A stretch of 64,000 nucleotides of DNA. Source: a phage. The notes beneath the pieces were generated by a model that was not told the origin of the DNA, did not search any database, and was given only the letters and a program-made list of their open reading frames with translations. Positions 1 to 64,000 of the stretch are shown piece by piece (the first letter of the stretch is position 1; the number at the start of each line of letters is the position of its first letter). The translations under genes were made by a program, and so were the position numbers. The DNA is taken from sequence record PZ445431.1, one strand, 5' to 3'.

Positions 1-419
1 TGAGCGTGAATGATTTCATCACGAGGGATACCAGCACGTTCCAGAAGGTCATCAACGTTAGTAGTGAAGTTCTTCACGCTATCCGCACCATAACGCTGGA
101 ACCATTCTGCAATTCGCAGATGGGCAATGTTAGGCTCAACAGTCTGTAATTCCTGACGACGCATGTTGTAGAACTCATGAGTCTTGAGATACAGATCGTT
201 ACCATCTTTATCAATGCCAGGGAAACGAGCACTGAAGTAGTTAGGATCATCTTCACCACAGAAGCGACGGAAGCCAGCTTCAAAGTTAGGCAAGCTACAT
301 ACTTCCTCTAGATCGTACTCATCCCACAAGGATTTCCCACTAGCAGTATCAGTACGGAAAGCACGAACACCACTATCTACACTCAAACCTGCACCACTAA
401 CAACGATTAGTCTACGCAT
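1..419 (-). CDS. Sir2-like NAD-dependent deacetylase/ADP-ribosyltransferase family protein, partial (C-terminus beyond window start)
   Basis: Minus-strand frame from ATG at 419-417 translates MRRLIVVSGAGLSVDSGVRAFRTD..., i.e. the sirtuin N-terminal GAG[IL]S..SG..FR motif; stop of upstream gene overlaps the ATG (TAATG); not in ORF track because truncated. Confidence 0.55.
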   Translation of the reverse strand, partial: MRRLIVVSGAGLSVDSGVRAFRTDTASGKSLWDEYDLEEVCSLPNFEAGFRRFCGEDDPNYFSARFPGIDKDGNDLYLKTHEFYNMRRQELQTVEPNIAHLRIAEWFQRYGADSVKNFTTNVDDLLERAGIPRDEIIHA

Positions 420-613
420 TATACGATTCCTTGCTTGAATCCTTCGATGATATTTTGGAGCAGAATTGCTTCTTCTGGGCGAACCTTCTCTTGCTTAATA
501 AGCATATCCAAACCAGCAATACAGGTAGCTACTCCAGCATTATACCCAGCATTCCACTGCTCCATGAGCATATTTTCTAAATTACTTTTTAGATTCTGAT
601 TCAAGAAGTCCAT
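419..613 (-). CDS. hypothetical small protein (about 65 aa; ORF track lists longer 419..697 form)
   Basis: GGAGGA RBS immediately upstream of internal ATG at 613; region upstream of 613 better explained by the overlapping 582..785 ORF. Confidence 0.4.
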   Translation of the reverse strand: MDFLNQNLKSNLENMLMEQWNAGYNAGVATCIAGLDMLIKQEKVRPEEAILLQNIIEGFKQGIV

Positions 614-785
614 AAAGTTTTTCCTCCAATTCCATAATACGATTTTCGTAAGAAGCACGCAGCTTCTCGATGGACAAAGCACGAACTGTAACTTCATCTG
701 AATTGATCGCTAGCTGAGCTAGATCTTCTGTTTCCATACGTCCGTTGTAAATTAAGCGATATTTAAGATGTTTTACGTTTTTCAT
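582..785 (-). CDS. hypothetical protein (67 aa)
   Basis: ORF in minus-strand gene string; exact 3' end versus the 419..613 gene unresolved. Confidence 0.4.
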   Translation of the reverse strand: MKNVKHLKYRLIYNGRMETEDLAQLAINSDEVTVRALSIEKLRASYENRIMELEEKLYGLLESESKK

Positions 786-794
786 TCTTGTTCC

Positions 795-1076
795 TTAGTT
801 CTGTACTGTAAATTCATTCTTATCACAGTGAGCATAATAATACCCATACATACGATAAATTTTCACAGCCTTAGTAGACCCCTTCGATTCTTCATAATCA
901 ATCCAGAGCCACTTGTCTTTACCTACATAATGTACCCGAAACTTCTTAACTTTCTTATCATTCCATGTTGCAACAACACGACGATAATCAAATCCGCCCA
1001 ACCAATCTAGAGCCTTACGTTCTTCACTAGGCTCTCCAAGATGGGAAACATCTACTTTTGGAAGCAATTCGCTCAT
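795..1076 (-). CDS. hypothetical protein (93 aa)
   Basis: ORF with GAGGAGA RBS upstream of the ATG. Confidence 0.5.
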   Translation of the reverse strand: MSELLPKVDVSHLGEPSEERKALDWLGGFDYRRVVATWNDKKVKKFRVHYVGKDKWLWIDYEESKGSTKAVKIYRMYGYYYAHCDKNEFTVQN

Positions 1077-1174
1077 AGCTTTCTCCTCTCAAATTTATAA
1101 ATCAATTATACATAAGTTTTAGTTCGAAAGCAAATAAAATAAAAGCCAGGTCGACTAGCAACCTGGCTGATTCA

Positions 1175-3049
1175 TTATTTAGCGCGAATGTCTTGATGTT
1201 TCACTCGACCCATAACCTCATGTTGTTTACCTGGGTTAAACGGACGAGCACCTGGATTTCCAAGATATCCACAAACTCGACGAGTTACCTCAAGAGTCTC
1301 AGGATCATGGTTGCCACAAATAGGGCATTTGAAACCATCCTCAGAAGCTATAGTTTCACCCAAGAACCCACATTCCCCACAAGAGTCTACTGGAGTATTA
1401 ATACCGAAGTAATGAACTTTACTTGCAGCATAGTTAATAACCCATTCCAGTGCATCAGGGAATCGTTTCATATCCGGTAATTCCACATAGGAAATGCACC
1501 CACCAGAAGCAATAGGAGTAAAGTTAGACTCATAATCAAACTTCACATTTGGAGCAACCTTACGTTCTACATCAAGGTGATGGGAATTAGTGTAATATCC
1601 TTTAGCCAGAATATCTTCATGCTCTGGGAAATACTCACGGTCTAGGCGACAGAAGCGATCACATAGAGATTCAGATGGTGTAGCATACAGACTATACCCT
1701 AATTGAGTCTCTTCCTTCTTCTGATCAGCACGATCACGCATGTATTGTAGCACACGTTGAACGAACTTGATACAAGACTCAGACATTGTATCTACATCTT
1801 TACCAAACATGAGTTGCAACATTTCGTGGCAGCCAATATATCCTAGGGATACAGAAGCACGCTTGTAGAAATGATCAAACACATATTCATCTGGCCCCAG
1901 ACGTAATCCAAAGGCTCCTGACGTATAGAGGATGGGCGCAGCTTTAGCTTGAATGTATTTTAAGCGATCAACCCTCCACTCCAATGCTTTTAACGCGGTA
2001 TCCACACGCAGCTCAAGCAGATCGAAGAATAGATCAATATTTCCTTCCGCTTCGATAGCGATTCGAGGAAGGTTTACGGAAACAACGCCTAAGTTGTTAC
2101 GACCAGAAGTTTCACCATCTTCCGCAGCAGCCAGGAATGAACGACAGCCCATAGAGACTTTGTAGTCCCCCGTAACTTCTACAACCTTATCATAACTGAT
2201 GTAGTCAGGATACATACGTTCAGCAGTACATTTCATAGCTAACTTCTTGATATCATAGTTAACATCACCAGGTTTCATGTTTACGCCCTCACGCAAAACA
2301 AATACCAGTTTAGGGAAGATAGCTGTACGTTTATTGATACCCAAACCATCCATACGTACTTCTAGTATTGCTTTCTGTACAAGACGTGCTTCCCAAGAAG
2401 TTCCTAGACCAAAACCAAAGGTAATAAACGGACTTTGACCATTAGAGTTGAACATCGTATTGATTTCATACTCCAGGCCCTGACAGGCATCGTAAACTTC
2501 TTTCTCAGTCATTTCCGTAGCCATTACAGATGCTTTAGCTTCATCCTTAGTCCAACGCTTTGCAAACGCATGATTCTTATCATAAGACTTACGAACATAA
2601 GGAGCCAATACTTCATCTAATCGGTCTACAGAAGTACCCCCATATTGATGTGAACTAACCTGAGTGATAATCTGAGCTGTGATAGCAGCCGCAGTAGTAA
2701 TAGAGTTTGGTGTACTGATTTCAGCATTACCAACCTTCATACCATTCTTCAACATATCTTCCAAAGCAACCAGGCAACAGTTAGTCATACCTAACGCAGC
2801 GTAATCAGCATCATGGAAGTGAATATCACCAATCATGTGAGCATTTCGAATCTGGATTGGCATTTCTTCCAGAATCAGATATTTACTCAATTCCCCTGCA
2901 AGCATATCCCTTTGTGTAGGGAAACGTTCTGAGGGCTTATTGGCATTATTAAACAGCAGCTCTTCATCTGCTGAACCTTCGATAATTTCTTTGCAGTTTC
3001 GAATCAAGGACTGCATTCCTTTATACTTTAGTTCTTCATTGCGATTCAT
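1175..3049 (-). CDS. nrdD: anaerobic ribonucleoside-triphosphate reductase (class III RNR, glycyl-radical enzyme)
   Basis: 624 aa; C-terminal glycyl radical motif RVCGYLG preceded by Cys-rich zinc ribbon (CGECG...CPICG); length and layout typical of NrdD. Confidence 0.9.
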   Translation of the reverse strand: MNRNEELKYKGMQSLIRNCKEIIEGSADEELLFNNANKPSERFPTQRDMLAGELSKYLILEEMPIQIRNAHMIGDIHFHDADYAALGMTNCCLVALEDMLKNGMKVGNAEISTPNSITTAAAITAQIITQVSSHQYGGTSVDRLDEVLAPYVRKSYDKNHAFAKRWTKDEAKASVMATEMTEKEVYDACQGLEYEINTMFNSNGQSPFITFGFGLGTSWEARLVQKAILEVRMDGLGINKRTAIFPKLVFVLREGVNMKPGDVNYDIKKLAMKCTAERMYPDYISYDKVVEVTGDYKVSMGCRSFLAAAEDGETSGRNNLGVVSVNLPRIAIEAEGNIDLFFDLLELRVDTALKALEWRVDRLKYIQAKAAPILYTSGAFGLRLGPDEYVFDHFYKRASVSLGYIGCHEMLQLMFGKDVDTMSESCIKFVQRVLQYMRDRADQKKEETQLGYSLYATPSESLCDRFCRLDREYFPEHEDILAKGYYTNSHHLDVERKVAPNVKFDYESNFTPIASGGCISYVELPDMKRFPDALEWVINYAASKVHYFGINTPVDSCGECGFLGETIASEDGFKCPICGNHDPETLEVTRRVCGYLGNPGARPFNPGKQHEVMGRVKHQDIRAK

Positions 3050-3158
3050 TATACCCTCCTTCTCTAACTAAGACTACTATTATAACTCATTCGAAGGCGG
3101 ATGTCAACAATATTTTACTATAAAGTTCTGTAACATGATCTGAGTCAAAAAATTTTAT

Positions 3159-3187
3159 TTGCCAACCTCTACTAAAAATAGTATAAT
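3159..3187 (+). promoter_or_regulatory. sigma70-type promoter (TTGCCA-N17-TATAAT)
   Basis: -35 at 3159-3164, -10 at 3182-3187. Confidence 0.55.
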
Positions 3188-3299
3188 CACGCATCCGTGT
3201 ACGCGATATAAAATGATTATCTAGTACCATACATCTCCCAATAAAAGCAAGCAAATTTTTTATTTAAATGCAATATCATAGGCTTATTTAAAATTGTAG

Positions 3300-3328
3300 T
3301 TGCTTTCTCCCGTATATATTGGTATAAT
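3300..3328 (+). promoter_or_regulatory. T5-type early promoter (TTGCTT-N17-TATAAT) upstream of phoH
   Basis: -35 at 3300-3305, -10 at 3323-3328. Confidence 0.65.
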
Positions 3329-3401
3329 ATATTTGTAAGTTGATAAACAAGATCTTTTTGTTGATCCTCTGTTAGCGAAGTACACTATAGGAGTGTTATT
3401 T

Positions 3402-4154
3402 ATGGGAAAAGCACGTCAAAAAAGAGAGAACCGCAATGGTTCAAGAAAGCGTGGCAACAAGTATGAGAGTAACGTAATTCAAGCAGATTTCTCTGGTGAT
3501 TACGCCAATCCAGTTGCTAAATCCCTAGTTGGTAAAAACCGTGAGCAAAAATCATATATCAATATGATCAAGAACAACACAGTGACTGTGGGTATTGGTG
3601 AACCAGGTACTGGTAAAACCTTTATTCCGTCCGTTCTTGCAGCTCAGGAACTCGTAGACATTCACTCAGATATTGAGCAAGTGATCCTCGTGCGTCCGAA
3701 CGAACCTCTAGGTAAATCTCTTGGTATGCTCCCAGGTGATCTGGCAGAAAAGCTAGAGCCTTGGTTGGAACCAATAACCGATGGTATGAAATGGGCAATC
3801 GGTGATCACGCCTACAAAGGATATGTCGAACGTCAGAAAATTAAATTCCTGGCTATCGAACATGCCCGTGGCCGAACTTTCAACAACTCCTATGTAATTG
3901 TCGATGAAGCTCAGAATATCTCCGTTGAAGCAATGATCTGTCTCCTGACTCGTGTAGGACAAGATTGTCGTTTAATTATCTGTGGGGATATAGCTCAGAA
4001 AGACATCAAGGGTGATTCAGGTCTAGCACTTCTTATGGAAGTCTATGAGAAGTACGAAAACTCTCCTTTCTCTATGATCGAACTGATCGACAACGTTCGC
4101 TCACCAGAGTCTAAAGCATTCTACGATATCTTTAAGGATATGGGGAAGGTGTAA
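3402..4154 (+). CDS. phoH: PhoH-like ATPase
   Basis: Walker A GEPGTGKTF and VIVDEAQN motif; start moved to ATG 3402 (RBS TAGGAG 9 nt upstream) rather than track start 3393. Confidence 0.85.
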   Translation: MGKARQKRENRNGSRKRGNKYESNVIQADFSGDYANPVAKSLVGKNREQKSYINMIKNNTVTVGIGEPGTGKTFIPSVLAAQELVDIHSDIEQVILVRPNEPLGKSLGMLPGDLAEKLEPWLEPITDGMKWAIGDHAYKGYVERQKIKFLAIEHARGRTFNNSYVIVDEAQNISVEAMICLLTRVGQDCRLIICGDIAQKDIKGDSGLALLMEVYEKYENSPFSMIELIDNVRSPESKAFYDIFKDMGKV

Positions 4155-4155
4155 T

Positions 4156-4398
4156 ATGGGAAACGTCGTACATCTGCACCGCAAAACTAAGATCCACCGT
4201 ACTTCACTGAGCGCTGCTAATATGATTACACGTAAGGAAGGGGAAGAAAGTCCTAAGACTACCCTAGCGTGGAAAATTGTAGCCTCTAATCCAAATCGGC
4301 CTTTCAACTATAATGAACTGAGTACTTCTATAGACATTCTTATGGCTAAGGAAATACAACAGAAACTAACTGATATGACCGATAAACTTAAATGGTAA
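4156..4398 (+). CDS. hypothetical protein (80 aa)
   Basis: ORF tightly coupled to phoH stop; followed by hairpin terminator. Confidence 0.5.
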   Translation: MGNVVHLHRKTKIHRTSLSAANMITRKEGEESPKTTLAWKIVASNPNRPFNYNELSTSIDILMAKEIQQKLTDMTDKLKW

Positions 4399-4405
4399 GA
4401 CAGAC

Positions 4406-4439
4406 GAGCCTGGGTATGAAAATATCCGGGCTCTTTTTA
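4406..4439 (+). terminator. rho-independent terminator candidate
   Basis: GAGCCTGG ... CCGGGCTC stem followed by TTTTTA. Confidence 0.6.
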
Positions 4440-4454
4440 TCTGTAAAATTGTAC

Positions 4455-4483
4455 TTGCAAAATGACCCAAAACAAAGTAGAAT
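4455..4483 (+). promoter_or_regulatory. promoter upstream of nrdA (TTGCAA-N17-TAGAAT)
   Basis: -35 at 4455-4460, -10 at 4478-4483. Confidence 0.55.
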
Positions 4484-4521
4484 ATTTCCTAAATCCTGAT
4501 AACTACAAAAAGGAAAGCCAA

Positions 4522-6855
4522 ATGAGCCATCGTATCGAAAAAGTAATTAAACGTGACGGTACTGTTCAGGACTTTGCTCCTGAAAAACTCAATGATTGGG
4601 CTGCATGGGCATGTAAAGATACTGACGTAAGTTGGTCTGCCGTAGTTATGGCTGCCCTGAAAAATCTACCCAAAGGTGTTGTAGACTCCGATACACTCCA
4701 AGATGTGTTAATTAAAGCCGCTGAAGGTCTTATCAAAGACAACCCAGCATATGATACTGTAGCAAAGGAATTACGTCTTGCGCAGATGCGTAAACGCCTA
4801 TATGATTCTTTTGAACCTCCTTCTCTGCGTTTCTTCCACGATCATATGGTTCGTGTCGGCGCTTGGGAAGACATGAGTGCATGGATTAGCGATGATCAGT
4901 TTGAAGCTCTGAACCAAGTTATTGATCATGATCGTGATCGTTTATTCACCAGTGGTGGACTGAAACAGTTCTTCGACAAGTATTCCCGTCGTAATATTGC
5001 AACTGGTGAAATTTATGAAACCCCGCAGTTTGCCTACATGGGTATGGCAATGGCGATGTTATCTCAACCTAACTGGACAATTCTCGATGCAATCGACCTC
5101 TACAACGCAATGTCACTCCATAAAATCAACGTGCCGACTCCACCTCTCGTGGGTCTTAGGAGCAGCGACCGCGGTTTTGCTTCTTGTTGTCTTGTTGATA
5201 GTACTGATACCCTCGATTCAATCGACACAGCCGAGCACATCGTCTTCAAAATGGTCGCAGCCAGAGCGGGAATCGGGTATCATCTTGAAAGCCGATCAAT
5301 TGCTGATCCGGTGCGAAATGGGGCATTCCCGCATTCCGGAAAACTGCCATATTATCGACACATTGACCGATCAGTAAAAGCTAACACTCAGCAAACCCGT
5401 GGTGGTTCTGCTACTGTGTCTTACCCATACTTCGATCCTGAAATCATTCAGTTGATGCAGGTTAAGCAGCAACGTGCTACAGACGAGAATAAAATCGATA
5501 AGATGGATTACTCTCTGAGCTTTAACAACCTTCTGTTAAAACGTTACCTGAAAAATGAAGATATTACGCTAATGTCCTACTTCTACGCACCAGAAGTTCA
5601 TGAAGCGTTTTATGGCGAAGATGAGGCTAAGTTTGAAGAAATCTACGTGGCAGCGGAGAAACGTGTGGCATCTCTTACAAAGATCGACCACGAAGGAAAA
5701 ACAATTCCAGCAGCTCCTAGAATCTCTGCAAAAGAAATCCTAGATACTTGGTTACGTATCCGTATGGAAACAGGGCGTATGTATGCTCATCACATTGGTG
5801 AATCTAACCGTCATGGTAACTTCCTTGACCCGATTCGTATGACCAACCTTTGTGTTGAAATTACTCAGCCAACCCGTCCATTCCATCACATTACGGAGCT
5901 GTATAAGACCCAAGATCAGTTAGACGATATGCGTCCAGAGGACATTGGTGAAGTATCTCTGTGTAACTTAGGTGGTGTTGTACTAGGTCGCATGGAATCT
6001 CTGGCTGAATGGGAGAAAACTTGCTACATCCTTCTGAAATTCGTTGATACAATCATCGAGATTCAGGATTATCCATTCCCAACCATGGAATACACGGCTA
6101 AGAAACGTCGTAACGTTGGTATTGGTCTGATGAACGCAGCAGGTGCAATGGCAGCAGAAGGTTTGGCTTACGAAGGTGTTGAAGCACGTAACTGGATTCA
6201 CCGTGAAGCTGAAAAGCTGTCCTACTTCCTGCACAAAGCCTCTGTACGTCTGGCCAAAGAACAGGGTGCATGTGACTGGTTTAATCGTACTAAGCCTTCA
6301 CAAGGAACTCTGGTAATCGACACGTATAAGAAAACTGTTGATGAACTGGTAACTGTAGGTCTAGAAATGGATTGGGAATCTCTACGTGCAGATATCCTGA
6401 AATATGGTATGCGTAACTCCGTTCTGACTGCTCAGATGCCGGGTGAAAGTTCCTCTGTACTGCTAGGTGTTACTAACTCTATTGAACCGCCTCGTAAGAT
6501 TGTATCTATCAAGGGTAGTGCAGTGAATAAAGTAATTGCAATTGCTCCAGGTGCAACTGATTGGGATACATTAATGAGCTATAAACTGGCTTATGATGTA
6601 GATCGTATCGAGTGGATCAAATGGGTAGCAACCATGCAGAAATTCTTCAGTCAGTCTATAAGTACGAATATGTACTATGACTACACCAAGTTTGAGAATG
6701 AAATTATTCCTGGCCCAGTAGTAGTTCGTGACTTCATGACTGCTGTTAAGTACGGTTGGAAAACTTTCTACTATGCAAACTTTAACACCGAGAATGGTGG
6801 TGGTGCAGGGGAAGAAACTGCTGCTGGATGCGCATCAGGTGGTTGTAACCTGTAA
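4522..6855 (+). CDS. nrdA: ribonucleoside-diphosphate reductase large subunit (class Ia)
   Basis: ATP-cone N-terminus (VIKRDGTVQDF), about 778 aa from ATG 4522 with AAGGAAAG RBS; track start 4462 lies inside the promoter. Confidence 0.9.
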   Translation: MSHRIEKVIKRDGTVQDFAPEKLNDWAAWACKDTDVSWSAVVMAALKNLPKGVVDSDTLQDVLIKAAEGLIKDNPAYDTVAKELRLAQMRKRLYDSFEPPSLRFFHDHMVRVGAWEDMSAWISDDQFEALNQVIDHDRDRLFTSGGLKQFFDKYSRRNIATGEIYETPQFAYMGMAMAMLSQPNWTILDAIDLYNAMSLHKINVPTPPLVGLRSSDRGFASCCLVDSTDTLDSIDTAEHIVFKMVAARAGIGYHLESRSIADPVRNGAFPHSGKLPYYRHIDRSVKANTQQTRGGSATVSYPYFDPEIIQLMQVKQQRATDENKIDKMDYSLSFNNLLLKRYLKNEDITLMSYFYAPEVHEAFYGEDEAKFEEIYVAAEKRVASLTKIDHEGKTIPAAPRISAKEILDTWLRIRMETGRMYAHHIGESNRHGNFLDPIRMTNLCVEITQPTRPFHHITELYKTQDQLDDMRPEDIGEVSLCNLGGVVLGRMESLAEWEKTCYILLKFVDTIIEIQDYPFPTMEYTAKKRRNVGIGLMNAAGAMAAEGLAYEGVEARNWIHREAEKLSYFLHKASVRLAKEQGACDWFNRTKPSQGTLVIDTYKKTVDELVTVGLEMDWESLRADILKYGMRNSVLTAQMPGESSSVLLGVTNSIEPPRKIVSIKGSAVNKVIAIAPGATDWDTLMSYKLAYDVDRIEWIKWVATMQKFFSQSISTNMYYDYTKFENEIIPGPVVVRDFMTAVKYGWKTFYYANFNTENGGGAGEETAAGCASGGCNL

Positions 6856-6864
6856 TAAAAACAA

Positions 6865-6890
6865 GGAGATCTTCGGGTCTCCTTTTTCTT
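6865..6890 (+). terminator. rho-independent terminator candidate
   Basis: GGAGAT-CTTCGG-GTCTCC hairpin followed by TTTTTCTTT. Confidence 0.6.
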
Positions 6891-6901
6891 TGAAATTTTA
6901 C

Positions 6902-6930
6902 TTGCTAATCGCTACCAGATTTGCTATAAT
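6902..6930 (+). promoter_or_regulatory. promoter (TTGCTA-N17-TATAAT) upstream of HNH/nrdB
   Basis: -35 at 6902-6907, -10 at 6925-6930. Confidence 0.65.
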
Positions 6931-6956
6931 ATCTCCATTAGTTAAGGAGATTAGTT

Positions 6957-7472
6957 TTGATAACACAAGATGAATTAAAAAGGATTCTGGAGTATAATCC
7001 AGATGAAGGAACATTTACTTGGTTAAATAACCAAGAAGTACACAATAAAGTAAGAGGACTACCTGCTGGTTGTTTAAAACCCCACTCAGTAGATCCTAAC
7101 CGAAAAGACTTAGTAATACAAATCAATGGTAAGAAATATCCTGCACAAAATATTGCTTTCCTGTACATGACAGGAAACTTACCTAAAGTTATGGTTGATC
7201 ATATAGATGGAGATTCACTAAACTATAAGTGGACTAATCTAAGAGAAGCAGACTGGCAGTTAAATAGTCAAAATAGAAAAACCAGTAAAAACAATATATT
7301 GGGTACTAAGAATATTCGGAAGAAAGGGTCTGGATTTCAAGTTAGAAAATCCATTAACGGAAAAGAATACGTGAAAACTCTTCCAACTCTCGAAGAGGCG
7401 ATAGAGTATCGAGATTCTTTAATCCTCTCTATAACCAAAGACCCAACACTACTTAGAAACACAGATAAATAG
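6957..7472 (+). CDS. HNH homing endonuclease with AP2-type DNA-binding domain (free-standing, between nrdA and nrdB)
   Basis: N-terminal ELK..LEYNPDEG.F.W motif, DHIDGD...N...NLR HNH core, AP2-like SGFQVRK..NGKEY; TTG start after AAGGAG; paralogous to 28254, 39420, 41576. Confidence 0.8.
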   Translation: MITQDELKRILEYNPDEGTFTWLNNQEVHNKVRGLPAGCLKPHSVDPNRKDLVIQINGKKYPAQNIAFLYMTGNLPKVMVDHIDGDSLNYKWTNLREADWQLNSQNRKTSKNNILGTKNIRKKGSGFQVRKSINGKEYVKTLPTLEEAIEYRDSLILSITKDPTLLRNTDK

Positions 7473-7480
7473 GAGAACTA

Positions 7481-8626
7481 ATGACAACTTTACTTAACTT
7501 AAACTGGGATCATACCAATAAAGATCTATTTCTCGGTGATTCTCTTGGTATTGCAGATTATGTACGAGTAGCTCATCCAGAGCTAGAAAGGCTGGCGTTA
7601 TTAGCTCGCTCTCAATTCTGGACTGAAACTGAAATCAGTCTGGAAGCTGATAAGAAACAATGGCCAAACCTTCCGCGTGATATTCAGGAAATTACTCTCC
7701 TGAACTTAGCATGGCAGACCCAAACAGATTCTTTCATTAGCCGTGCTCCTGAAGCAGCTATTATGCCGCTTGTAAGCCGTCCTGAATTGGAGGGTATGCT
7801 CAAGCAGTGGAGCTACTTCGAAGATCTGCATAGCCGTGCATATAGTAACATTATTCGTAACGTTCTGACTGATCCAGCAGAATTTATTGATTCTGTAACT
7901 AAAAACCAAGAAGCATTTGCACGTATCGCAGATTCTGTTGAACTGTTTGATGAATTGTATCTGTTAGGTCAGTATTTCCTTGCAGTACGTGATCATCGTG
8001 GTGATAATACTTATCCAGAAACTGAGTTCCCTGAAGTTAAACGTGAAACTCAGGCTAAGCTGTTAGATGCTTACTTTGCAATCTACGGTCTGGAAGCAAT
8101 GCAGTTCTACGCATCCTTTGCATGTACCTTTGCTCTAGCAGAGAACGATATTCTGCAAGGTATTGCCAAGAACCTGCAACTAATCGCTAAAGATGAAGCT
8201 CTACATACTCAAATGTCTAAAGCTATCATCCAGATTATGTTCCAGCAGTTTGATAAAGATCTGGTAGACGAAGCATTAGCTAAAGCACCAGCACAACTCC
8301 TAAAAACTCTGAAAACTGAGATTGAATGGGGCCACTTTATCTTTAAAGGCCGCAGTCTGATTGGTTTGAACGCAGAATTGCTTGAAGAATACCTTTACTT
8401 TGTAGGACGTAACGCATTTATGCACATTGGTGTAGAATGGCCAAGCCACTTACCTGTAATTACTAAGAACCCTATTCCGTGGATTATGAACTGGCTGGAT
8501 ACTACTTCCTTACAGCCTGCCCCACAAGAAATCCAGATTGGTGCAGCATATCGTGTGGGTCAGGTAACTGAAACTTCTGCTGATACCCTGAAAGATCTGG
8601 GTAACGAATTTGAGGGCATGTTCTAA
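7481..8626 (+). CDS. nrdB: ribonucleoside-diphosphate reductase small subunit (class Ia)
   Basis: 381 aa, di-iron RNR small-subunit layout, directly downstream of nrdA. Confidence 0.85.
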   Translation: MTTLLNLNWDHTNKDLFLGDSLGIADYVRVAHPELERLALLARSQFWTETEISLEADKKQWPNLPRDIQEITLLNLAWQTQTDSFISRAPEAAIMPLVSRPELEGMLKQWSYFEDLHSRAYSNIIRNVLTDPAEFIDSVTKNQEAFARIADSVELFDELYLLGQYFLAVRDHRGDNTYPETEFPEVKRETQAKLLDAYFAIYGLEAMQFYASFACTFALAENDILQGIAKNLQLIAKDEALHTQMSKAIIQIMFQQFDKDLVDEALAKAPAQLLKTLKTEIEWGHFIFKGRSLIGLNAELLEEYLYFVGRNAFMHIGVEWPSHLPVITKNPIPWIMNWLDTTSLQPAPQEIQIGAAYRVGQVTETSADTLKDLGNEFEGMF

Positions 8627-9156
8627 TGATAGCAGCAATCTATGCAACTGGGCCGAATGGGGAGTTCGGCCTCAATGGTAAGCTCCCCTGGGGTTCTTTC
8701 AAAGAAGAACTAGATATCTTCTATACTACTTTGGATTCTCTAGCACCTGATAATATTATTGTAGGTGCAGGAACTTGGTTAGCCTTCCCTGAGACTCTGC
8801 AAAAAAGAATACTAGGAGATTCTGACCTATTTATTTATGCAAATAGATCACTACCTAACTCTGTAGGATCAGCTACACGCATAAGCAACATTGGATACCG
8901 TCTGCCTGATTTTCTCAAGGAAGAGGTAACTGTAGTATTAGGGGGAGCAACTCTGCTTCTTGAAATGTATGTCAAAAATCATCTAGATATGGCGTATATC
9001 TCTACTATTACTTCAGCCACACCATTATCTGCTGATGTACATCTGCATCATCATATTACTTTAACTAATTCAATGGCAACTAGAATGGACTATGTGGCAG
9101 GACAGAATGCAGATAAAACGCTTTCATTCTTACAAGAATTGGTGATATTTAAATGA
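8626..9156 (+). CDS. frd: dihydrofolate reductase
   Basis: N-terminus [22 protein letters not shown] matches the DHFR signature; sits between nrdB and thymidylate synthase. Confidence 0.75.
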
Positions 9157-10007
9157 AGCAATATATTGAAACTGGAAAACGTATTCTTGAAGAGGGTGTA
9201 TGGGTAACGAATCCTAGAACAGGGGTTCGTTGCCTAACCATTATTGATGCAGACTTTACCTTTAACGTAGGAGCAGGAGAACTGCCGCTAGTAACTACTC
9301 GTAAAGCATTTGCTAAACAAGCAATAATGGAAATGATCGGATATCTCCGTGGGTACGACTCAGCAGCACAATTCCGCGCTATTGGTGTTAATACATGGAA
9401 TGCTAATGCAAATGAAAATATTGCCTGGCTAGGTAATCCATTCCGTAAAGGCGAGGATGATATGGGACGAGTCTATGGTGTTCAAGGACGTCATTGGACT
9501 AATTCTGATGGTATGGTATTTGATCAGTTAGCCAAAGTCTATCATAATTTGAAAAGAGGGATTGACGATCGTGGAGAAATTTTAACTTTTTGGAACCCTG
9601 GGGAATTTCGTAAAGGATGCCTACGTCCGTGTATGCATACCCATCAATTCTCTATTTTAGGTGATACACTATACCTAAACTCTTTCCAGAGGTCTAATGA
9701 TTTCTTGCTGGGCCAAGTATTTAATATGGTGCAATGCTATGCACTTCTAGCTATTATGGCACAGATTACAGGTCTTAAGCCAGGTATTGCTCGTCAAAAG
9801 ATTATTAATCTTCATATCTATGAAGATCAGTATAATGTTCTGATGGAGCACAAGCAATTCGATCGTGAACCTTTTGCACCTCCTACTTTAGAAATCAATC
9901 CAAATATTAGAACTTTGGATGATGTATTAACGTGGGTAAGTAAGGATGATTTTACTGTTCGTGGCTATGAACACCATCCTGCTATTGCATATCCATTTAC
10001 GGTGTAA
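9153..10007 (+). CDS. thyA: thymidylate synthase
   Basis: MKQY start, [14 protein letters not shown] (active-site Cys region), [24 protein letters not shown]; collinear with E. coli ThyA. Confidence 0.9.
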
Positions 10008-10055
10008 CATATATTAATTATACTATTATTTGTCATATTCTTTCTAAAACATTTT

Positions 10056-10364
10056 ATGGCCGATTATCCACTCCAAACACCATATATGCTAAAAAAGACG
10101 CATAAAATAGGGTGGAAACTTCCATTATTAACCCATTCGCTAGTACATGCTGGATTAACATTTGCAATTCTAATCCTATTCACATCACCAGGAATGTCTA
10201 TAGCTTTAGCTATTATGGAATTAATTCTACACTTTATTATAGATTATTGGAAAGCACAACGCTGTAAATACGCTATAAGCGATGCTAAGTTTTGGATAGC
10301 TTTAGGATTTGATCAGTTACTGCATTATCTGACATACGCCCTAATAATCTTGATTATAATCTAA
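10056..10364 (+). CDS. hypothetical membrane protein
   Basis: Highly hydrophobic 102 aa ORF; start may be the internal ATG near 10086. Confidence 0.5.
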   Translation: MADYPLQTPYMLKKTHKIGWKLPLLTHSLVHAGLTFAILILFTSPGMSIALAIMELILHFIIDYWKAQRCKYAISDAKFWIALGFDQLLHYLTYALIILIII

Positions 10365-10368
10365 TTCA

Positions 10369-10394
10369 AATAGCCCTTCGGGGCTATTATATTT
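10369..10394 (+). terminator. rho-independent terminator
   Basis: TAGCCC-TTCG-GGGCTA hairpin followed by T-rich tract. Confidence 0.7.
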
Positions 10395-10403
10395 AAATTT
10401 CAT

Positions 10404-10432
10404 TTGCTTACTGAGTGAAATTCAAATATAAT
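10404..10432 (+). promoter_or_regulatory. T5-type early promoter
   Basis: TTGCTT 10404-10409, TATAAT 10427-10432. Confidence 0.65.
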
Positions 10433-10462
10433 ATACTTCTAATTTGACAGAAGGATTTAATA

Positions 10463-11041
10463 ATGACAGCCATAGTAGCATTTAAATATAAAGATAAAGT
10501 ATACTTAGCCGGTGATCGTATGGGTTCTAATGGCTATACGAAACTGCTGGTTAAAAATCCGAAAGTATTCAAAATCTCTGATGATTTGTGCTTCGGATAC
10601 ACTAGTTCCTTCTACATGGGACAATTACTAGAGCATAGCTTTACTGTACCACCACGTTTAGCAGATATTTCTGATGATAAATATTTATATACGGAAATAG
10701 TACCTAAATTACGTGATATGTTTAACCAGAAAGATTTTGGCGAAAAGAAAAATGAAAAATATGCTGAACCTAATCTGGGACAATTTATTATGCTCTACAA
10801 AGGAAGAATCTTTATTTTCCAATCTAATGCTTCTATTCTAGAAGTTGAATATGCCGGTGTAGGCTGTGGAGGAGAAGATGTACTTTCCAGTATTCGTACA
10901 GGTTTAGCTATTGCGGATTGTCGAGCCACAGATTTAGATGTAGATGATATATTTGAAATCATTGATCTGGCTTTTACGCATTGTGCAGATTATATGTGTG
11001 GTGTATCTTCTCAACATGATATTTTAGTAATTGGAGAATAA
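10463..11041 (+). CDS. putative Ntn-hydrolase, HslV/proteasome-beta-like peptidase
   Basis: N-terminal MTAIVAFKYKDKVYLAGD (Thr2 after Met, as in HslV TTIVSVRR..V.IAGDGQ) and later YAGVGCGGEDV resembling the HslV GSGG motif; similarity judged by eye. Confidence 0.4.
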   Translation: MTAIVAFKYKDKVYLAGDRMGSNGYTKLLVKNPKVFKISDDLCFGYTSSFYMGQLLEHSFTVPPRLADISDDKYLYTEIVPKLRDMFNQKDFGEKKNEKYAEPNLGQFIMLYKGRIFIFQSNASILEVEYAGVGCGGEDVLSSIRTGLAIADCRATDLDVDDIFEIIDLAFTHCADYMCGVSSQHDILVIGE

Positions 11042-11043
11042 AT

Positions 11044-11313
11044 ATGTCTATTCTTTTATCTGCTTTAGAAGCAAAACAAAATACTATTGCTAGCATTAAA
11101 AAGGAAGTAATTGACCTAGAATCACTTATTGCCGTAGAGATTGACAAAGCTATTAAAGATAAAGAATTTAATTGTCACATCCAGGGATTAACTGAATACT
11201 CAGAAAACGCTAGAAATAGCGTCATGCAAAAACTTAGCAAACTAGGTTATGTTGTAGAAGCTAAGTATGAACAGCGTGAAGGTTTTTGGCTTGAAATTGA
11301 TTGGAGCAAATAA
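11044..11313 (+). CDS. hypothetical protein (89 aa)
   Basis: ORF coupled to upstream gene. Confidence 0.5.
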   Translation: MSILLSALEAKQNTIASIKKEVIDLESLIAVEIDKAIKDKEFNCHIQGLTEYSENARNSVMQKLSKLGYVVEAKYEQREGFWLEIDWSK

Positions 11314-11789
11314 TGTCGGTTTTCCACATATATACAGATGGTGCATGTAAAGGCAATCCTGGTTTAGGTGCGTGGGGATTCGTTGTCTATAATGATAATG
11401 ATGATCGTATTGGCTCTAAATCTGGCTTCAGCCCTAAAACTACTAATAACGAAATGGAACTTACTGCAATTGTAGAAGTTCTTCGTTGGTCTACTAAGAA
11501 AGATAATCGTCCAGTAATTATCTACACTGATTCTGCTTACTGCAAAAATGGTATGGAAAGCTGGATGTGGTCTTGGCAGAAGAAAGGCTGGAAGAAGGGA
11601 GATGGTGAAACCCCTCTTAATCTAGAACTCTGGCAAGAAGCATTTAAACTAACCCAACAGTACATTAACTTCCATGATACCAATCCAACCTTTGTTAAGG
11701 TTAAAGGTCACTCAGGTATTCGTGGTAATGAAGAAGTTGATGCTCTATGCAATACTGTAATTACTGAGCAAGAACTTGCTGAGATGTAA
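11301..11789 (+). CDS. rnh: ribonuclease H
   Basis: RNase HI motif HIYTDGACKGNPGLGAWG and downstream catalytic acidic residues; true start probably ATG near 11313. Confidence 0.85.
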   Translation: MEQIMSVFHIYTDGACKGNPGLGAWGFVVYNDNDDRIGSKSGFSPKTTNNEMELTAIVEVLRWSTKKDNRPVIIYTDSAYCKNGMESWMWSWQKKGWKKGDGETPLNLELWQEAFKLTQQYINFHDTNPTFVKVKGHSGIRGNEEVDALCNTVITEQELAEM

Positions 11790-11809
11790 TAAATAAATTA
11801 AAAATTCAC

Positions 11810-11838
11810 TTGCTTAAAGCCCTCGAATTTAGTATAAT
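11810..11838 (+). promoter_or_regulatory. T5-type early promoter
   Basis: AAAATTCACTTGCTTAAAGCC...TAGTATAAT; -35 at 11810, -10 at 11833. Confidence 0.7.
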
Positions 11839-11865
11839 ATTCGTATTGAAAGTGAGGAGGGCTTT

Positions 11866-12144
11866 ATGCGAATTTACAACTCAAATTCATTAGGATTTAA
11901 ACCTTTGAGAAAACGCGCACAATCTCCGCGTCAGATCAGAAAGGCAAATATTGGTGAGCCAGAAACTAGGCTTCCACCACCTCCGGAGCAACGTCTAGTT
12001 TACCTAGATGAAGAGTTAGCCGAAAGGGAACGCAAAGCTCAAGAAGAAATTGAGCGTAAGAAACTGTGTACTGCTCCTGCGTATAACAAGGGTGGTTATC
12101 AATACGTTTCCAGTGAGGAACAAGCTAAGATGATCGGCAGATAA
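11866..12144 (+). CDS. hypothetical protein (92 aa)
   Basis: ORF directly after a consensus early promoter with GAGGAGG RBS. Confidence 0.55.
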   Translation: MRIYNSNSLGFKPLRKRAQSPRQIRKANIGEPETRLPPPPEQRLVYLDEELAERERKAQEEIERKKLCTAPAYNKGGYQYVSSEEQAKMIGR

Positions 12145-12160
12145 TTTTTAAAAAATTCAT

Positions 12161-12189
12161 TTGCTAAACGCTTCAAAATTTAGTATAAT
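12161..12189 (+). promoter_or_regulatory. T5-type early promoter
   Basis: TTGCTA 12161-12166, TATAAT 12184-12189. Confidence 0.7.
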
Positions 12190-12227
12190 ATATCTCATAA
12201 ATTGATCAACAAAAAGGAAAACAAATA

Positions 12228-12743
12228 ATGGCTAAGCAGAAAAACGCAAAAACTCAGGCAGCTCCGGCAGTTAAAACTTTCGCTCAGACCGAAGCCAATC
12301 GTAAGGCTCGTCTGGAACGTCATCTGCGTAAGCATCCTAGCGATGCTCAGGCTCAGACTGCTCTGAAGTCTCCGGTTCCGATTCGTCAGAAGCCGAAGGC
12401 TAAGAACTCCACTCGCGCAACTGCTAAGCAGGTTGTGTTCATCAAGGGTGAAGGTCATAAGTCTGTACCGGTAACTCTGAGCTTTAACGGAGGTGCTGAG
12501 ATGTTCGCCCGCAACGGTATGGCTCTGAAAGATTACGAAAAAGCAGTCAATCAGAAGCGTAAGCCAATGGCTGACGTAATGCGTGAATCCCGTGGACAGT
12601 TTGGCTCCGTTAAACCGAATATCTTCGGGGTAGAGTATAGCCGTGACAACGTTCGCGCTCTGTGCTATGGTATCGGTATTAAGTTTACTGGTGCTTCTGA
12701 TCGTAAATCCACTAAACCTGCTCGTAAGCGTAAAGCGAAGTAA
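12228..12743 (+). CDS. hypothetical basic protein (171 aa), probable highly expressed early protein
   Basis: Lys/Arg-rich; codon choice dominated by CTG/CGT/AAA; consensus promoter upstream and GNRA-loop hairpin terminator downstream. Confidence 0.6.
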   Translation: MAKQKNAKTQAAPAVKTFAQTEANRKARLERHLRKHPSDAQAQTALKSPVPIRQKPKAKNSTRATAKQVVFIKGEGHKSVPVTLSFNGGAEMFARNGMALKDYEKAVNQKRKPMADVMRESRGQFGSVKPNIFGVEYSRDNVRALCYGIGIKFTGASDRKSTKPARKRKAK

Positions 12744-12749
12744 TGATTG

Positions 12750-12767
12750 ATGGGGCGAAAGCCCCAT
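12750..12767 (+). terminator. hairpin terminator with GAAA tetraloop
   Basis: ATGGGGC-GAAA-GCCCCAT perfect 7 bp stem. Confidence 0.6.
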
Positions 12768-12804
12768 ATACTAACTCTTTCTCTGACTAATTAAGGATAT
12801 TTTT

Positions 12805-13020
12805 ATGTTCTCTAAGAAACCACGTTCCGTTACTGAAATCGTTGCTTCCTTTACCACTATTACTGATGAACTTCAAGCTCGTATTGAAGCTGACCAGAAA
12901 ACTGCTGCTGATATTCAGAAACAGCAGGAAGAACTCGCTCTGAAACTGGCTGAAACCAATAAGAGTGAAAAATCTGCTCAAACTATTAAGGAAAATATCC
13001 TTAAACTGCTGGGCAAGTAA
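12805..13020 (+). CDS. hypothetical protein (71 aa)
   Basis: ORF with AAGGA RBS between two GAAA-tetraloop hairpins. Confidence 0.55.
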   Translation: MFSKKPRSVTEIVASFTTITDELQARIEADQKTAADIQKQQEELALKLAETNKSEKSAQTIKENILKLLGK

Positions 13021-13027
13021 TTTAAAT

Positions 13028-13052
13028 CAGGGGGCGAAAGCCCCTCTTATTT
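13028..13052 (+). terminator. hairpin terminator with GAAA tetraloop
   Basis: GGGGGC-GAAA-GCCCC followed by TCTTATTT. Confidence 0.6.
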
Positions 13053-13061
13053 GGAGAAACT

Positions 13062-13274
13062 ATGCGTAACTTCGTTGCAAAGAATGATTTTAACCGTGCT
13101 AGCACTCACAAGTCTGCTAGAGACTACACTCGTCTTTCTAAACATGAGCTTCTAGAAGAAATCATGGAAGAAAACTGGGATGTTAGTGAAAATGGAACAG
13201 ACCTGTTTGAAGAAGGGGAACTTCCTCTGAAAGACCCCAAACAGTGGGAGTCTATTAAAGAGACAGCTCTTTAA
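13062..13274 (+). CDS. hypothetical protein (70 aa)
   Basis: ORF with GGAGAAA RBS. Confidence 0.5.
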   Translation: MRNFVAKNDFNRASTHKSARDYTRLSKHELLEEIMEENWDVSENGTDLFEEGELPLKDPKQWESIKETAL

Positions 13275-13304
13275 TAGTTTTCTACAACAATAAAGGACAT
13301 AATT

Positions 13305-14006
13305 ATGAAATTCAAGCCCTTTGGTATGCTGGACATTGAATCTCTAGGTACTCCAGGAAATTGCGGTACTACTCATATTGCAATGCCTTCTTTCGCTTTT
13401 GTAGCGATGCACGGAATTGATAAAGATCCTGATCTGGTATTCGTTACTCTAGACGTTCAAGATCAGCTTAATGCGGGTGCTAAGGTAACTGCCTCTACTA
13501 TTGCATTCTGGATGGATCAAGCTAAAAACAGTCCATCTGCGCTCCATATTATGGAGGCTCTAAATGGTCGTAATCCTAAACTGATTGCCTTCCGTGATGG
13601 TAAGCATCACTGCACTAATGACGTAGGCTCTAATTATGCTGCCTTCTCTATGGCTCAGAACATTATGGAATTGTCTCTAGGAGATAATGCTCTGTATTAC
13701 GGCAATGGCCCAGAGTTTGATATGACTATCTACTCTGCAAATACGTTCCATGCCGGAACCCATGAAGAAGTAGTTCCGTGGAAATTCTGGAACTTAGGTA
13801 ATGTTCGATCTTTCCGTAATCAATGGATGCAAGCTGGTTATAGTTATAAAGATCTAGAAGCCGAAGGTGCTAGCTGGGCAAAAGCTAAAATGGAAAAGAT
13901 GGATACCATTCGTTATGGAATCTATCCAGTTAAACATGATCCAGCATTCGATGCTTTAGTTGAAAGTTATTGTGTAGCCATCATGATCGAAAAAATCAAA
14001 ATTTGA
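13305..14006 (+). CDS. putative DEDDh-type 3'-5' exonuclease-like protein
   Basis: Exo I-like MLDIESLG near N-terminus and C-terminal H-x4-D (KHDPAFD); weak, motif-only. Confidence 0.35.
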   Translation: MKFKPFGMLDIESLGTPGNCGTTHIAMPSFAFVAMHGIDKDPDLVFVTLDVQDQLNAGAKVTASTIAFWMDQAKNSPSALHIMEALNGRNPKLIAFRDGKHHCTNDVGSNYAAFSMAQNIMELSLGDNALYYGNGPEFDMTIYSANTFHAGTHEEVVPWKFWNLGNVRSFRNQWMQAGYSYKDLEAEGASWAKAKMEKMDTIRYGIYPVKHDPAFDALVESYCVAIMIEKIKI

Positions 14007-14007
14007 T

Positions 14008-14036
14008 TTGCTTTCAGCTCCAAAATTCTGTATAAT
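14008..14036 (+). promoter_or_regulatory. T5-type early promoter
   Basis: TTGCTT 14008-14013, TATAAT 14031-14036, then leader CATAAATTTGAGAGAACAA. Confidence 0.7.
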
Positions 14037-14076
14037 ATATTCATAAATTTGAGAGAACAACAAAAGGAAAATAATT

Positions 14077-14259
14077 ATGCCAGTATCTAAAAACGTCCGT
14101 AAAAATGGTAAAGTAGCAAAACGTAACCTGGGTCTGCGTCGTATGGCTGAGCGTCAGTCCGGCATCCAGAAAATCTTTAATGTACTGAATCGCACCAACC
14201 CGAATATTGATAACAGTTCTGATACTGTTCTGCGCACTCTGCTCGCAATCGGTCTGTAA
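14077..14259 (+). CDS. hypothetical small basic protein (60 aa)
   Basis: ORF downstream of consensus promoter with AAAGGAAA RBS. Confidence 0.5.
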   Translation: MPVSKNVRKNGKVAKRNLGLRRMAERQSGIQKIFNVLNRTNPNIDNSSDTVLRTLLAIGL

Positions 14260-14313
14260 TAGACCGTTTTTAAAACAAGTTCAAATCTCAAACTTCATAT
14301 AAGGAAGCAAATA

Positions 14314-14952
14314 ATGACTACTCGTATCTCTAAAACTCGTGCTCTGGCAACTATCAAGTCTCTGGAAGCTAAAATCCGTAAAGCTACTGAACAACAGCTT
14401 TTGATTGCTGTTGGTGAAGGTAAAGACAAGAATCAAGTTGTCGTTGGTGCTGCAATCGAAGTAGATGCTCTGTCTACTCGTATTAAAACTGATTTCCAGT
14501 CTCTGCTGGATATGATGACCCAGCGTGATCATCTGAAAGCAGCGCTGATCAAGAGCAATGCTGAAACTGTTGTAGAGATCGGTTCCCGCTCTATGACTGT
14601 TGCGGAAGCAATCGAAGCTAAGCGTTCTATGGAACTCAAAGCTCAGTTGCTGGCTAACATGCGTAAGCAGTTCCATGCTGCTACTGTTAAGTTTAACACT
14701 CAAAAGGCTCAGTTTGATGCCAAGTATGAGCGTTTGCAGGATACCATGGCTACCCGTGACAAGAAGACTTCCGAGGATGAAGTTAAGATGCAGCTTAACC
14801 TGCTGGAACTCAAGAACACTCCGTTCCTGATCGATCCGCTGGAGCTGGAAAAGCTGATCAAGCAACACGACGAAGAGTACCAGGACTTTGCAACCAACGT
14901 TGACTTTGTTCTGTCTGAGTCCAACGCCTCTACTTTTATCGAAGTAGAGTAA
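14314..14952 (+). CDS. hypothetical protein (212 aa), coiled-coil-rich, probable highly expressed
   Basis: AAGGAAG RBS, host-like high-expression codon usage; antisense ORF 14281..14868 judged spurious. Confidence 0.6.
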   Translation: MTTRISKTRALATIKSLEAKIRKATEQQLLIAVGEGKDKNQVVVGAAIEVDALSTRIKTDFQSLLDMMTQRDHLKAALIKSNAETVVEIGSRSMTVAEAIEAKRSMELKAQLLANMRKQFHAATVKFNTQKAQFDAKYERLQDTMATRDKKTSEDEVKMQLNLLELKNTPFLIDPLELEKLIKQHDEEYQDFATNVDFVLSESNASTFIEVE

Positions 14953-15336
14953 TAATTTAAAAGACTAGTAAATCGGTAGACGAAAGCCCAAGCATCTTAC
15001 CTCGCAGCAGCGGTTGAAATACGAGGTTAAATAAGACCGCTGACCATACTATAAAGTATAATCTATTGGAGATTATGTTTATTACATCAGACATTTAATC
15101 TGACACGTAAAAACAAAAGGTCGTTGGTAGTACCAACACAACTTCAAAGATCAACGCTCAAGTATGAAAGCTGAAAAGTTAAAAGCACTCAAACTTCTAA
15201 CCTTCTAAAGCTAAAAGATGCAAAGTATTCGTTGATGATTCAAACCCTAGATCAAAGGTACATGGCTCATAAGATATGGCCTGTGGCGCCTCTAGGCTGT
15301 TTATCGGTTTACTAGTCTCTCAATTTAAAAATGTAT

Positions 15337-15365
15337 TTGCTAATTAGTTTAGTTTTCTATATAAT
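15337..15365 (+). promoter_or_regulatory. T5-type early promoter
   Basis: TTGCTA 15337-15342, TATAAT 15360-15365. Confidence 0.65.
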
Positions 15366-15395
15366 ATATTTTTAAATTGATGAGACGAGGCTATT

Positions 15396-15713
15396 ATGAT
15401 TTTTCATATTCTGATTGATGATGTGCGTAACCTTCATGGAATGGACATTATCATTCGAACCCCCGAAGCCGCTGTTGAGTTTCTGAATAAAACCGATACC
15501 ACAGGTCATTTCGTTTATATGGATAACGATCTGGCTGTAGATGGTATGGAAGGTTATCAAATTCTTCGTTTACTCCTAGAATTTGGTCAGAGACCCAAGA
15601 AAGTGGTACTAGTAACCTCGAACCCAGTAGCTAAAGAGACCATGCGTAATGATCTCTTAGACGAAGGGTATCAAGAAAGCCCTAATCGTATTGAGTACGA
15701 TTGGCCGGAGTAA
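15396..15713 (+). CDS. putative stand-alone CheY-like receiver (REC) domain protein
   Basis: ILIDD near N-terminus, YMDNDLAVDGMEGYQIL (acidic pocket/phospho-acceptor region resembling CheY DWNMPNMDG), LVTSN and a following Lys; shorter than canonical REC. Confidence 0.35.
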   Translation: MIFHILIDDVRNLHGMDIIIRTPEAAVEFLNKTDTTGHFVYMDNDLAVDGMEGYQILRLLLEFGQRPKKVVLVTSNPVAKETMRNDLLDEGYQESPNRIEYDWPE

Positions 15714-16168
15714 ATAAAATGAAGGCAGCTTTGCTTTTAATAGCTGCCCTAACCTATAGCTTCAATAGTCATGCGACCTACGACTCAAAGCAGATTGATT
15801 GCATTGCAAAAAATATCTACTTCGAAGCACGAGGTGAGGGCACTAAAGGAATGATCGCAGTTGCACAGGTTACTAAAAACCGTGTTAACTCTGGTACTTT
15901 TCCTAATTCTTACTGTAAAGTAGTATATCAGTCTAACCAGTTCTCTTGGGTGGCCAAGAGACCAAAAGTTGATAAAACCGATGAGGCTTGGCAAGTTGCT
16001 AAGAATTTAGCTAGAGTGATATACTACGTTGATTTACCACAAGATCCAACACATGGAGCGTTATACTTCCATAGTGGTAAAGATAAACCGTACTGGACAA
16101 AGAAGTTTAAGAAAACAACGAAGATTCAAGGCCATACGTTCTACAAGCCTGTGGTTAAGAAAACTTAA
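15701..16168 (+). CDS. secreted SleB-like cell-wall hydrolase (Hydrolase_2 family)
   Basis: Signal peptide MKAALLLIAALTYSFNSHA and the NIYFEARGEG...AVAQVTKNR signature; start probably ATG near 15719. Confidence 0.7.
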   Translation: MAGVNKMKAALLLIAALTYSFNSHATYDSKQIDCIAKNIYFEARGEGTKGMIAVAQVTKNRVNSGTFPNSYCKVVYQSNQFSWVAKRPKVDKTDEAWQVAKNLARVIYYVDLPQDPTHGALYFHSGKDKPYWTKKFKKTTKIQGHTFYKPVVKKT

Positions 16169-16176
16169 AAATTCGA

Positions 16177-16205
16177 TTGCTTAAAGCCTTAAATTTCTGT
16201 ATAAT
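16177..16205 (+). promoter_or_regulatory. T5-type early promoter
   Basis: TTGCTT 16177-16182, TATAAT 16200-16205. Confidence 0.7.
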
Positions 16206-16236
16206 ACTTTCATAAATTAATGAGAGGAAGCGAAAT

Positions 16237-16407
16237 ATGAAATCAGTTGTAATTATTGGTGTTAATACTCGTGGTATCCGTACTACGAAAACAGTTAAAA
16301 CTACTAACGTTGCTGAAATTACTACAAACCCTAAGAAGTTTGATTTCGCTAAAGTCTCGGCAGTTATGACAGAACAATCTTTTAACCAAGCACTGGGAAT
16401 TAAATAA
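16237..16407 (+). CDS. hypothetical small protein (56 aa)
   Basis: Not in ORF track (<60 aa); sits exactly behind the conserved promoter/leader ...AATTAATGAGAGGAAGCGAAATATG and is coupled (TAATG) to the next gene. Confidence 0.5.
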   Translation: MKSVVIIGVNTRGIRTTKTVKTTNVAEITTNPKKFDFAKVSAVMTEQSFNQALGIK

Positions 16408-16850
16408 TGGAAGAGAATATTCTAGATGTTTTGCGTAGGGCTTTGCAGGAATCTAAGGTTGATGGTTCTGATAAAGAAGTAGCTAAAAGCTACCAGACCA
16501 TAATCGGAGATCTTCAGCGTGTTGATAAAGACTTCATTACTTCTGAACAGTTTGTATCTTATATAAAAGCTCAACTGAAAAGCATTAATCAGACGAAAGC
16601 TAAACTTCACGGTCAAGACCTTGATAATTATAGCTTGCAGTCTGCTCAGTATGAGTATATACTGAACAAATGGCTACAACAGTATCTGCCGCCTCAGTTA
16701 TCTGATTCTGAGATTCGCAAATACTTTGCAGAATTAGTTAAGTTGAACCCTGGGATTACAAAAGGTATGCTGATGAAAGCGATTAAGGAAGAGTTTCCTG
16801 GTCGTTACGACGGTGGCATTGCTGCTCAGGTTGCTGGCGAATTTAATTAA
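16407..16850 (+). CDS. GatB/YqeY-domain protein
   Basis: C-terminal GMLMKAIKEEFPGRYDGGIAAQVA resembles YqeY; 147 aa. Confidence 0.6.
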   Translation: MEENILDVLRRALQESKVDGSDKEVAKSYQTIIGDLQRVDKDFITSEQFVSYIKAQLKSINQTKAKLHGQDLDNYSLQSAQYEYILNKWLQQYLPPQLSDSEIRKYFAELVKLNPGITKGMLMKAIKEEFPGRYDGGIAAQVAGEFN

Positions 16851-16858
16851 AAATTGAT

Positions 16859-16887
16859 TTGCTAAACGCCTCAAAATTCTGTATAAT
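16859..16887 (+). promoter_or_regulatory. T5-type early promoter driving an ORF-free segment
   Basis: TTGCTA 16859-16864, TATAAT 16882-16887. Confidence 0.7.
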
Positions 16888-17770
16888 AGATTCATAAATT
16901 AGAGAACAGCGAGCCGATTACGCTGAGTGAGTTTAGTGATTCCTACTAGGATAGCTATTCCACTGAATAGAGTCGGTGAGTTTAGAATGATCACCTGTTA
17001 GAGTTCCGAGTCCAGTCCGGTATATCCGGCCAAGTGACTAGAGTAACGAATATAGGTTCGAGACTTCTTGTAAAACTCGGGAGCTGTCCCGAAATCTCGT
17101 AAACTCTTCTCTAGTTTATGTTAGTGGGGTGTCGAACTGACTTATGTGATAACACTGCCGTCCTAGTATAAACGGTAATATCAAACCGTAACTGGTGGAA
17201 GATGCAGGTTCGAATCCTGCGGTCGGAAAGAATCAGATAACTCGGGCTTATACCGGATAAGCATTCGCTGCTGGAGTACATACTATGACGGTTCAGGAGG
17301 TACGCCACCTGATCAGTATTAGGTTAGAATCGAAACAGCTAAACCACGAGGAAACCTGACGGCCTCAACCAAACTCGGAACTCGGGATCACTGCCTAGTG
17401 TGTGCCCCGTTTAACCTGAGACTAGGCATCCAGCTTCGCATCGAAAATCGGAGGTGCGATTCTAACAGACCGCGTGAATATGAGAGTGGGAAACGCTGAC
17501 ATGAGAGATGTCACTAATGGTGCCCAATAGTACAGGTAATTCGCGATAATTCCTGTTGAGCGGCAGCAGTAGGCTGGGAGTCATGACCTAAGCCTAACCG
17601 AGTTCTTCACATACGGAGAACATAACCACAAAGTCACCCTGACTTAAACTGGAAGATATTGTCTGACGGAAGGGCTGCAGAGCTTAATCTGAGGGGGCTG
17701 ACCCTACCTACCATCGGGTATCTTTAAGAGCTTTTTCGAGAGTTCTTAAAAATACCTAACAAAAGGAATC
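16888..17770 (+). ncRNA. candidate structured non-coding RNA region (no ORF >=60 aa on the sense strand)
   Basis: About 0.88 kb directly downstream of consensus promoter 16859-16887; contains tRNA-like T-arm GCAGGTTCGAATCCTGC (17204-17220) without a pairing acceptor stem and several short hairpins. Confidence 0.35.
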
Positions 17771-17773
17771 AAT

Positions 17774-18283
17774 ATGAATCTAGGAACAACTTGTATCTTT
17801 GATCATCAAGAAATGTGTTGCCCTCGTATTCTGCATATAGCACATTTCTCTGAACGATTGACACTTGATCAAGCTCGCGAGAAAATGAGTGAGATTACAG
17901 GATATAATTTTCGAGAAGGTGAATACTTTAGCGTAGCTTTGGATTACATCGACAATACTCGTCTTTATCACCTAGTTCAGCTTGGTGAAGAAACTGATGA
18001 AGTAAAAATGGCGAAAGATACATTACGTCGTTATCGCCCGCAGATTCTAGAGAGTACACTTCGCGGAGAGCCTAGTGATTACTTCTATATGCGCTGTTAT
18101 GACGCAGATGCACAAGAATACATGGCACATCAACGTTTCTACCACGATATTAAAGAGTTCGTTAATATCAAGTATGACAAGCTATTGATTGACTCTAAAG
18201 CACAACGTGCAGCTAAAAATGCTGAGAAATCTGCTAAAGAAGCTGTTGAAAGTCAAACTAAATTGAATAAAGTCATTAAATGA
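17774..18283 (+). CDS. hypothetical protein (169 aa)
   Basis: ORF with AAAAGGAA RBS. Confidence 0.55.
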   Translation: MNLGTTCIFDHQEMCCPRILHIAHFSERLTLDQAREKMSEITGYNFREGEYFSVALDYIDNTRLYHLVQLGEETDEVKMAKDTLRRYRPQILESTLRGEPSDYFYMRCYDADAQEYMAHQRFYHDIKEFVNIKYDKLLIDSKAQRAAKNAEKSAKEAVESQTKLNKVIK

Positions 18284-18291
18284 TTAACTTT

Positions 18292-18363
18292 CGGGGTGTA
18301 GTCTAAGGGATAGGCAGGAGTCTTCTAAATTCCTTTATGCAGGTTCGAATCCTGTCACCTCGG
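18292..18363 (+). tRNA. tRNA-Arg (anticodon UCU, read by eye)
   Basis: Acceptor CGGGGTG/CACCTCG (one G-U), anticodon arm GGAGT-CTTCTAA-ATTCC, T-arm GCAGG-TTCGAAT-CCTGT, encoded CCA. Confidence 0.55.
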
Positions 18364-18392
18364 CCAATTTTATTAACTGCTAGGAAAATAAA

Positions 18393-18593
18393 GTGAAAAC
18401 ACGATATATAGTAAAAGTAGTAGGTGAACATTCACAAGTAAATACCACCGATGTTACAGCGCTAGCATTTGAAGTAGTCTCCGGTATAGTCATATTTCAT
18501 AACGGAGATATCAAAGCTCCTGAATTTGCTGTGGATGCTAGCCTGTTTATTTCTGCAACTAAAGTAACTGTAGTAGCTAACTCTTCTAAATAA
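18393..18593 (+). CDS. hypothetical protein (66 aa)
   Basis: ORF track only. Confidence 0.4.
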   Translation: MKTRYIVKVVGEHSQVNTTDVTALAFEVVSGIVIFHNGDIKAPEFAVDASLFISATKVTVVANSSK

Positions 18594-18604
18594 TAAGGAA
18601 ATAT

Positions 18605-19549
18605 ATGTTTACTAAAAACACTAAAGAACTGACTTCCGATCAAAAAGTAATTCGTACTATTAAACGTTGGGGCGTTGGTGCTGTAGTTGGTCTTGGCGCT
18701 CTTATTCTGGCTCTCAATTCCTATACAGTTGTTCAGGACGGTACGGTTAAAACTCAGACTTTCCTGGGTAAAGTTAGTCCTAATCCTGTATTGCCGGGGT
18801 TCCATATTGTCAACCCATTCGCCTCTTTTGATACTTTTAGTACGAAAGATATTTCTATGAAACTGGATAAACTTCAGGTTCCTAGCCAGGATAAGTTTAA
18901 GTCCACTGTTGACATTACCGTTATGTTGCAGTTTGATGGTGCTAAAGCTCCTATGAACCGTGTTAACGCAGGTACTCAGGATCAAGCTCTGAACAAGTAC
19001 GTTGAAGAGAAGATGCTATCTACGATTCGTGAGTTTGGTAAGTCTGTACCAAAAGCACAAGATCTGTTCGACGCTAAGATTCAGGCTCAACTGCAAACTG
19101 CTATTCAGCAAGAAGTAGAAGAGTACGCGCGTCCTTATGGTTACACGGTTAAGCAAGTATTCCTTCAGGATATTACTCTGCCACCTGTAATCATGGAACA
19201 GGTACAAAACACAAAAGTTCGTGAAGAACAAGTTAACGCCGCTAAAGCTGAATTGGCTCGTGTTGAACAAGAAGCACAGCAGAAAGTTAAGCAAGCTGAA
19301 GCTGATCGTTCTGCTCGTGAAAACATGGCAGTAGCTAACGAACGTGACGCAGATGCTAAACTGTACGCAGCTAAGAAAGAAGCTGAAGCTAACGCCGCGC
19401 TGCAACGTACCATTACTCCTGAAATGATTCGTTGGAAGCAGCTGGAAGTTGAAATGCTTCGTGCTGAAAAATACCAAGGTGGTGTACCGCAGACTGTTGT
19501 TGGTACTGGCTACGATGGTCAAATGATCATGGATATGCGTAACAAGTAA
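18605..19549 (+). CDS. SPFH/band-7 (prohibitin/HflKC-like) membrane protein
   Basis: N-terminal TM helix, then VVQDGTVK...LPGFHIVNPF SPFH core and long Ala/Glu/Gln-rich coiled-coil tail. Confidence 0.7.
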   Translation: MFTKNTKELTSDQKVIRTIKRWGVGAVVGLGALILALNSYTVVQDGTVKTQTFLGKVSPNPVLPGFHIVNPFASFDTFSTKDISMKLDKLQVPSQDKFKSTVDITVMLQFDGAKAPMNRVNAGTQDQALNKYVEEKMLSTIREFGKSVPKAQDLFDAKIQAQLQTAIQQEVEEYARPYGYTVKQVFLQDITLPPVIMEQVQNTKVREEQVNAAKAELARVEQEAQQKVKQAEADRSARENMAVANERDADAKLYAAKKEAEANAALQRTITPEMIRWKQLEVEMLRAEKYQGGVPQTVVGTGYDGQMIMDMRNK

Positions 19550-19572
19550 TAGTTACACGTAATCTTCGAACC

Positions 19573-19612
19573 AAGCCCGCGTTTCCTCTGAGAGCGCGGG
19601 CTTTTCTGTATT
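19573..19612 (+). terminator. rho-independent terminator
   Basis: AAGCCCGCG ... CGCGGGCTT stem followed by TTCTGTATTT. Confidence 0.7.
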
Positions 19613-19752
19613 TAAGGCAAAAGAAAAGCCCATAAGTTATTCAACTAAGGTCTTTAGTATTTAATTCTTTAGAATCATATACTATTATTTCAGCAACAAC
19701 GTGCTGCCCTTAAGTGCCCTGCGATTTTCCTCTAAAAAGTTAAAAAATTCGA

Positions 19753-19781
19753 TTGCTTGAATGCTAAATTCTCTGTATAAT
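19753..19781 (+). promoter_or_regulatory. T5-type early promoter upstream of nadR-like gene
   Basis: TTGCTT 19753-19758, TATAAT 19776-19781. Confidence 0.7.
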
Positions 19782-19811
19782 ATATTTATAAATTTGAGAG
19801 AGGAATCAAAT

Positions 19812-20867
19812 ATGATTAAGACTGGTCTAGTAATTGGTAAGTTCGCACCATTAACACGTGGTCATATTAACCTAATAAACACAGCAGCAACTATGTGTGA
19901 ACGAGTTATAGTTGTAGTTAGTCATGATAATCGCTGGCTGGATAAACAAAACACACGTGATCAGGAAGTCTTACAGTTAAAGAACCGACTTCGTTGGTTA
20001 GAACAAACTTACGCGGATATTGAGCACATTTCGGTAGAGTACATTATTGAAGATGATATTCCTGAATATCCGAATGGTTGGCCGGAATATGCTAGAATAC
20101 TTAATGAAAATTATGGACATTTGCCTGAGATCACCATTTTCTCTAGCGAACTAGACTATGATGCAGAATATAAGAAATATCTGCCGAAGTTTGGTCATTA
20201 TATTGTAGATTCTGATCGGACTCGTGTTCCAATCTCAGCTACAATGATTCGTAATGATCTTATGAAGTATTGGGAGTTTCTTCCTAGCGTAGTTCGTAAA
20301 GATTACGTGCGTAAGGTTGTAATCATTGGGACTGAAAGCTCGGGAAAGACTACTTTAACAAAATACCTTGCGAAGCTATACAACACTTCGTGGGTAGAAG
20401 AATATGGTCGAACGTATTGTGAAGTTGATCTAGTTGGTAACGAAAATCTGCTTACCAGCGAAGATTATAGTAAAATTGCGTTCAGACACAAAGAGCTAGA
20501 GTTTGAAGCAGAACGTACTGCAAATAAGATCATGTTTGTGGATACAAATGCTTTTATTACTGAGTTCTACCACAGACTTTATGAACATAGTAAGAATCCT
20601 GTGGTTACAGCAATTGCAAAAGAAGAACATTATGATTTAGTAATTGTTCTAGCGCCTACTGTCAAGTGGGTAGATGATGGTTTACGTATTAACTCCGATC
20701 GTTCAATTACTTCTGAACTGTTCGAGCAGATGAAGAAAGAATTTCCAAATCAGTTCCCTGAAGGGCGTACTGTTTACATCGACTCTCCGGACTACAAAGT
20801 TCGTATGGACGAAGCAGTAAACGCAGTAGACTGGCTGATTCATCACTTTAACGTTGGAGAGTTTTAA
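19812..20867 (+). CDS. nadR: NadR-like bifunctional NMN adenylyltransferase / ribosylnicotinamide kinase (no HTH domain)
   Basis: GKFAPLTRGHINLI nucleotidyltransferase motif and VVIIGTESSGKTTLTKYLAKLYNTSWVEEYGR P-loop closely matching NadR; start ATG 19812 after conserved leader GAGAGAGGAATCAAAT. Confidence 0.8.
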   Translation: MIKTGLVIGKFAPLTRGHINLINTAATMCERVIVVVSHDNRWLDKQNTRDQEVLQLKNRLRWLEQTYADIEHISVEYIIEDDIPEYPNGWPEYARILNENYGHLPEITIFSSELDYDAEYKKYLPKFGHYIVDSDRTRVPISATMIRNDLMKYWEFLPSVVRKDYVRKVVIIGTESSGKTTLTKYLAKLYNTSWVEEYGRTYCEVDLVGNENLLTSEDYSKIAFRHKELEFEAERTANKIMFVDTNAFITEFYHRLYEHSKNPVVTAIAKEEHYDLVIVLAPTVKWVDDGLRINSDRSITSELFEQMKKEFPNQFPEGRTVYIDSPDYKVRMDEAVNAVDWLIHHFNVGEF

Positions 20868-20868
20868 T

Positions 20869-21546
20869 ATGACTAACTATCTCGTAAATGACTTTAAAAA
20901 CTGGAAACCTCTGGAATATCTGTGGCTGTTCATAGCGGTTGTCTTCATTAGTTTAGCAAACTATAATGGTACAGCTCTAGATTGGGCTACTGCAATAACC
21001 AATGTGGTTTGTGTTATTCTGGTTGCAAAAGGACGTGTTTCCAACTATATTTGGGGCTTAGTGGGTGTTCTTACATATGGTATTACAGCTTTAAACGCAG
21101 ATCTTTATGGTAACGCTGCACTAAACCTGCTATACTACGTTCCTATGCAGTTTTATGGAATGTACTTATGGCATAAAAATAAGCCAAGTAATCTGCCGGA
21201 TGTTCCAACTAAGGTTCTGACTAAAGCCCAAGCTCTGCTGACTCTAGGGATTCTAGCAGTAGCCACGTTAGGGTATGGTAGTTTCTTAGCTACTACGGCT
21301 GATCCATTTCCAATGTTGGATGCATTTACTGCGGTAGGTAGTGTGATCGCTATGTGGCTTATGGTTAAGCAGTATGCCGAGCAGTGGCTGATCTGGATTG
21401 CTATTAACATTGGTACTGTGTACATTTGGCTTGTAACTGCTCAATCTACAGGTGCATCTTATGCAATCCTAGCAATGTGGCTAGTATTCTTAGGTAACTC
21501 TATTATGGGAGCCTATAAAGGATACTTTGTACGCGTTAACAAATAA
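20869..21546 (+). CDS. pnuC: PnuC-family nicotinamide riboside transporter
   Basis: Multi-TM 226 aa protein with Trp-rich PnuC-like helices, immediately downstream of the nadR-like gene. Confidence 0.7.
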   Translation: MTNYLVNDFKNWKPLEYLWLFIAVVFISLANYNGTALDWATAITNVVCVILVAKGRVSNYIWGLVGVLTYGITALNADLYGNAALNLLYYVPMQFYGMYLWHKNKPSNLPDVPTKVLTKAQALLTLGILAVATLGYGSFLATTADPFPMLDAFTAVGSVIAMWLMVKQYAEQWLIWIAINIGTVYIWLVTAQSTGASYAILAMWLVFLGNSIMGAYKGYFVRVNK

Positions 21547-21553
21547 AGTAGTT

Positions 21554-21580
21554 ATAGCCCTCGCTTAGAGGGCTATTATA
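21554..21580 (+). terminator. rho-independent terminator
   Basis: TAGCCCTC-GCTTA-GAGGGCTA hairpin followed by TTATAC. Confidence 0.6.
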
Positions 21581-21593
21581 CAGAAATTTTCAC

Positions 21594-21622
21594 TTGCTTA
21601 ATATAGAAAATTTCTGTATAAT
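21594..21622 (+). promoter_or_regulatory. T5-type early promoter
   Basis: TTGCTT 21594-21599, TATAAT 21617-21622. Confidence 0.7.
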
Positions 21623-21652
21623 ATATTTATAAATTTGAGAGAGGAATCAAAT

Positions 21653-21949
21653 ATGAAACGCATTGTACTTGCATTGACTCTAGTATCTACTTCTGTATTT
21701 GCTGCTCCACAACAGGAACTTTGTCAAGTTCAAGTTTGTAATAAGCTAGAACGATTTACTCTAGACATTTGGTCACATATTAAAGATAATATGGGTGAAC
21801 AGTGTTTTGATATTGTTCTGCCAAAAGAACAAGCTGTTCCTGGTGCTGTTCTCAGTTCAGAATCACGTTGGTGGCAGGGTTCTTCTATCAATCCAACTAA
21901 GAAGTCAGTGACACGTATCAAACAAGTATATCAGTGCAATGTTCAGTAA
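21653..21949 (+). CDS. secreted small Cys-containing protein
   Basis: Signal peptide MKRIVLALTLVSTSVFA; four Cys; conserved promoter/leader upstream. Confidence 0.6.
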   Translation: MKRIVLALTLVSTSVFAAPQQELCQVQVCNKLERFTLDIWSHIKDNMGEQCFDIVLPKEQAVPGAVLSSESRWWQGSSINPTKKSVTRIKQVYQCNVQ

Positions 21950-21957
21950 AATTTCAC

Positions 21958-21986
21958 TTGCTTAATGCCGAAATTTTCTGTATAAT
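21958..21986 (+). promoter_or_regulatory. T5-type early promoter driving tRNA-Ser/tRNA-CAU
   Basis: TTGCTT 21958-21963, TATAAT 21981-21986; tRNA starts 15 nt downstream. Confidence 0.7.
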
Positions 21987-22000
21987 ATATTCATAATTTC

Positions 22001-22091
22001 GGAAGATTAACCCTAAAGGTAAGGGAGCTGTTTGCTAAACAGCTAGTAGCTGTGGAAACACGGTGTGCCAGTTCGAGTCTGGCATCTTCCT
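22001..22091 (+). tRNA. tRNA-Ser (anticodon GCU), type II
   Basis: Perfect acceptor GGAAGAT/ATCTTCC, anticodon arm GCTGT-TTGCTAA-ACAGC, long variable arm, T-arm GCCAG-TTCGAGT-CTGGC, encoded CCA. Confidence 0.75.
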
Positions 22092-22099
22092 CCAAATTT

Positions 22100-22174
22100 G
22101 GTTCTCAAGCTCATTTGGTATGAGCCGTCGCCTCATAAGCGAAAGGTAGGTAGGTTCGAATCCTCCGGGAGCCA
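22100..22174 (+). tRNA. tRNA with CAU anticodon (Met/fMet or Ile-lysidine)
   Basis: Acceptor GGTTCTC/GGGAGCC (two G-U), anticodon loop CTCATAA, T-loop TTCGAAT, encoded CCA. Confidence 0.6.
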
Positions 22175-22194
22175 CCAATTAACTAGGAGACGAT

Positions 22195-22380
22195 ATGTCT
22201 AAGTTTCAGGAATTGAAGCAGGAACTAGAAGAGTGTGCCTGCCCAAAATGCTTCGGAGCAGGTGAATGGAACGATGCTGAACCTGGTGATACATGGTATA
22301 ATACATACGTTTGTACACATTGTAATGGTTCTGGTATTAATCCTGAATGCGGTATTTCTCTAGGTATTGAGCGAGGCTAA
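22195..22380 (+). CDS. hypothetical Cys-rich (zinc-ribbon-like) small protein
   Basis: CxxC ... CxxC pairs in 61 aa; AGGAG RBS. Confidence 0.5.
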   Translation: MSKFQELKQELEECACPKCFGAGEWNDAEPGDTWYNTYVCTHCNGSGINPECGISLGIERG

Positions 22381-22381
22381 G

Positions 22382-22714
22382 ATGGATATTTACACTACAC
22401 CAGCAGTAAACCTGATTGGCTCTTGCCTTGTGCATTTCCGCTTCTTCCAAACGGATGATAGCAAAGAGGAGTATACCTATCCTCTGATGGATTTTCAGAT
22501 TGAGGACTTCTTCCGTGAAGTGCGTAATATCTCTGAGAACTTCTATTATGGCATGGATAAGGAAGACTTTGACATTGAGTTCCCTATAATCTCTCGTTAT
22601 TTCCTAGAGCAGTCCGACGCTCGGTTTGAGAAGATTGAACACATGGAAGTAGCCTGGGCTATCCAGTTCGAAATTACTGGCTTTGCTCGATACATTCAAG
22701 GTTACGAACTATGA
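22382..22714 (+). CDS. hypothetical protein (about 110 aa)
   Basis: ORF; start moved to internal ATG 22382 to avoid overlap. Confidence 0.5.
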   Translation: MDIYTTPAVNLIGSCLVHFRFFQTDDSKEEYTYPLMDFQIEDFFREVRNISENFYYGMDKEDFDIEFPIISRYFLEQSDARFEKIEHMEVAWAIQFEITGFARYIQGYEL

Positions 22715-22809
22715 AATTAAAAGATTATTATATTGGTTGGTTTGTAGGACTAATAGTAGGATTTTCACTGGGCTACAACTTGTATCAACTGATAAACTGA
22801 TTACATGGG
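22714..22809 (+). CDS. possible small hydrophobic peptide (31 aa)
   Basis: ATGA-coupled to upstream stop; single predicted TM; overlaps the 5' end of the following tRNA by 3 nt. Confidence 0.25.
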
Positions 22810-22880
22810 GGTGTAATCGAATTGGCATAGGTACTGGACTTAAAATTCAGGTTTTGTGGGTTCGAATCCCACCACCCCTA
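22807..22880 (+). tRNA. tRNA, anticodon UAA by eye (Leu-type anticodon on a short-variable-arm body)
   Basis: Acceptor GGGGGTG/CACCCCT, anticodon arm CTGGA-CTTAAAA-TTCAG, T-arm GTGGG-TTCGAAT-CCCAC, A73, encoded CCA. Confidence 0.55.
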
Positions 22881-22898
22881 CCAAATTAAGGAAATAAA

Positions 22899-23021
22899 AT
22901 GAAAGCTATTAAGAAAGCACTGCGTAAATTTATGTATTGTCGTTTTCATAGCATCAAGGCTTCAACTAATGGTACTACTTACGATCGCTATGATCCTAAG
23001 TTTGGCTTACATTCTAAATAA
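22899..23021 (+). CDS. possible small basic protein (40 aa)
   Basis: AAGGAA RBS then ATG; not in track (<60 aa). Confidence 0.3.
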   Translation: MKAIKKALRKFMYCRFHSIKASTNGTTYDRYDPKFGLHSK

Positions 23022-23035
23022 CTGGAGAAAACAAA

Positions 23036-23241
23036 TGGCTAATCCTGAAATTACGGCACAACGCTTTATGCTGAAAGGAATTATTGCTGAAGCAGGCATG
23101 ACAGAAGAAGTTGCAGATTTTCAAAAGCAATTCCTCAATATTCTCACTCAAGCCAAAGAGCTAGGAGAGAAAGAACATGGCGCGGCTATTATGGCAATCA
23201 CATTGGTTGGGCTTGATCTGGCTGAAGAATCAGGAGTTTAA
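23036..23241 (+). CDS. hypothetical protein (68 aa)
   Basis: ATG 23036 after GGAGAA RBS; track form 22969..23241 begins inside the preceding small ORF. Confidence 0.45.
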
Positions 23242-23271
23242 CTCCTCCAAGCAGAAATTTTAAAAATGTAC

Positions 23272-23301
23272 TTGCTTTTTACTTAAGATTTCTGCTATAA
23301 T
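23272..23301 (+). promoter_or_regulatory. T5-type early promoter (N18 spacing)
   Basis: TTGCTT 23272-23277, TATAAT 23296-23301. Confidence 0.6.
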
Positions 23302-23330
23302 AGTTATATAAGTTGATGAGAGGAATCAGA

Positions 23331-23597
23331 ATGTTAAAACGTTTTGCAGCAACTGGTATTGAAAGCTCAGTATGTAAATCCTGGGGTGGTTGGGAAGGTG
23401 AGATCGAGTGGCTTTATTTCTACAATGTAGAACTTCTTCCAGAGATCAAAGCTCAATGTATTGAGGCTGGTATGGCTCCTGATGCTACGGCTGATGTTGA
23501 AATCAGCATGAATAAGCTAGAGGGTCGAGTAGTCACTGTTACTGATGAAGGTGAAGAGGTATTCGAACTTCCATTCACTTTGAAAGTCACTCCTTAA
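23331..23597 (+). CDS. hypothetical protein (88 aa)
   Basis: ATG directly after conserved leader TTGATGAGAGGAATCAGA. Confidence 0.55.
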   Translation: MLKRFAATGIESSVCKSWGGWEGEIEWLYFYNVELLPEIKAQCIEAGMAPDATADVEISMNKLEGRVVTVTDEGEEVFELPFTLKVTP

Positions 23598-23642
23598 TTT
23601 GATTAACTGATACAGCACTGAGCAAGTTCTTTAAAATTTGAC

Positions 23643-23671
23643 TTGCTCAGTCCTTCAAAACTTGATATAAT
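23643..23671 (+). promoter_or_regulatory. T5-type early promoter driving tRNA-Tyr/Glu cluster
   Basis: TTGCTC 23643-23648, TATAAT 23666-23671. Confidence 0.65.
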
Positions 23672-23735
23672 AGTTATCTAATTTGGAAAACATATTTAAA
23701 AGTGTTTAAACTAGTATTTGAATATTTCTAAATAT

Positions 23736-23823
23736 GTTGGATTAGTATCGTAGAGGTAGCGAAGCAGACTGTAAATCTGCCGACTCGGAAGGGTCTCGGG
23801 TGGTTCGACTCCATCATCCAACA
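23736..23823 (+). tRNA. tRNA-Tyr (anticodon GUA), type II
   Basis: Perfect acceptor GTTGGAT/ATCCAAC, anticodon arm GCAGA-CTGTAAA-TCTGC, long variable arm, encoded CCA. Confidence 0.75.
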
Positions 23824-23833
23824 CCAAATTTAA

Positions 23834-23907
23834 GTCCTGTTAGACAAACTGGTAAAGTCACTACCCTTTCAAGGTAGGATTTGCGGGTTCGATCCCCGCA
23901 CAGGACG
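23834..23907 (+). tRNA. tRNA-Glu (anticodon UUC)
   Basis: Perfect acceptor GTCCTGT/ACAGGAC, anticodon arm CTACC-CTTTCAA-GGTAG, T-arm GCGGG-TTCGATC-CCCGC, encoded CCA. Confidence 0.75.
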
Positions 23908-23917
23908 CCAATTTCTG

Positions 23918-23995
23918 CATTCCTAGAGTGTTACTGGACAGCATGTCGGTCTCCAAAACCGTACGGTCTAGGTTCGAGTCCTAGTAGGTTTGCCA
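23918..23995 (+). tRNA. tRNA-like gene, possibly Trp (CCA anticodon arm CGGT-CTCCAAA-ACCG); acceptor stem not resolved
   Basis: Anticodon arm and T-arm CTAGG-TTCGAGT-CCTAG resemble tRNA-Trp but I could not pair a 5' acceptor strand by eye. Confidence 0.35.
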
Positions 23996-24001
23996 ATATT
24001 T

Positions 24002-24073
24002 GCACCTTTAGCTGAGATGGATTAGCGCTTGCCTGAAGAGCTTGAGAGGTTCGTTCGATACGAACAGGGTGCA
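24002..24073 (+). tRNA. tRNA, anticodon not resolved by eye (possibly CCU)
   Basis: Acceptor GCACCTT/AGGGTGC, T-arm GTTCG-TTCGATA-CGAAC, encoded CCA; anticodon stem has a mismatch. Confidence 0.5.
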
Positions 24074-24087
24074 CCAATTTGAAGGAG

Positions 24088-24366
24088 ATGCTGATGCATC
24101 CTGAAAACTTCTTTATTTACTGTGCGGATAAGTCACTGAAACGCAGAATTAACAAAGTCTATCATTATCGTGCTAGTCAACAGCCTTATGTTTATGCTTT
24201 TGATGGAGATTACATCCCACTAGAACAGTTGGCCTGTGATTACATGGTTTTGAAGAACTTTGACGAGACAAAGATCTCAAGCGTTCATAATCGACAGAAC
24301 CCGTTAACGTGGAAATATAAGAAGAAAAAGAAAGGCATCAAATTCTTAAAAAATGTAGTTGCTTAA
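24088..24366 (+). CDS. hypothetical protein (about 92 aa)
   Basis: GAAGGAG RBS then ATG; 3' end overlaps the next promoter. Confidence 0.5.
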   Translation: MLMHPENFFIYCADKSLKRRINKVYHYRASQQPYVYAFDGDYIPLEQLACDYMVLKNFDETKISSVHNRQNPLTWKYKKKKKGIKFLKNVVA

Positions 24367-24387
24367 CCGCTTAAAGTTCTGTATAAT
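24359..24387 (+). promoter_or_regulatory. T5-type early promoter embedded in the 3' end of a CDS
   Basis: TTGCTT 24359-24364, TATAAT 24382-24387. Confidence 0.65.
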
Positions 24388-24416
24388 TATTACATAAATT
24401 GAACTGGAGAAGCAAC

Positions 24417-24641
24417 ATGACAGAACAAGAATTGAAAGAACGTAAGCTGGTAATGCTTCGCTTACTAAACATTTTCTCTGGTATGGATGGTGGTATTGAC
24501 TTCATTCAACTACGCACTTTTGTAGAAGAAGCAGAAGGCGAGGCTATCACTAGGATTCTTAAACATATGGGTTTGTTACTAGATGCTGCTAATGTGGCTA
24601 CTCAATATAAACTCGAAGATTTACCGGAGCGTGTTAAATGA
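24417..24641 (+). CDS. hypothetical protein (74 aa)
   Basis: ATG after conserved leader; track start 24399 lies inside the leader. Confidence 0.55.
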   Translation: MTEQELKERKLVMLRLLNIFSGMDGGIDFIQLRTFVEEAEGEAITRILKHMGLLLDAANVATQYKLEDLPERVK

Positions 24642-24829
24642 AAATGTTAGTTAAATTTAAGTGTTGTGGTTCTGAACATATTTTCACTCGTTATAGAGAG
24701 TTTAAGATGTGTGAGTGCGGTAAATCAGGCTACGATGCTGGAGATGGCTATTATGCTAGATCTATAGGACATTCTAAAGATCTAGAGTTTACTAATCTCG
24801 AAAAGCAAGATAAATCGACCGTTGGCTGA
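24638..24829 (+). CDS. hypothetical Cys-rich small protein (63 aa)
   Basis: CC...CxC cluster; overlapping ATGA coupling. Confidence 0.5.
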   Translation: MKMLVKFKCCGSEHIFTRYREFKMCECGKSGYDAGDGYYARSIGHSKDLEFTNLEKQDKSTVG

Positions 24830-24888
24830 ATGGCTTAGGCGGAGGCCTGCAAAACCTCCTTATGTGAGTTCGAATCTCATGCGGTCGT
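24816..24888 (+). tRNA. tRNA-Cys (anticodon GCA)
   Basis: Acceptor CGACCGT/GCGGTCG, anticodon arm GAGGC-CTGCAAA-ACCTC with a C-A closing mismatch, T-arm GTGAG-TTCGAAT-CTCAT, encoded CCA. Confidence 0.55.
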
Positions 24889-24898
24889 CCAAATTTTA

Positions 24899-24978
24899 GG
24901 GTCGTTAGCCAAGCGGTTTGGCGGTGGACTGTTAATCCATGTCGAAAGACAACGTAGGTTCGAATCCTACACGGCCCG
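24899..24978 (+). tRNA. tRNA-Asn (anticodon GUU) with unusually long variable region
   Basis: Acceptor GGGTCGT/ACGGCCC, anticodon arm GTGGA-CTGTTAA-TCCAT (close to E. coli tRNA-Asn), extra hairpin GTCGAAAGAC before the T-arm, encoded CCA. Confidence 0.55.
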
Positions 24979-25084
24979 CCATATTCTGTGTAGAGTTAAG
25001 TAAACCGGTAGCCAACCAGCTATCATTGCTGATATCGAATTCAGTCACAGATACCATTTTTCATTAACAACTGAGGAAATAGAT

Positions 25085-25270
25085 ATGACAACTCGTGCAA
25101 TTGCTCGACTAGAAGCTGATCGTGATAATCTGATTAATAATATTAAGGTTCGTGGTAATATTATTAAGGCTCTGAAAGCTGAACTTCTTGAAGAACTTCA
25201 AGGTCAAGTAGAGCGTCGTGAAGCTCTAAAAGAGGTTGAGGAAGCTATCGAAAAACTCAAAACTGAGTAA
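25085..25270 (+). CDS. hypothetical coiled-coil protein (61 aa)
   Basis: GAGGAAA RBS. Confidence 0.5.
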   Translation: MTTRAIARLEADRDNLINNIKVRGNIIKALKAELLEELQGQVERREALKEVEEAIEKLKTE

Positions 25271-25273
25271 ATT

Positions 25274-25855
25274 ATGCACGGAATATCCTTACCCATTCCA
25301 GGGTTTGAGGAGTACTTAGTAAGTTTGGATGGGTTAGTATTTAGTATCAAATCAAACAAAATACTAACCCAAATAACCAGTAATTACGGATACTTATCTA
25401 TACGTCTCCATAAAAATGGTCAACAGAGAAATACCGGTGTACATAGGATTTTAGCATGTGCATTTAAGAAATTACCAAGTCTAGACTCTGAACTAGAAGT
25501 TGACCATATTAACACAGACATTACTTATTGGGGTCTTAATAACTTACAAGTGCTCACAAAAGAGCAGCATCTAGAAAAGACTTTAAAAGATAAAGGATTT
25601 AGTAAACTAAACCATGATAATTGTTGTAAGGATTGTGGTAAAGCTATTTCTTTAAAAGCTGAAAAATGTCAGGAGTGCTCTTCACATAAACCAAAAGATA
25701 TCTCTATAACTAAAGAAATAATCGAGGTTACAGTAAGAGAGCTAGGCTGGTCAGGTGCAGGGAGAAAGTTAAGTTATTCAGATAATGGGTTGCGTAAAAG
25801 ATACACTTCTTTAGGAGGCAATCCTAAAGAACTTAAAAAGTTAAAGGTACTATAG
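25274..25855 (+). CDS. HNH homing endonuclease (NUMOD-type N-terminus)
   Basis: IPGFEEYLVSLDGLVFS N-terminal motif and VDHINTD...NNLQVL HNH core; stop codon lies inside the acceptor stem of the next tRNA. Confidence 0.75.
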   Translation: MHGISLPIPGFEEYLVSLDGLVFSIKSNKILTQITSNYGYLSIRLHKNGQQRNTGVHRILACAFKKLPSLDSELEVDHINTDITYWGLNNLQVLTKEQHLEKTLKDKGFSKLNHDNCCKDCGKAISLKAEKCQECSSHKPKDISITKEIIEVTVRELGWSGAGRKLSYSDNGLRKRYTSLGGNPKELKKLKVL

Positions 25856-25917
25856 TCTAACGGTTAGGATACTCCCCTGTCACGGGAGAGGTAGGGTTTC
25901 GATTACCCTTAGTACCG
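25846..25917 (+). tRNA. tRNA-Asp (anticodon GUC)
   Basis: Perfect acceptor GGTACTA/TAGTACC, anticodon arm CTCCC-CTGTCAC-GGGAG, T-arm AGGGT-TTCGATT-ACCCT, encoded CCA; 5' end overlaps the HNH gene stop. Confidence 0.75.
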
Positions 25918-25926
25918 CCAAATTAT

Positions 25927-26000
25927 ACATCCATAGCTCAATTGGTTAGAGCTACCGCCTCTTAAGCGGTAGGTTCTAGGTTCAAGTCCTTCATTGGAGA
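25927..26000 (+). tRNA. tRNA-Lys-like (anticodon CUU); acceptor/T stems imperfect
   Basis: Canonical D-arm GCTCAATTGGTTAGAGC and anticodon arm ACCGC-CTCTTAA-GCGGT; acceptor pairing poor by eye. Confidence 0.4.
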
Positions 26001-26010
26001 CCAAACAATT

Positions 26011-26084
26011 GCGGGTTAGATCTTTGGTAGAGATCGCTAGTCTCATAAGCTAGAAAGAGGTAGGTTCGATTCCTGCACCCGCTT
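26011..26084 (+). tRNA. tRNA with CAU anticodon (second copy)
   Basis: Acceptor GCGGGTT/CACCCGC region, anticodon arm CTAGT-CTCATAA-GCTAG, T-arm GTAGG-TTCGATT-CCTGC, encoded CCA. Confidence 0.6.
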
Positions 26085-26108
26085 CCAATTTAATAGAAGG
26101 ATTTCGAA

Positions 26109-26273
26109 ATGAAATTATTTCGTTTAAAAGTAAGTGATTTACGTTCTAGCAAAGATCGTAAGAAGTATCCACTAGCCCATTACGGTAAAGATGAAAACGA
26201 AGTGATGGCGGAATTTGGTATTAATCACCCTTACTTAAAAGTTTATTCTATTAAGGAAGTCTATGCTAATTAA
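26109..26273 (+). CDS. hypothetical small protein (54 aa)
   Basis: AAGGA RBS then ATG; not in track (<60 aa). Confidence 0.4.
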   Translation: MKLFRLKVSDLRSSKDRKKYPLAHYGKDENEVMAEFGINHPYLKVYSIKEVYAN

Positions 26274-26736
26274 TAAAGTTTTAGCTGCCTTAAACCTTCC
26301 TGATAACTTCATTATAGATGATAAGCTCATAAGAGCTTATATGAGCAAATATAACGAAATTTCAGGTAAAGAAGGTAAGTTAAAAACTTCAGAGTTTAGA
26401 TTCTGTTATCGAATGGCAGCCTTAAATCTCTTAAAATATAAAAGGGAGCATAAAATACCTATAACGGAAGGTTTTGTATATGTAATTGGTAATCCAGCAT
26501 GGCCAGGCATGTATAAAATAGGTATGACTATAGATGTGAATGAGAGGTTAACAAGTTATCAAACTTATTCACCTAATAGAGACTACAAGCTATACCATTT
26601 CAGATTTTCGTCGGATAAAAGACGTACAGAGAAAGAATTACATAATCTTCTTAAAGATTATAGAGTATCTGGAGAATGGTTTGAAGTACCTGTACTAGAT
26701 GCTTTTAAATTATTAGTAGAAAAATTGGATTGCTAG
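26263..26736 (+). CDS. T5orf172-domain (GIY-YIG-like) protein, putative homing endonuclease
   Basis: GFVYVIGNPAWPGMYKIGMTIDVNERL matches the T5orf172/GIY-YIG-like core; 3' end overlaps the next tRNA acceptor stem. Confidence 0.6.
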   Translation: MLINKVLAALNLPDNFIIDDKLIRAYMSKYNEISGKEGKLKTSEFRFCYRMAALNLLKYKREHKIPITEGFVYVIGNPAWPGMYKIGMTIDVNERLTSYQTYSPNRDYKLYHFRFSSDKRRTEKELHNLLKDYRVSGEWFEVPVLDAFKLLVEKLDC

Positions 26737-26801
26737 CTCAACTGGATAAGAGTAGCGGACCTTTAATCCGTCAGTTCTGGGTTCGAATCCCAGGCAATCC
26801 A
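26727..26801 (+). tRNA. tRNA, anticodon UUU by eye (Lys) with C at position 33
   Basis: Perfect acceptor GGATTGC/GCAATCC, T-arm CTGGG-TTCGAAT-CCCAG, encoded CCA. Confidence 0.55.
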
Positions 26802-26808
26802 CCAAATT

Positions 26809-26879
26809 GCTCGGTTAGTTTAATGGGAGAACCCCGTCTTTACACGGCGGTTGCGATAGTTCGATTCTATCACCGAGTA
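26809..26879 (+). tRNA. tRNA-like gene with apparent 6-nt anticodon loop (anticodon unresolved)
   Basis: Acceptor GCTCGGT/ACCGAGT, perfect T-arm GATAG-TTCGATT-CTATC, encoded CCA; only CCGT/ACGG pairs around loop CTTTAC. Confidence 0.45.
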
Positions 26880-26906
26880 CCACTCAACTAAAATAAGGAA
26901 TTGCAA

Positions 26907-27143
26907 ATGCAATTATCATCTAAAGTTCAAGGTTTCTTCGCACATGCAACAGCAGAATTTGCTATTAGCAAGGGTTGGGATTTTGAGCAAGAACTTTCTG
27001 AGTTCTATAAAGATATAGATATGAATACGCCATACATGGGACTCTCCACTGGTCAAGAGATCACAGAAGGCGATGTGTTCAAGGCAAGTCAAGGTGAGGT
27101 AACACCTAGTTTTGCCGCTTTTTTGGAGTGGCTTCACAATTAA
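26907..27143 (+). CDS. hypothetical protein (78 aa)
   Basis: AAGGAA RBS; second in-frame ATG chosen for spacing. Confidence 0.5.
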   Translation: MQLSSKVQGFFAHATAEFAISKGWDFEQELSEFYKDIDMNTPYMGLSTGQEITEGDVFKASQGEVTPSFAAFLEWLHN

Positions 27144-27252
27144 AGAAGAAGCTCCAGATGATGATGTATTTATGCAAAGCATGCACTCTGGGAGTTCTGA
27201 TATGTTATTTGTTAAAGATGTACGACATATCCAAGAAGTGGTAAAAACGCAG

Positions 27253-27281
27253 TTGCTTAATGCTTAATTTCTTGTTATAAT
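27253..27281 (+). promoter_or_regulatory. T5-type early promoter driving ORF-free/tRNA-like segment
   Basis: TTGCTT 27253-27258, TATAAT 27276-27281. Confidence 0.7.
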
Positions 27282-27284
27282 ATT

Positions 27285-27615
27285 TATATAAATTGATGCG
27301 AAAATAGCTGCCTAGATACCAGGTGTATGACGTCTACACTAGCAGAGCTACCGAAAAAGAGATCCTCAGGATAAACGTCGTAGCAAAATTAGTCTGGTAT
27401 CCATTAATTTAGTTCACTAAGGTATTAGCTCGACCTAGGACTGGCTGCCAAAAAGCACGATCCCTACGATTTGGGAGAAGTTCTAGATTAGTCCACTAGA
27501 TTCAGCGGCAACTGAATAGTGTATCGGGTTTGTGAAGAGCAGCTATTCTCTACTGGCTAATGTCTGAGGTTAGTACGCACACCGAGCTAATAGCCTTAGT
27601 AAACTTAAAGAATTT
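27285..27615 (+). ncRNA. candidate non-coding RNA (ORF-free segment downstream of consensus promoter)
   Basis: About 330 nt with no ORF >=60 aa after promoter 27253-27281; long-range complement GATACCAG (27308) / CTGGTATC (27394) and hairpin ATTCAG-CGGCAA-CTGAAT. Confidence 0.35.
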
Positions 27616-27688
27616 GGGCGAATAGTGTCAGCGGGAGCACACCAGACTTGCAAGTCTGGTAGGGAGGGTTCGAGTCTCTCTTTGTCCA
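27616..27688 (+). tRNA. tRNA-like gene with non-canonical anticodon loop (6 or 8 nt around TTGCAA)
   Basis: Acceptor GGGCGAA/TTTGTCC (two G-U), D-stem GTGT/ACAC, stem CCAGAC/GTCTGG, T-arm GAGGG-TTCGAGT-CTCTC, encoded CCA. Confidence 0.45.
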
Positions 27689-27706
27689 CCAAATTAAAAA
27701 GAATGC

Positions 27707-27780
27707 GCGCGATTGACGGAATAGGTATACGTGTCAGCCTTAGAAGTTGAATTTTGAGGGTTCGAATCCCTTGTCGCGCA
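27707..27780 (+). tRNA. tRNA, anticodon UAG by eye (Leu-type anticodon on a short-variable-arm body)
   Basis: Perfect acceptor GCGCGAT/GTCGCGC, anticodon arm TCAGC-CTTAGAA-GTTGA, T-arm GAGGG-TTCGAAT-CCCTT, A73, encoded CCA. Confidence 0.55.
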
Positions 27781-27908
27781 CCAAATTTGATGGTCAGAGT
27801 AAATTAAACCTACTATCTCGGTTGAGCTGTTTTAATGGATTCGAATCCCAGCGAGGCGTAACTGCCTGGCGTGATAGAGGCATCATTCCACTAACATTGG
27901 AAAAACTA

Positions 27909-28139
27909 ATGAAACGAAAATTAAAAAAGTCTTATATAATTAAGATAAATAAGCTACGAAGTAGGGCAAAAGGATGGCCACTTCGAATATTAATTGCGGA
28001 TAACCATATTAGATACCATGCGGAACAACATCATTACAAACAGTGGGAGTCATACTGTCGCTCAAAAGCAGGTCGTTTAGATGGATCTTATGAGCTTCTA
28101 TTTGGTAAGAAGCCTACTAGATTAGCTTTAGGTAAGTAA
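27909..28139 (+). CDS. hypothetical basic protein (76 aa)
   Basis: Internal ATG of track ORF 27747..28139; the upstream part of that ORF overlaps tRNA-like sequence. Confidence 0.35.
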   Translation: MKRKLKKSYIIKINKLRSRAKGWPLRILIADNHIRYHAEQHHYKQWESYCRSKAGRLDGSYELLFGKKPTRLALGK

Positions 28140-28144
28140 TACTT

Positions 28145-28235
28145 GGAAAAGCAAATAGACTGGCGACTAAACCCGATTGGAAATCGGTTGAGTAATAGCA
28201 ATATTGCCTTATGGGTTCAACTCCCATCTTTTCCG
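28145..28235 (+). tRNA. tRNA-Ser (anticodon GGA), type II
   Basis: Perfect acceptor GGAAAAG/CTTTTCC, anticodon arm CCCGA-TTGGAAA-TCGGT, long variable arm, T-arm ATGGG-TTCAACT-CCCAT, encoded CCA. Confidence 0.7.
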
Positions 28236-28253
28236 CCAAATATTGGAGTATAG

Positions 28254-28769
28254 ATGCTAACACAACAAGAATTAAAATCCGTGTTGTTATATAAACCAGA
28301 TACTGGAGAGTTTTTCTGGAAATATAGATCTGATTTAGATAGTCAATGGAATAGTAAATATGCTGGAACTAGGGCAGGATTTATTAATGAACTAGGCTAT
28401 TGGAAGATAACTCTAGGAAATACTAGCTGGTTAGCACATCGTCTAGCATTCTTATACATGACTGGGGAAATACCAGATCTAATTGACCACAAGGATCAAG
28501 ATAAGTCCAATACTAAATGGGATAACTTACGAATAGCCACTGTATCACAGAATCAGGCTAATGCTAAATTAAGGGTAGATAATACCTCTGGGTACAAAAA
28601 TGTAACTTGGCATAAGCAAAGAAATAAGTGGAAAGTAGAAGTACGTAAAGATGGCAAACTCCATTATGGTGGACTTTTTACAGAACTAGATAAAGCTGTA
28701 AATAAAGCTAATAATCTTAGACGTGAGTTATTCGGGGAATTTGCAGTATATGAAGAGTTTATGGGGTAG
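28254..28769 (+). CDS. HNH homing endonuclease with AP2-type DNA-binding domain
   Basis: Same architecture as 6957..7472 (ELK..LYKPDTG.F.W, IDHKDQDKSNTKWDNLR, AP2-like SGYKNVTWHK); stop lies inside the next tRNA acceptor stem. Confidence 0.8.
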   Translation: MLTQQELKSVLLYKPDTGEFFWKYRSDLDSQWNSKYAGTRAGFINELGYWKITLGNTSWLAHRLAFLYMTGEIPDLIDHKDQDKSNTKWDNLRIATVSQNQANAKLRVDNTSGYKNVTWHKQRNKWKVEVRKDGKLHYGGLFTELDKAVNKANNLRRELFGEFAVYEEFMG

Positions 28770-28856
28770 GTCAATCCAACGGCTGGCGCTGGACTCCGAC
28801 TTGAAATCGGTTGATCGTAGTGATACGGTGTAAGGGTTCGATCCCCTTACCTACCT
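28765..28856 (+). tRNA. tRNA-Ser (anticodon UGA), type II
   Basis: Perfect acceptor GGTAGGT/ACCTACC, anticodon loop CTTGAAA, long variable arm, T-arm AAGGG-TTCGATC-CCCTT, encoded CCA. Confidence 0.7.
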
Positions 28857-28879
28857 CCAATTAACTATAAGGAATCCTT

Positions 28880-29053
28880 ATGAGCAAAACAGCTACTGTA
28901 ACAATGAAGGATGGTACAAAATTTAAAGCATGTCTTCATGAAACAGATAATGGATGGAAGGCTTATTTGCCACACCTAGATTCCACTGGGTATGGAATGA
29001 CCCAACGTGAAGCTATTGTTGATGCTTTAAATGAGGCTTCCGCTGGTTTATAA
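28880..29053 (+). CDS. hypothetical small protein (57 aa)
   Basis: TAAGGAA RBS then ATG; not in track (<60 aa). Confidence 0.4.
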   Translation: MSKTATVTMKDGTKFKACLHETDNGWKAYLPHLDSTGYGMTQREAIVDALNEASAGL

Positions 29054-29060
29054 AAATTCT

Positions 29061-29191
29061 TGGAATATGCCGGAATTGGTAGACGGGACTGCCGAATAGG
29101 TTTACTAGGAACATCCACTCCTAGAAATATACCTTAAAAGCGGTTGAGTTAAATGGTATAACTCATGAAGGTTCAAGTCCTTCTATTCCTT
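29061..29191 (+). tRNA. tRNA-like element of abnormal length (about 131 nt, or 85 nt from alternative 5' end); possible insertion-containing or degenerate tRNA
   Basis: Leu-like D-arm TGCCGGAATTGGTAGACGGG near 5' end, perfect T-arm GAAGG-TTCAAGT-CCTTC at 3' end, acceptor candidates pair 6/7, no encoded CCA. Confidence 0.3.
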
Positions 29192-29312
29192 GATACATCA
29201 ATGGCTCAAAGTGTAACGGTGCTATTTGATGCTCTTGGCAAGACTTCCCCGACATGCGTTCGGGAGTAAGCTGCTAAGACTAGAGTAGAAGAGTTTCAAC
29301 AAGACAACGATA

Positions 29313-29384
29313 GCTCTTAAAGCATTGCTGGCGATGCAGTTGCCTTGTAAGCATCTGAACCGGGTTCGATTCCTAGTGGGAGCA
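29313..29384 (+). tRNA. tRNA-Thr (anticodon UGU)
   Basis: Acceptor GCTCTTA/TGGGAGC (two G-U), D-arm GCAT...ATGC, anticodon arm GTTGC-CTTGTAA-GCATC, T-loop TTCGATT, encoded CCA. Confidence 0.55.
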
Positions 29385-29403
29385 CCAAAATTAAAAAATT
29401 CAT

Positions 29404-29432
29404 TTGCCTTCTCTCTTATTTCTTGTTATTAT
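29404..29432 (+). promoter_or_regulatory. early promoter variant (TTGCCT-N17-TATTAT)
   Basis: -35 at 29404-29409, -10 at 29427-29432. Confidence 0.55.
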
Positions 29433-29462
29433 ATTTATATAAATTAATGAGAGGGAAACCAA

Positions 29463-29756
29463 ATGAAACGTTATCTTTCTGTTATGTTCCAAACTGGTGG
29501 TCAACGCTATACTTATGAATTTCCATCTTCTTGGAAGATCAAAGAAGGTGATCAAGTAGTAGTGTTAACACCGCGTGATGGTTTCAAGGTAGTAACGGTT
29601 AAGCAAGTATTTCCAAAAGATCACGAACCATCTAAGGCTATTCAGTACAAGATGATTCATGGTCTGGTACGAAAAGTACCTAGAACAGAAGTCGAAGTAG
29701 ATAAAACTGGGGAAGCTAAATACCAGTATACCTCTTACTTAGACGAGTTGTTATAA
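29463..29756 (+). CDS. hypothetical protein (97 aa)
   Basis: ATG directly after conserved leader AATTAATGAGAGGGAAACCAA. Confidence 0.55.
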   Translation: MKRYLSVMFQTGGQRYTYEFPSSWKIKEGDQVVVLTPRDGFKVVTVKQVFPKDHEPSKAIQYKMIHGLVRKVPRTEVEVDKTGEAKYQYTSYLDELL

Positions 29757-29962
29757 TGGGAATTACTTTCACAGAAAAGATTATGGGCAATGGTGTTATG
29801 ATCATTACCGCATGGGATGGTAATCAGTGGTGTAGTGTTTCAGGTATTAAGCCTGAAGAACAAACACTAGAAAATATCTCAAAGATTAAGCGAAGAATGG
29901 CAGAACGTGCACGACTTCCAGGTGCGCCTAGAAATGGTAAACGTTCTGCAATTAAATGTTAA
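29756..29962 (+). CDS. hypothetical protein (68 aa)
   Basis: ATAATG-coupled ORF. Confidence 0.5.
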   Translation: MGITFTEKIMGNGVMIITAWDGNQWCSVSGIKPEEQTLENISKIKRRMAERARLPGAPRNGKRSAIKC

Positions 29963-29963
29963 T

Positions 29964-30037
29964 GCTTCGGTAGCTTAGCGATCTAAAGCACTCGGCTGAT
30001 AACCGAGAGATCGGGGGTTTAAATCCCTCCCGGAGTA
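29964..30037 (+). tRNA. tRNA-Ile (anticodon GAU)
   Basis: Acceptor GCTTCGG/CCGGAGT (two G-U), anticodon arm CTCGG-CTGATAA-CCGAG, T-arm GGGGG-TTTAAAT-CCCTC, encoded CCA. Confidence 0.65.
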
Positions 30038-30058
30038 CCAAATTTAGGAAGTAAGACT

Positions 30059-30133
30059 ATGCGTCCAGGAAAGTTTAAAAAAAAAAAAAAGCTAATTGGT
30101 CTAAAGAGTATAAAGAATATTTACTTAGTCTAG
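30059..30133 (+). CDS. possible mini-ORF (24 aa) containing an A14 homopolymer
   Basis: ATG after TAGGAAG; translation MRPGKFKKKKKLIGLKSIKNIYLV; coding status doubtful. Confidence 0.2.
   Translation: MRPGKFKKKKKLIGLKSIKNIYLV
30077..30090. repeat. A14 homopolymeric tract
   Basis: 14 consecutive A between tRNA-Ile and the third CAU tRNA. Confidence 0.95.
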
Positions 30134-30144
30134 TAAAACATAAT

Positions 30145-30217
30145 AGTTAGTTGGCAGAGTGGTTATGCACCTCCTTCATACGGAGCGACTACAGTGGTTC
30201 AAATCCACTACTAACTA
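30145..30217 (+). tRNA. tRNA with CAU anticodon (third copy)
   Basis: Perfect acceptor AGTTAGT/ACTAACT, anticodon loop TTCATAC, T-arm AGTGG-TTCAAAT-CCACT, encoded CCA. Confidence 0.6.
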
Positions 30218-30258
30218 CCATAAAAAAGAGCTAGAGATAGCTAAATATAGGAGCAAGT

Positions 30259-30453
30259 GTGTTAACTGTTAAAATAATGTCTGCAAATGGTGGTGAAGAA
30301 ATTCATGATGGTAATAGCGTAGGATTTAATCCTAAAAATAAGAGTATTCATGTCTCGGGATTAGATCAAGCCATATTCCTAAAAGAGGATGAAGTCGCCT
30401 ACGTTATGAATCAGAACGGTAAAACAGTTTCTGTTTACTACGGTAAGCTGTAA
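30259..30453 (+). CDS. hypothetical protein (64 aa)
   Basis: GTG/ATG start after TAGGAGC. Confidence 0.45.
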   Translation: MLTVKIMSANGGEEIHDGNSVGFNPKNKSIHVSGLDQAIFLKEDEVAYVMNQNGKTVSVYYGKL

Positions 30454-30820
30454 AGAACAGAGGATCAGGTCATTGTACCAGATCCTGCTGAGAAGAGAGT
30501 CCACATTCTATAAATGGCCGGGCGTGACAGCAGGAAGTAGACTGCAACTCCATGCTATCCAGGAGTATAAATGTAGAAGCTAAGACTTTAGATAGCCATT
30601 GTCTTAGCGTGAGCAATCACGTAGTTGCAACAGACCTGGAAGATCGCAACGTTAAAATCAAAGCTCCTGTGCTTATTAAACTGAATGGGACTATCAATCC
30701 ACAAGCCGGACTACGAGCGATTATCGGGTATTCACTTAATAAGCAAGCCTGCCTTCCAGTTTTTATCTTGCTTCTGGGTTAACAAAAAGCTGAGCCAAAT
30801 TCTAACATCAGGGAGATCTA

Positions 30821-31189
30821 ATGAAAGCATATCAAAGTCTTAAGTCTGGCGTAATTAACATTGTTCATAACAATCAGATCATTCAACTATATTCTAAAGA
30901 TGGTGAACTTAAACAGAAAGTTCTAGTCGAAGATCTAGAAGGTATCACACCTCACTTTGACCCTGAGGCCTTTCGCATTGTAGATGTGGAAGTGGTTCCT
31001 CAAGTCGAGGGTGGTCAGCACCTAAATGTCAATGTGTTAAGCCGTGATCAGCTTTTGGATGCACAGAAACATCCTGAAAAATATCCTCAGTTGACCATCC
31101 GTGTCTCTGGCTATGCTGTTCGATTTAACGCATTGACGCGTGAACAACAGAACGACGTTATTAGTCGTACATTTACTCAGGCGATATAA
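30821..31189 (+). CDS. grcA: GrcA/YfiD-like autonomous glycyl-radical cofactor (pyruvate formate-lyase C-terminal domain homologue)
   Basis: C-terminal [60 protein letters not shown] is near-identical to the glycyl-radical domain of E. coli GrcA/PflB (RVSGYAV motif); host-like codon usage. Confidence 0.85.
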
Positions 31190-31270
31190 TGGGGTTTGGA
31201 TACGATTTCTCCCAGCTACGCAAGGTAGTCGAGCAAACTCCATTTATCTCCCAAGTTTTAGGAGAAATGT

Positions 31271-31570
31271 GTGGATCGAGCATTAAGACGCCATCACCGG
31301 CAACGTGTGAAAAACAATCGCAAAAAGTATTGGACAGTCTTCCCACATGAAGAAAGTCCTAAGCGGTTAGGCATTATCACTACCACTCCTTGCATCTGTT
31401 CTTGTTGGATGTGTGGGAATCCTCGCAAATACTATAAGAATAGTAAAGCAGGCATGAAAATCTCGGAGATTAAAAAGATGGATGCAATGATTATGGGCAT
31501 CACCTTTACAGGTGGTATCTCTGATGAATTCGACGGTTTTGTAACTCAGGATATTGTCGAAATTATCTAA
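31271..31570 (+). CDS. hypothetical Cys-rich protein (99 aa)
   Basis: GTG start 8 nt after TAGGAG; CxCxC...C cluster. Confidence 0.45.
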   Translation: MDRALRRHHRQRVKNNRKKYWTVFPHEESPKRLGIITTTPCICSCWMCGNPRKYYKNSKAGMKISEIKKMDAMIMGITFTGGISDEFDGFVTQDIVEII

Positions 31571-31579
31571 TTAATAATA

Positions 31580-31617
31580 AACCCCAGCTATTGAATAGGT
31601 AGTCTGGGGTTTTCTTG
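31580..31617 (+). terminator. rho-independent terminator
   Basis: ACCCCAG ... CTGGGGT stem followed by TTTCTTG. Confidence 0.65.
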
Positions 31618-31634
31618 TATGTAGGATTTTCGAA

Positions 31635-31820
31635 ATGAAAATTTTTAAAGTGAACTATAGCGGCCTGTGGTTAGGTGGTACAGCTATTGTCGTTGCAGAA
31701 ACTGCAGAAGAAGCAATCGAACTGACTAGAAACCATAGAAGTTCTATAGAATTCGAGGATGTGACAGTAGAAGAACTCCCGAGCAGTGGGGTAGTATACA
31801 ACAACAACGGAGATTACTGA
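31635..31820 (+). CDS. hypothetical protein (61 aa)
   Basis: ORF with weak RBS. Confidence 0.4.
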   Translation: MKIFKVNYSGLWLGGTAIVVAETAEEAIELTRNHRSSIEFEDVTVEELPSSGVVYNNNGDY

Positions 31821-31878
31821 TGTTATATTTTGAAGTTCGCCCACATTAAGTTAATTTAAAAGACTTAATGGAGGTAAT

Positions 31879-32274
31879 ATGAGCCGTACATATCGTAAAC
31901 AATCTGGTGATCGTCACTGGCGTGATGCACATCGTTCTACTTATAATTTTCATAGCACTAATATCCGTATTCCGTATACCTACACGGATAGGGATGGTAA
32001 GCAGTGGAAGTATTATCAAGTTCGATCCAATGAAGCATGGGCTAAAACTTGGGATGAAATTGAGAAGGAGATTCAGGAAAATATCATCCGTAACGAGAAG
32101 AAAGATGGGCACTGGTGGGATTCTGTTAGTAGGAATGTTAAGTGGCATTCTAACAAAATGGTTCGTCAGGGAAACCGTCGCGAACTTCATCGTGTGATGA
32201 AAGATCCAGAAAATTACGACTATAATCGCGATCATGATCTGCGTAAGCGTGGGTTATGGTGGTGCTACGACTAA
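31879..32274 (+). CDS. hypothetical basic Trp/His-rich protein (131 aa)
   Basis: GGAGG RBS; antisense ORF 31846..32235 judged spurious. Confidence 0.5.
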   Translation: MSRTYRKQSGDRHWRDAHRSTYNFHSTNIRIPYTYTDRDGKQWKYYQVRSNEAWAKTWDEIEKEIQENIIRNEKKDGHWWDSVSRNVKWHSNKMVRQGNRRELHRVMKDPENYDYNRDHDLRKRGLWWCYD

Positions 32275-32291
32275 TTTCGTAAATAATTCAT

Positions 32292-32320
32292 TTGCTAAAA
32301 CCCTCTCCTTTTGATATAAT
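32292..32320 (+). promoter_or_regulatory. T5-type early promoter
   Basis: TTGCTA 32292-32297, TATAAT 32315-32320. Confidence 0.7.
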
Positions 32321-32350
32321 ATTTATATAAATTGATGAGAGGGCTTTGAA

Positions 32351-32623
32351 ATGAAAGAAGCAGAAATTAATGAAATGGCTAGAATATTCATCGTTTCCTA
32401 TATGCAAGGCAGTTGCAATAGTTTATTCGAGTCTGCTATAGTATTTCAGGAAATGTTAGCCGAGAAAGGCGTACATATGGAAGATACTGAAATTGAAGAT
32501 CTTCTAATGGAAACTTGTAGTAGTGCTGAAGTCTTCCAGTGTGGTAACTGTAATTGGTGGTGTCCAGAGCATGATCGTTCTGAAGAAGGTTCCTACTGTT
32601 CCGATTGTGAAGGAGAAGAATAA
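32351..32623 (+). CDS. hypothetical acidic protein with C-terminal CxxC...CxxC zinc ribbon
   Basis: ATG after conserved leader; QCGNCNWWC...YCSDCEGEE. Confidence 0.55.
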   Translation: MKEAEINEMARIFIVSYMQGSCNSLFESAIVFQEMLAEKGVHMEDTEIEDLLMETCSSAEVFQCGNCNWWCPEHDRSEEGSYCSDCEGEE

Positions 32624-32922
32624 TGAATAAGTTTATTATTGCTCTAGTAATTTCAGCAGTTAGTTTCGGTTCTCTGGCATCTACCAAAGTTTCTATGAAA
32701 AATGGTAATGTTAAAGTTCAGCAGAATGGCATTACCACCGAATATGGTAAAGTACGTGATGTAAAAGAACGTAATGGCAAAGTAGAAATATATACTAATA
32801 AAAACTTCTCTACTCCGGCTGTTACTGTTAGTAAACGTGGTGAAATCACTACTCAACGTACTAATAGTTCTGATTCTTTTACTTGCCGTTATGACTGCGG
32901 CTTTGAAGGTGAAGATGAGTAA
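32623..32922 (+). CDS. secreted protein (signal peptide)
   Basis: MNKFIIALVISAVSFGSLAS signal peptide; ATAATG coupling. Confidence 0.55.
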   Translation: MNKFIIALVISAVSFGSLASTKVSMKNGNVKVQQNGITTEYGKVRDVKERNGKVEIYTNKNFSTPAVTVSKRGEITTQRTNSSDSFTCRYDCGFEGEDE

Positions 32923-33334
32923 TTTAGACCCTAGAATTAAACATGCAGTCGAAGAAATCCAAGATCAGATAGATGAGGACTTCACTGTTTGGTCAAGATT
33001 TGGCAATGGTGAAGGCTGTCAGCTTTATAGCATGAAAATGGGCATCTCGATTGAACTTAGTATCAATCCAGAGGGCAACGTAGAAGCCCAACCCATGTTC
33101 AGTGTTCCAGGCTTCTCTGGATTTGTTATGGGCATGAAACTATGTCTACCAAATAAACATCTTTACCGTGTTATCTGTCAGCTAGAAACAATTAAACATT
33201 TCTTGCCAGAAGATAACATTAATGACTACTATCATGAAGTTGTAGCAGCTTACATGATGAAAGAACGCAAACGTCGGAGAGAAGAACGTGAAAGAGCTAA
33301 ATCTCAACAGTCTAGTACAGATTCCAGCAACTGA
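32915..33334 (+). CDS. hypothetical protein (about 139 aa)
   Basis: Internal ATG 32915 overlapping upstream stop (ATGAGTAA); track start 32837 would overlap 85 nt. Confidence 0.5.
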   Translation: MSNLDPRIKHAVEEIQDQIDEDFTVWSRFGNGEGCQLYSMKMGISIELSINPEGNVEAQPMFSVPGFSGFVMGMKLCLPNKHLYRVICQLETIKHFLPEDNINDYYHEVVAAYMMKERKRRREERERAKSQQSSTDSSN

Positions 33335-33581
33335 TGCTGTACTAGAATATCTTAGAAAGGATCATGTTAAATTCTGGACTGATTATAGCTACGAGCATAA
33401 CTCAGATTTAGCTACTGATTTTGCAAATAAACGAATAGCTGAGTATACAGATCCTAGAGTTAAGAATGGTGTGATTACTTTACCACTTTGGGATGTGATG
33501 GAAAAGTTTGGTAAAGATTTGTGCCCAGGTTGTGTACCATTGTTTGTTACTATTCTAATTGATGAAAAGGATCTTAAATGA
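33288..33581 (+). CDS. hypothetical protein (97 aa)
   Basis: ORF overlapping upstream gene by 47 nt. Confidence 0.45.
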   Translation: MKELNLNSLVQIPATDAVLEYLRKDHVKFWTDYSYEHNSDLATDFANKRIAEYTDPRVKNGVITLPLWDVMEKFGKDLCPGCVPLFVTILIDEKDLK

Positions 33582-33862
33582 TTATCTCTCCATTTGCTTT
33601 GTGGTTTGTTATTGGTGCAGTTGTCGCGATTTACAGCCTGATTGATGATCTGTATATCTCTAAAAATAAAGATGTTATTCTTTATGTTATAAACAAATAT
33701 CGTCCACCAGAATTAGCAGAATTTGACAATGAAAAGATGTTCAAATTCATTATGTCAGGTATGCTTATCATGGACACCTTGTTCGGGCCAGTAGCTACTT
33801 ACTTCTTCTTCCGTAAAACTCGTAAGATGAAAAAGTTTCGCGCTGAAATGCAGAGCAAGTAA
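33578..33862 (+). CDS. hypothetical membrane protein (94 aa)
   Basis: Two hydrophobic helices; ATGA coupling. Confidence 0.5.
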   Translation: MIISPFALWFVIGAVVAIYSLIDDLYISKNKDVILYVINKYRPPELAEFDNEKMFKFIMSGMLIMDTLFGPVATYFFFRKTRKMKKFRAEMQSK

Positions 33863-33979
33863 AGAACTCGCGTAGGACCGAGTTGCGTCACCTGCAACTG
33901 TTACGGATAAGGGAGTCGTGCCCCTTTAGTGCGGTAAGTGGTGAGTTGGTCGCTGACCTCAACTTTAACTGGAGATATC

Positions 33980-34327
33980 ATGAGCTTTATTTTATTCAGT
34001 GTAGCAGCATGGTTTATTATTGGTTTAGGCTATGCTATTGCAGTTATTCGTCATCTGGATGAATATTCTGCTGAATGGTTTATTAAGTACCTACGTTTAG
34101 ACGATCGAGAACACGAGTTCGACAGTGCTGAGGAAAGACAGGCTGTCCAGTCAATGACTCCCAAAGAATGCTTGCTTTACATGCGTGTAATTGGTTTCTT
34201 TGGACTGTTGGTAGTGGGGCCGCTAGGTCTTACTATTGCTCCCTACAAAGAAGTTGTTGACGACATTAAACTATGGAGAACCGCTGGATCGCTACGTCGT
34301 GCTAGAGAATTAAGTAAACAAGAGTGA
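33980..34327 (+). CDS. hypothetical membrane protein (about 115 aa)
   Basis: Start at ATG 33980 after CTGGAGA; two predicted TM segments. Confidence 0.5.
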   Translation: MSFILFSVAAWFIIGLGYAIAVIRHLDEYSAEWFIKYLRLDDREHEFDSAEERQAVQSMTPKECLLYMRVIGFFGLLVVGPLGLTIAPYKEVVDDIKLWRTAGSLRRARELSKQE

Positions 34328-34361
34328 TGATAATCACCTCCTAGCAAGAATAATAATGACA

Positions 34362-34396
34362 AAGCCCAGCCTGCAATTTTGCGACTGGGCTATTTT
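34362..34396 (+). terminator. rho-independent terminator
   Basis: AGCCCAG ... CTGGGCT stem followed by ATTTTTG. Confidence 0.65.
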
Positions 34397-34412
34397 TGTA
34401 ATAAAATTTCAG

Positions 34413-34441
34413 TTGCTCAGATGCCACAAGTATTGTATAAT
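34413..34441 (+). promoter_or_regulatory. T5-type early promoter
   Basis: TTGCTC 34413-34418, TATAAT 34436-34441. Confidence 0.65.
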
Positions 34442-34472
34442 ATGTTTATAGATTGAGGCAAAAGGATAATTT

Positions 34473-35171
34473 ATGAGAATCATTTCAAAGTTCAATGATG
34501 TATACGATTTGCAGAATAGTTTATTTGATCCAGATCGTGTCTGGGAGCGTAAAACTGAAGAGCTGCGAGTAAAAGTAACTGACGATGTAGAAAAGAATAT
34601 CGTTCATAATCGTCAGGTGTTTCGTGAGGGTTCCTTATCCTTCCGTGGTGACTTCGAATACTCAGTAAATCCACTGTTTATTGCAGGCGAAGTTTACTGG
34701 TTACATGAACTGTCCTGCTGGCATCCAGCATTCAGTTTCAAAACGTTCAACATCGATGCTGTGTTCGATAAAATGGAAGAAATGGGATTACATGCCCGTT
34801 CTTACTTACTAGATAAGAATCGTGGTGATGTTCGTGAAACCATGCGAGATATGTTGGTTGAAGCAAAACCTAAAGCAGAACGTATCTTATCTGAACTGCG
34901 CGTACCAATTGCATATGTGAAAGGTATTAAGAAGAACGATAACGATGATGTTCGTAACTTCGTAATTCAGACAAACATTCGTTTCCATCAGTCAGGTATT
35001 CCGTGGCAGGAAATTGAAAGTAACTTATACCGTTTACACCAAGTTCTCGAACAGTATATCTTCGGTGTACTAGGAACTGGTGAGCCTGATATGATTACCG
35101 TATCAGATAAAGACAGGTTAGCAGCACATGGATTTGATACAAAAACTTCTTTCAGGAATATGGCAAGGTAA
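34473..35171 (+). CDS. hypothetical protein (232 aa)
   Basis: ATG after AAAAGGATAA and consensus promoter; no motif recognised. Confidence 0.6.
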   Translation: MRIISKFNDVYDLQNSLFDPDRVWERKTEELRVKVTDDVEKNIVHNRQVFREGSLSFRGDFEYSVNPLFIAGEVYWLHELSCWHPAFSFKTFNIDAVFDKMEEMGLHARSYLLDKNRGDVRETMRDMLVEAKPKAERILSELRVPIAYVKGIKKNDNDDVRNFVIQTNIRFHQSGIPWQEIESNLYRLHQVLEQYIFGVLGTGEPDMITVSDKDRLAAHGFDTKTSFRNMAR

Positions 35172-35577
35172 GTGGTATATCCTGGGAGCTGGTCTTGCGA
35201 TAGGTATCGGATTCGGTGCTTATCACTTAGTTAATAAGGTTGAGACTCTAGCAGGTGATCTTGCAGTTGCGACTAAAAAGATCTCCACTCTAGAGACTTC
35301 TCTTAATAAAGTGAAAACTGAGAGTGAACTTCGTGAGACTCGAATGAACCAGTATTTCACAATGAATAATATTTCGCAAGCAGATCTAGACAAAAAGATT
35401 AAGCAGTTAGATAAAGCTCTTAGTCGTCAAGATGTTATCGCTGCAAAGCCTGGATTGGTAACATTAATTGCTAAAAAGCAGAATAAAGAGTTCGAGGAAA
35501 GATTAGCGTGTTTAACTGGAAACTTGGAGTACTGCTCGCAGCCGCAATCACAATCACAGGCTGTGCAGAAGAAATAA
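35128..35577 (+). CDS. membrane-anchored coiled-coil protein, i-spanin-like
   Basis: N-terminal TM helix (WYILGAGLAIGIGFGAYHLV) then coiled coil; 3' end overlapped by a lipoprotein gene in another frame. Confidence 0.4.
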   Translation: MDLIQKLLSGIWQGKWYILGAGLAIGIGFGAYHLVNKVETLAGDLAVATKKISTLETSLNKVKTESELRETRMNQYFTMNNISQADLDKKIKQLDKALSRQDVIAAKPGLVTLIAKKQNKEFEERLACLTGNLEYCSQPQSQSQAVQKK

Positions 35578-35861
35578 AACCGGAGCCATCCCATGAGTTA
35601 AAGCAAGCTCATATAGATTGGCCTAAAGGACTTCAGCCGTGTAGCTTTGATTTCAAATTCGAAAAGAAATTAGCTACAAATGGTGAAGATGGCGTAGTAG
35701 TTGTTGTACCTTACAAAGATTGGAATGCAAAAGCAAAATGCGAGGAAGCAGTTTACTCTTACATTTCACGACTGACCGGTATGGTTTGCTTCTATCGTCA
35801 AGATTTACAAGAAAAACGTTGCTTAGTTTATTATCCACCCATTACAAATAGGAAAGATTAA
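35508..35861 (+). CDS. lipoprotein, o-spanin-like (embedded/overlapping arrangement)
   Basis: Signal peptide with lipobox LAAAITITGC; overlaps 3' end of preceding membrane protein. Confidence 0.4.
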   Translation: MFNWKLGVLLAAAITITGCAEEIKPEPSHELKQAHIDWPKGLQPCSFDFKFEKKLATNGEDGVVVVVPYKDWNAKAKCEEAVYSYISRLTGMVCFYRQDLQEKRCLVYYPPITNRKD

Positions 35862-36613
35862 TGTCAGTATTAGTCGGTTTACACGGTGAGGCTGGTGCGG
35901 GAAAAGATACCGTTGCAGAATTAATGATTGACTGGTGTAATGACACGTTCCCAACGTGTTTATCCCGTCGTTACAGTTTTGCTAAACCCGTTTACGAACT
36001 TGCATCCGTAATCCTCGGGGTAACTCCAGAGTTTCTGGGAGAGCGCAGGGGGAAAGAGATTGACCAATGGTTTACAGTCACACAATCTCAATTGGAGCGA
36101 GCTAGAGACATATGGTTTAAGTATGGTATCGATAAGTTTGAGGACTTCTCGTACGTTTGGCCTATTTTTGAAGGAAAATACCTTGATCCTCAGCAGTTAA
36201 TTGGGCAAGCTGATGATGCGCTGTATAGCGTGTTTATCTCCCCAAGAAAAATGCTACAGCTTGTAGGTACTGAGTTAGGAAGGCAGCTGGTGCATGAACG
36301 CATTTGGCTCATAATTCTGGAGCAATCCATCGATAAAGACGACCCAGACGTCGCAATCGTTACCGATGTGCGTTTTCCCAATGAGGGAGAGCTAATCATG
36401 GAAACCAATACTCTAGATATGGATTCCATACTTATTAAGGTTGAATCTGGTATTACTAATAAGTATCGCATCGAGACAGATCATCCGTCTGAAAGCGGTA
36501 TTCCTGAAAAATACATTTCTCATAAATTTGAGAATACCTTCAACGGACTTGATGCACTTCGTACCGATGTGTACCACTTCTGTGACTTAGAGCTAGAACC
36601 ACTAGTTGGATAA
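35861..36613 (+). CDS. dnk: deoxynucleoside monophosphate kinase
   Basis: P-loop GLHGEAGAGKDT at N-terminus, 250 aa, matching T5 dNMP kinase size and layout. Confidence 0.7.
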   Translation: MSVLVGLHGEAGAGKDTVAELMIDWCNDTFPTCLSRRYSFAKPVYELASVILGVTPEFLGERRGKEIDQWFTVTQSQLERARDIWFKYGIDKFEDFSYVWPIFEGKYLDPQQLIGQADDALYSVFISPRKMLQLVGTELGRQLVHERIWLIILEQSIDKDDPDVAIVTDVRFPNEGELIMETNTLDMDSILIKVESGITNKYRIETDHPSESGIPEKYISHKFENTFNGLDALRTDVYHFCDLELEPLVG

Positions 36614-36625
36614 TTAAGGATCACT

Positions 36626-37225
36626 ATGACTAACAAGAAAGAAGAAAAGACTAACCTGTTTCACACTGTTCGCCAATCTAATGAGTATACCTTTTTCTTT
36701 GACGAAGAGTTAGGCTCACCGGATGAGTATCGTGATCTATCAATGATACTGATGCAGGCTGGTGAAGATGATGAAATTAATCTGATGATTAATGGGCCTG
36801 GTGGTTACGTTGATACTGCTGCACAGCTATCTAACCTAATAGCTAACTGTCGTGGAACGGTTATTGGGCACCTGCTCGGTCCTAGTGCTTCTGCTTACTG
36901 CACAATCTTCCTATCTTGCCACGGTTGGGTTGTACATCCACATGCTACGCTTATGGGACATACGTTCTCTGGCGGATTCTGCGAGAAAGGTCAAGAAATC
37001 AAGAAAGCCTATGAATCCTACAACCAGTTTGTAGAAGATATGATGCTAGATATTTACTTTCCGTTCTTCTCTGTCGACGAAATCGAGGACATGGTAAAAG
37101 AGAATAAGAATATCTATCTCAACAGCAAAGAAATCAATAAGCGTATTGAAATTTTGGCGAATTATCGTAAAGAGCAGTGTAGTAAAGCTCAAGCCCCACA
37201 TCCAGAAGAACATGGAGAAGTGTAA
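36626..37225 (+). CDS. ClpP-like serine peptidase (S14 family-like)
   Basis: INLMINGPGGYVDTA (ClpP INSPGGVITAG), GPSASAYCTIFL (GQAASMG) and LMGHTFSGG (MIHQPLGG) blocks collinear with ClpP. Confidence 0.55.
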   Translation: MTNKKEEKTNLFHTVRQSNEYTFFFDEELGSPDEYRDLSMILMQAGEDDEINLMINGPGGYVDTAAQLSNLIANCRGTVIGHLLGPSASAYCTIFLSCHGWVVHPHATLMGHTFSGGFCEKGQEIKKAYESYNQFVEDMMLDIYFPFFSVDEIEDMVKENKNIYLNSKEINKRIEILANYRKEQCSKAQAPHPEEHGEV

Positions 37226-37233
37226 GTAGTTTT

Positions 37234-37267
37234 AAGCCAGAGTTTAACGACTCTGGCTTTTCTTTTG
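37234..37267 (+). terminator. rho-independent terminator
   Basis: AAGCCAGAG ... CTCTGGCTT stem followed by TTCTTTTG. Confidence 0.7.
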
Positions 37268-37327
37268 CCTAAAATTCTTCTTGACAACGACAAAAAATTG
37301 TGCTCCAGAAGTGATCTTAAAAAACAC

Positions 37328-37357
37328 ATTGTAATTTTACTCTAGAATTAGTATAAT
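37328..37357 (+). promoter_or_regulatory. candidate promoter upstream of holin (TTGTAA-N18-TATAAT)
   Basis: -10 TATAAT at 37352-37357. Confidence 0.4.
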
Positions 37358-37381
37358 GGTAGTGGTTAGAGGAGGTTACAA

Positions 37382-38038
37382 GTGGAAAAGTTTATACAAC
37401 TATTAACGATACTGCTACAAGAAGCGAAAGATCCAGCTTCACTACTAAAACGTCTGCTAACTATCTTAGTTGCTGTCATTATTTTCTTGTTTGTAAGTAA
37501 CACTAGCGAGGTGATGTCATTTTTAAAGACTTTCTCCACGTCTTCGGTTTTACAGGATGTTCAAACCCAAAGGATAGATAACTTTCCTAATGTAGCACGA
37601 GAAAAGAGTATGGTTCTTTTCTCCCAGACTGGTGCGGATGCCGTTTTTGTAGTAAAGTATAAACCAGATGCTATAAATGATTATTCAAACATTATTGCAT
37701 GGGAAAGCAATGCGCAATTGGATAGGGCTGACTTGGCCGATAAAGCAGTAAATAAGACGTCTGAACTTTATAGACGTCACCTGGAAGGCTTTAACTACGC
37801 TGCGGATTTAAGTGTAAAAGTAAATAAATATACGGGGTCAAATATACCAGCGTTTAAGAACATTACTTTTAATTACGTCTACACTTGTCCATATTTCAAC
37901 CTAAATAATATCTATGCTGGATACATAGGTATTGCATGGAAGGATAAACCCGTAGATACAGCTGATTCGGAACAATTTAATGAGTACTTAGCAAAGCTCT
38001 GTTCCCCACAACGGAGATCATTAGGTAGATCTATATGA
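37382..38038 (+). CDS. holin (T5-type, large)
   Basis: GTG start after AGAGGAGG; N-terminal TM helix; immediately upstream of and overlapping the endolysin gene. Confidence 0.6.
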   Translation: MEKFIQLLTILLQEAKDPASLLKRLLTILVAVIIFLFVSNTSEVMSFLKTFSTSSVLQDVQTQRIDNFPNVAREKSMVLFSQTGADAVFVVKYKPDAINDYSNIIAWESNAQLDRADLADKAVNKTSELYRRHLEGFNYAADLSVKVNKYTGSNIPAFKNITFNYVYTCPYFNLNNIYAGYIGIAWKDKPVDTADSEQFNEYLAKLCSPQRRSLGRSI

Positions 38039-38448
38039 GTTTTAAATTTGGTAAAAATAGCGAAAAACAATTAGCAACTGTTAAGCCCGAGCTACAGAAG
38101 GTAGCTCGTAGGGCTTTAGAATTATCTCCATATGATTTCATAATCGTACAGGGTATTCGTACAGTAGCACAAAGTGCCCAAAACATTGCTAATGGTACTT
38201 CATTTTTGAAAGACCCTAGCAAGAGTAAGCATGTAACTGGAGACGCTATCGATTTTGCACCATATATTAATGGAAAGATTGATTGGAAAGATCTGGAAGC
38301 ATTTTGGGCTGTTAAGAAGGCTTTTGAACAAGCCGGTAAGGAACTTGGTGTCAAACTTCGTTTTGGTGCCGACTGGAATAGTTCTGGTGATTATCATGAT
38401 GAGATCGATCGTGGTACTTACGACGGTGGTCACGTAGAATTAGTCTGA
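38035..38448 (+). CDS. lys: endolysin, L-alanyl-D-glutamate peptidase (M15 family)
   Basis: 137 aa with SKHVTGDAIDF and DGGHVEL zinc-binding motifs; size and motifs match T5 endolysin. Confidence 0.85.
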   Translation: MSFKFGKNSEKQLATVKPELQKVARRALELSPYDFIIVQGIRTVAQSAQNIANGTSFLKDPSKSKHVTGDAIDFAPYINGKIDWKDLEAFWAVKKAFEQAGKELGVKLRFGADWNSSGDYHDEIDRGTYDGGHVELV

Positions 38449-38458
38449 TAATAAATCA

Positions 38459-38482
38459 AGGCGGGGTAATTCCCGCCTTTTA
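38459..38482 (+). terminator. rho-independent terminator
   Basis: GGCGGG-GTAATT-CCCGCC followed by TTTT. Confidence 0.7.
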
Positions 38483-38523
38483 AAGCAAAGGGGGCTTTAA
38501 AAACTTAATGATAGGAGAAAGCC

Positions 38524-38940
38524 ATGTTTGCAGAACTATTCACCATGATATTACTAGGAATATGGAAAATAAGCCTAGTAATTTTCATCTTAATGATAAT
38601 TCTCACTGTTGTCGCACTAGTTACCCAAAATGATACATTAAAGAAAGTCGTTCATGGGCTAGAGTATATAATTATGGGCACATTCGGCGTTTGCAAATGC
38701 AACTGTCAGAGGAATACGAAATATTGTTGGCTTTGGATGGAGTTAGAGAACTGCATCACAGTAGCCCTGGCTGTCTCATTCGGTATGATTCTTATGGCCC
38801 TAACTCTAGCATTGATACCACTAATGTTAGCTGGGGGAGTCACGGCTTATTTCACCCTTTTCTCCCCTATACTTATGTATTCAATATATCCAATAACTAT
38901 GTACTTAGTTAGGAAGAGATTCCCACATCAAGCACACTAA
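38524..38940 (+). CDS. hypothetical polytopic membrane protein (138 aa)
   Basis: Several hydrophobic helices and a CKCNC cluster. Confidence 0.5.
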   Translation: MFAELFTMILLGIWKISLVIFILMIILTVVALVTQNDTLKKVVHGLEYIIMGTFGVCKCNCQRNTKYCWLWMELENCITVALAVSFGMILMALTLALIPLMLAGGVTAYFTLFSPILMYSIYPITMYLVRKRFPHQAH

Positions 38941-38953
38941 TATAAAAAAGTAG

Positions 38954-38982
38954 TTGACTTTCCGCTGAAATTTTTATATAAT
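38954..38982 (+). promoter_or_regulatory. early promoter (TTGACT-N17-TATAAT)
   Basis: -35 at 38954-38959, -10 at 38977-38982. Confidence 0.7.
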
Positions 38983-39015
38983 ATTTGTATAAATTGAATC
39001 AGAGGAGTTTCACAA

Positions 39016-39423
39016 ATGTCAGATCGTTACTATACTCAGATGGCTAACCATTACAATATGGCTCCGTATGAATTGAACATCGCATTACGTGACCTCGATT
39101 CACCAGAGCGTGCAAAACTTGAGAAAAAGGCGGGAATTCGTATGTCTAGCAAGGGCAAGAAACTTACTCGTATTGACTTAAATACCATGTTAATGGAAGA
39201 GCTTGGCGTGAATATTGAAGGTCAGAAGTTGCCTCTCAATGTTCTTGAAACGATGCTGGATAAAGTCAAAAAGAAAACCTATAAGAAAGTACAAGTACCG
39301 GAAGGCAGGCTAAAAGCCCCTTATCAGGCTGCTGTATCTGAGTGCTTAGGTGCTACCTTAGATCTTAGCACTGCAACTGTTAAAGTGATGCGTGCGTTTT
39401 TAGAGGCAGTTAATAAATTGTGA
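39016..39423 (+). CDS. hypothetical protein (135 aa)
   Basis: ATG after conserved leader. Confidence 0.55.
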   Translation: MSDRYYTQMANHYNMAPYELNIALRDLDSPERAKLEKKAGIRMSSKGKKLTRIDLNTMLMEELGVNIEGQKLPLNVLETMLDKVKKKTYKKVQVPEGRLKAPYQAAVSECLGATLDLSTATVKVMRAFLEAVNKL

Positions 39424-39947
39424 TTACCCAAGAAAGATTGAAGGAGCTTCTAGAGTACAATCCAGATACAGGGATATTTATATGGAAGAGCCGAAAGATA
39501 GATAGAAGTGGTTTTAACAAGCAATTCGCAGGAAAAGTTGCTGGCAATCCTCAAAATAACGGTTATATCAATATTACTGTTGATTCCGAAGTTCATGGGG
39601 CACATAGATTAGCTTTTCTTTACATGGAAGGCTATATGCCTGCAAGGGTAGACCACGAAAACATGGTTAGGTCTGATAACAAATGGCTTAACCTACGAGA
39701 AGCTACAGTCTCTCAAAATGGTGCTAATGCGTTAAAGTATTCTAACAATAGTTCTGGATATAAGAACGTATACTGGACAAAGAAAACGTGTAAATGGCAA
39801 GTACAGGTTATGAAAGATGGTAAATCCTACTCGGGAGGATACTTCACAAACCTCAAAGATGCTGTAGAAACTGCCAATGAGTTAAGATTTGAATTATTTG
39901 GGGAATTTGCCCTATATGAACCATTTAAAGGAGATAAACATGAGTAA
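39420..39947 (+). CDS. HNH homing endonuclease with AP2-type DNA-binding domain
   Basis: GTG start; ERLKELLEYNPDTGIFIW, VDHENMVRSDNKWLNLR, AP2-like SGYKNVYWTKK; paralogue of 6957, 28254, 41576. Confidence 0.8.
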   Translation: MITQERLKELLEYNPDTGIFIWKSRKIDRSGFNKQFAGKVAGNPQNNGYINITVDSEVHGAHRLAFLYMEGYMPARVDHENMVRSDNKWLNLREATVSQNGANALKYSNNSSGYKNVYWTKKTCKWQVQVMKDGKSYSGGYFTNLKDAVETANELRFELFGEFALYEPFKGDKHE

Positions 39948-40230
39948 ATTAGTATATCTATTAAAGGGATCTACCTGCAATCCGTGCAAAATGTTCGAGC
40001 CTGTATTCGATAAAGTAGTACAGGACTACAGTCTAGAAGTTCATAAAGAGACTGATAACACAGAACTTATGCAGAAATTTGGCGTTCGTCAGGTTCCTGT
40101 AGTAGTTCTAGCAGATCGTCTCCCTAATGGTCGTGTGGAAGCCAACCACATTCTGATTGGTCGTCAGCTTCGTAAAGAAACTATGCACGATGCAATCAAA
40201 AACTTCCTGGAAGATAATCCAGAAGATTAA
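39940..40230 (+). CDS. thioredoxin/glutaredoxin-like protein
   Basis: CNPC redox motif near N-terminus and thioredoxin-fold-like length (96 aa); start ATG 39940 after AAAGGAGA. Confidence 0.5.
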   Translation: MSKLVYLLKGSTCNPCKMFEPVFDKVVQDYSLEVHKETDNTELMQKFGVRQVPVVVLADRLPNGRVEANHILIGRQLRKETMHDAIKNFLEDNPED

Positions 40231-40238
40231 TAAATCCA

Positions 40239-40268
40239 ACCCAGATCTTAGCTGATCTGGGTTTTTTA
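40239..40268 (+). terminator. rho-independent terminator
   Basis: ACCCAGATC-TTAGCT-GATCTGGGT followed by TTTTTATT. Confidence 0.75.
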
Positions 40269-40272
40269 TTAC

Positions 40273-40301
40273 TTGCTTTCTGCTAAAAATTTTGATATAA
40301 T
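40273..40301 (+). promoter_or_regulatory. T5-type early promoter
   Basis: TTGCTT 40273-40278, TATAAT 40296-40301. Confidence 0.7.
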
Positions 40302-40332
40302 ATATTTATAAATTGATGAGAGGAGTATCACA

Positions 40333-40713
40333 TTGAATTACGCATATCTTATAATACATAACAACGTGGTCTGTGGTACTCGTGCTGTAGAAATGGGAAT
40401 CACAGAAGAAAAATATAAGTCACTACCTGAAAAAGAGCAAGAATATTACGTTGAGCAAGCTGCTTGGGAATATGCTGAAGTTTATCCCGAAGAACGTGAA
40501 GGTCGTGTTACTATTGTTGTTGCTCTGGGGCTGGTGGGCTGTGATACCGAAGTTGATACAGATCTAGAAACACTTGAAGAATGGGAAGAGCTGGATATTG
40601 CAGAGCAAAATGCTATTATCCGTGAATCTTTCTGGGAAGCAGTAGACTGTCACGTTGTCTTTGAGCCAAACGATACAGAAGCTGAAAAACATACTAATTG
40701 GATGACTCGATAA
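40333..40713 (+). CDS. hypothetical acidic protein (126 aa)
   Basis: TTG start after conserved leader GAGAGGAGTATCACA; alternative ATG at about 40393. Confidence 0.45.
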   Translation: MNYAYLIIHNNVVCGTRAVEMGITEEKYKSLPEKEQEYYVEQAAWEYAEVYPEEREGRVTIVVALGLVGCDTEVDTDLETLEEWEELDIAEQNAIIRESFWEAVDCHVVFEPNDTEAEKHTNWMTR

Positions 40714-41576
40714 TGAAAAAAGAATTTAACCTGCATGAAATGTTAGTAGTACCAGACGATGTTAACCTGTTCTTCGTAGGAGATATTCACGGCTGTAATG
40801 ATATGCTGGAAGATGCTCTTAAACTAGCAGGATATAAAGAAAAGCGTGACTATGTTGTCTGTGTTGGCGACTTAATTGACCGTGGCCCGCAGAACTTACA
40901 GGTTCTAGCCAAATTCTTATATAACCCACGTTTCCGTAGCGTTCGTGGCAACCATGATCAGTTTATGATTGCCGGGGATTATGCCAACTGGATGTATAAT
41001 GGTGGAATGTGGGCAATGAATGATCTGGATACCGATACAATTAAAGGTATCGCAGAAGATATGGCAGTTAAAATGCCAGTATTCATGACTGTACTCCATC
41101 GTGGCAAGAAATACGGTATTGTTCATGGTGGAATACCATTCCAGTATAAAGATGCGGGATTCGATGTACATACACCTAATTGGGACGATATTATTGATCA
41201 TATCGCTGCAAGTGAAAATGATCCTAATGATCATCCTAGTTATTACATTGAGCCATATCTATGGGATCGTGATGTAATTCAGGAAATTGGGTTCATCCTA
41301 GCACGTGGAGGAGCTACTCATGAGTACTTCAATCGTTATGCTAGCTTTAAGAATCAGTTAGTAGTTGAAGTACCTCCAGTTAAAGGTGTGGACTATGTAT
41401 TCCATGGGCACACAGGTGTACCATACCCAATCCTGTACCAGAACCGCGTATACCTAGATACTGGCGGTGTGTTCAACGGGAAGTTGACGGTTGCGCAAGT
41501 TAATGATGAAGCCGGTAAGATTATGACATTTACCACAGATAAAAATGATAGCTGTGGTGTACAGAGGATTCTGTAA
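40713..41576 (+). CDS. serine/threonine protein phosphatase (calcineurin-like metallophosphoesterase, lambda-PPase type)
   Basis: GDIHGC, GDLIDRG, GNHD motifs. Confidence 0.8.
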   Translation: MKKEFNLHEMLVVPDDVNLFFVGDIHGCNDMLEDALKLAGYKEKRDYVVCVGDLIDRGPQNLQVLAKFLYNPRFRSVRGNHDQFMIAGDYANWMYNGGMWAMNDLDTDTIKGIAEDMAVKMPVFMTVLHRGKKYGIVHGGIPFQYKDAGFDVHTPNWDDIIDHIAASENDPNDHPSYYIEPYLWDRDVIQEIGFILARGGATHEYFNRYASFKNQLVVEVPPVKGVDYVFHGHTGVPYPILYQNRVYLDTGGVFNGKLTVAQVNDEAGKIMTFTTDKNDSCGVQRIL

Positions 41577-42088
41577 TGGCCGGTATTTCTCAGGAATACC
41601 TGAAGAGTAGACTAACCTATAATCCTGAAACATGGGAGTTTCGGTGGAAGCCTAACCCAAATGCTAGTAAAACATGGAATACTAGGTTTGCTGGTAAAGA
41701 AGCAGGTACTCTAAATAAAACTACCGGATATATCAATTTAACAATTGATGGGGTTAAGCATGGTGCACATAGAATGGCTTTCTTATACATGGAGGGCTAT
41801 TTACCTACTAAAGTGGATCACAAAGATACAATAAGAACAAATAATGCTTGGAGTAACCTTAGGGCTGCTGATAATGCTCAGAATACTTGGAATGCTGGTA
41901 TGAAAAGCTCCAATACTTCAGGATTTAAAGGTGTTTACTTAGATAAGCGTATAAATAAATATGTAGGTAGAGTTCGCTTTAGAGACAAAAGGTTCTCTAC
42001 TAAATATTATGAAAATGCTGAGGATGCAGCTAAAGAGTTGGAAATCCTTAGAGAACAGTTACATAAAGAATTTGCGAGGAATGAATAA
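41576..42088 (+). CDS. HNH homing endonuclease with AP2-type DNA-binding domain
   Basis: Same family as 6957, 28254, 39420; KVDHKDTIRTNNAWSNLR HNH core and AP2-like SGFKGVYLDK. Confidence 0.8.
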   Translation: MAGISQEYLKSRLTYNPETWEFRWKPNPNASKTWNTRFAGKEAGTLNKTTGYINLTIDGVKHGAHRMAFLYMEGYLPTKVDHKDTIRTNNAWSNLRAADNAQNTWNAGMKSSNTSGFKGVYLDKRINKYVGRVRFRDKRFSTKYYENAEDAAKELEILREQLHKEFARNE

Positions 42089-42686
42089 TGCGTGTTAAAT
42101 TCTGGTCGGATTTGCACTTAGACCACCCTGGAACTCTTCGCTTCCGTCCGTGGTTTAAGAATATGAAAGAACATGATGAATATATCCTAGATACTTTGTC
42201 CAAGCACATTGGCAAGCGTACTAAGCTCGTCTTGCTAGGGGATATTGCCGTGGGGCGTGAAGGGTTGGCTAAATTAAAGTCGGTTATCCACAATGTGCCT
42301 AACCAGTTAATCATGGGCAACCACGATGCTGAACGTCAGGGTCTGCATATTAAAGATCTTGTAGACGTTTATGATGATATTCAGGCTCTAGGTAAGCAAA
42401 CAGGTGGTGGCAAGAAGTTTTGGCTGTCACACTGTCACACTGTCCATTGCACGAAGCAGAACTTCGTGGTAAGCTAAACATTCACGGACATGTGCACACC
42501 AATTCTGTGCGCGACCCACGTTATATCAACATCTCTTTTGAGATGAGTAAGACTCCTATTCCTCTAGAAGATATTGTATCTGGCAAGTTCACAAGCTATG
42601 ATAGAGTAGTTAACTGCACTACTGGTGAAGTACTCCAAATCGATGAAGATGTGGCAGCAGTATTGAGGGGAGATATCAATGTTTGA
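42088..42686 (+). pseudogene. calcineurin-like metallophosphoesterase interrupted by a frameshift (8 bp tandem duplication)
   Basis: ORFs 42088..42477 (DLHLDH, GDIAVG, GNHD) and 42420..42686 (HGHVH) are two halves of one phosphoesterase; frames switch at CTGTCACA CTGTCACA (42424-42439); removing one copy restores ...FWLSHCPLHEAELRG... Confidence 0.65.
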
Positions 42687-42780
42687 TTTTGATGGTATGG
42701 CTCGTGAGATATTTATAGCAATAGGGGTAGTAGTTCTTATCTCTTTCTTTACGGGCCTAGGCTTAGGCCTTTTATTTTAA
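42679..42780 (+). CDS. possible small hydrophobic peptide (33 aa)
   Basis: ATG overlapping upstream stop (ATGTTTGA); single TM. Confidence 0.3.
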   Translation: MFDFDGMAREIFIAIGVVVLISFFTGLGLGLLF

Positions 42781-42788
42781 AACTTCAT

Positions 42789-42817
42789 TTGCTAAAATGC
42801 TTAGTTTTCTGTATAAT
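42789..42817 (+). promoter_or_regulatory. T5-type early promoter
   Basis: TTGCTA 42789-42794, TATAAT 42812-42817. Confidence 0.7.
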
Positions 42818-42847
42818 TACTTTATAAATTGATGAGAAGGAATCAAA

Positions 42848-43279
42848 ATGCAAAAGATTGATAAAGCACTTTTAATCGCAACAGCAGATAAGTTTGAGCA
42901 AGTTAAAGCTACTTTTAAGGCAGTCTTTCAGTCCTATGTTCAAGACAAATCGAACCCGATTTCTGAGCGTTTGATGATGTGGGAATGTTTTGCTTGCAAT
43001 GCTCTGCTAATTTCCGATTATAAGGGAGAAGTATCTGAGGAATTGCATGAGATCTTTATTAATGAGGATACTCCACGCTATCAGTTAGTGAACTTCCAAG
43101 ATCTAGCTGAGCAAGTTATTCCTGATGATCTTTGGGACAAGTATTACGGTGATCCTGAAGAAGATGGTATGGAACCTGAGAAGTGCATTGAACTGATCTG
43201 TAAAGATCATCCTGAAATTGCTGAGAAATTTGAGTTGGTATTTGCTTCGGAGTTCTCAGGTTTCGTTAACGATTGGTAA
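42848..43279 (+). CDS. hypothetical acidic protein (143 aa)
   Basis: ATG after conserved leader. Confidence 0.55.
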   Translation: MQKIDKALLIATADKFEQVKATFKAVFQSYVQDKSNPISERLMMWECFACNALLISDYKGEVSEELHEIFINEDTPRYQLVNFQDLAEQVIPDDLWDKYYGDPEEDGMEPEKCIELICKDHPEIAEKFELVFASEFSGFVNDW

Positions 43280-43292
43280 ATAAATAATTTAC

Positions 43293-43321
43293 TTGCTAAA
43301 TGTCCAGAAATCTTATATAAT
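43293..43321 (+). promoter_or_regulatory. T5-type early promoter
   Basis: TTGCTA 43293-43298, TATAAT 43316-43321. Confidence 0.7.
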
Positions 43322-43353
43322 ATATTTATAAATTAATGAGAGAGGAAGTTCAA

Positions 43354-43605
43354 ATGGAAAACATGACTAAAACTGAAATGGCAAACGTATTGGCTATCCT
43401 GCTGGACATGCAAGGGTTTGAAGGTCAGCTCATGAAGATGTCTATTCCGGCAATGAAAAAGATGTACGATTCTCTGAACAAGAATGCTATGGCATTCAAC
43501 CTCGCAAAACAGGAAGCACGTTTTGCGAAAGAGCATCAAGCAACTGCCGAACGTCGTGCAGCATCTTTTGAGCGTGAAGTTAAGCAACTAAAAGGTAAGA
43601 AATAA
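43354..43605 (+). CDS. hypothetical protein (83 aa)
   Basis: ATG after conserved leader; track start 43336 lies in the leader. Confidence 0.55.
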   Translation: MENMTKTEMANVLAILLDMQGFEGQLMKMSIPAMKKMYDSLNKNAMAFNLAKQEARFAKEHQATAERRAASFEREVKQLKGKK

Positions 43606-43979
43606 TGACTAACGGAAAATTCTTACTTGTACTAGGGCTGAATGCCCTAGTTTCCCTGGCTATCACGCTTGGTGTTACCGATTTCACGCTCAACCAGCGT
43701 GAGAAGATGGAGGACTTACCTTTATCCTTCTCAGCGGTTGAATATACTAACCAAGAAGCAGATGTTATACGTTACCAAGCTAACCTAGACGAGGGTCTTT
43801 CGAAGTATTCTGGTGTGGAAGTTTTTGATGCGTATAAACTGAATGATATCGCTGAAGCTAAGCTTCAGATTGAAGAAGGTAAACTCTTCTGTAAAGCAAG
43901 TAACTCATCCCTAGTAAAAATTAAGTTTTATGAAACTATAAGCCCCTACATTAAATGTAGTAATGGAGTAACGGATTAA
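43605..43979 (+). CDS. hypothetical exported/membrane-anchored protein (124 aa)
   Basis: N-terminal hydrophobic signal-like segment; ATAATG coupling. Confidence 0.5.
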   Translation: MTNGKFLLVLGLNALVSLAITLGVTDFTLNQREKMEDLPLSFSAVEYTNQEADVIRYQANLDEGLSKYSGVEVFDAYKLNDIAEAKLQIEEGKLFCKASNSSLVKIKFYETISPYIKCSNGVTD

Positions 43980-44260
43980 TGATTACAGAAATTTTAATTG
44001 GATTGCTGGTTCTCACGACTTTAGCAGCAATTGGCGGAATCATTGGCATTATTAATGCTAATAAAAATATGGATAGGATGCGCCTCACTAATGATGGGCT
44101 AGTTAAACGTCTCGTTGAACAGGAAGAAGATATCGAATTAGCACAAAGACGCTCAGATCTTCTTAAAGAAAAGCTAACGAATATTGAAACTCTTGTTGGT
44201 AACACTAAACTTCCTATTAAAGTCCTGCGCGCTCAGGTAATCACGGAGATTAAGAAATGA
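43979..44260 (+). CDS. hypothetical membrane protein (93 aa)
   Basis: N-terminal TM helix, coupled start. Confidence 0.5.
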   Translation: MITEILIGLLVLTTLAAIGGIIGIINANKNMDRMRLTNDGLVKRLVEQEEDIELAQRRSDLLKEKLTNIETLVGNTKLPIKVLRAQVITEIKK

Positions 44261-44502
44261 TGTTAATTATCTTAGCTTTTTATCTGGTTATTGTTGGTGT
44301 TCTGGTTACTAAGTATCATACCTGGATCCCGAAGAACGTTGCTAAAGTAGCACTGTTTGTTCTGCCAGTTCCTATCATCATCGTTGCAATGCTGTTCACG
44401 ATGTTGGCTGGTAAAGTGACAAAAACCGACGTTAAACGCATTGTAGATGAACTACAGCAATCTTCTGACCTGATCGAGGATATTCTGAAAGATGAAGCTT
44501 AA
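44257..44502 (+). CDS. hypothetical membrane protein (81 aa)
   Basis: Two hydrophobic helices, ATGA coupling. Confidence 0.5.
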   Translation: MMLIILAFYLVIVGVLVTKYHTWIPKNVAKVALFVLPVPIIIVAMLFTMLAGKVTKTDVKRIVDELQQSSDLIEDILKDEA

Positions 44503-44824
44503 TTTTAGTGAATTAACCCTGCTGGACGAGTTTCTAGGTTTTGTTACTGAACGTGGGTTTATTAATGTAGATCCTCAGACACTAGAAGTTCTGCAATCTA
44601 TCCAGAATAAAACTAGAACAGATCTAGAAGACTTATGGCGACCGCTTTCTGAGCTAACTCCTCTTAACATGAAAGTGATTGTTAAAAATATTGAAACTGG
44701 TGAAGAACGCGAAATGGTTCGTAAAGAACTGGCTAATAGTTATTCTCCAGAGTCCTTAGTAATGCATCATGACGATGAACCAGAAACACTTTGGACAGCC
44801 CATTACGTTTGGCGTCTGCCTTGA
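44492..44824 (+). CDS. hypothetical protein (110 aa)
   Basis: Coupled ORF. Confidence 0.5.
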   Translation: MKLNFSELTLLDEFLGFVTERGFINVDPQTLEVLQSIQNKTRTDLEDLWRPLSELTPLNMKVIVKNIETGEEREMVRKELANSYSPESLVMHHDDEPETLWTAHYVWRLP

Positions 44825-44924
44825 TTGATTTAACAACTGTTACGGCAATCCTAGTCTTCGGTTTAGTGGTTGCCGTTTTCATAATAGTTGAGCAGGCCAA
44901 AGTAATACGGAGACTTAAAAATAG

Positions 44925-45125
44925 ATGATTAATTTTTATAACCCTAAATTGCAGAAAGCAACGTGGGATTACTTTATAATTCTACCAGCTTTTATGTTAA
45001 GTTGTGCAATCATTAACATTATGTATCAAGAAGCTGGTTGGACAGTCCAAGATTTCCACATTTCACAAGTTCTTCCTTTCATGTATGAAGGCGTTATCGC
45101 AGCAATAAATGGAGTTTGTAAATGA
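44925..45125 (+). CDS. hypothetical membrane protein (66 aa)
   Basis: Hydrophobic ORF. Confidence 0.45.
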   Translation: MINFYNPKLQKATWDYFIILPAFMLSCAIINIMYQEAGWTVQDFHISQVLPFMYEGVIAAINGVCK

Positions 45126-45589
45126 CAGCACTGCAAAGATTACAGAATTACTGGTTTGATGGCCAATTTAATGATTTATTCATCCAGTTGTTTGTCGAAA
45201 CGAACGGACGTTTTAATTACCGCTTCTTTAATACTTTCCATGAAACGAAGTTCTCGCATACAGAGATTAACGCAGCGATTCAAGATCTCACTGGTTCTAA
45301 GGTAATTCCTTATCGTGATGTAGATTTTGCACCTGACTGTTTTGGTTTTGAACTGTTTAAGAAAGCATATAAGTTCGGTAAGTTCGAAGATGCACGACAT
45401 TGGGTTCATGACTTCTGGTATAATACCGATATCGTCCCTAGCCGTGTACTGATCCTCAACTGGATTGCTAAACAACATCCGCCGAAGGCACAATCGGCAT
45501 TCCTTCCAACTGATACAGGAAATCTTTACCATGACACAAAAGAAAAATCCAGTGCTAGAGCAGATGAAGCAGTTGGAGAAGCAGATTGA
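45122..45589 (+). CDS. hypothetical protein (155 aa)
   Basis: Coupled ORF. Confidence 0.5.
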   Translation: MTALQRLQNYWFDGQFNDLFIQLFVETNGRFNYRFFNTFHETKFSHTEINAAIQDLTGSKVIPYRDVDFAPDCFGFELFKKAYKFGKFEDARHWVHDFWYNTDIVPSRVLILNWIAKQHPPKAQSAFLPTDTGNLYHDTKEKSSARADEAVGEAD

Positions 45590-45914
45590 GGAAGGAAGCG
45601 TTGATGGACAGTCAATTGTCAATCATGCTTTTGATCTTACAGTAGGATGTGCTAATCCGCTGGTGGCAGGTGAAACAGCAGATATTCTTGGGCTTTTAAT
45701 GGCAGTTGGCCAGTTAATCGAGATTACCCAAGAAGAGCTAGACAATGATGAAGAAGTAATTGTTCATGATGTTCTTGGTGCTCTAGATCTGATTGTTAAT
45801 GCTTATGCCTATAAACGCCGCCACTCAATTGATGAATATCGAGTTTCTCGTGAGATTACCGAATCTATTCTGGAAACTGCTGATATGGCCTTAAACGGCA
45901 AGCAACTTCACTAA
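45531..45914 (+). CDS. hypothetical acidic protein (about 127 aa)
   Basis: Internal ATG 45531 of track ORF 45465..45914. Confidence 0.45.
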   Translation: MTQKKNPVLEQMKQLEKQIEEGSVDGQSIVNHAFDLTVGCANPLVAGETADILGLLMAVGQLIEITQEELDNDEEVIVHDVLGALDLIVNAYAYKRRHSIDEYRVSREITESILETADMALNGKQLH

Positions 45915-45968
45915 TCCTAGAGGCCAGGACTTAATTGTTCTGGCCTTTCGTGTATCAAGGAATATAAT

Positions 45969-46166
45969 ATGAAATCACTAGATAATTACTTAAAAGCTAA
46001 ATACAGTCCTATAGAAGATCAATCCGCTGTAACTTGTGAAATAAGTCAAAATAATACATTACGATTAGCTCAAAAAGGTGGAGGAGCATCCGCCAGCATT
46101 ATTTGGCTATCCGAAGAACAAGCAAAAGACTTGTACCATAAGCTAGACAAGTTATTTAATAAGTAA
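45969..46166 (+). CDS. hypothetical protein (65 aa)
   Basis: ORF with AAGGAA RBS. Confidence 0.45.
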   Translation: MKSLDNYLKAKYSPIEDQSAVTCEISQNNTLRLAQKGGGASASIIWLSEEQAKDLYHKLDKLFNK

Positions 46167-46167
46167 T

Positions 46168-46686
46168 ATGAGAGATAAAATAAACGAATTACTTTATGAG
46201 GAAGCATTACAATTCCCCATAAATAGATTCACTAAATCAGATGGATCTATTAATAGAACTAAGCTCAAACAACTTCATCCAGATTTCCAGCAAGATGCAC
46301 TTAATCTAATCTTTATTAGAAGAGCTGTAGAAGCACATGGTAAGTTCTTTGGGTATGAAAGAGTTAAGTATAGAACTATGCAACAGCAAGTTGAGATCTA
46401 TTGTCCAGATCATGATGGTTACTTCTTGCAAACTGCACGGTCTCACTTAGAAGGACATGGTTGCCGATTATGTGCACATAAAGTTGTGACACGCTTAACA
46501 GAATATGGAGTGTACACCGTACCAGCACCTTTCCACAAATTTATAGTTGACGGTGAGCACATAATTTGGTATAATAAAGATCAAAAGTTAAAACAGGAGT
46601 TAAAGAAAGATGGAGTACGTAGTCTGGTCAAACCCCTTAGCTCTACTCTCCCACAAACTGTTCAAGACGACGTGGGGAAAGAATGA
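46168..46686 (+). CDS. putative endonuclease-like protein with His/Cys zinc-binding module (paralogue of 48708..49436)
   Basis: Shares HPDFQQDALNLIFI...YGYERV...QTARSHLEGHGC..CA block with 48708..49436. Confidence 0.5.
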   Translation: MRDKINELLYEEALQFPINRFTKSDGSINRTKLKQLHPDFQQDALNLIFIRRAVEAHGKFFGYERVKYRTMQQQVEIYCPDHDGYFLQTARSHLEGHGCRLCAHKVVTRLTEYGVYTVPAPFHKFIVDGEHIIWYNKDQKLKQELKKDGVRSLVKPLSSTLPQTVQDDVGKE

Positions 46687-46894
46687 GATAATTGTTAACG
46701 AGAGTCCTCTTAATCATCAACATCCTTTAGTCCCAGCTCTCTACAAGATTATTATAAATGGTACAGAATACCTAGTAGATGATTTCGGTAAAGAGTTTGT
46801 ACAAGAAGCCATAGACAACAATAACATTTCTATGGGCGAATTAATTAATAGAGCATCTAATTTTGATAAGAGTTGGATGCTAATCTGGGGTTGA
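46610..46894 (+). CDS. hypothetical protein (94 aa); start uncertain
   Basis: Track ORF overlapping previous gene by 77 nt. Confidence 0.3.
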   Translation: MEYVVWSNPLALLSHKLFKTTWGKNEIIVNESPLNHQHPLVPALYKIIINGTEYLVDDFGKEFVQEAIDNNNISMGELINRASNFDKSWMLIWG

Positions 46895-46895
46895 T

Positions 46896-47060
46896 ATGGA
46901 AACATTACTTCTTGTACTACTAGGCGGTTCACTCTTAACCATTCTAGGCTTGATAATTATATGTAGTCGCCTCAATGTTAAGAATCTAGAATTAGATAGT
47001 GAGAATCAGATTCTTAACCGAGAAATTAAACAACATAATACACAGCTCGTAAGCTGTTAG
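46896..47060 (+). CDS. possible small membrane-anchored protein (54 aa)
   Basis: ATG then hydrophobic N-terminus; not in track. Confidence 0.3.
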   Translation: METLLLVLLGGSLLTILGLIIICSRLNVKNLELDSENQILNREIKQHNTQLVSC

Positions 47061-47079
47061 ATAAACTGGAGAATAGATA

Positions 47080-47685
47080 ATGTTTACACAACAAACCATT
47101 AAAGTAGTTGCAGATCATGAACTCGACACATGGGATTACAGCTTTAAAGATCTGACTGCTACAGTACAGTTTAAATCTATGCAACTGTCGTTTTTGCACA
47201 TTGATCTTCAGGCTTGCAAAGAGTTTCAGGCTAAGCTCATGAATGCTCGTAAGATCTTTGGCACAGCTCGCATCCCGGCTGATAATCTGATTAATGCACT
47301 GATCGATGCAGGATACAAACTCGTGAAGACTGAAGTGAACCGCCCGAGTACTACAACTATTCCTCGTAATGACCCTTGGCATATTACTGCACTAACTAAT
47401 TCTGATAAAAGATTAATGTCGGATATGCACAATGTTCCGTGTGGTGGCGTGGTAAGCAATACGCAATCATATAAATTTGGGGAAACATCTAGCGTAGACG
47501 AGTGGAATAAAGCTGGCGTTGCAATGATGGGCTTTGCAAAAGATCGCGGAGCACAAGAAGACTCCGGAGTTTCTAGGAACTCATATACTATCCGTTTGAG
47601 CAATCCTAGAAAAGAGGGAGAGCTTGAAGAAATGTTAACGAAAGTATTCGAAGCTATTGATGCAGATAAAGCTAGAGGTCGTTAA
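47080..47685 (+). CDS. hypothetical protein (201 aa)
   Basis: ORF track; antisense ORFs judged spurious. Confidence 0.55.
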   Translation: MFTQQTIKVVADHELDTWDYSFKDLTATVQFKSMQLSFLHIDLQACKEFQAKLMNARKIFGTARIPADNLINALIDAGYKLVKTEVNRPSTTTIPRNDPWHITALTNSDKRLMSDMHNVPCGGVVSNTQSYKFGETSSVDEWNKAGVAMMGFAKDRGAQEDSGVSRNSYTIRLSNPRKEGELEEMLTKVFEAIDADKARGR

Positions 47686-47993
47686 TGGATATAATTACTC
47701 AGTTTACTGTAGGCCGCTGTAAGGTGGCCACACTCAATAAACATACAGTCGGAGTTAGTACATTATCTGAAAACGAATATGAACAAAAAGAAGATATGCA
47801 GTATATTCTCTTCATTGGTTCAGATGATATGAAGTTACTTAAAGACCTAGTATTTAAGTTACCTCCAAATATAAAAATAACACCTAGAAATATATCTCAC
47901 TTATCTAAGCAGCTAGGGTTTACGTGGATTAAGTTAGATCCTTCAGTGAAATCAGTAACAAAAACTAAACCAAAACCGGATGATTATATATGA
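47685..47993 (+). CDS. hypothetical protein (102 aa)
   Basis: Coupled ORF. Confidence 0.5.
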   Translation: MDIITQFTVGRCKVATLNKHTVGVSTLSENEYEQKEDMQYILFIGSDDMKLLKDLVFKLPPNIKITPRNISHLSKQLGFTWIKLDPSVKSVTKTKPKPDDYI

Positions 47994-48715
47994 GTATAAA
48001 AAAGAATTTAGCAGAGATTATTAAGTTAGCTAGAGCTTGTAATGGAAAGAATGTTTCCGAACTTAATGAGTTAGAAGCTCATGCAGTAGCATTTTGTGCA
48101 GAGTTTTATCCAGCATATATTAATGCTAGTGGGCAACCTAAATATAATAAAGATGCAGAAGAAGTCACATTAGCCCCTTCATACATTAGCTTACGTCGTC
48201 TAATTCAAACTATTGATCCGACTATTAAAGGATTCTCAGCGGATTCATTCCATGTGTTTGCAGATGTAGAACTTCCACATTTTAAGGAAGCAAATGCAAA
48301 GTCAGCATTAGAATGTTATCCAAATATTTTAATGGTTCCACAAAAGCAATGTAAATACGATCATCTTCCTAGACTTATTAAAAAGGTAGAACCTCCTTAT
48401 TCTTCCTTATCTGAATTAAAGCTAGGGATTGTATCTACTCTTACGCAAGTTCATCTAAGTTTAGTTGATGACAATGTTACTTCTAATCCTATTCTAGATG
48501 CCGCACATTATGAAATTCTACGTGACCCTGAGCAAGCTAGAAAAGTTGCAAAGTCAGTTAAGTTTGATATCTCAACAATTCTTGACATTGAACAAGAAAC
48601 GAGACCTAGAGGAAGTGTGGATTATTCTGCGCTTAATTCTGAAGCATCTTATTTAGCGACATTCCTTTTTATGGCATCGAAAGGAGTTATTCTAAAGGTT
48701 AACAAAGATGGATGA
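47990..48715 (+). CDS. hypothetical protein (241 aa)
   Basis: Coupled ORF. Confidence 0.55.
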   Translation: MSIKKNLAEIIKLARACNGKNVSELNELEAHAVAFCAEFYPAYINASGQPKYNKDAEEVTLAPSYISLRRLIQTIDPTIKGFSADSFHVFADVELPHFKEANAKSALECYPNILMVPQKQCKYDHLPRLIKKVEPPYSSLSELKLGIVSTLTQVHLSLVDDNVTSNPILDAAHYEILRDPEQARKVAKSVKFDISTILDIEQETRPRGSVDYSALNSEASYLATFLFMASKGVILKVNKDG

Positions 48716-49436
48716 TTTACGTAGTGAAATTAATAAAAACCTAAGAGAGGAAGCCAGGAGGTTTCCTCTCAAAAACTTTTTAAAGTCAAACGGTTCTACT
48801 AATATTACAAAGATTAGGCAGCTTCATCCAGACTTCCAACAAGAGGCATTAAATCTTATCTTTATTAAGAAAGCATTGAAAGTCCAAAAGGAAGAGTATG
48901 GGTATGAAAGAGTTAACTATAAAACAGCTACTCAATTAGTAGAGATTTGGTGTTACAAACATCAAGGCTATTTTATGCAAACAGCTAGATCCCATCTAGA
49001 AGGGCACGGTTGTTTACAATGTGCTAGAGAAAGCAATCTCAATACACCTATCGAGAAACCGGAAATAGATGAGGATGTTCAGTTTCCCACCTATCTCTAT
49101 ATCTTCTCTAATAAGGATCAGTCTAGGAAGAAATTAAAGACGAAGATTGGAGTTTCTAGAGAGCCACATCAAAGGTTTAAGAATCTAGAATATGATAAAC
49201 TGCGTGTGCCGGGTTTCGAAGATATGGAAGTATTTGGTATATATCAGTATAAGAAAGGATCTAAAGAACTTGCTTATAAAATGGAACATCAAGCACATAA
49301 ATTTTTCGAGAGCAGATTTGCTAATCATTATAAATTCGATGGAGCAAAAGAGATATTCAACGTTAAGGCTGTGGAGGCAGAAGAATATTTATTAAGTCAA
49401 GGATGCATAAAAATTTACCCAACTCCAAACTCATGA
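48708..49436 (+). CDS. putative GIY-YIG/T5orf172-like endonuclease with His/Cys zinc-binding module (paralogue of 46168..46686)
   Basis: N-terminal block shared with 46168 (HPDFQQEALNLIFI, QTARSHLEGHGCLQCA) plus C-terminal YLYIFSNKDQSRKKLKTKIGVSREPHQRFKNL GIY-YIG-like segment. Confidence 0.5.
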   Translation: MDDLRSEINKNLREEARRFPLKNFLKSNGSTNITKIRQLHPDFQQEALNLIFIKKALKVQKEEYGYERVNYKTATQLVEIWCYKHQGYFMQTARSHLEGHGCLQCARESNLNTPIEKPEIDEDVQFPTYLYIFSNKDQSRKKLKTKIGVSREPHQRFKNLEYDKLRVPGFEDMEVFGIYQYKKGSKELAYKMEHQAHKFFESRFANHYKFDGAKEIFNVKAVEAEEYLLSQGCIKIYPTPNS

Positions 49437-49463
49437 TAAAAATTTAAAAGTAACGAAATCTGC

Positions 49464-49493
49464 TTGACATTCGTGAGAATAATGTGTTATAAT
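49464..49493 (+). promoter_or_regulatory. near-consensus sigma70 promoter (TTGACA-N17/18-TATAAT) with no ORF downstream
   Basis: TTGACA at 49464-49469, TTATAAT at 49487-49493; differs from the TTGCTT early promoter class. Confidence 0.5.
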
Positions 49494-49779
49494 AATCTCA
49501 TAGATTAAAAACATCAACTTGTTTTTACCTCTAGGCCGTAGATTTACATCATTCCTCGTAGGAAAACACTTGATGACGGTTCTGCTTGCAGGTTCTCGTC
49601 AATTGTTCTTCCTCCCCGAGACTCAGGAGGATGTATCAAATCGCGCGCGCCTAGAGGGGCTAACTCTCATGAAATGGGGGTATATTAACTTTTAAATAAC
49701 TAAAAATATTTAAAGGCAATATTTATGTTCAAGATGATACACCTGTTGCCGCTCATCTGCTAGGATGGCACAACACTTT

Positions 49780-49960
49780 CTTCTAGGCTCCTAAGTTTCT
49801 AGGAATAGTTAAGCACTAACTCTAGAGTTTACACTAAACTTTAAATCTGTTTCTCACACATTCTAGGGCAGTTTCTCTCCAACGTTACATATCCTAGGGC
49901 GGTTTCCTATACAGGGCGGTTATAGGGAGGGCGGTTATTTCTAGGAGACATTTTTTGAAA
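49780..49960. repeat. short direct repeats (TTTCTAGG x4-5, GGGCGGTT x3)
   Basis: CTTCTAGG, TTTCTAGG, CTAGGGCGGTT, CAGGGCGGTT, GGGAGGGCGGTT read directly. Confidence 0.8.
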
Positions 49961-49979
49961 ACACATTTCTGGAAATTAC

Positions 49980-50580
49980 TGTCGGATTTGCACATTACAT
50001 TTCTAGAAATTTATGGTCGGATTTGCACATTGATAGGAGTCTCCAAAGTTTTTAGGAACACTGAAAATAGCAGCATTATTTCGGGCCGAAGGCCCATATT
50101 TGCCTGAGTTTTTAGAGCCACAGGAATTTTCACTTGTCAAGCGATTTTGCCCCATTTTGCTAATAAAATTTCGCTTTATCTCCCCTAATCTCAATTCTAG
50201 CCAAAACATCCCGCATTATCCTCAAAAATGCAGCAAACCGGTGCTAAAGCACCATCACCGCTGCTCCTTCCGTAGTTCCTCCCAAAATCTCATCGGATTC
50301 GCACTTCTCCCCAAACTCACACAATCACACACCCTCTCATCGAAGTCACAAAAATCTTGTCGGATTTGCACACCTTAACACTTGTCGGATTTGCACATAC
50401 TCTAGTAAACCCAGCTGGATTGCATCGCAGTTGCGGATTGCTGGAGTTTTTAGGAAAATTCATTGTCGGATTTGCACACTATAAAAATTTTTCGGGTAGG
50501 ATTTGCACATTACCAAAAATTGTCGGATTCGCACATACACGCCAGCACGTAACCCATGGAGCAAATGTCGGATTTGCACA
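49980..50580. repeat. iteron array: about 9 direct copies of TGTCGGATTTGCACA (minor variants)
   Basis: Copies at about 49980, 50016, 50291, 50359, 50383, 50464, 50496, 50521, 50566, all same orientation, irregular spacing. Confidence 0.9.
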
Positions 50581-50599
50581 AAAGCGCAGGGCAATTTGC

Positions 50600-50755
50600 C
50601 CTGCCTGCCGAAATGCGAATGATAATGAGAATGATTCGCATTTGAGAAGTTGAATGCGAATGAGAACAGTTATCATTTGACTACCGGAATACGAATGAGA
50701 ATGATTTGCATTTAGGAAGGGAAACGCTAATAATAATGAGAATGACTCGCATTTA
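50600..50755. repeat. second iteron family AATGAGAATGA(T/C)T(C/T)GCATTT (3 full copies plus partial), each embedding short AATGCGAAT/ATTCGCATT inverted motifs
   Basis: Copies at about 50621, 50693, 50733 plus GCGAATGAGAACAG at 50664. Confidence 0.85.
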
Positions 50756-50786
50756 CAAAGCGAAGTGAGAAACACTGTTATTTAAG

Positions 50787-50856
50787 TTATCCACAGGTTT
50801 ATTAACAGCACGATCTGACTTGACAAAATCCTAGTGATTTTGAGGCGTTATCCACA
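50787..50856 (+). promoter_or_regulatory. two perfect DnaA boxes (TTATCCACA) in direct orientation
   Basis: TTATCCACA at 50787-50795 and 50848-50856. Confidence 0.8.
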
Positions 50857-50894
50857 GACTTATCAACAGGTTATTCTACTGTATATTTATACAG
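50848..50894. repeat. left arm of about 47 bp inverted repeat (partner 54593-54639)
   Basis: TTATCCACAGACTTATCAACAGGTTATTCTACTGTATATTTATACAG versus reverse complement of 54593-54639, about 90% identical. Confidence 0.8.
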
Positions 50895-50926
50895 TATTCC
50901 TGCGTAGTGAATAACTCTAATATAGC

Positions 50927-50957
50927 TCTAAAACGCTCTCAAACGCGTTCTAACGCG
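50927..50957. repeat. direct repeat copy 1 (TCTAAAACGCTCTCAAACGCGTTCTAACGCG); partner at 55019-55050
   Basis: Same orientation, about 27/31 matches to 55019-55050. Confidence 0.8.
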
Positions 50958-51041
50958 TTTATTTTTGGGGGAGGTATTTTAATAAGGGGAAATTTGAGGA
51001 AGGCCAGAAAAGACGGGGCCGATAGTTGCGCCCCGTTATTA

Positions 51042-51236
51042 TTAGTCTGGTAGTCGATGTGTGATCTTTTCGCTTTCGCCGTAGGAGTCTACCAAATGTT
51101 GATAGTAACCATCGTTATCATAAATCACTTTATCATAATCGCCACGCTCCACCGCTTGCCGATTTTCCAGCGTATCAGGCACAAAGAAAGTATCAACGGT
51201 AACAGTAGTTTTAGTTACAACAATTTTATCACTCAT
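51042..51236 (-). CDS. hypothetical protein (64 aa), pre-early-region leftward operon
   Basis: ORF in leftward gene string. Confidence 0.45.
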   Translation of the reverse strand: MSDKIVVTKTTVTVDTFFVPDTLENRQAVERGDYDKVIYDNDGYYQHLVDSYGESEKITHRLPD

Positions 51237-51366
51237 AACGCCATTGCTCCTAGAATGAGAATGATTATCAATATCATTGTGAAGCCATTACCAAATCGTA
51301 AACGCTGGGAATGTTTCCCAGCGGTATTATTAGATTTATGGCTTTGTGTTTTTCGCCACCAGCTAT

Positions 51367-51579
51367 TCACGGTTTTAAATTCTCTATAGTTAATTTTGCG
51401 CGAATAGTGATTCCATATAATTCGCCTCCCTTGTTTCTTACATCAGGTAGCCAGTCCCACAATTCATGGTATCCGCTTAAAATTCCTAGCGATGCAAGAT
51501 TAGCAATAAAACCGGCTATAGTAACCGCTTCCAGTGAAATAGTTACACGATTATTAATAACTAAAGTAAACTTTTTCAT
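51367..51579 (-). CDS. hypothetical protein (70 aa)
   Basis: ATGA-coupled to upstream gene. Confidence 0.5.
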   Translation of the reverse strand: MKKFTLVINNRVTISLEAVTIAGFIANLASLGILSGYHELWDWLPDVRNKGGELYGITIRAKLTIENLKP

Positions 51580-51920
51580 TGCGCCACCTTTCGAAACGCT
51601 GTTTCGATACTTTCAGCGGTTGATTGAATATACGCGCCTTTCATAATTAGACGCTCCGTACATACTTTGCGGAAAATGAAAATGAATTCATTTTCATTTT
51701 CCGCTATTAACGCTTCCCCCATAACCTGAACGTCACAAGACCCAAAAGTTAAAAATTGAAACGCTAGTTCACGGGCGACAACGGCAGAAATTTTATAATG
51801 TGCTTTGCCCTCATAGATATTAACCACGCCTTTATAAACAGGGGAAAGCTGATTTAAATAGTTTGCTAATAATGCCGGACGGCAATTAGTTACAAAGCGA
51901 TTGCCCTCATAAATAACCAT
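51576..51920 (-). CDS. hypothetical protein (114 aa)
   Basis: ORF in leftward gene string. Confidence 0.55.
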   Translation of the reverse strand: MVIYEGNRFVTNCRPALLANYLNQLSPVYKGVVNIYEGKAHYKISAVVARELAFQFLTFGSCDVQVMGEALIAENENEFIFIFRKVCTERLIMKGAYIQSTAESIETAFRKVAQ

Positions 51921-52026
51921 TAAATGATCCTCGCATCACGGATAACCATAATCACTAGCGTGATCAACATTGCAGCACTAGACACGCCACAAACAAAAGT
52001 TAGCATTTTAACAATTGCCCCTTCCA

Positions 52027-52239
52027 TTATAACACCCCACGAAAAGCAGCGTAAAAAGTAGCAAAGTGTTTAACCGTTTCGGCTATCAAATTGCCGCGCT
52101 TGTCAAATTTCTTTTCTGTAACACGGAAAGCGTTTTTGTTGCGTGCTACATATTCTATTTTACAATCTGGACGCTCGAAGGTGTTAACATCCACCAGCTT
52201 AAAACCTTTAGAACGGGCAAGGGAAACATTTTTTAACAT
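52027..52239 (-). CDS. hypothetical basic protein (70 aa)
   Basis: ORF in leftward gene string. Confidence 0.5.
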   Translation of the reverse strand: MLKNVSLARSKGFKLVDVNTFERPDCKIEYVARNKNAFRVTEKKFDKRGNLIAETVKHFATFYAAFRGVL

Positions 52240-52245
52240 TTTTAT

Positions 52246-52395
52246 TCCCCTTTACCAGTCATACAGCCCAACAAGTAAGAAAACCCCGCGATACCTGCTC
52301 CAATAATAACCACGTGAACGCCGAAAGCTATTACAAACAGCGATAAAATAGCGCCCAAGATACTAGCCAGAATAGATCGAAAAATAACCATTTTA
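52246..52395 (-). CDS. possible small membrane protein (49 aa)
   Basis: Minus-strand ATG at 52395 followed by two hydrophobic segments; not in track. Confidence 0.35.
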
Positions 52396-52437
52396 TTAGC
52401 TCCTAGAAATTAGGGGATAATATATCCCCTTTAATAA

Positions 52438-52665
52438 TTACATTAAAACAATTTTTACCGCTTGCTTTTTGGTGCAGTGGTTAGTTTTCAATTCATCCAA
52501 CAAAAAGCCCGCCGTTTGCTGGTCAATCTTGTCATTGTCATAAAGTTCCTGAATGGTAACATAAGTTTTACCTATGCCGAACTCAGAAACCATAACGCTG
52601 ACAATAGCGGGAACGGATACCCATTCCATACCGTTAAAAATTGCAGAAGATGATGAATGTACCAT
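52438..52665 (-). CDS. hypothetical protein (75 aa)
   Basis: ORF in leftward gene string. Confidence 0.5.
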   Translation of the reverse strand: MVHSSSSAIFNGMEWVSVPAIVSVMVSEFGIGKTYVTIQELYDNDKIDQQTAGFLLDELKTNHCTKKQAVKIVLM

Positions 52666-52772
52666 TTTAACGCCTCCTAGAAATCAGGGAAAATTTTCAA
52701 TCCACCGTTTCGGTGTAAAGGCATTATAACAAAAAAGGCCACCATAATAGGCGACCTTTACAAAACTTTACA

Positions 52773-53294
52773 TTAGACTATTTCTAATGCTTCCACACCG
52801 AAACAGCGTTTTAGTTCTTTCTGTAAAACTGCATATTCATCCCAACGGGAATTATCAGGAATATAAACAAGCTGTTTTAATCGATTTGCATATAATAACG
52901 CCTTGTTACCAATTATTTCCGCGCCACCGTGTTTAATAATTAGTTTCATAACGGTATTAATAGGATCGCCGCCATTTACATAAGTACCGGACTTACTCAA
53001 TTGATAATGATAAATACTCGCATATACATTATCATTTTCAATCCATTCCCCTGTTTCTTCATCTTCTTCCCCATCGCTACCGAAACGAGAAGCATTATCA
53101 TATGCGTGTTCGTTTGCGAAAGCGTCCAGATCACAGCCAGCGGGAACAAAATGTTCCTCCGTCCAGCCCTCCCCGCAATAGCCAGTATGACAATCAACTA
53201 AAACGATCATATCGTGCTTAGCTTCATTCACACTTTCTAGTGAAAATCCATACTTGCAAACACTATCACGCTCAATAATTAATTTACTAAACAT
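52773..53294 (-). CDS. hypothetical acidic protein (173 aa)
   Basis: Cys/His cluster (CHTGYCGEGW...GC) followed by strongly acidic tract GSDGEEDEETGEWIEND. Confidence 0.6.
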   Translation of the reverse strand: MFSKLIIERDSVCKYGFSLESVNEAKHDMIVLVDCHTGYCGEGWTEEHFVPAGCDLDAFANEHAYDNASRFGSDGEEDEETGEWIENDNVYASIYHYQLSKSGTYVNGGDPINTVMKLIIKHGGAEIIGNKALLYANRLKQLVYIPDNSRWDEYAVLQKELKRCFGVEALEIV

Positions 53295-53347
53295 AATTAG
53301 TCTCCTAACTAAAAGGGAAAGCGGGGATTATTCCCCACTAGTAATTA

Positions 53348-54343
53348 TTATTCACTTTCGGTGTTAGTGGTAAAGGTAGAAATGTCAATACCTTTTACCA
53401 TTTCGTCGATCATTTCAGCAATATTGAAACTCTGTACCATTTCCAACATTGCCGCTTCCATTGCCGCGCCTGCTACCGCTTTCGCTTTCTGATTAGTCGG
53501 GGCGTACTGGTCAACTGCTACGCTTAACAGGTTAGCGATCACTATACGACCAATCGGCGTATCGATATAACCTTTAATCATAAACGGCGCTTTTTTCGCC
53601 GCTACTTTCGTGATTTGAGTTAATGCAATTTTACCCGCTTCCAGTTTTGCAGCATTTACAACAGCGGATTTATTAGCAGCAACGATAGAAGATACTTTAG
53701 TCATGATATTTCCTTTATTTTCAGTAGTTTGCGCATTTGCGCTTGAAGTTTGAGAGTTTACAGCCTGTTTTGCTACGTTGTCAACTGGTTTTAGTGTAAA
53801 TCCAGCGTTTGCAACGTTTGATTCATTCCCATACTCTAAATAATCGTTAGGGATCAACATGTTACCGCTAGCGCGTTCAAAACACAATACGCCAGTTGTT
53901 TCGATTGCGTCACTATCCGCACGTTTAATGGCGCTTGTCAATTCGCCCCAAATGCTAGACAGTAAATCTTCTACATCTCTGGAATTAATACCATTTACGC
54001 GAGTAGCGAAAACCATTTCTTTTTCTTGTACATTGTAACCACGGGCAATATAGCTTTTTTCGTCGTGACCTACAATGATAAAATCAATATCGCTTCCCCG
54101 CTGATTTCGTATGATGTGATAGTCACGGTTGTAAAGCACTAGAACGCGGCTAGGGTCTAGTAATAGCGTGAAATCATCGACTGAATAATGAGTATCATTA
54201 TTATCTAAAATATCATCGTGAATCTTTTCAACCATTGCCACCGTATGTTGTAGGCTTGCTGGACTTGATCCGTCTAGCAGGTTGCGCAAAATACCCTTAA
54301 TAATAGTGGCGTTTGCTGGTACTGCAATTCTTACAGTAGACAT
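53348..54343 (-). CDS. hypothetical protein (331 aa), first gene of leftward pre-early operon
   Basis: Longest ORF of the block; GGAGAC RBS; Ala/Lys-rich C-terminal half. Confidence 0.6.
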   Translation of the reverse strand: MSTVRIAVPANATIIKGILRNLLDGSSPASLQHTVAMVEKIHDDILDNNDTHYSVDDFTLLLDPSRVLVLYNRDYHIIRNQRGSDIDFIIVGHDEKSYIARGYNVQEKEMVFATRVNGINSRDVEDLLSSIWGELTSAIKRADSDAIETTGVLCFERASGNMLIPNDYLEYGNESNVANAGFTLKPVDNVAKQAVNSQTSSANAQTTENKGNIMTKVSSIVAANKSAVVNAAKLEAGKIALTQITKVAAKKAPFMIKGYIDTPIGRIVIANLLSVAVDQYAPTNQKAKAVAGAAMEAAMLEMVQSFNIAEMIDEMVKGIDISTFTTNTESE

Positions 54344-54592
54344 TTCTTTGTCTCCCTCGTTAATCGGTGAGTGAATGATATAGATAATTGTTCGCTATGG
54401 GCAAGAAAAAAGAAAAGGTTTTTTATTCCTTGCCTAACGCTTGTTTTTATGATACCCGCGTGTTTTCTATTTCTAGCTCTCTGTAAGCGTACACAAGGCT
54501 TTATTATAATAAGGGTAGCAGTGAGAAAACGCCGTGTAGCGTGTTCTAGACCTCTTAAATTTGATTGCGGTTGTTACTGCTACCATTCTACC

Positions 54593-54639
54593 CTGTATAT
54601 TTATACAGTAGGATAACCTGTATATAAGTCTGTGGATAA
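54593..54639. repeat. right arm of about 47 bp inverted repeat (partner 50848-50894), containing a DnaA box
   Basis: CTGTATATTTATACAGTAGGATAACCTGTATATAAGTCTGTGGATAA. Confidence 0.8.
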
Positions 54640-54688
54640 GTCGCCAAATCGTCGCCTATTACGTCAAGTTATTTTGTGCTGTGGATAA
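54631..54688 (-). promoter_or_regulatory. two perfect DnaA boxes (TGTGGATAA on + strand = TTATCCACA on - strand)
   Basis: TGTGGATAA at 54631-54639 and 54680-54688; partial boxes at about 54611 and 54965. Confidence 0.8.
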
Positions 54689-55018
54689 CTTTGGGGATAA
54701 GTTAAATGATAGTGGTTCTCACTTAGCCCGATAGTTTCTCATAGTTATTATTTCTCTTTAATTTATAAGTATATTATATAATATGAAATAGTTAGTTGGC
54801 TAATAGGTTTTTAGAGTATTAATAGTCTGCTAATAATAACGCATGTTACAATCCACCAGCGTGATTATCATCCTAGCGACTATTAGCGTGCTAATGACCT
54901 GATACACGTCCAGACTTATTTGTCAATGAAAAATAATAGCAGAAAATACTTTTTTGAAAAATCAAGTGGATAACTCATTAAATTTCATTTTTGCTTTTTG
55001 TATAAGTTATTAACAGGG

Positions 55019-55050
55019 TCTAAAACGCTCTGTAACGCATTCTAAGCGCC
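55019..55050. repeat. direct repeat copy 2 (TCTAAAACGCTCTGTAACGCATTCTAAGCGCC)
   Basis: Matches 50927-50957 in the same orientation. Confidence 0.8.
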
Positions 55051-55351
55051 TCAAAGGAAAAGATAGGCAATCATAAGGAGTACACCGAGAAAACCTCACC
55101 ACTAGCGAAATAAGTTTTGTCAAGTACCCCAAAGCAGATATAAATGAAAAAATTACTTGCTAAAATGGTTGTTTTGATGTTATTCGCGCGCCCGTTTCAT
55201 TTAATTTTAGGCAGTCGCTGGACGTGGTGCGGTGGCGTTTGTCCTTACGTTTCTTTACAAAAATAAGGTTGCGCCCTTCTCGGTATTCTCCTATTATTTA
55301 TCACGTAGGGCGGCAATGACGAACTACACGGCGGAGAAGTTTACCACCGCG

Positions 55352-55388
55352 CTCTTTAAAAACTAGGGAACATCTTAAAGCCTATCGG
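55352..55388. repeat. left arm of 37 bp near-perfect inverted repeat
   Basis: CTCTTTAAAAACTAGGGAACATCTTAAAGCCTATCGG; reverse complement matches 55795-55831 at 36/37. Confidence 0.9.
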
Positions 55389-55421
55389 CGGTAAACTTAT
55401 ATAATATAAGGAATCGACGAT

Positions 55422-55580
55422 ATGACAACAATATTTAACGATCATCCAGCTACCCACGACACGATCGAAAAAATCGAACAATGGGTAAAGACTGCAAATG
55501 AATACTATGCTAATCATTCGGAAGCGGTAATAATCTGCAATGATGGGAATGGTTTATATGCTTTGGAGGATCTCAAATGA
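55422..55580 (+). CDS. hypothetical small protein (52 aa) inside the IR-flanked cassette
   Basis: ATG after TATATAATATAAGGAATCGACGAT; ATGA-coupled to the next ORF; not in track. Confidence 0.45.
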   Translation: MTTIFNDHPATHDTIEKIEQWVKTANEYYANHSEAVIICNDGNGLYALEDLK

Positions 55581-55786
55581 AACAAACGCTTTTGATCACT
55601 GGCAAGCCTATCAAGTCACTTGATAGCAGAACAAAAAATTTGTTGATAGTAGCGCAAAAATCGGTAAAATACCGATTCAAGCAGTACAAGAAAGGAAGGC
55701 AGCAAGGTCTGGAAATGGTGTGGCGTAATATAATGATTGATTTATATAACTCCCATCAAATCGAAAAAAGTTTAAAAAACGCTTGA
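55577..55786 (+). CDS. hypothetical basic protein (69 aa) inside the IR-flanked cassette
   Basis: ORF track; Lys/Arg-rich. Confidence 0.5.
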   Translation: MKQTLLITGKPIKSLDSRTKNLLIVAQKSVKYRFKQYKKGRQQGLEMVWRNIMIDLYNSHQIEKSLKNA

Positions 55787-55794
55787 TACGCTAG

Positions 55795-55831
55795 CCGATA
55801 GGTTTTAAGATGTTCCCTAGTTTTTAAAGAG
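55795..55831. repeat. right arm of 37 bp near-perfect inverted repeat
   Basis: CCGATAGGTTTTAAGATGTTCCCTAGTTTTTAAAGAG. Confidence 0.9.
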
Positions 55832-56017
55832 CGATAACTTGATAAAATTTGACGGTCGGCACTTACCATAATGTGCCCCGCCCCCTAACTGGGATATAGC
55901 GGCCCGCGTGGAGTTCTTTAAATTTATTATACTGGCGAGCGGATTATAATCTAATAGCGTTTCAACGTATCGAGGCGCTATTGTGGAATAATCCCCCAAT
56001 AAACCGGAGTATTAAAA

Positions 56018-56269
56018 ATGCAAAACGTTATTACCGCGCCGAAAGTAGGTCAATCTGTTTTCATTCCTTTTGTAACTAAAACGGATGAATTAACCGGAAA
56101 AGCCGAACGTATTAAAGGTGTGGCGCTTGATCCTTTCGATAAAATCGAAGCGGTATACGCGGAAACGGAACGGAGTAACAACGGCAAGCCAATTTATAAC
56201 GTTCGCGTTAAATCCGGCGACGTTGTAAAGATCATTCAGAAAGATGATAAATGGCAAGCTATTAGCTAA
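56018..56269 (+). CDS. hypothetical protein (83 aa)
   Basis: ORF with GGAG RBS. Confidence 0.55.
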   Translation: MQNVITAPKVGQSVFIPFVTKTDELTGKAERIKGVALDPFDKIEAVYAETERSNNGKPIYNVRVKSGDVVKIIQKDDKWQAIS

Positions 56270-56368
56270 TTAGTGCTAACTTTATATTCCCCTGAAATAT
56301 GGGGAATATATGGATTAACATTAGTTAATCATAATCCCTTAATTAATAATTGAATGGAGTATTAAATT

Positions 56369-56785
56369 ATGTCTAACGTTAAAACCGAAAAAGCCGCAAA
56401 ATTCGCATGGAATGAAGAAAACACTGAAAAAGCCGTTTCTATGTATTCTGAAATGGTCGCTAAAAGCGGAATTGAATTTGCTAACACTGACGGCTTAAAA
56501 GAAATCGCCGCCGCCGTTGGCGCGGCTTCTCCCGTGTCTGTTCGCTCAAAATTGACCAGCGCAAAAGCCTACCAGAAAAGCGATAAACCTCGCAAAGTTG
56601 GCGGTGGTAGCTCAATCCGTAAAGCTCACTATGTGCGCGTCATTGCTAAACATGCCATTGATAGCGGCATTGTAAAAGACGCCGACGATCTGGCAAGTCT
56701 GGAAAGCGCAAAATTGGAAACGCTGGACGCCGTAGCGCAATTGTTAGGCGTAGCGGAGGAAGTAAAACAGGCCGCAGGCGAATAA
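56369..56785 (+). CDS. hypothetical protein (138 aa)
   Basis: ORF with GGAG RBS. Confidence 0.55.
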   Translation: MSNVKTEKAAKFAWNEENTEKAVSMYSEMVAKSGIEFANTDGLKEIAAAVGAASPVSVRSKLTSAKAYQKSDKPRKVGGGSSIRKAHYVRVIAKHAIDSGIVKDADDLASLESAKLETLDAVAQLLGVAEEVKQAAGE

Positions 56786-56834
56786 ATTTAATCAGTGGGG
56801 AATAATCCCCACTATCCCTTAAAGGAGAATAATT

Positions 56835-57059
56835 TTGATCTTTTATCCTAGCGAAGCGTTTATTTTGGGCTTATTTATAGTTGCCGCCGCTTTTATTCTG
56901 AATTATACGCGGTCAATTCTGGCAATAATCGGAATTAATAACGTTTACGCCGCAAATAATTTCCGCAAAAACGCGAATATTCAAAAATATATGTCAATCA
57001 TCTTTCTTACAATTGGCATTGTATTTGGCTTTTGTTCTAGTTTAACGCCGATTAATTAA
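56835..57059 (+). CDS. hypothetical membrane protein (74 aa)
   Basis: Two hydrophobic helices; AAGGAGAA RBS. Confidence 0.5.
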   Translation: MIFYPSEAFILGLFIVAAAFILNYTRSILAIIGINNVYAANNFRKNANIQKYMSIIFLTIGIVFGFCSSLTPIN

Positions 57060-57171
57060 ATGTTGCAAATTATAACGCCTTTAAAAGTCCTCACTTCAGG
57101 CAAGGCGTTATATTTGGCAATATTGCCAGCTTTAAAATGTTTTAAATCCCTTTAATGGAGTTACTTAACTT

Positions 57172-58836
57172 ATGAATATTTCCGCAGAAAAACAGTCTCA
57201 GATCAATAAACTTGCCGCCGACTTTAATTTCTACGGTAAGCGTTTACGCGCTACCAAACTTGAAGTTTGCGACGATATTTCAAAAGCTGTATATGATACG
57301 CCGAAACATTCAACGGCAATTTGTGACTGGTTGGAAGCAAATAAGCCAGCGAAACCGAAGGCAGCGAAAGCTGTAAAAGCCATTAAAAACGATGATCGCC
57401 CCGAAGCGGCGGGGATCGTTTCTAGCACGGTTGAGCAATGGGAAGTTAAATCCGGTCGCCGTTTTATTCTAACGTCGATTCAAAATAATACTTTCCCGCA
57501 CAAAAACTTTTTGAAAGCGCTTGAGCAATACGCTAGTTATTATGGCGCTGAATTGCTTGTTAGCAAATTCATTTACAACAAAAACGGATTTCAGAATGGG
57601 GAAGGCGGCGAAAAAATCAAATATGATCCCGCATTTGATAAATATATTTGTGAGAAAAACGTATTTTTAAATAATCGCCGCTTTGCTTTCATGGCTGAAA
57701 TTAACGTATTACCAACGGCAGATTATCCGCTTTCAGGATTCGCAGAAACTGCCACCGCTTTAAATATTGAAGGTCTGGCAATTGGTCACGCAAAAATTAC
57801 CGCTGAAAGTGTGCCAGCGTTAAAAGGTGAAGTAGTGCGCCGTATGTACTCCACCGGAACGGCTACGCTTAAAAACTACATTCAGCAGAAAGCAGGTCAA
57901 AAAGCTGAGGCGCTGCATAATTACGGCGCTTTGCTGGTAGAATTTGACGACGACGGCGAATTTTTTGTTCGCCAGCTTGAGACAATGGATGAAAGCGGGA
58001 TGTTTTATGATTTGAATATTTGCGCTATACCAACCGGATGTTTCAAAACATCTGATCATGTTTTAGGTTTGCAATATGGCGATATTCACGCCGAAAAATT
58101 AGATGATGATTGCGCTGTTGCATCATGGGTGGGCGAAAATAGCTTGCTTGATATTCTTAAACCAAAATATCAGTTTATCCATGATGTGCATGATTTTACA
58201 TCGCGTAACCATCATAATCGCGCCTCTGGTGTATTCCTAGCTAAACAGTACGCCGCCGGACGTGATAAAGTTATTGATGATCTTATCGATACTGGACGTG
58301 TATTAGAATCAATGGAGCGCGATTTTTCTCAAACAATCATCGTGGAATCCAATCATGATTTGGCGTTATCCCGTTGGCTTGACGATCGCAACGCTAATAT
58401 TAAAGACGATCCCGCAAACGCCGAACTGTATCACAGCCTAAACGCCGCTATTTATGCAGCTATTGCAAAACAAGATGATACCTTTAACGTATTGGATTAC
58501 GCGCTTAGAAACGTTGCAGGTTGCGAATTTAACGCTATTTTTCTGACTACTGACCAATCTTTCAAGATTGCAGGAATTGAATGCGGCGTACACGGTCACA
58601 ATGGCATTAACGGCAGTCGGGGCAATCCTAAGCAGTTTAAGAAACTTGGACGCCTCAACACTGGCCATACTCACACGGCGAGCATTTACGGTGGCGTGTA
58701 TACCGCTGGCGTTGCTGGTAGTCTCGATATGGGTTACAACGTGGGCGCGTCAAGCTGGACGCAAACGCATTTAATTACCTATGCAAACGGGCAACGTACT
58801 TTGATTGATTTCAAAAACGGTAAATTCTTTGCATAG
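57172..58836 (+). CDS. A1: A1-like pre-early protein (metallophosphoesterase-type)
   Basis: 554 aa with GDIHAE, ESNHD, GVHGHNG, NTGHTHT phosphoesterase-like motifs; size and position next to a dmp-like gene match T5 A1. Confidence 0.6.
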   Translation: MNISAEKQSQINKLAADFNFYGKRLRATKLEVCDDISKAVYDTPKHSTAICDWLEANKPAKPKAAKAVKAIKNDDRPEAAGIVSSTVEQWEVKSGRRFILTSIQNNTFPHKNFLKALEQYASYYGAELLVSKFIYNKNGFQNGEGGEKIKYDPAFDKYICEKNVFLNNRRFAFMAEINVLPTADYPLSGFAETATALNIEGLAIGHAKITAESVPALKGEVVRRMYSTGTATLKNYIQQKAGQKAEALHNYGALLVEFDDDGEFFVRQLETMDESGMFYDLNICAIPTGCFKTSDHVLGLQYGDIHAEKLDDDCAVASWVGENSLLDILKPKYQFIHDVHDFTSRNHHNRASGVFLAKQYAAGRDKVIDDLIDTGRVLESMERDFSQTIIVESNHDLALSRWLDDRNANIKDDPANAELYHSLNAAIYAAIAKQDDTFNVLDYALRNVAGCEFNAIFLTTDQSFKIAGIECGVHGHNGINGSRGNPKQFKKLGRLNTGHTHTASIYGGVYTAGVAGSLDMGYNVGASSWTQTHLITYANGQRTLIDFKNGKFFA

Positions 58837-58888
58837 TTAAATTTAATCGGCGGTTGAAATATACCGCCATTAATAAAAGGTTTATTAA

Positions 58889-59146
58889 ATGAATATTGTA
58901 TTACCTAAAACGCTGGATAAAAAGCAGTATATAACGCCGGATGATATGGAGTGCGGCAAGGTATACCAATTCGATTATATGTTGGCTAGTCCGACAAATA
59001 CAGGTTGTATTATTGCAGTTGATACCCGCGATAATGACGTATTAACGTTTAATGATTATTCTGACTTTATGGAATGGTTAGATGATCAAAGTATCACTAA
59101 TAATGGCGAATTAACGCCCTATCAATTAACGCTCACAATTAAATAG
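58889..59146 (+). CDS. hypothetical acidic protein (85 aa)
   Basis: ORF track. Confidence 0.5.
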   Translation: MNIVLPKTLDKKQYITPDDMECGKVYQFDYMLASPTNTGCIIAVDTRDNDVLTFNDYSDFMEWLDDQSITNNGELTPYQLTLTIK

Positions 59147-59184
59147 TTTAATCCCGTAAATATAAATAATCAGGAGTTATAAAC

Positions 59185-59577
59185 ATGAAACAACAAAATA
59201 TTCCTTTTGACGCTGCAAAATCTTCCATCGTTCTAGTTTATTCTAATGGTGAACGTTATCACGTCGAGGCGGGGCAAGTTAATTTTGATTTGCTGAATTA
59301 TAACGACGCTTTGCAGGTTACTACCTTTGCTTATGATACCGGCAAAGTGGCAAGCCATACGAAAGCAAAAGGCGTTTACGCTGATACTTTGACAGTGCAA
59401 ACAATTATTATTGATGCGCTTAAATCCGGTCTAGCGTTTGCAGTTGTTAAGCCGTGTCCGGTCTGCAATCCAGAAGCTAGCGCGATGGTTTACATTTGCG
59501 CGGGAATCCGTTCTAGTGTATCCGGTGAAGATCTTAGCTTTATTGGTGACGCGCTAGCGTACGGCCTCACTAATTAA
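59185..59577 (+). CDS. hypothetical pre-early protein (130 aa), possible A2 counterpart
   Basis: Position downstream of A1 and size; no motif-level support. Confidence 0.3.
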   Translation: MKQQNIPFDAAKSSIVLVYSNGERYHVEAGQVNFDLLNYNDALQVTTFAYDTGKVASHTKAKGVYADTLTVQTIIIDALKSGLAFAVVKPCPVCNPEASAMVYICAGIRSSVSGEDLSFIGDALAYGLTN

Positions 59578-59665
59578 TAGTTAATTGAACATTGCCAGCT
59601 AATCTAATATAATTAGCTGGCAAGATTGAATTAACCCTAAACCCCTTAAATGGAGAATGTAGCAA

Positions 59666-60400
59666 ATGAATCAAGTTAATATGAATATTACCCGCGCTTT
59701 CCCGCATATTTCCCGCGTTATGATTTGGGATTTAGACGGGACAATCATTAATTCAATGCACCGTGTAGCGCCTTGTTTTGATGATAACGGAAATTTAAAT
59801 TTAAATAAGTATTCCCGCGAAGCCTGCAAACATGATTTAATTATGCAGGATTCTTTATTGCCGTTGGTTGAATATATGCGCCAATGTATGAATGATGCAA
59901 ATACTTTAAATATTATTTGTACCGCGCGCCTTATGTCTAAAAGCGATTACTTTTATTTGCGTAAACAAGGCTTGCGAGGGCGCGGAAATAGCAATATCCG
60001 CGTATTCTCCCGCGATACATTACACAAATACTTTGAAGCGGATAAGGTTAGCGAAATATACCACAGCAAAGACGCTGTATACAAAAGCTATTACTTTGAA
60101 CTATTTAAACAGCTATATCCGAACGCTGATTTTACGATGATTGATGATCATAAAGGCGTATTATCGGCGGCGGCAAGTGCTGGATTTAAAACGTTGGATG
60201 CTCAAGCCGTTAACGATATCCTATCAATCGGCGTAACATTGATCGGTGAAACCTTTATTGATGAATCGCTTGATGATGATAACGATTATCAATTCCTAGC
60301 CGAACGTTTAAAAATGTGTTGGGAAGGTATGACCGAGGAAGAACGCGCGGAATATAGTACCACTCCGCAACAATTCATTGATAAATTAAAAGTTGCCTAA
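59666..60400 (+). CDS. dmp: 5'-deoxyribonucleotidase (HAD-superfamily phosphatase), Dmp-like
   Basis: 244 aa with HAD motif I MIWDLDGTIIN; size and position match T5 dmp. Confidence 0.65.
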   Translation: MNQVNMNITRAFPHISRVMIWDLDGTIINSMHRVAPCFDDNGNLNLNKYSREACKHDLIMQDSLLPLVEYMRQCMNDANTLNIICTARLMSKSDYFYLRKQGLRGRGNSNIRVFSRDTLHKYFEADKVSEIYHSKDAVYKSYYFELFKQLYPNADFTMIDDHKGVLSAAASAGFKTLDAQAVNDILSIGVTLIGETFIDESLDDDNDYQFLAERLKMCWEGMTEEERAEYSTTPQQFIDKLKVA

Positions 60401-60415
60401 CAATTAAAAATAAAA

Positions 60416-60450
60416 TAGTCACACTGTGTAATGATAACATGGTGTGACTA
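60416..60450 (+). other. strong hairpin (9 bp stem) immediately after the dmp-like gene
   Basis: TAGTCACAC ... GTGTGACTA with 17 nt loop; no T tract. Confidence 0.5.
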
Positions 60451-60563
60451 TTAGCTTGCTAAGTACCGGGGCGGTAATGAGACTCATTCTCATCTAGGGA
60501 ACCTCTGGGCACACCTTCATGTGTAATCTTATGAGATTTCGAGAATTGGTAATTAGCGCTAAC

Positions 60564-60809
60564 TTAGGAGGAACACCGGTCTACCGGCTTGTATCCTGAT
60601 TCTGACATACGAAATCTCCTCCGCGATGCCCGAGATCCATCCGACCACTCTCGCTCAAACTCCTCCCGTTTCTCCGCAAACTTCCGCTCCCTTTCCGAAA
60701 GCTCCCGCGATACTCCCGCAATATATTCACGATGCTTATTAATCGCCCCGAGTGTTCCGAAGATTCCCGCAAGCACCCCGATAATGAAGATAGCCACAAA
60801 ACTAAACAT
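60564..60809 (-). CDS. hypothetical membrane-anchored protein (81 aa)
   Basis: N-terminal TM helix then Arg/Glu-rich tail. Confidence 0.45.
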   Translation of the reverse strand: MFSFVAIFIIGVLAGIFGTLGAINKHREYIAGVSRELSERERKFAEKREEFEREWSDGSRASRRRFRMSESGYKPVDRCSS

Positions 60810-60912
60810 TACTTGTCTCCCCGCAGCTTACGTTCGATACGAGCTAAGTGGTTATCTAAGATGCACTGTCCGATAATTACCACAACTAGTAAAGCAATAA
60901 TTACTACTTCCA

Positions 60913-61098
60913 TTATAACCACCCCGCCATAGCTGCTAACCAAAAGAGTACAAAGATAAAGAATAACACAGTCCCGAATCCGAAACTATTTATCCAACTT
61001 TCGTACACTTCCCCGCGTCTGTTCTTTCTTCTGTTGTCGTCTGACATCTCTTTGCTTCTCCTGTAGTCTTGGTATTTGGAATACCCTAGCAATTGCAC
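60913..61098 (-). CDS. hypothetical tail-anchored membrane protein (61 aa)
   Basis: C-terminal TM helix; overlapping alternative ORF 60986..61177 not chosen. Confidence 0.35.
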   Translation of the reverse strand: MQLLGYSKYQDYRRSKEMSDDNRRKNRRGEVYESWINSFGFGTVLFFIFVLFWLAAMAGWL

Positions 61099-61376
61099 GA
61101 ACCATTATGACTGTCCCGATAAGATCCATTACTTCATCAAAGCCGGATTCTTCTAGTAAGAAGGATGTTCCCATCACGTCTTCTATTGTATCTTCTATGA
61201 CGTCTTGAATGATTTCATCAATTGCATCATGTATTGCTTTTTATTCCTGGGATTTATTTCAAAGTTAACAGGTTCCTGAAAGGACTTTTCTTCATCTTGC
61301 ATTGTGTTTGCTACCTGTACCTCATCCCAGAAATAAAAATTTTTGTTTACTTCGAGATCTTTTTACTTTATACTAA

Positions 61377-61643
61377 TTACAAGTGACCAGATTGTTCTAG
61401 TTTAAATTTGCAATCACCATATTTGAGATCAAACTGTGACAAATCCCACCACCCAAACTTAGTGCGTAACTGAGTTTTAGGGAATCGGTAGCCCACAGTA
61501 CGTGCTTCTCGAATATCTAAAGCGTAGTGTTCTTCACCAACATGACCATAAGACTTCACATATGCCTTACAAAATGGCTCGGGAGCTGGCACACAACCCG
61601 TCAACACTACTGCTGCAACTACGATGGCTAGTAACTTTTTCAT
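61377..61643 (-). CDS. llp: lipoprotein, lytic-conversion (Llp-like) candidate
   Basis: Signal peptide with lipobox MKKLLAIVVAAVVLTGC; divergently adjacent to the pb5-like gene, as llp/oad in T5. Confidence 0.65.
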   Translation of the reverse strand: MKKLLAIVVAAVVLTGCVPAPEPFCKAYVKSYGHVGEEHYALDIREARTVGYRFPKTQLRTKFGWWDLSQFDLKYGDCKFKLEQSGHL

Positions 61644-61726
61644 AATCGTTCCTCTGTTTAATTTATAAATATATTATAGCAAAATAGAGGGATCTAAGCA
61701 AATACATTTTTAAAGAAGGAGATTGT

Positions 61727-63508
61727 ATGAGTTTTTTCGCAGGAAAATTTAGTGATGGTAAAACTGTATTATCTCTAAACGCTGCTAATGGTGGTGATAT
61801 AAATCAGCACTACTCTCCAAATACTAATAGTATCTTCCACTCAGATATGCCATTTGTCCTAGTTGATGGGACTTATGAAGCAGCCCTAGGTAACGCAGGT
61901 AATGGATACTTTGTTACTCAGATGCCTTGGGATATTATAAATATTAAATCCAATGATCCGGGTAGAGTTATATTAACTGCTATTGAGATAAACGGTACTC
62001 ATCGTGGATTTCTGAATGGTACTCAATCTCAGGTTGGCCAGTTCTTATCATTCTTTGAAGACCCACCACGTGCTGGTGCTGAATTATCTGTAACATCTGC
62101 TTTTGCGATCGGTGATAGTTTAGCTCATGGTACTTATATCTATAATGGTGGTCTTGGTCATGAGGAATCTATTGCTAGGCAAGGTTCTGGAGGCAGTTTA
62201 CTACAGTCCTCTGGTTTCCAGATCTTTAGACCTGGTGGTGTTTCTGCTGGTGAAGCCATTGCCAGAGCCTGGAGTCTTATGGGTTTTCCAACTGGTGTCT
62301 CTACTGTTCCTTTAGATGGTGGTAACGCAGATTATTGGGAACCTAACTGGCAGGCGCCTATTGGTTCTGCTGGTAGAGGCCATGATTGGTTTTATGTTTG
62401 TAGTTCTAATATTCGTGGCTTCGCAGGTAAAAAAGGCGTACTACCAGATAACGTAAACGTTCTTTACCAATCTCCTGCATACCCAGAAAAAATATATGTT
62501 TGTAGAGGTTCTACTTCTAATATGGCTGCTCAGTCTGCTAGAAAGGTATATGTACAGGACTGGTATAACGTTACGCCAACTAAGGTTATTTGGTATGTGC
62601 TAAATCTGCGCTATTCTAATGGTAGTATGGGAGTTTCTGGTAATCCATTTACCGGTTCAGATATCCTAATATCTCCGTCTAATTTTACTATTAAAGGTGT
62701 TAGCCTACCAAATACAGGCTATAAATTTATTAACCAGAATGCTTTCGGAAACTTAGGCTATCGCCCTGATATGGAGTATGTTGGTAATAACGCTGCGTAT
62801 ACCGGAGTTTTTGGTGATAATACTGCACGATGTGAATTTATCGGCTCTAGTAATGGCGGGTTGTGGTCTCCTGTTAACTATGGGGGTGCAGCTTCTCAAA
62901 TTAGCTTATATAAATTTGGTATAGGTAAACAATGGTATGTAGATACTAATACCAACTCCATTGGTAATGAACATGGACCTGTGTGGAGTCCTAGTACTGT
63001 ACCCCTCAGGTTATTCCCAGGCAACGTTGCAAGTACTTATGTAGGGGACGATATAACTCCATCCTACCCTGGTGCTGGTGACTTCTACACACCTTTGGCC
63101 ACAGTTTGGTTGGGATTACCAAATGCTCACTCTACTGTTATATTAACTACTGAAGTTATTATGGGTAATCTTAATACTGCTGGAATGCCTGTGCGTACTT
63201 ACGGCGGTAGCGCTTGGCAGGTACAAGGTAGACGTCAACAAAGTTATACAGCTGGTGATGGTGTATTCCACCAGATTCTTACTCTGCCACCTGGATATCT
63301 AGTACCTTATCACAGTACAACTTCCTATAGTTATATACAGACTTGGGCTAGTAGGCCTGATGAGTTTGCTTTCCGTAGGAACGGATATATTTATACTATT
63401 AAAAACCTTGGTAATGGCAACGTTGAGTTGGGTGTTATCATTCACGCTGCAGAAGCGGCAGCTGTTTTCTTGCCAAGACTACGTGTAACAGTTCAACGCC
63501 TAACCTAA
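61727..63508 (+). CDS. oad: receptor-binding tail protein, pb5-like
   Basis: 593 aa; N-terminus [41 protein letters not shown] follows the T5 pb5 N-terminal pattern as I recall it; divergent from llp-like gene. Confidence 0.65.
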
Positions 63509-63518
63509 AGGAGGATAT

Positions 63519-64000
63519 ATGGCAAATGATGTATTAGTTCCCGATCTCATGTCTCCCGAAGGCATGGATGTTATTGAAGCCTATTTACAGTGCGGTAGTG
63601 ATGTTCCTGCCGCCGCTCGTAGTCTTGGAATGTCCGAGATTGCATTCCGTGATATAATGAATCGTGGGGAAGTTAAAAACTATCTCAACGATATCTTTAT
63701 GGAAAGTGGCTTCCGTAATCGTGACCGCTTATTCGGAGTTCTTGACGAAGTTATCAAGCGTAAGCTGGAAGAACTTGAAGAAACTGGCATGGGTTCTGAC
63801 CAGGATATCATGGATATTCTCTGGAAGGCGCACAAGATGAAGATGGAAGAAATGAAAATGATGGTAGAACTGGAGAAAGTGAAGGCAGCAGCCCGTACTC
63901 CGGCTAACCAGACTAATATTCAGAATAATATTATTGCTGGAAGTGGTGACGAAAACTATATGAATCTTATTACCGCTCTAGCAGGAGGAGGTAAGAGATA
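63519..64000 (+). CDS. putative terminase small subunit-like protein, partial (3' end beyond window)
   Basis: AGGAGGA RBS; N-terminal helix-turn-helix-like segment ([21 protein letters not shown]) and charged coiled-coil region. Confidence 0.4.

What the first reader, a model, noticed from the sequence alone, without database searches (positions are those of the whole stretch)
50600..50755. Second iteron family with embedded palindromes next to the first array
AATGAGAATGA(T/C)T(C/T)GCATTT occurs three times (plus a partial copy); each copy contains short inverted motifs AATGCGAAT/ATTCGCATT. This forms a distinct protein-binding-site-like cluster directly between the 15-mer iterons and the DnaA boxes.
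Basis: seen in the sequence. Interest (0 to 1): 0.5.

Follow-up and report, generated by a model that had tools for sequence, protein, structure and literature searches.

The report
Fur-box array at T5 injection stop
The repeats are real, but they are this T5-like phage's copy of a long-known palindrome array at the point where T5 DNA injection pauses, not origin iterons; their units read as binding sites for the host iron regulator Fur, which would make the unsolved injection pause easier to test if binding is confirmed.

Summary
The window is Escherichia phage TrudiRoth, a T5-like Epseptimavirus. The pattern occurs exactly three times (50624, 50694, 50735), with a degenerate fourth unit; 0.03 matches are expected by chance.

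The array (50606-50756) is homologous to T5 "direct repeat C / palindromes E-I". That array lies in Repeat Region 3 of the terminal repeat, the non-coding stretch thought to hold the injection stop signal. It sits between a DnaA-box pair and palindrome J with the 7.9% nick. As a sequence feature it is therefore already described, with no known function.

New here: the units score as Fur boxes.
- A matrix built only from 13 E. coli Fur operators gives 6 hits of at least 12 bits, in 6-bp register. Shuffles give 0.05.
- All 21 distinct T5-like relatives have 6-8 such hits.
- Erwinia phage KEY and Vibrio phage PG07 keep Fur-like clusters beside their DnaA boxes.
- Variation within related phages follows the Fur information profile.
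- A near-consensus LexA box lies next door.

Most likely the array is coated by host Fur on the first-injected DNA. Its role in the pause is inferred, and no binding was tested. The origin-iteron reading is not supported.

The parts
50606..50756 (.). Whole array: four palindromic units, homologous to T5 direct repeat C copies 1-4 / palindromes E-I (AY587007 9468-9637). It holds 12 Fur-matrix hits of at least 8 bits, and 6 of at least 12 bits.
50611..50643 (.). Unit 1: AAATGCGAATGAT-AATGAGA-ATGATTCGCATTT, hexamers GCGAAT GATAAT GAGAAT G ATTCGC. Fur-like 19-mers start at 50609, 50615, 50621 (17.5 bits) and 50627 (14.4 bits), each 6 bp apart.
   Evidence: (I9)
50653..50678 (.). Fur-like 19-mers start at 50656 (12.6) and 50662 (11.9). 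In relatives this unit reads ATGAGAATGGTTATCATT, which is 18 nt identical to the E. coli fecI operator.
50688..50713 (.). Unit 3: AATACGAATGAGAATGATTTGCATTT. Fur-like 19-mers start at 50691 (12.6) and 50697 (15.3).
50722..50754 (.). Unit 4: AAACGCTAATAATAATGAGAATGACTCGCATTT. Fur-like 19-mers start at 50720, 50726, 50732 and 50738 (13.6).
50584..50604 (-). GCGC plus the GC-rich palindrome GCAGGGCAAATTGCCCTGC. This is the homologue of T5 palindrome J, which carries the annotated 7.9% major nick. It is terminator-like on the minus strand, the direction of the adjacent pre-early ORFs.
50566..50580 (+). Nearest copy of the 15-mer TGTCGGATTTGCACA (T5 direct repeat D). It is a neighbour of the array, not part of it.
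50787..50807 (+). DnaA-box pair TTATCCACA-ggt-TTATTAACA (T5 inverted repeat C').
   Evidence: Davison preprint
50848..50868 (+). DnaA-box pair TTATCCACA-gac-TTATCAACA (T5 inverted repeat D').
50877..50896 (.). TACTGTATATTTATACAGTA: 19 of 20 matches to the LexA SOS-box consensus. It is the homologue of T5 palindrome D.
51251..51281 (.). Separate strong Fur-like cluster on the other side of the DnaA boxes: 19-mers at 51251 (17.0), 51257 (21.8) and 51263 (13.9 bits). It lies just upstream of the small ORF 51042..51236 (-). Several Epseptimavirus relatives keep it.

Best explanation
The array is the TrudiRoth copy of the T5 'direct repeat C' palindrome array. It lies in Repeat Region 3 of the terminal repeat, at the distal end of the first-step-transfer DNA. 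Its units are Fur boxes: 7-1-7 / 19-bp inverted hexamer arrays of the type NNNAAT...ATTNNN, overlapping in 6-bp register.

Proposed mechanism: when this stretch enters the cell, pre-existing host Fur-Fe2+ dimers bind and polymerise over about 150 bp. DnaA binds the two adjacent box pairs and LexA binds the adjacent SOS box. Together they form a host-protein complex on the last-entered part of the first-injected DNA. This needs no phage protein synthesis, which is also true of the injection pause.

Shown here: homology to the T5 array, statistical match to the Fur motif, conservation of that match across relatives, and the neighbouring LexA and DnaA sites. Inferred: that Fur actually binds. Further inferred, and weaker: that the complex contributes to holding or marking the pause until the phage proteins A1 and A2 act, or alternatively that it blocks RNA polymerase reading out of the pre-early operon.
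For: Identity of the region:
- The window is 100% identical to phage TrudiRoth.
- It aligns over about 390 bp at 77% identity to T5 9.3-9.7 kb, where GenBank AY587007 annotates direct repeat C copies 1-4, palindromes E-I, palindrome J with the 7.9% nick, and direct repeat D.

Match to the Fur motif:
- The matrix was built only from 13 E. coli K-12 Fur operators: 12 footprinted regions at the coordinates in Chen 2007 Table 3, plus the fhuA upstream region.
- It gives 6 hits of at least 12 bits in 161 bp, with a maximum of 17.5. The training operators score 12-22 bits.
- 5000 shuffles of the array give a mean of 0.046 hits and a maximum of 2. 2000 column-permuted symmetric matrices give a mean of 0.04 and a maximum of 4.
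- In 29 kb of E. coli DNA, 18 of 22 hits fall inside footprints.
- Outside the terminal-repeat region the window holds only the number of hits expected by chance.
- Without any matrix, the array shares more 7- and 8-mers with the E. coli Fur footprints than any other 161-nt segment of the window.
- A motif derived from the arrays by palindromy alone correlates r=0.84 with the Fur matrix at offsets of +/-3, with P about 0.001.

Conservation:
- All 21 distinct T5-like arrays have 6-8 hits of at least 12 bits (maximum 16.7-24.7), although unit number and sequence differ.
- Some units contain perfect Fur cores, for example AATGATAATCATTATC. One unit is 18 nt identical to the fecI operator.
- Erwinia phage KEY and Vibrio phage PG07 (A1 protein 32% identical) keep Fur-like clusters next to DnaA boxes and a LexA-like palindrome.
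- Within four groups of relatives, columns at high-information Fur positions vary in 10% of cases, against 30-32% elsewhere (Fisher p=3e-8).

Other points:
- No T5-like phage encodes a Fur homologue.
- The neighbouring LexA box matches the consensus at 19 of 20 positions.
Against: - No binding experiment exists. All the evidence is sequence statistics.
- By crude consensus counting, this phage's own array has only one 19-mer with at least 14 of 19 matches. Its units are of moderate strength, 12-17.5 bits.
- No convincing or conserved promoter overlaps the array; the best matches are 9 of 12. It is therefore not a classical Fur operator.
- The Vibrio phage loci for D325 and BBMuffin showed no such cluster.
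- Only the passages mentioning Fur in the genome-wide T5 resistance screen paper were read. Fur appears there only as repressor of the receptor gene fhuA, so no independent support comes from it.
- There is no obvious physical way for cytoplasmic proteins bound to DNA that has already entered to stop the DNA behind it.
- The repeat copies are not independent, and the conservation test has some ascertainment bias, because sites were chosen in the reference sequence.
Confidence: 0.6

Rival explanations
1. The palindromes are binding sites for a phage-encoded protein, most plausibly the pre-early DNA-binding protein A2 (with A1), which is required for second-step transfer. The likeness to Fur boxes is then either coincidental or reflects competition with Fur.
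For: A2 is essential for second-step transfer, is described as DNA-binding, and its mechanism is unknown (bioRxiv 10.64898/2026.04.02.716235). A2 is encoded in the same terminal repeat (window 56369-56785). It is still 40% identical in Vibrio phage PG07, which keeps the array, so a conserved specificity is possible. Palindromic units suit a dimeric binder.
Against: The motif equals that of a host protein in position-specific detail. It sits among sites for other host proteins, DnaA and LexA. The pause itself needs no phage protein synthesis, so at least the arrest step cannot depend on A2. A2 has no recognisable DNA-binding family in Pfam, and nothing is known about its sequence preference.
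Confidence: 0.2
2. The array acts as DNA structure rather than as a protein-specific site. Cruciforms, hairpins or A-tract bends at the pause point, or near the right genome end, would affect passage through the tail or channel, nicking, or terminase action.
For: The units are palindromes. As single-stranded DNA the array folds better than every one of 200 shuffles (z = -4.0). Some outer arm triplets change together between phages, for example ACG/CGT in T5 against GCG/CGC and GCA/TGC elsewhere. Linkers are A-tract rich, and Davison lists these palindromes as candidate cleavage sites. In the right terminal repeat the array would lie a few hundred bases from the physical end (coordinates).
Against: The sequence, not only the complementarity, is conserved: AAT/ATT triplets are the least variable columns. 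Many units have mixed, non-complementary arms. Most palindromes have a 1-nt centre, which favours a duplex site for a dimer over a hairpin. The arm sequences are confined to words that also occur in genuine Fur operators.
Confidence: 0.1
3. The array is a conventional Fur operator controlling an iron-repressed promoter inside the non-coding region. One candidate is a short minus-strand transcript running from about 50723 to the palindrome J terminator.
For: There is a weak minus-strand promoter-like match, TTGTAA-17-TATTAT at 50758-50730, overlapped by Fur-like sites, with a terminator-like hairpin at 50604-50586. Rfam gives a sub-threshold full-length hit to the Fur-regulated sRNA PrrF on that strand (24.8 bits against a gathering score of 90, E = 0.2). 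Most E. coli Fur clusters overlap promoters (Chen 2007).
Against: The promoter match is only 9 of 12 and is not conserved in position in T5. The Rfam hit is far below threshold. Most Fur-like sites would lie inside the transcript rather than at its promoter.
Confidence: 0.05
4. One reading: a second iteron family of a replication origin that also uses the neighbouring DnaA boxes.
For: The array consists of repeated units of about 20 bp next to four DnaA-type boxes and another repeat family, in a 1.5-kb non-coding stretch.
Against: The units are palindromic and irregularly spaced. Copy number and unit length vary between relatives. No initiator gene is adjacent. T5 origins map near the genome centre, and replication genes are not expressed from first-step DNA (Davison). 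The units match the Fur motif rather than a private sequence.
Confidence: 0.03

Closest known systems
T5 'direct repeat C' copies 1-4 with palindromes E-I, in Repeat Region 3 of the left terminal repeat, the presumed injection stop signal region (GenBank AY587007 annotation; Davison, bioRxiv 10.1101/866236)
   Same: Homologous sequence in the same place: inverted repeat D'-spacer-C' with DnaA-box pairs, then the array, then palindrome J with the 7.9% nick, then the direct repeat D 15-mers. It lies between convergent early and pre-early genes.
   Different: About 77% identity. There are four units here, against six Fur-like units in T5 by my segmentation. This phage's units use GCGAAT/ATTCGC arms more than T5's GAGAAT/ATTCTC arms. 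The papers read here assign the T5 array no function and do not mention Fur, iron, LexA or SOS.
Multi-dimer Fur operator clusters of E. coli, such as the aerobactin iucA, fecI, fhuF and entC operators (Chen et al. 2007, PMC2189734)
   Same: The position-specific motif is the same, the sites overlap exactly 6 bp apart, and the arrays extend over 100 bp or more. Individual scores fall within the range of footprinted operators.
   Different: There is no convincing overlapping promoter and no downstream iron gene. The array lies on a virulent phage, in a non-coding terminal-repeat segment bounded by terminator-like palindromes. It has more sites than any chromosomal operator used for training, which have 1-2 hits of at least 12 bits each.
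Iteron plus DnaA-box replication origins of plasmids and plasmid-prophages
   Same: Clustered repeats of about 20 bp lie next to DnaA boxes in non-coding DNA.
   Different: The units are palindromic, the spacing is irregular, there is no adjacent initiator gene, and the mapped T5 origins are elsewhere.
Host-repressor sites carried by phages: Fur boxes upstream of sitABCD on lambdoid coliphages (PMC6969025) and LexA boxes of phage GIL01 (PMC4551915)
   Same: Phage DNA carries consensus sites for a host global regulator.
   Different: Those are single operators at promoters of temperate phages. This is a promoter-less multi-site array in a virulent phage, at the boundary of the first-injected DNA.

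Membership tests
T5-type direct repeat C array of the injection-stop region | Sequence homology to T5 9468-9637 | tested here: met
   blastn aligns window 50540-50900 to T5 over 390 bp at 76.7-77.2% identity.
T5-type direct repeat C array of the injection-stop region | Position between the inverted repeat C' DnaA-box pair and palindrome J with the 7.9% nick, followed by the direct repeat D 15-mers | tested here: met
   The order in the window is 15-mer at 50566-50580, GCGC plus palindrome at 50584-50604, array at 50606-50756, DnaA boxes from 50787.
T5-type direct repeat C array of the injection-stop region | Lies in a Demerecviridae terminal-repeat region that encodes dmp, A1 and A2 | tested here: met
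   The record is TrudiRoth, an Epseptimavirus. A2 is at window 56369-56785, A1 at 57172-58836, and a 244-aa ORF in the dmp position at 59666-60400. The terminal-repeat boundaries of this phage were not determined.
T5-type direct repeat C array of the injection-stop region | The phage performs two-step DNA transfer, pausing at this region | not testable with these tools
   According to Davison, two-step transfer has been verified experimentally in only two T5-like phages.
Fur-box cluster | 19-bp sites scoring within the range of footprinted Fur operators on a matrix built independently of the phage | tested here: met
   6 hits of 12.6-17.5 bits against 12.0-22.2 bits for the training operators. 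Shuffle and permuted-matrix controls give about 0.05.
Fur-box cluster | Overlapping sites exactly 6 (or 3) bp apart, built on 7-1-7 or hexamer inverted repeats | tested here: met
   Within each unit, all hits of at least 8 bits are 6 bp apart. The same holds in all 21 relatives. The palindrome-derived motif matches the Fur matrix at offsets of +/-3.
Fur-box cluster | Overlap with a promoter whose transcription is iron-repressed | tested here: inconclusive
   Only weak 9-of-12 promoter-like matches were found, and they are not conserved in position between the window and T5. No expression data are available.
Fur-box cluster | Metal-dependent binding of Fur protein in vitro or in vivo | not testable with these tools
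   This needs EMSA or footprinting, a Fur titration assay, or ChIP.
Replication-origin iterons | Oriented direct repeats with regular, helically phased spacing | tested here: not met
   The units are palindromes. Spacing is 35/35/41 bp here, and unit length is about 22-41 bp in relatives.
Replication-origin iterons | Adjacent gene for an iteron-binding initiator | tested here: not met
   The flanking ORFs are small hypotheticals and a DUF7566 protein. None of the ORFs scanned, nor A2, matches an initiator family.
Replication-origin iterons | Origin activity at this locus | not testable with these tools
   Literature cited by Davison places the T5 origins near the centre of the genome.

The most novel reading that the evidence does not exclude
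The long-sought T5 injection stop signal is a landing pad for three pre-existing host regulators: LexA (one SOS box), DnaA (two box pairs) and Fur (this array). Each reports a different aspect of host state: DNA damage, replication and growth status, and iron status. Their binding to the last-entered part of the first-step DNA would set or hold the pause, and would gate second-step transfer until A1 and A2 clear or cut the complex. A virulent phage would then check host condition before committing its whole genome.
Probability: 0.2. Interest if true: 0.85.

Novelty: new member of a known kind. Interest (0 to 1): 0.55.

Why it matters
How T5 stops DNA injection after about 8% of its genome remains unexplained. 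[quoted passage not shown]

If the palindrome array is a Fur-binding array, and palindrome D is a LexA box, the region becomes a set of sites for named, purified and genetically tractable host proteins. The hypothesis can then be tested directly with fur mutants, iron chelation, gel shifts, ChIP at the first-step stage, and point mutations in the AAT/ATT triplets. It would also be an unusual use of Fur boxes: no promoter, and on a virulent phage whose relatives enter through iron-regulated receptors.

If Fur does not bind, the finding reverts to an ordinary, already annotated T5-family repeat of unknown function.

Tried and rejected
- **Origin-iteron reading.** Rejected on unit symmetry, irregular spacing, the absence of an initiator gene, and the literature on T5 origins.
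- **Promoter scan of the array.** Run in the window and in T5. Only weak, non-conserved matches were found.
- **Rfam search of 49300-51500.** Nothing came near threshold. The PrrF hit (24.8 bits against 90) is judged a chance match, probably helped by the palindrome J terminator.
- **Pfam on A2 and the neighbouring small ORFs.** No family for A2, and DUF7566 for the 331-aa ORF. A2 is not visibly Fur-like.
- **tblastn of E. coli Fur against 50,697 phage records.** No Demerecviridae hit, so a phage-encoded Fur homologue is ruled out at this sensitivity.
- **Crude consensus counting** (at least 14 of 19 to GATAATGATAATCATTATC). Much less sensitive than the weight matrix for this phage's array, with one hit only. 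This is reported as a caveat.
- **Single-strand DNA folding.** z = -4.0, which is expected for any palindrome array and does not discriminate between readings.
- **Informal comparison of the units with other E. coli regulator consensus sequences** (ArgR, CRP and others, recalled from memory). No match was seen. This was not a database test.
- **Literature searches for Fur or LexA together with T5 or T5-like phages.** Nothing relevant was found in the searchable library. Davison 2015 could not be retrieved. Heusterspreute 1987 and Wang 2005 were not looked for. Prior mention of Fur boxes in any of these cannot be excluded.

Full report
**1. What the window is**

Window 49800-51300 is 100% identical to Escherichia phage TrudiRoth (MZ501109, Epseptimavirus, Demerecviridae). 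It matches 523 phage records, almost all of them T5-like phages of Salmonella, Escherichia and Klebsiella. The window runs in the opposite orientation to the standard T5 map. A2 is at 56369-56785, A1 at 57172-58836, and a 244-aa ORF in the dmp position at 59666-60400. Plus-strand early genes end at 49436, and minus-strand small ORFs end at 51042. The finding therefore lies in a roughly 1.5-kb non-coding gap between convergent genes.

**2. The observation**

- The degenerate 20-mer occurs exactly three times (50624, 50694, 50735) and nowhere else in the 64 kb, even with three mismatches allowed. Shuffles give 0.03.
- The repeat finder sees four copies of a longer unit spaced 35, 35 and 41 bp apart. 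It also reports a 13-nt-arm palindrome in the first unit.
- The array sits between the last 15-mer (50566-50580) and the first DnaA box (50787-50795).
The statement that every copy holds the inverted motif is only loosely true for units 3 and 4.

**3. It is a described T5 feature**

The T5 GenBank record AY587007 annotates the following in the homologous position:
- palindromes C and D;
- inverted repeats D' and C';
- direct repeat C copies 1-4 with palindromes E-I (9468-9637);
- palindrome J with 'major single-stranded nick 1, 7.9%' (9661-9668);
- nine copies of direct repeat D.

blastn aligns window 50540-50900 to this stretch over 390 bp at about 77% identity. The sequences are collinear.

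Davison's preprint calls this 'Repeat Region 3'. He places the calculated first-step-transfer shear point (9618) inside it and regards the region as the likely injection stop signal. He stresses that it is better conserved than the neighbouring genes, and he proposes that the DnaA boxes act through membrane-bound DnaA. He offers no function for the direct repeat C units, other than listing their palindromes as possible cleavage sites. The text does not contain the words Fur, iron, LexA or SOS. [quoted passage not shown]

**4. The units look like Fur boxes**

Unit 1 reads GCGAAT GATAAT GAGAAT G ATTCGC. This is the hexamer layout of the Fur box GATAAT GATAAT C ATTATC (my knowledge of the consensus; the GATAAT-array and 6-bp overlap models are summarised in Chen et al. 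2007).

To test this without circularity I took 12 of the 13 footprinted regions in Chen's Table 3 (the plasmid iucA operator was not fetched). I fetched them from E. coli K-12, added the fhuA upstream region, and built a symmetric 19-column matrix.
- Training sites score 12.0-22.2 bits, and 9.5-20.6 bits when each is left out in turn.
- On 29 kb of E. coli DNA, 18 of 22 hits of at least 12 bits fall in the footprints.

**5. Scan of the window**

- The 161-bp array holds 6 hits of at least 12 bits, with a maximum of 17.5 at 50621, and 12 hits of at least 8 bits. Within each unit the hits are exactly 6 bp apart.
- 5000 dinucleotide shuffles of the array itself give a mean of 0.046 hits of at least 12 bits, never more than 2.
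- 2000 column-permuted but still symmetric versions of the matrix give a mean of 0.04, never more than 4.
- Across the window, hits of at least 16 bits number 8 against 0.5 expected. Seven of them lie in 50590-61300, and the other 53 kb holds about the chance number.
- Without any matrix, more positions of the array carry 7-mers and 8-mers that also occur in the E. coli Fur footprints than in any other 161-nt segment of the window.
- Caveat: counting plain matches to the 19-bp consensus finds only one 19-mer with at least 14 of 19 in this phage's array. TrudiRoth's units are therefore moderate sites, comparable to the tonB, fepA or fhuF2 operators.

**6. Relatives**

An exact search for the 15-mer in IMG/VR returned 65 loci, from which 21 distinct homologous arrays were extracted.
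- Every array has 6-8 hits of at least 12 bits (maximum 16.7-24.7), again in pairs 6 bp apart. This holds although the arrays differ in unit number (4-7), length (172-229 bp) and sequence, down to about 71% identity.
- Several units are textbook boxes. One is cggAATGATAATCATTATC. Another is AATGAGAATCATTATC, which I recall as the aerobactin operator core. A third, ATGAGAATGGTTATCATT, is identical over 18 nt to the E. coli fecI operator fetched.
- T5 itself has 7 of its 15 terminal-repeat hits in the array, three of them above 19 bits.

More distant family members:
- Erwinia phage KEY (A1 protein 66% identical) has 7 hits within about 160 bp, beside its 15-mers and DnaA boxes.
- Vibrio phage PG07 (A1 32% and A2 40% identical) has clusters on both sides of its DnaA boxes and keeps the LexA-like palindrome.
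- Proteus phage 2 and Klebsiella phage Roth49 have weaker clusters.
- The loci fetched for Vibrio phages D325 and BBMuffin have none.

**7. Pattern of variation**

- Within four groups of alignable arrays, columns at the high-information Fur positions (the AAT/ATT triplets) vary in 10% of cases. Low-information positions of the same sites vary in 30%, and columns outside the sites in 32% (Fisher p = 3e-8). Some ascertainment bias remains, because the sites were picked in one reference sequence per group.
- A motif built only from 9-1-9 palindromes in the arrays has the consensus TTAAATGAGAATCATTCTCATTTAA. It correlates r = 0.84 with the E. coli matrix at offsets of +/-3 and about 0 at offsets of +/-1 and +/-2. 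Column-permuted matrices give a mean of 0.40, and P is about 0.001. This is the register expected if each palindrome is a 7-1-7 Fur site, and it explains the paired hits.
- No T5-like phage encodes a Fur homologue. Any Fur-family binder would therefore be the host's.

**8. Neighbours**

- 50877-50896 (T5 palindrome D) is TACTGTATATTTATACAGTA, 19 of 20 matches to the LexA box consensus. A weaker copy lies at 54591-54610 in Repeat Region 2. The palindrome is kept in T5, KEY and PG07.
- The full order is: LexA box, two DnaA-box pairs, Fur-like array, GC palindrome with nick motif, 15-mers.
- A further strong Fur-like cluster lies at 51251-51281 on the far side of the DnaA boxes. It is conserved in several Epseptimavirus relatives.
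- Palindrome J is terminator-like in the direction of the adjacent pre-early ORFs, both here and in T5.

**9. Mechanism**

- Shown: homology to the T5 array, a specific and conserved statistical match to the Fur motif, and the co-location with DnaA and LexA consensus sites at the distal end of the first-step DNA.
- Inferred: host Fur-Fe2+ binds and polymerises on the array as it enters. All three proteins pre-exist in the cell. This fits the fact that arrest needs no phage protein synthesis and is not seen with receptor-loaded liposomes.
- Further inferred, and weak: the complex helps hold or mark the pause, or blocks RNA polymerase from reading toward DNA that has not yet entered. I know of no physical model by which proteins on already-entered DNA stop the DNA behind it.
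- In the passages of the genome-wide T5 resistance screen paper that mention Fur, Fur appears only through repression of the receptor gene fhuA. I did not check the screen's full hit lists.

**10. Rivals**

- **A2 or another phage protein.** This cannot be excluded.
- **A purely structural role.** It is supported by the palindromy and by some paired arm changes, but opposed by sequence-specific conservation.
- **A Fur-controlled promoter or small RNA.** The support is poor.
- **Origin iterons.** They fail the tests of unit symmetry, spacing and an adjacent initiator.

**11. Verdict**

As a sequence element it is an already annotated T5-family repeat, so this is a new member of a known kind. 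The Fur-box identity of its units and the adjacent LexA box are absent from everything I could search. Older subscription papers could not be read. That reading is well supported by sequence statistics and comparative data, but untested biochemically.

Noticed in passing
window 50877-50896, and 54591-54610: TACTGTATATTTATACAGTA matches the LexA SOS-box consensus at 19 of 20 positions, with 0.00 expected in shuffles. It corresponds to T5 'palindrome D'. A 17-of-20 copy lies in Repeat Region 2. The palindrome is kept in T5, Erwinia phage KEY and Vibrio phage PG07. The T5 papers read here do not mention it as a LexA box.
   Followed up: partly
window 51251-51281: Three overlapping Fur-like 19-mers (17.0, 21.8 and 13.9 bits), including the best site in the whole window. 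They lie just upstream of the small ORF 51042..51236 (-), over its ribosome-binding site. Equivalent pairs (14.1 and 16.9 bits) occur about 240-300 bp from the DnaA boxes in four relatives (L021, L027, L028, L060).
   Followed up: partly
window 54184-54202: A 21.3-bit Fur-like site, AATAATGAGTATCATTATT, lies inside the 5' part of the DUF7566 ORF (53348..54343, minus strand), about 390 bp from the second LexA-like palindrome.
   Followed up: no
window 60272-60296 and 60473-60491; T5 (AY587007) 228-252: Strong Fur-like sites lie in the 3' end of dmp and just beyond it. By analogy with T5 these are within a few hundred bases of the physical left end of the genome, the first DNA to enter. The site within dmp is conserved in T5 (19.0 bits), Klebsiella phage Roth49 and an IMG/VR relative (24.3 bits). 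This could reflect the coding constraint of an acidic peptide or a real site.
   Followed up: partly
window 50577-50722, minus strand: Sub-threshold full-length Rfam hit to PrrF, a Fur-regulated small RNA of Pseudomonas (24.8 bits against a gathering score of 90, E = 0.2). It ends at the palindrome J hairpin. Probably chance, but it lies on the strand where a weak promoter-like match (50758-50730) and a terminator-like hairpin bracket about 145 nt.
   Followed up: partly
window 49981-50580 (15-mer copies): The 15-mer TGTCGGATTTGCACA ends in ATTTGCACA, which matches the DnaA-box consensus TTWTNCACA at 8 of 9 positions. By T5 coordinates these repeats straddle the right boundary of the terminal repeat, so they could equally be terminase or packaging sites.
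   Followed up: no
window 50584-50604; L002 4151-4167: The GC-rich palindrome carrying the T5 7.9% nick motif (GCGC) also scores as a rho-independent-terminator-like hairpin. It points in the direction of the pre-early ORFs that read toward the array, both here and in T5.
   Followed up: partly
L081 (Vibrio phage D325) and L083 (Vibrio phage BBMuffin): These Demerecviridae loci encode A1 and A2 and contain DnaA-type boxes, but the stretches fetched show no Fur-like cluster. The array is therefore not universal in the family. The BBMuffin locus may miss the relevant region because the record starts nearby.
   Followed up: no
window about 60500-64000: Window coordinates map to TrudiRoth record positions by adding 50970, so window 64000 would be record position 114970, beyond the 114488-bp record. 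Also, in T5 dmp lies about 120 bp from the left end of the genome, whereas here a 593-aa ORF (61727..63508) follows dmp.
   Followed up: no
literature (PMC7553319): In a BL21 overexpression screen, fragments encoding FeoB and YdiE protected against T5 and the T5-like phage CEV2. The authors attribute this to higher Fur-Fe2+ occupancy repressing the receptor gene fhuA. That condition would also maximise Fur occupancy of the phage array, so the two effects are confounded.
   Followed up: no

What the first reader, a model, noticed from the sequence alone, without database searches (positions are those of the whole stretch)
50787..54688. DnaA-box pairs and about 47 bp inverted repeats bracket a 3.4 kb leftward operon
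Perfect TTATCCACA boxes at 50787 and 50848 and their complements at 54631 and 54680 sit in modules that are inverted copies of each other (50848-50894 versus 54593-54639, about 90% identity), flanking the minus-strand operon 51042-54343. A second module (50927-50957 and 55019-55050) is repeated in direct orientation. The arrangement resembles an origin-like or DnaA-titrating structure, or the ends of a mobile or invertible segment.
Basis: seen in the sequence. Interest (0 to 1): 0.65.

Follow-up and report, generated by a model that had tools for sequence, protein, structure and literature searches.

The report
T5-type injection-stop inverted repeats
The DnaA-box inverted repeats are real, but they are the already described IRC/IRD modules in the terminal repeat of T5-like phages, proposed but never shown to halt the first step of DNA injection.

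Summary
The window is Escherichia phage TrudiRoth (Bas30, Epseptimavirus, T5-like), read in reverse of the T5 map. Four perfect TTATCCACA boxes sit in two inverted modules, which are 135 bp long (50760-50894 and 54593-54727, 77% identical), not 47 bp. They bracket the leftward operon 51042-54343.

By direct alignment the modules are T5's annotated inverted repeats C/D (6022-6152) and D'/C' (9332-9462). Both lie inside the roughly 10 kb terminal repeat. They flank the pre-early genes T5.011-017 and open the non-coding injection-stop (iss) region. Published work already describes this structure, its eight DnaA-type boxes in pairs 3 bp apart, and a model in which DnaA arrests DNA transfer. No experiment has tested that model.

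I found the module in 537 phage records. At the four box positions, 22-24 of 24 arms fit the DnaA consensus within one mismatch.

The origin, transposon and programmed-switch readings fail: no unwinding element, no replication genes, no recombinase, no transposase.

One addition: in Sugarlandvirus and Pectobacterium phage My1 the gene block between the arms is homologous but inverted, while the arms keep their orientation. The literature I could read calls it "replaced".

Verdict: real, conserved, already known. Low interest.

The parts
50760..50894 (+). Left arm. Homologue of T5 IRD'-spacer-IRC' (T5 9332-9462), the first element of the non-coding injection-stop region (Repeat Region 3).
   Evidence: blastn to T5, T5 GenBank annotation, arm-to-arm alignment, nhmmer E 1e-39.
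54593..54727 (-). Right arm. Homologue of T5 IRC-spacer-IRD (T5 6022-6152, Repeat Region 2). It lies between the two divergent pre-early gene sets, on the A2 side.
50787..50807 (+). DnaA-box pair: TTATCCACA-GGT-TTATTAACA.
   Evidence: column conservation.
50848..50868 (+). DnaA-box pair: TTATCCACA-GAC-TTATCAACA, followed by a third TTAT unit (TTATTCTAC, 50871-50879).
54619..54639 (-). DnaA-box pair, read on the minus strand: TTATCCACA-GAC-TTATATACA.
54680..54700 (-). DnaA-box pair, read on the minus strand: TTATCCCCA-AAG-TTATCCACA.
50879..50894 (.). Near-palindrome CTGTATATTTATACAG (T5 palindrome D) at the inner end of the left arm. An identical copy lies at 54593-54608.
   Evidence: (D15, 100% identical).
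51042..54343 (-). Pre-early operon between the arms (homologues of T5.011-T5.017). It includes DUF7566 (53348-54343) and the 70-aa T5.015-type AP-site nicking endonuclease (52027-52239). No recombinase is present.
51004..51034 (-). Hairpin plus T-run that terminates the operon (aligns with T5 palindrome C / terminator, 9194-9213).
   Evidence: sequence; alignment; T5 annotation.
50925..50957 (+). Three tandem 10-mers (consensus CTCTAAAACG), just inside the left arm.
   Evidence: (D5).
55017..55050 (+). Second copy of the 10-mer module, in direct orientation. It corresponds in position to T5 inverted repeat B (5285-5310).
50610..50771 (.). Cluster of AATGAGAATGATTCGCATT repeats and palindromes (T5 direct repeat C, palindromes E-I). 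The T5 shear point for first-step DNA (about 9618) falls in the matching T5 region.
   Evidence: (D1-D3); shear-point position taken from Davison.
50584..50591 (.). GCGCAGGG, homologue of the T5 'major single-stranded nick 1, 7.9%' site (T5 9661-9668), beside hairpin 50586-50604.
49981..50580 (+). Eight copies of GTCGGATTTGCACA (T5 direct repeat D), all on one strand. Each contains ATTTGCACA, one mismatch from the DnaA consensus. The array straddles the inferred inner end of the terminal repeat (about 50110-50115).
   Evidence: (D4, D6).

Best explanation
Identity (about 0.97). These are the two conserved cis-acting modules of the terminal repeat of T5-like phages, named IRC-spacer-IRD and IRD'-spacer-IRC' in T5. 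In the virion the terminal repeat is present at both genome ends, so each genome carries four modules.

Geometry (inferred by homology to T5). DNA enters the cell from the dmp end, near window 60.5 kb, and travels towards 50.1 kb. The right arm enters first, then the pre-early operon, then the left arm. Transfer pauses just beyond the left arm, in the repeat and palindrome cluster at about 50.6 kb.

Most likely mechanism (about 0.4, inferred, not shown). Each arm presents two tandem pairs of DnaA-type boxes 61 bp apart. These load host DnaA and build a nucleoprotein complex on the incoming DNA. The other conserved arm elements and the adjacent repeats probably contribute. The two arms may be bridged, looping out the operon. 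[quoted passage not shown]

What is shown here: homology, position, box statistics and conservation. What is inferred from the literature: DnaA binding, the arrest and the release.
For: The window is 100% identical to phage TrudiRoth.

The arms align with T5's annotated inverted repeats C/D and D'/C'. The flanks are collinear: A2, A1 and dmp on one side, early genes on the other.

Both arms lie inside the terminal repeat under every homology-mapped boundary (window 50110-50585).

The module occurs in 537 phage records. It is usually present twice per record, or four times when both terminal repeats were deposited.

In 24 arms from 12 phages, 22-24 of 24 fit TTWTNCACA within one mismatch at each of four fixed positions. 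The background rate is 0.14% per position. 46 of 96 boxes are perfect TTATCCACA. The spacer is the least conserved part, at 0.73 against 0.88-0.97.

The arms keep their position and orientation relative to A2 even where the intervening genes are flipped. This argues that they act relative to the genome end rather than on the operon's promoter.

The structure and the DnaA model are published: Davison, bioRxiv 10.1101/866236.
Against: No experiment links DnaA to these sites. A 2023 paper states that experimental studies of their role are lacking. 2026 papers still describe the stop signal only as a repeat-rich region.

The DnaA boxes are not the best-conserved part of the arm. The outer block AGTGAGAA.CACT, the third unit TTATCCTAC and palindrome D are equally or more conserved. 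Another protein could therefore be the main ligand.

Half of the boxes deviate from the strict consensus.

Priunavirus-type phages have only one arm. Pairing of two arms therefore cannot be essential across the family.

Confidence: 0.5

Rival explanations
1. The arms are binding sites for phage proteins, chiefly the A2 dimer or the A1-A2 complex. These would use the arms to restart transfer, or to cut or join the terminal repeats. The DnaA-box resemblance would be secondary.
For: Several conserved arm elements are not DnaA boxes: the dyad-like AGTG-AGAAA-CACT, the central TTGAC, and TTATCCTAC plus palindrome D. A2 is a DNA-binding dimer required for second-step transfer (Davison).
Against: The recurrent exact 9/9 match to the E. 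coli R1/R4-type box is hard to ascribe to chance. The same holds for the way perfect and near-perfect boxes swap among the four positions in different phages. The two readings are not exclusive.
Confidence: 0.2
2. The arms are DnaA-dependent transcription elements or a DnaA sink. As roadblocks or insulators they would frame the pre-early operon, or they would titrate DnaA to help shut down host initiation.
For: One arm sits between the divergent pre-early promoters and the other lies just past the operon terminator. Boxes are enriched.
Against: In Sugarlandvirus and My1 the operon is flipped while the arms stay put. The arms are therefore not tied to that promoter or terminator. From general knowledge, 16 boxes per genome is few beside the roughly 300 chromosomal boxes, and the host DNA is degraded within minutes anyway.
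Confidence: 0.15
3. The arms form a DnaA-dependent replication origin in the terminal repeat.
For: DnaA boxes are clustered. The stretch 54600-55000 beside the right arm is moderately AT-rich, at 31% GC against about 39%.
Against: E. coli-type 13-mers are not enriched or clustered (38 found, 50.7 expected). There are no replication genes nearby. The T5 origins were mapped near the genome centre, and the replication genes arrive only with second-step DNA (Davison). The AT-rich stretch coincides with the T5 pre-early promoter region.
Confidence: 0.04
4. The arms are the ends of a mobile element, or the sites of a programmed inversion switch that flips the operon within a phage population.
For: A 135-bp inverted repeat brackets a gene block. 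That block is found in both orientations among genera. The 2-nt centre of palindrome D toggles between AA and TT among close relatives.
Against: There is no transposase or invertase. The bases just outside the two arms show no target-site duplication. The arms are orthologous and fixed in 537 records. Orientation is uniform within every genus sampled: 29 Tequintavirus/Epseptimavirus-type loci are all divergent. About 100 bp inside the left arm stays on the left in Sugarland, so the breakpoints are not demonstrably within the arms.
Confidence: 0.05

Closest known systems
Bacteriophage T5 inverted repeats C/D and D'/C' (IRC-spacer-IRD, T5 6022-6152; IRD'-spacer-IRC', T5 9332-9462). Sources: Heusterspreute et al. 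1987 Gene 52:155; the annotation of AY587007; Davison, bioRxiv 10.1101/866236.
   Same: Direct sequence homology (75-80% identity). Same place between A2 and the early genes inside the terminal repeat. Same bracketing of T5.011-017. Same box pairs 3 bp apart. Same palindrome D at the inner ends. Same downstream repeat families.
   Different: TrudiRoth has all eight boxes, four of them perfect, whereas T5 has seven. The arms are 3.7 kb apart in TrudiRoth and 3.2 kb in T5. TrudiRoth lacks the HNH insertion that splits T5 Repeat Regions 1 and 2.
E. coli oriC and other chromosomal DnaA-box clusters (datA, DARS)
   Same: Clusters of R1/R4-type boxes in tandem with fixed short spacing. This is the resemblance Davison points out.
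   Different: There is no unwinding element and no replication context. The spacing is 3 bp rather than the 2 bp of the oriC arrays (my own knowledge). The arm shows no sequence similarity to any of 5,426 E. coli genomes.
Invertible DNA segments (Hin, Gin, Cin, Fim type)
   Same: An inverted repeat brackets a gene block that is found in both orientations among related genomes.
   Different: No recombinase gene is present. The arms are 135 bp at 77% identity rather than short exact crossover sites. Both orientations are seen only between genera.

Membership tests
T5-family IRC/IRD terminal-repeat modules (iss-associated) | Sequence homology to the T5 repeats C/D and D'/C' | tested here: met
   blastn gives 75% identity over 132-133 nt for both cross-matches and a collinear 79% match for the iss side. 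nhmmer gives E 1e-39 and 8e-37.
T5-family IRC/IRD terminal-repeat modules (iss-associated) | Both arms lie inside the terminal repeat. One is next to the A2-side pre-early genes. The other is at the start of the large non-coding region before the early genes. | tested here: met
   Gene order is established. Boundaries mapped from T5, Stitch, saus132, pork29 and Seafire all fall to the left of the left arm. The true TrudiRoth ends were not determined, because the record is permuted with a collapsed repeat.
T5-family IRC/IRD terminal-repeat modules (iss-associated) | Four pairs of DnaA-type boxes, the two boxes of each pair 3 bp apart, at fixed positions | tested here: met
   The two pairs within each arm start 61 bp apart.
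T5-family IRC/IRD terminal-repeat modules (iss-associated) | Acts as the injection stop signal, or binds DnaA | not testable with these tools
   The literature states that there are no experimental data.
DnaA-dependent replication origin | AT-rich unwinding element with 13-mer-type repeats next to the boxes | tested here: not met
   38 matches to GATCTNTTNTTTT at up to 2 mismatches, against 50.7 expected, with no cluster at the arms. GC dips only to 31%.
DnaA-dependent replication origin | Initiation mapped at the site | not testable with these tools
   The literature places the T5 origins near the genome centre.
Site-specific invertible switch | Recombinase gene in or beside the segment | tested here: not met
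   Pfam and PHROGs scans of nine proteins found only DUF7566 and the T5.015-type nicking endonuclease.
Site-specific invertible switch | Both orientations among close relatives or within a population | tested here: not met
   All 29 Tequintavirus/Epseptimavirus-type loci and 10 fetched relatives are collinear. The inverted form is seen only in other genera. Read-level data were not available.
Transposon or IS element | Transposase plus target-site duplication outside the terminal inverted repeats | tested here: not met
   No transposase. The bases outside the arms do not repeat...ACAAAGC before the left arm and CCGATAG... after the right arm.

The most novel reading that the evidence does not exclude
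The two arms may be a recombinationally active pair. Exchange between them, or hairpin or cruciform events at palindrome D, would have flipped the pre-early operon at least once and possibly twice in the history of the Demerecviridae. It might still do so at low frequency. If so, the arms are both an inversion substrate and, when bridged by DnaA, the physical loop or knot that stops DNA entry.
Probability: 0.12. Interest if true: 0.6.

Novelty: already known. Interest (0 to 1): 0.25.

Why it matters
How T5 stops DNA transfer after 8% of its genome is a question more than 50 years old, and these modules are the leading candidate for the stop signal. This window adds another well-preserved example, with all eight boxes intact, in a phage of the BASEL collection that laboratories can obtain.

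The one new observation concerns the genes between the arms. They are flipped in two other genera, yet the arms hold their orientation relative to the genome end. This suggests that the arms act by position in the incoming DNA rather than on the neighbouring promoters. That narrows the models worth testing.

Tried and rejected
- **Extension of the inverted repeat.** I tested whether the repeat extends inward to include the 10-mer module (T5 repeat B'). In TrudiRoth the inner flanks do not align above chance (scores 17-18 against 14 +/- 2.5). In Sugarland both inner flanks do carry it.
- **Rfam.** A scan of 49500-56500 found nothing.
- **E. coli genomes.** The arm has no match. Only the 10-mer module matches.
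- **E. coli 13-mer search.** No enrichment.
- **Terminal-repeat inner end.** I could not fix it exactly. Annotations in relatives map to three different window positions: 50110-50115, 50322-50324 and 50585. The last coincides with the T5 nick site.
- **Number of inversion events.** A neighbour-joining tree of A1 implies two events, but its key nodes have only 72-82% bootstrap support. I claim only one or more.
- **Davison 2015 (Bacteriophage 5:e1086500).** The paper is not held. I could not check whether it already calls the My1 and Sugarland arrangement an inversion.
Full report
**Source of the window**

Bases 50300-55400 are 100% identical to Escherichia phage TrudiRoth (Bas30, MZ501109.1; Demerecviridae, Epseptimavirus). 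That record is circularly permuted, starts at the terminase gene, and holds a single collapsed copy of the terminal repeat. Window position equals record position minus 50970.

The genes A2 (56369-56785), A1 (57172-58836) and dmp lie on the plus strand to the right of the finding. The window therefore reads in reverse of the standard T5 map.

**Check of the observation**

The window holds five against 0.68 expected, and no shuffle in 100 reaches five. The fifth box, at 42284, is inside a Ser/Thr phosphatase gene and is probably chance.

The 47-bp core is 42/47 identical. The real inverted repeat is longer: 50760-50894 against 54593-54727, with 105 matches in 137 columns. Its score is 109, against 19 +/- 2.4 for shuffles.

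Each arm carries two tandem pairs of boxes 3 bp apart:
- Left arm: TTATCCACA-GGT-TTATTAACA and TTATCCACA-GAC-TTATCAACA.
- Right arm, read on the minus strand: TTATCCCCA-AAG-TTATCCACA and TTATCCACA-GAC-TTATATACA.

The direct repeat 50927-50957 / 55019-55050 is also real. It is an array of three 10-mers.

**What it is**

The T5 GenBank record AY587007 annotates the following:
- inverted repeat C, 6022-6060
- inverted repeat D, 6112-6152
- inverted repeat D', 9332-9372
- inverted repeat C', 9424-9462
- the left terminal repeat, 1-10139
- a major nick at 9661-9668

By blastn, window 54834-54580 matches T5 5942-6164, and window 51018-49721 matches T5 9208-10535. Each arm also cross-matches the other T5 arm. 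The operon between the arms matches T5 ORF011-017 in the same order and orientation.

The right arm is therefore IRC-spacer-IRD. The left arm is IRD'-spacer-IRC', which opens the large non-coding region thought to hold the injection stop signal.

The sequence to the left of the left arm reproduces the other T5 repeat families:
- the AATGAGAATGATTCGCATT palindrome cluster, 50610-50771
- the nick-site homologue GCGCAGGG, 50584-50591
- eight copies of GTCGGATTTGCACA, 49981-50580

Terminal-repeat ends annotated in T5 and Stitch map to window 50110-50115. Those of saus132 and pork29 map to about 50322. That of Seafire maps to 50585. All of these lie to the left of the left arm, so both arms are inside the repeat.

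**What is already published**

Davison's preprint (10.1101/866236) describes this 131-bp inverted repeat pair in 25 T5-like phages. It reports the eight DnaA or DnaA-like boxes in pairs 3 bp apart and the constant spacer. It proposes that membrane-bound DnaA holds the incoming DNA at these boxes until A1 and A2 release it. The first DnaA box was reported in 1987, as cited.

A 2023 paper on BF23 says experimental studies of these sites are lacking. Two 2026 papers still describe the stop signal only as a repeat-rich non-coding region. The finding is therefore a rediscovery.

**Conservation**

The left arm finds 537 phage records, and 524 of them cover at least 80% of it. There are typically two places per record, or four when both terminal repeats were deposited.

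I aligned 24 arms from 12 phages of Tequintavirus, Epseptimavirus and Sugarlandvirus plus Serratia phage Slocum. At the four box positions, 23, 22, 23 and 24 of 24 arms fit TTWTNCACA within one mismatch. The background rate is 0.14% per position. 46 of 96 boxes are perfect. Which position holds the perfect box differs between phages.

The spacer is the least conserved segment (0.73). However, the outer block AGTGAGAA.CACT, a central TTGAC, a third unit TTATCCTAC (0.97) and palindrome D (0.93) are conserved as well as or better than the boxes. DnaA need not be the only ligand.

- Origin. E. coli-type 13-mers are not enriched (38 against 50.7 expected) and none cluster at the arms. GC falls only to 31% beside the right arm, in the region that in T5 holds the pre-early promoters. 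The published T5 origins are central.
- Mobile element or switch. The nine proteins between the arms match only DUF7566, the T5.015-type AP-site nicking endonuclease and families of unknown function. No target-site duplication is visible.
- Host origin of the arm. The arm has no counterpart in 5,426 E. coli genomes.
- Structured RNA. Rfam finds nothing.

**An addition: the gene block is inverted in two genera**

In Klebsiella phages Sugarland and Shiner, and in Pectobacterium phage My1, clear homologues lie between the two arms. DUF7566 matches at E about 1e-36 to 1e-48. The 173-aa protein matches at E 1e-10 to 1e-18. There is also a distal small protein. The internal gene order is the same, but the block is in the opposite orientation relative to A2 and the early genes.

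Serratia phage Slocum, Pantoea phage AAS21 and Providencia phage PSTCR5 have the T5 orientation.

A census of IMG/VR loci gave these counts:
- 29 Tequintavirus/Epseptimavirus-type loci, T5 orientation
- 3 Priunavirus-type loci, T5 orientation
- 6 loci, inverted orientation

In every case the arms keep their orientation relative to A2.

The preprint describes this region in those phages as replaced by other sequences read in the opposite direction. At the protein level it is an inversion.

A neighbour-joining tree of A1 would require two events, but its support is only 72-82%, so I claim at least one. About 100 bp just inside the left arm stays on the left in Sugarland. The breakpoints therefore cannot be placed within the arms, and the arms are not shown to have mediated the flip.

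**Mechanism**

I commit to the following. The arms are platforms for a nucleoprotein complex, most probably involving host DnaA, that acts by its position in the entering DNA. The arms stay fixed while the genes between them flip. This speaks against a role tied to the operon's promoter or terminator and for a role tied to the genome end.

Homology, position and box conservation are shown here. DnaA binding, the arrest and the release by A1 and A2 are inferred. I put identity at about 0.97 and this mechanism at about 0.4. The main rival is binding of the phage proteins A2 or A1-A2 to the non-DnaA conserved elements, and the two are compatible.

**Verdict**

The feature is real, strongly non-random, conserved across the family and already described. 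Interest is low for the finding as stated. The inverted gene block is a small new point that deserves a proper phylogenetic treatment.

Noticed in passing
L007 5515-9660 (Sugarland), L013 (Shiner), L016 7741-11914 (My1); compare window 50760-54727: The pre-early gene block between the two arms (DUF7566, the 173-aa protein, distal small proteins) is homologous but inverted in Sugarlandvirus and My1 relative to T5 and TrudiRoth. The arms keep their orientation. The preprint I could read calls the region 'replaced'.
   Followed up: yes
window 50886-50887 and 54600-54601; 24 arms: The 2-nt centre of palindrome D (CTGTATA-NN-TATACAG) toggles between AA (13 arms) and TT (10 arms), even among close relatives and between the two arms of one phage. 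A repeated double transversion looks more like a flip of the hairpin loop than point mutation.
   Followed up: partly
window 49981-50580: The eight GTCGGATTTGCACA repeats (T5 direct repeat D) all face the same way. Each contains ATTTGCACA, one mismatch from the DnaA consensus TTWTNCACA. The array runs across the inferred inner end of the terminal repeat.
   Followed up: partly
A very similar array of 3-4 copies lies in a roughly 2-kb non-coding stretch of a prophage-like element in about 559 of 5,426 E. coli genomes. This hints at a shared DNA-binding factor.
   Followed up: partly
window 50585-50588: The terminal-repeat end that PhageTerm predicted for Salmonella phage Seafire maps onto the homologue of the T5 7.9% nick site. 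The T5 and Stitch repeat ends map elsewhere (50110-50115). The Seafire boundary may be a nick misread as a terminus.
   Followed up: partly
window 51669-51704: A perfect 36-bp palindrome (GCGGAAAATGAAAATGAA / TTCATTTTCATTTTCCGC) lies inside the 114-aa pre-early gene and encodes AENENEFIFIFR. Nine relatives have only an imperfect version, so TrudiRoth looks like a case of quasi-palindrome correction.
   Followed up: partly
window 51042-51236 (minus strand): A 64-aa ORF matches phrog_6973 (E 7e-40) and is 80% identical to a T5 ORF at 8875-9066, yet it is not annotated in the TrudiRoth record. The window also runs about 480 bases past the end of the deposited linear record, consistent with a circular permutation.
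   Followed up: partly
L058-L077 (IMG/VR contigs): The C-terminal ~120 residues of the DUF7566 protein have homologues in 20 viral contigs that lack A1, A2 and the arms. This domain is therefore not confined to T5-like phages.
   Followed up: no
window 42284-42292: The fifth perfect DnaA box of the window lies inside a Ser/Thr phosphatase gene, 170 bp from a near-copy of the direct repeat D motif (42105). It is probably chance.
   Followed up: partly

Follow-up and report, generated by a model that had tools for sequence, protein, structure and literature searches.

A leftward gene block of Escherichia phage TrudiRoth as the likely counterpart of the T5.011-T5.017 pre-early unit

The T5 unit and the TrudiRoth gene block

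In phage T5, the genes 011-017 (NC_005859, 6495-9157) lie between the divergent promoters and the injection stop signal (iss), and several of their products have been characterised. First, toxicity has been shown for T5 008, 011 and 015, the last of which is an Ung-dependent nickase that binds host Ung, nicks AP sites and owes its toxicity to ung (Mahata et al. 2021, PMC8201957). Second, toxicity with nucleoid or lysis phenotypes was described for 011, 013 and 015, gp013 being membrane-lytic on expression (bioRxiv 10.64898/2026.04.02.716235), and the disorganisation of the nucleoid has been ascribed to gp011 (PMC8201957; bioRxiv 10.64898/2026.04.02.716235). T5.012 is non-toxic in T5. Third, the T5.011 promoter has reportedly been characterised by experiment, and T5 deleted for hegG-017 is still viable in the laboratory (bioRxiv 10.64898/2026.04.02.716235). 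Our search of the literature on DUF7566, on T5.012, 013, 014, 016 and 017 and on anti-defence roles of first-step-transfer (FST) genes returned nothing beyond the papers cited herein.

The window analysed in the present study, i.e. the whole stretch of 64,000 nucleotides, is 100% identical to Escherichia phage TrudiRoth (Bas30, genus Epseptimavirus). The identity of the phage was determined directly, as were its ORFs and their homology, the conservation of promoter and terminator, the architecture of the domains and the selection pattern. Positions 51042-54343 of the minus strand hold ten co-oriented ORFs at a coding density of 93.7%, listed here from the promoter-proximal end:

53348-54343, minus strand: p331, 331 aa; homologue of T5 gp011 (57% identity), DUF7566
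52773-53294, minus strand: p173, 173 aa; acidic, pI 4.66
52438-52665, minus strand: p75, 75 aa; homologue of T5.012 (69% identity)
52242-52391, minus strand: p49, 49 aa; homologue of T5.013 (62% identity), two transmembrane segments
52027-52239, minus strand: p70a, 70 aa; homologue of T5.014 (94% identity), basic, pI 10.1
51920-52027, minus strand: p35, 35 aa; single-span membrane peptide without a T5 counterpart
51576-51920, minus strand: p114, 114 aa; homologue of T5.015 (89% identity), Ung-dependent AP-site nickase family by sequence
51367-51579, minus strand: p70b, 70 aa; without a T5 counterpart
51233-51370, minus strand: p45, 45 aa; very basic, C-terminal transmembrane segment, GTG start
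51042-51236, minus strand: p64, 64 aa; homologue of T5.017 (80% identity), acidic, pI 4.6

The first-pass annotation had reported eight leftward ORFs, all of which were recovered at the same sizes and places, but the real total is ten, as p35 and p45 fill two gaps between them. Both small ORFs are in the public TrudiRoth record, whereas p64 is not annotated there; repeats are not marked in that record either. A GGAG-like ribosome-binding site precedes most ORFs, p45 being without one; neighbours among the distal six genes either touch or share 1-4 nt, and the cumulative GC skew drops steadily over the block with a turning point at approximately 54300, as expected for leftward coding.

The comparison with T5 revealed both likenesses and differences. 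Six TrudiRoth genes correspond to T5 genes in the same order, with protein identities of 57-94%. In contrast, four of the ten ORFs (p173, p35, p70b and p45) have no T5 counterpart: the 173-aa gene is found between 011 and the terminator, the 35-aa membrane ORF lies between 014 and 015, and p70b and p45 occupy the place of T5.016, to which they are unrelated. A homologue of p45 (45% identity) was found in a distant T5-like contig (L005). Furthermore, hegG is missing from the TrudiRoth control region. Taken together, the block is very likely the right-hand pre-early (first-step-transfer) unit, the counterpart of T5.011-T5.017, with products that act as independent accessory host-takeover effectors. 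The placement in the pre-early region of a T5-like phage, with a likely function in host takeover, had been suggested from the sequence before, and homology to T5.011-T5.017 lends it support. The same homology is at odds with the description of the block as unknown proteins, because phenotypes or activities of 011, 013 and 015 have been published. In other words, the block itself is no discovery: it is the pre-early accessory operon of T5, the toxic members of which (011, 013 and 015) are already in the literature.

Predicted transcription signals and the probable independence of the genes

The leftward genes are separated from a rightward string by a divergent, AT-rich control region of approximately 890 bp with 30-39% GC. 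A control region shared with the rightward A1/dmp string had been proposed, and the hdi-A2-A1-dmp arrangement was confirmed: homologues of hdi, T5.007, A2, A1 and dmp are encoded on the plus strand at 55577-60397, and A2, A1 and a dNMP phosphatase are annotated on this opposite strand. The following signals were located in and around the unit:

54375-54404, minus strand: putative sigma-70 promoter of the leftward unit from a promoter scan (-35 TTGCCC, 18-nt spacer, -10 TATCAT)
53320-53339, minus strand: terminator-like hairpin directly 3' of p331 (-15.4 kcal/mol, weak U tail)
52734-52759, minus strand: Rho-independent terminator 3' of p173 (z=-3.65)
52723-52731, minus strand: possible extended -10 element TGTTATAAT, just past the Rho-independent terminator and conserved in T5
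49973-50881, unstranded: non-coding stretch rich in repeats, downstream of the unit and equivalent to the T5 iss

The predicted promoter is preceded by an A-rich tract and aligns with the annotated T5.011 promoter, the -35, the -10 and the leader being almost invariant between the two sequences. The terminator after p173 is homologous to the terminator annotated after T5.011, and the sequences are nearly identical. This conserved terminator probably divides the unit in two, with p331 and p173 on the promoter-proximal side and eight small genes on the distal side, for which TGTTATAAT is a possible restart promoter. The single operon of the first-pass annotation holds as a co-oriented string, but transcription may not run through it without a break, in view of the terminator-like hairpins after p331 and p173. 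In the downstream repeat region, TGTCGGATTTGCACA occurs 8 times, accompanied by four repeats of 35-41 bp; the DnaA box TTATCCACA is present twice as an exact match, and a hairpin resembling a terminator lies at 50604-50586.

The gene arrangement bears on the idea that the proteins work as a single system. Packing is tight, the ORFs share one orientation and some of them overlap, ATGA junctions of the translational-coupling type occur in the distal six, and the genes for DUF7566 and for p173-family proteins remain close even in very distant relatives; these features would be consistent with a single co-functioning machine of interdependent parts. However, gene content varies among close relatives, in which p173, p35, p70b, p45 and T5.016 come and go, p173 is present or absent irrespective of the type of 011 head, and terminators subdivide the leftward unit. 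Moreover, each of 011, 013 and 015 is toxic by itself, and host Ung is the only partner that 015 requires. A single interdependent machine is highly improbable given these results, and the reading of independent effectors is preferred herein.

Timing, toxicity and biochemical activities are transferred from the experiments with T5, and we infer the following course of events for independent effectors. Reading of the unit would proceed leftward in the direction of the injection-stop repeats, and the hdi-A2-A1-dmp unit would be read the opposite way. The gp011-like p331 would disturb nucleoid organisation, and the gp015-like p114 would bind host Ung and nick the abasic sites that Ung makes in dUMP-containing DNA. 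The gp013-like p49 would act on the membrane, and so, probably, would p35 and p45. The conserved p75, p70a and p64 would be non-toxic, and p173, p35, p70b and p45 would be extras beyond the T5 set.

The putative nickase gene, its neighbour and the two modules of p331

The sequence of p114 places it in the Ung-dependent AP-site nickase family. It is equal in length to T5.015 (114 aa), it has a precomputed Pfam match to PF26847 (Phage_T5_AP_Endonuclease), and its UniRef name is 'DNA-(apurinic or apyrimidinic site) endonuclease'. In contrast, the functional name in NCBI and PHROGs sits on the neighbouring 70-aa protein, p70a, which is labelled as an Ung-dependent endonuclease (phrog_4227). This label is probably an off-by-one annotation error that has spread through RefSeq and PHROGs. 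Strong purifying selection was observed on p114 and also on p70a, which differs from T5.014 by 20 synonymous and 4 non-synonymous codons.

The largest protein, p331, matches DUF7566 (PF24450) over residues 1-331 (E=8.1e-134; 447 bits, the cutoff being 27). An alpha/beta N-terminal head (residues 1-185) is followed by a disordered Q/S/T/N-rich linker (189-218) and a helical C-terminal module (214-329). The two ends differ sharply in their conservation: the head is fast-evolving, with 35% identity to the head of T5 gp011, whereas the C-terminal module is approximately 95% identical to that of T5, the final 120 residues being almost identical. At the nucleotide level, the C-terminal module is 86% identical, and its codon changes, 37 of them synonymous and 7 non-synonymous, indicate strong purifying selection; on the same figures, recent recombination was rejected as the source of the near-identity between T5 and TrudiRoth. 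[quoted passage not shown]

DUF7566 as defined lumps two modules together. Among 149 diverse representatives, the T5-type head was observed in only 31 and a HIRAN head in 29, and the number of further types of head is at least 46; in uncultured phages, the C-terminal module is fused to HIRAN or to many other heads. That the T5-type head might be a diverged HIRAN domain was rejected with hhalign (probability 0.1%). Between Tequintavirus and Epseptimavirus, the heads of gp011 are 35% identical. The T5 authors reportedly wrote that gp011/DUF7566 "resists functional predictions", and a widespread C-terminal module that is repeatedly joined to the DNA-end-binding HIRAN offers a handle for work on the mechanism.

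Many UniRef and NCBI entries for relatives of p331 carry the name of a methyltransferase, from which p331 could be taken for a DNA N6-adenine methyltransferase. However, the SAM-binding motif I and the catalytic motif IV (D/N/S-P-P-Y/F/W) are both absent from p331, methyltransferase families in Pfam and NCBIfam gave no matches, and no match to a Rossmann-type methyltransferase fold was observed. The name is therefore almost certainly wrong for this protein.

A further proposal, speculative and in our judgement improbable, extends the two-module architecture to the biology of the genus. DUF7566 proteins would be modular early effectors, in which the C-terminal module docks on a conserved cellular target and the swapped head provides the activity or DNA binding, and the genus-specific head, p173 or both would be the long-sought pre-early factor that makes some T5-like phages more sensitive than others to nuclease-based defence.

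p173 and the question of anti-defence

The suggestion that the block might house an anti-defence system had been argued from the restriction insensitivity of T5. This argument is weak, because insensitivity is a trait of Tequintavirus, and Epseptimaviruses are generally restriction-sensitive although they share most of the genes (PMC8594841, PMC10644984); genes shared with T5 are thus unable to account for the Tequintavirus-specific trait. None of the proteins gave a confident match to a virion or housekeeping protein, an outcome that the first-pass annotation had named as counting against its proposal, so that p173, p75, p70a, p70b and p64 may still have an anti-defence role. Scans of the ten proteins against Pfam, PHROGs, NCBIfam and PADLOC returned DUF7566, PHROGs without a function and the disputed phrog_4227 label, but nothing else. 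No known component of anti-phage defence or of a toxin-antitoxin system was recognised: PADLOC gave zero matches, and the single NCBIfam match, of p75 to the RatA family, was far under the threshold (14 bits, the cutoff being 258). Profile or sequence searches of the PDB with p173, p331, p114 and p70a found nothing.

Among the members of the block, the acidic p173 is the best candidate for an anti-defence factor. Its family is absent from T5, and its relatives are confined to T5-like phages (339 phage records). Since T5 lacks p173, the protein has escaped every systematic screen of T5 pre-early genes and lies outside all T5 studies. The predicted fold is confident and unlike any solved structure, no relative having been found in the PDB, and the position of an acidic loop is conserved across the family. 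In its small size, net acidity, conserved acidic loop and presumed early expression, p173 may resemble T7 Ocr, ArdA and Ugi. However, a comparison with DNA mimics of the Ocr/ArdA type and with other solved inhibitors gave no match in fold, p173 does not show the combination of an Ocr- or ArdA-related fold or sequence with an extended, strongly acidic surface, and its acidity is modest.

It is rather unlikely, on balance, that the unstudied members include a dedicated anti-defence factor, for example an inhibitor of a restriction enzyme, of RecBCD or of another nuclease-based system. In addition to the characters of p173, several observations are consistent with such a factor: by analogy with T5, the genes of the block would be switched on while most of the phage DNA is still outside the cell, and Epseptimaviruses resist Eco29kI and Esp1396I despite the presence of sites, as reported in a study of BF23, which implies some anti-restriction function. 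Set against these are the general restriction sensitivity of the genus and the family matches, which consist of DUFs and PHROGs without function. Candidate alternatives to p173 are p70a, p64 and p75. Of these, p70a is under strong purifying selection despite its lack of toxicity and despite being expendable in laboratory culture.

Whatever its function, p173 is a newly flagged family that is common in T5-like phages and missing from the T5 reference. The gene occupies a variable slot, and co-variation of p173 with the gp011 head type was rejected, as ECOP18 carries a T5-type head together with p173.

Identity and layout of the block

The stretch 50800-54700 was a 100% match to TrudiRoth (Bas30; Demerecviridae, Markadamsvirinae, Epseptimavirus) in a megablast search against phage genomes, and 464 further T5-like records also matched it. 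In the TrudiRoth record, the leftward block is annotated as nine hypothetical proteins, with A2, A1 and the dNMP phosphatase downstream on the opposite strand. The first-pass annotation was correct in placing the block in a T5-type pre-early region. The eight ORFs described there were all recovered on the minus strand with the same sizes and coordinates, and the apparent gaps hold two more small ORFs (35 and 45 aa), both annotated in the TrudiRoth record.

ORFs of the block, named by length, with identity to T5 counterparts (tblastn)
53348-54343, minus, p331: T5.011, 57%
52773-53294, minus, p173: no T5 counterpart
52438-52665, minus, p75: T5.012, 69%
52242-52391, minus, p49: T5.013, 62%; two transmembrane segments
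52027-52239, minus, p70a: T5.014, 94%
51920-52027, minus, p35: no T5 counterpart; one transmembrane segment
51576-51920, minus, p114: T5.015, 89%
51367-51579, minus, p70b: no T5 counterpart
51233-51370, minus, p45: no T5 counterpart; one C-terminal transmembrane segment
51042-51236, minus, p64: T5.017, 80%

These ORFs make up a genuine gene string rather than arising by chance. The coding share of the block is 93.7%, the last six genes lie end to end or with overlaps of 1-4 nt, a GGAG-type ribosome-binding site precedes most ORFs (the exception being the GTG-start p45, a homologue of which, 45% identical, lies on a very distant T5-like contig), and the cumulative GC skew drops monotonically over the block with a turning point at its upstream end. 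The p64 gene (phrog_6973) is unannotated in the TrudiRoth record and annotated in related phages.

Correspondence to the T5 pre-early operon

The block is the T5 pre-early right-hand operon in its Epseptimavirus form and therefore of a known kind. Thirteen pre-early T5 genes have been cloned, of which 008, 011 and 015 were toxic, and the 015 product was shown to bind Ung and nick the abasic sites that Ung creates (Mahata et al., PMC8201957). In another report, the toxic genes were 011, 013 and 015, with uneven nucleoids, lysis and elongated cells, respectively; a T5 mutant without hegG-017 was viable, and 011 "resists functional predictions" (Annor et al., bioRxiv 10.64898/2026.04.02.716235). 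By analogy with these counterparts, namely their toxicity and the viable deletion, we regard the block as a set of accessory host-takeover genes, presumably dispensable in the laboratory. The earlier observation stood, and so did the T5-type setting; the proposal of an undescribed system did not, since both studies had already described the T5 counterparts. The accompanying rationale, restriction insensitivity, proved weak, because restriction resistance is a Tequintavirus-only feature and Epseptimaviruses are sensitive (Maffei et al., PMC8594841), yet TrudiRoth has most of these genes in common with T5. The BF23 study confirmed the genus difference and proposed exploiting it to find the Tequintavirus factor; it also reported that Epseptimaviruses resist Eco29kI and Esp1396I, an unexplained finding (PMC10644984) that leaves room for some anti-restriction activity in this genus. 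Three leads are worth following: the mis-annotated nickase, the modular DUF7566 family of p331 and the p173 family.

The databases disagree on the nickase. In RefSeq and PHROGs (phrog_4227), it is the 70-aa protein (T5.014, p70a) that bears the Ung-dependent endonuclease name, whereas in UniRef the cluster of the 114-aa T5.015 is called "DNA-(apurinic or apyrimidinic site) endonuclease" and Pfam PF26847 (Phage_T5_AP_Endonuclease) matches the TrudiRoth 114-aa product. Both experimental papers follow the NC_005859 locus-tag numbering, in which 008 is hdi, overlapping promoter P-H22, and the protein with two transmembrane segments is 013. From these matches, we conclude that p114 is the predicted nickase homologue. 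The label on p70a is probably an off-by-one error since propagated to many phage genomes; the 70-aa protein is labelled "ORF015" in another T5 record (Q5DMS9_BPT5), which would account for such a transfer.

The DUF7566 and p173 families

The p331 product is a full-length DUF7566 protein. Searching 1.84 billion representatives exhaustively with phmmer revealed 676 relatives, most sharing the helical C-terminal module (C module) alone. Among the best 149 of these, 31 carried the T5-type N-terminal head, 29 a HIRAN head and 70 other heads from at least 46 unrelated groups, and 19 were short or stand-alone. One HIRAN fusion lies on a phage-like contig, surrounded by small early-type genes. That the T5-type head is a diverged HIRAN domain was ruled out (hhalign probability 0.1%). 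Compared with T5, the TrudiRoth head is 35% identical and the last ~120 residues about 95%. The C module has 86% nucleotide identity, and its codon differences (37 synonymous versus 7 non-synonymous) rule out recent exchange of the module between the two phages; it is under strong purifying selection. As a working model, we propose that a conserved docking or oligomerisation module would be joined to an exchangeable, often DNA-binding head, which would fit the nucleoid phenotype of gp011 (the T5.011 product). Many UniRef and NCBI entries label DUF7566 proteins "DNA N-6-adenine methyltransferase", a label unsupported by motifs, family match or fold match; in one phage, this name is attached to a 48-aa membrane peptide clustering with p49.

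The p173 protein matched no Pfam family, and its relatives form only 21 clusters among 5.8 billion clustered proteins, all in T5-like contexts. Two very distant relatives also carry the p173 gene in the same operon as a DUF7566 gene, adjoining it or one gene off. Homologues were found by tblastn in 339 phage records, including the Tequintaviruses ECOP18 and T5_ev212 and, at ~33% identity, Klebsiella Sugarland-like phages; thus, T5 is the exception in being without p173. Presence of p173 did not track the gp011 head type, and a tie between the two was rejected. The predicted model is a confident alpha/beta fold (AF2, 13-sequence alignment; pLDDT 85.7, pTM 0.80), and the family invariants are a TGYCG motif, a GG pair and an acidic loop, the latter replaced by a four-cysteine zinc ribbon in some members. 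Our best guess, held with low confidence, is that p173 might be an inhibitor of a host protein.

Control signals and flanking sequences

Control features in and around the block
54404 (-35 TTGCCC) to 54375 (end of -10 TATCAT), minus: promoter upstream of p331
52759-52734: terminator-like hairpin after p173; 52723-52759 with the TGTTATAAT that follows
49973-50881: non-coding repeat field downstream of p64, with eight copies of TGTCGGATTTGCACA, four 35-41-bp repeats and two exact DnaA boxes
~50787 and ~50848: the DnaA boxes, TTATCCACA

The promoter is conserved nearly base for base with the annotated T5.011 promoter, which has been experimentally characterised according to the T5 preprint (bioRxiv 10.64898/2026.04.02.716235). 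Two terminator-like hairpins are internal to the unit; the one after p173 is the homologue of the annotated T5 terminator after gene 011, and directly 3' of it, in TrudiRoth and T5 alike, lies TGTTATAAT, an extended -10 consensus. In TrudiRoth, p331 and p173 therefore probably make up the promoter-proximal segment, and the eight distal genes would need read-through or restart; the -10 consensus next to the terminator points to restart.

Upstream, a region of ~890 bp with 30-39% GC extends to the first rightward ORF, followed on the plus strand by homologues of T5.009, hdi (77%), T5.007, A2 (86%), A1 (89%), T5.002 and dmp (91%). Compared with T5, hegG, T5.003 and T5.016 are absent from this pre-early region. 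Although hegG proper is missing from the control region, weak homologues of HegG, the T5 HNH homing endonuclease (27-35% identity), occur elsewhere in the window (25379-25573, 28350-28568, 39528-39776 and 41639-41893). Between A2 and A1, a small membrane protein (56835-57056) is 32% identical to T5.005, against 86-89% for its neighbours, and is another sharply genus-divergent pre-early protein.

The repeat field corresponds to the T5 injection stop signal and is likely the injection stop signal of this phage. The annotated 50-aa CDS bas30_0180 (~50003-50155) sits inside it, overlaps repeats and may be spurious. Finally, the window's terminal 482 bases (63519-64000) run on past the point where the 114,488-bp linear public record stops, with no second copy in the window or in that record's last 21.7 kb; they are presumably the start of the record, so the window appears to derive from a circularly joined copy.
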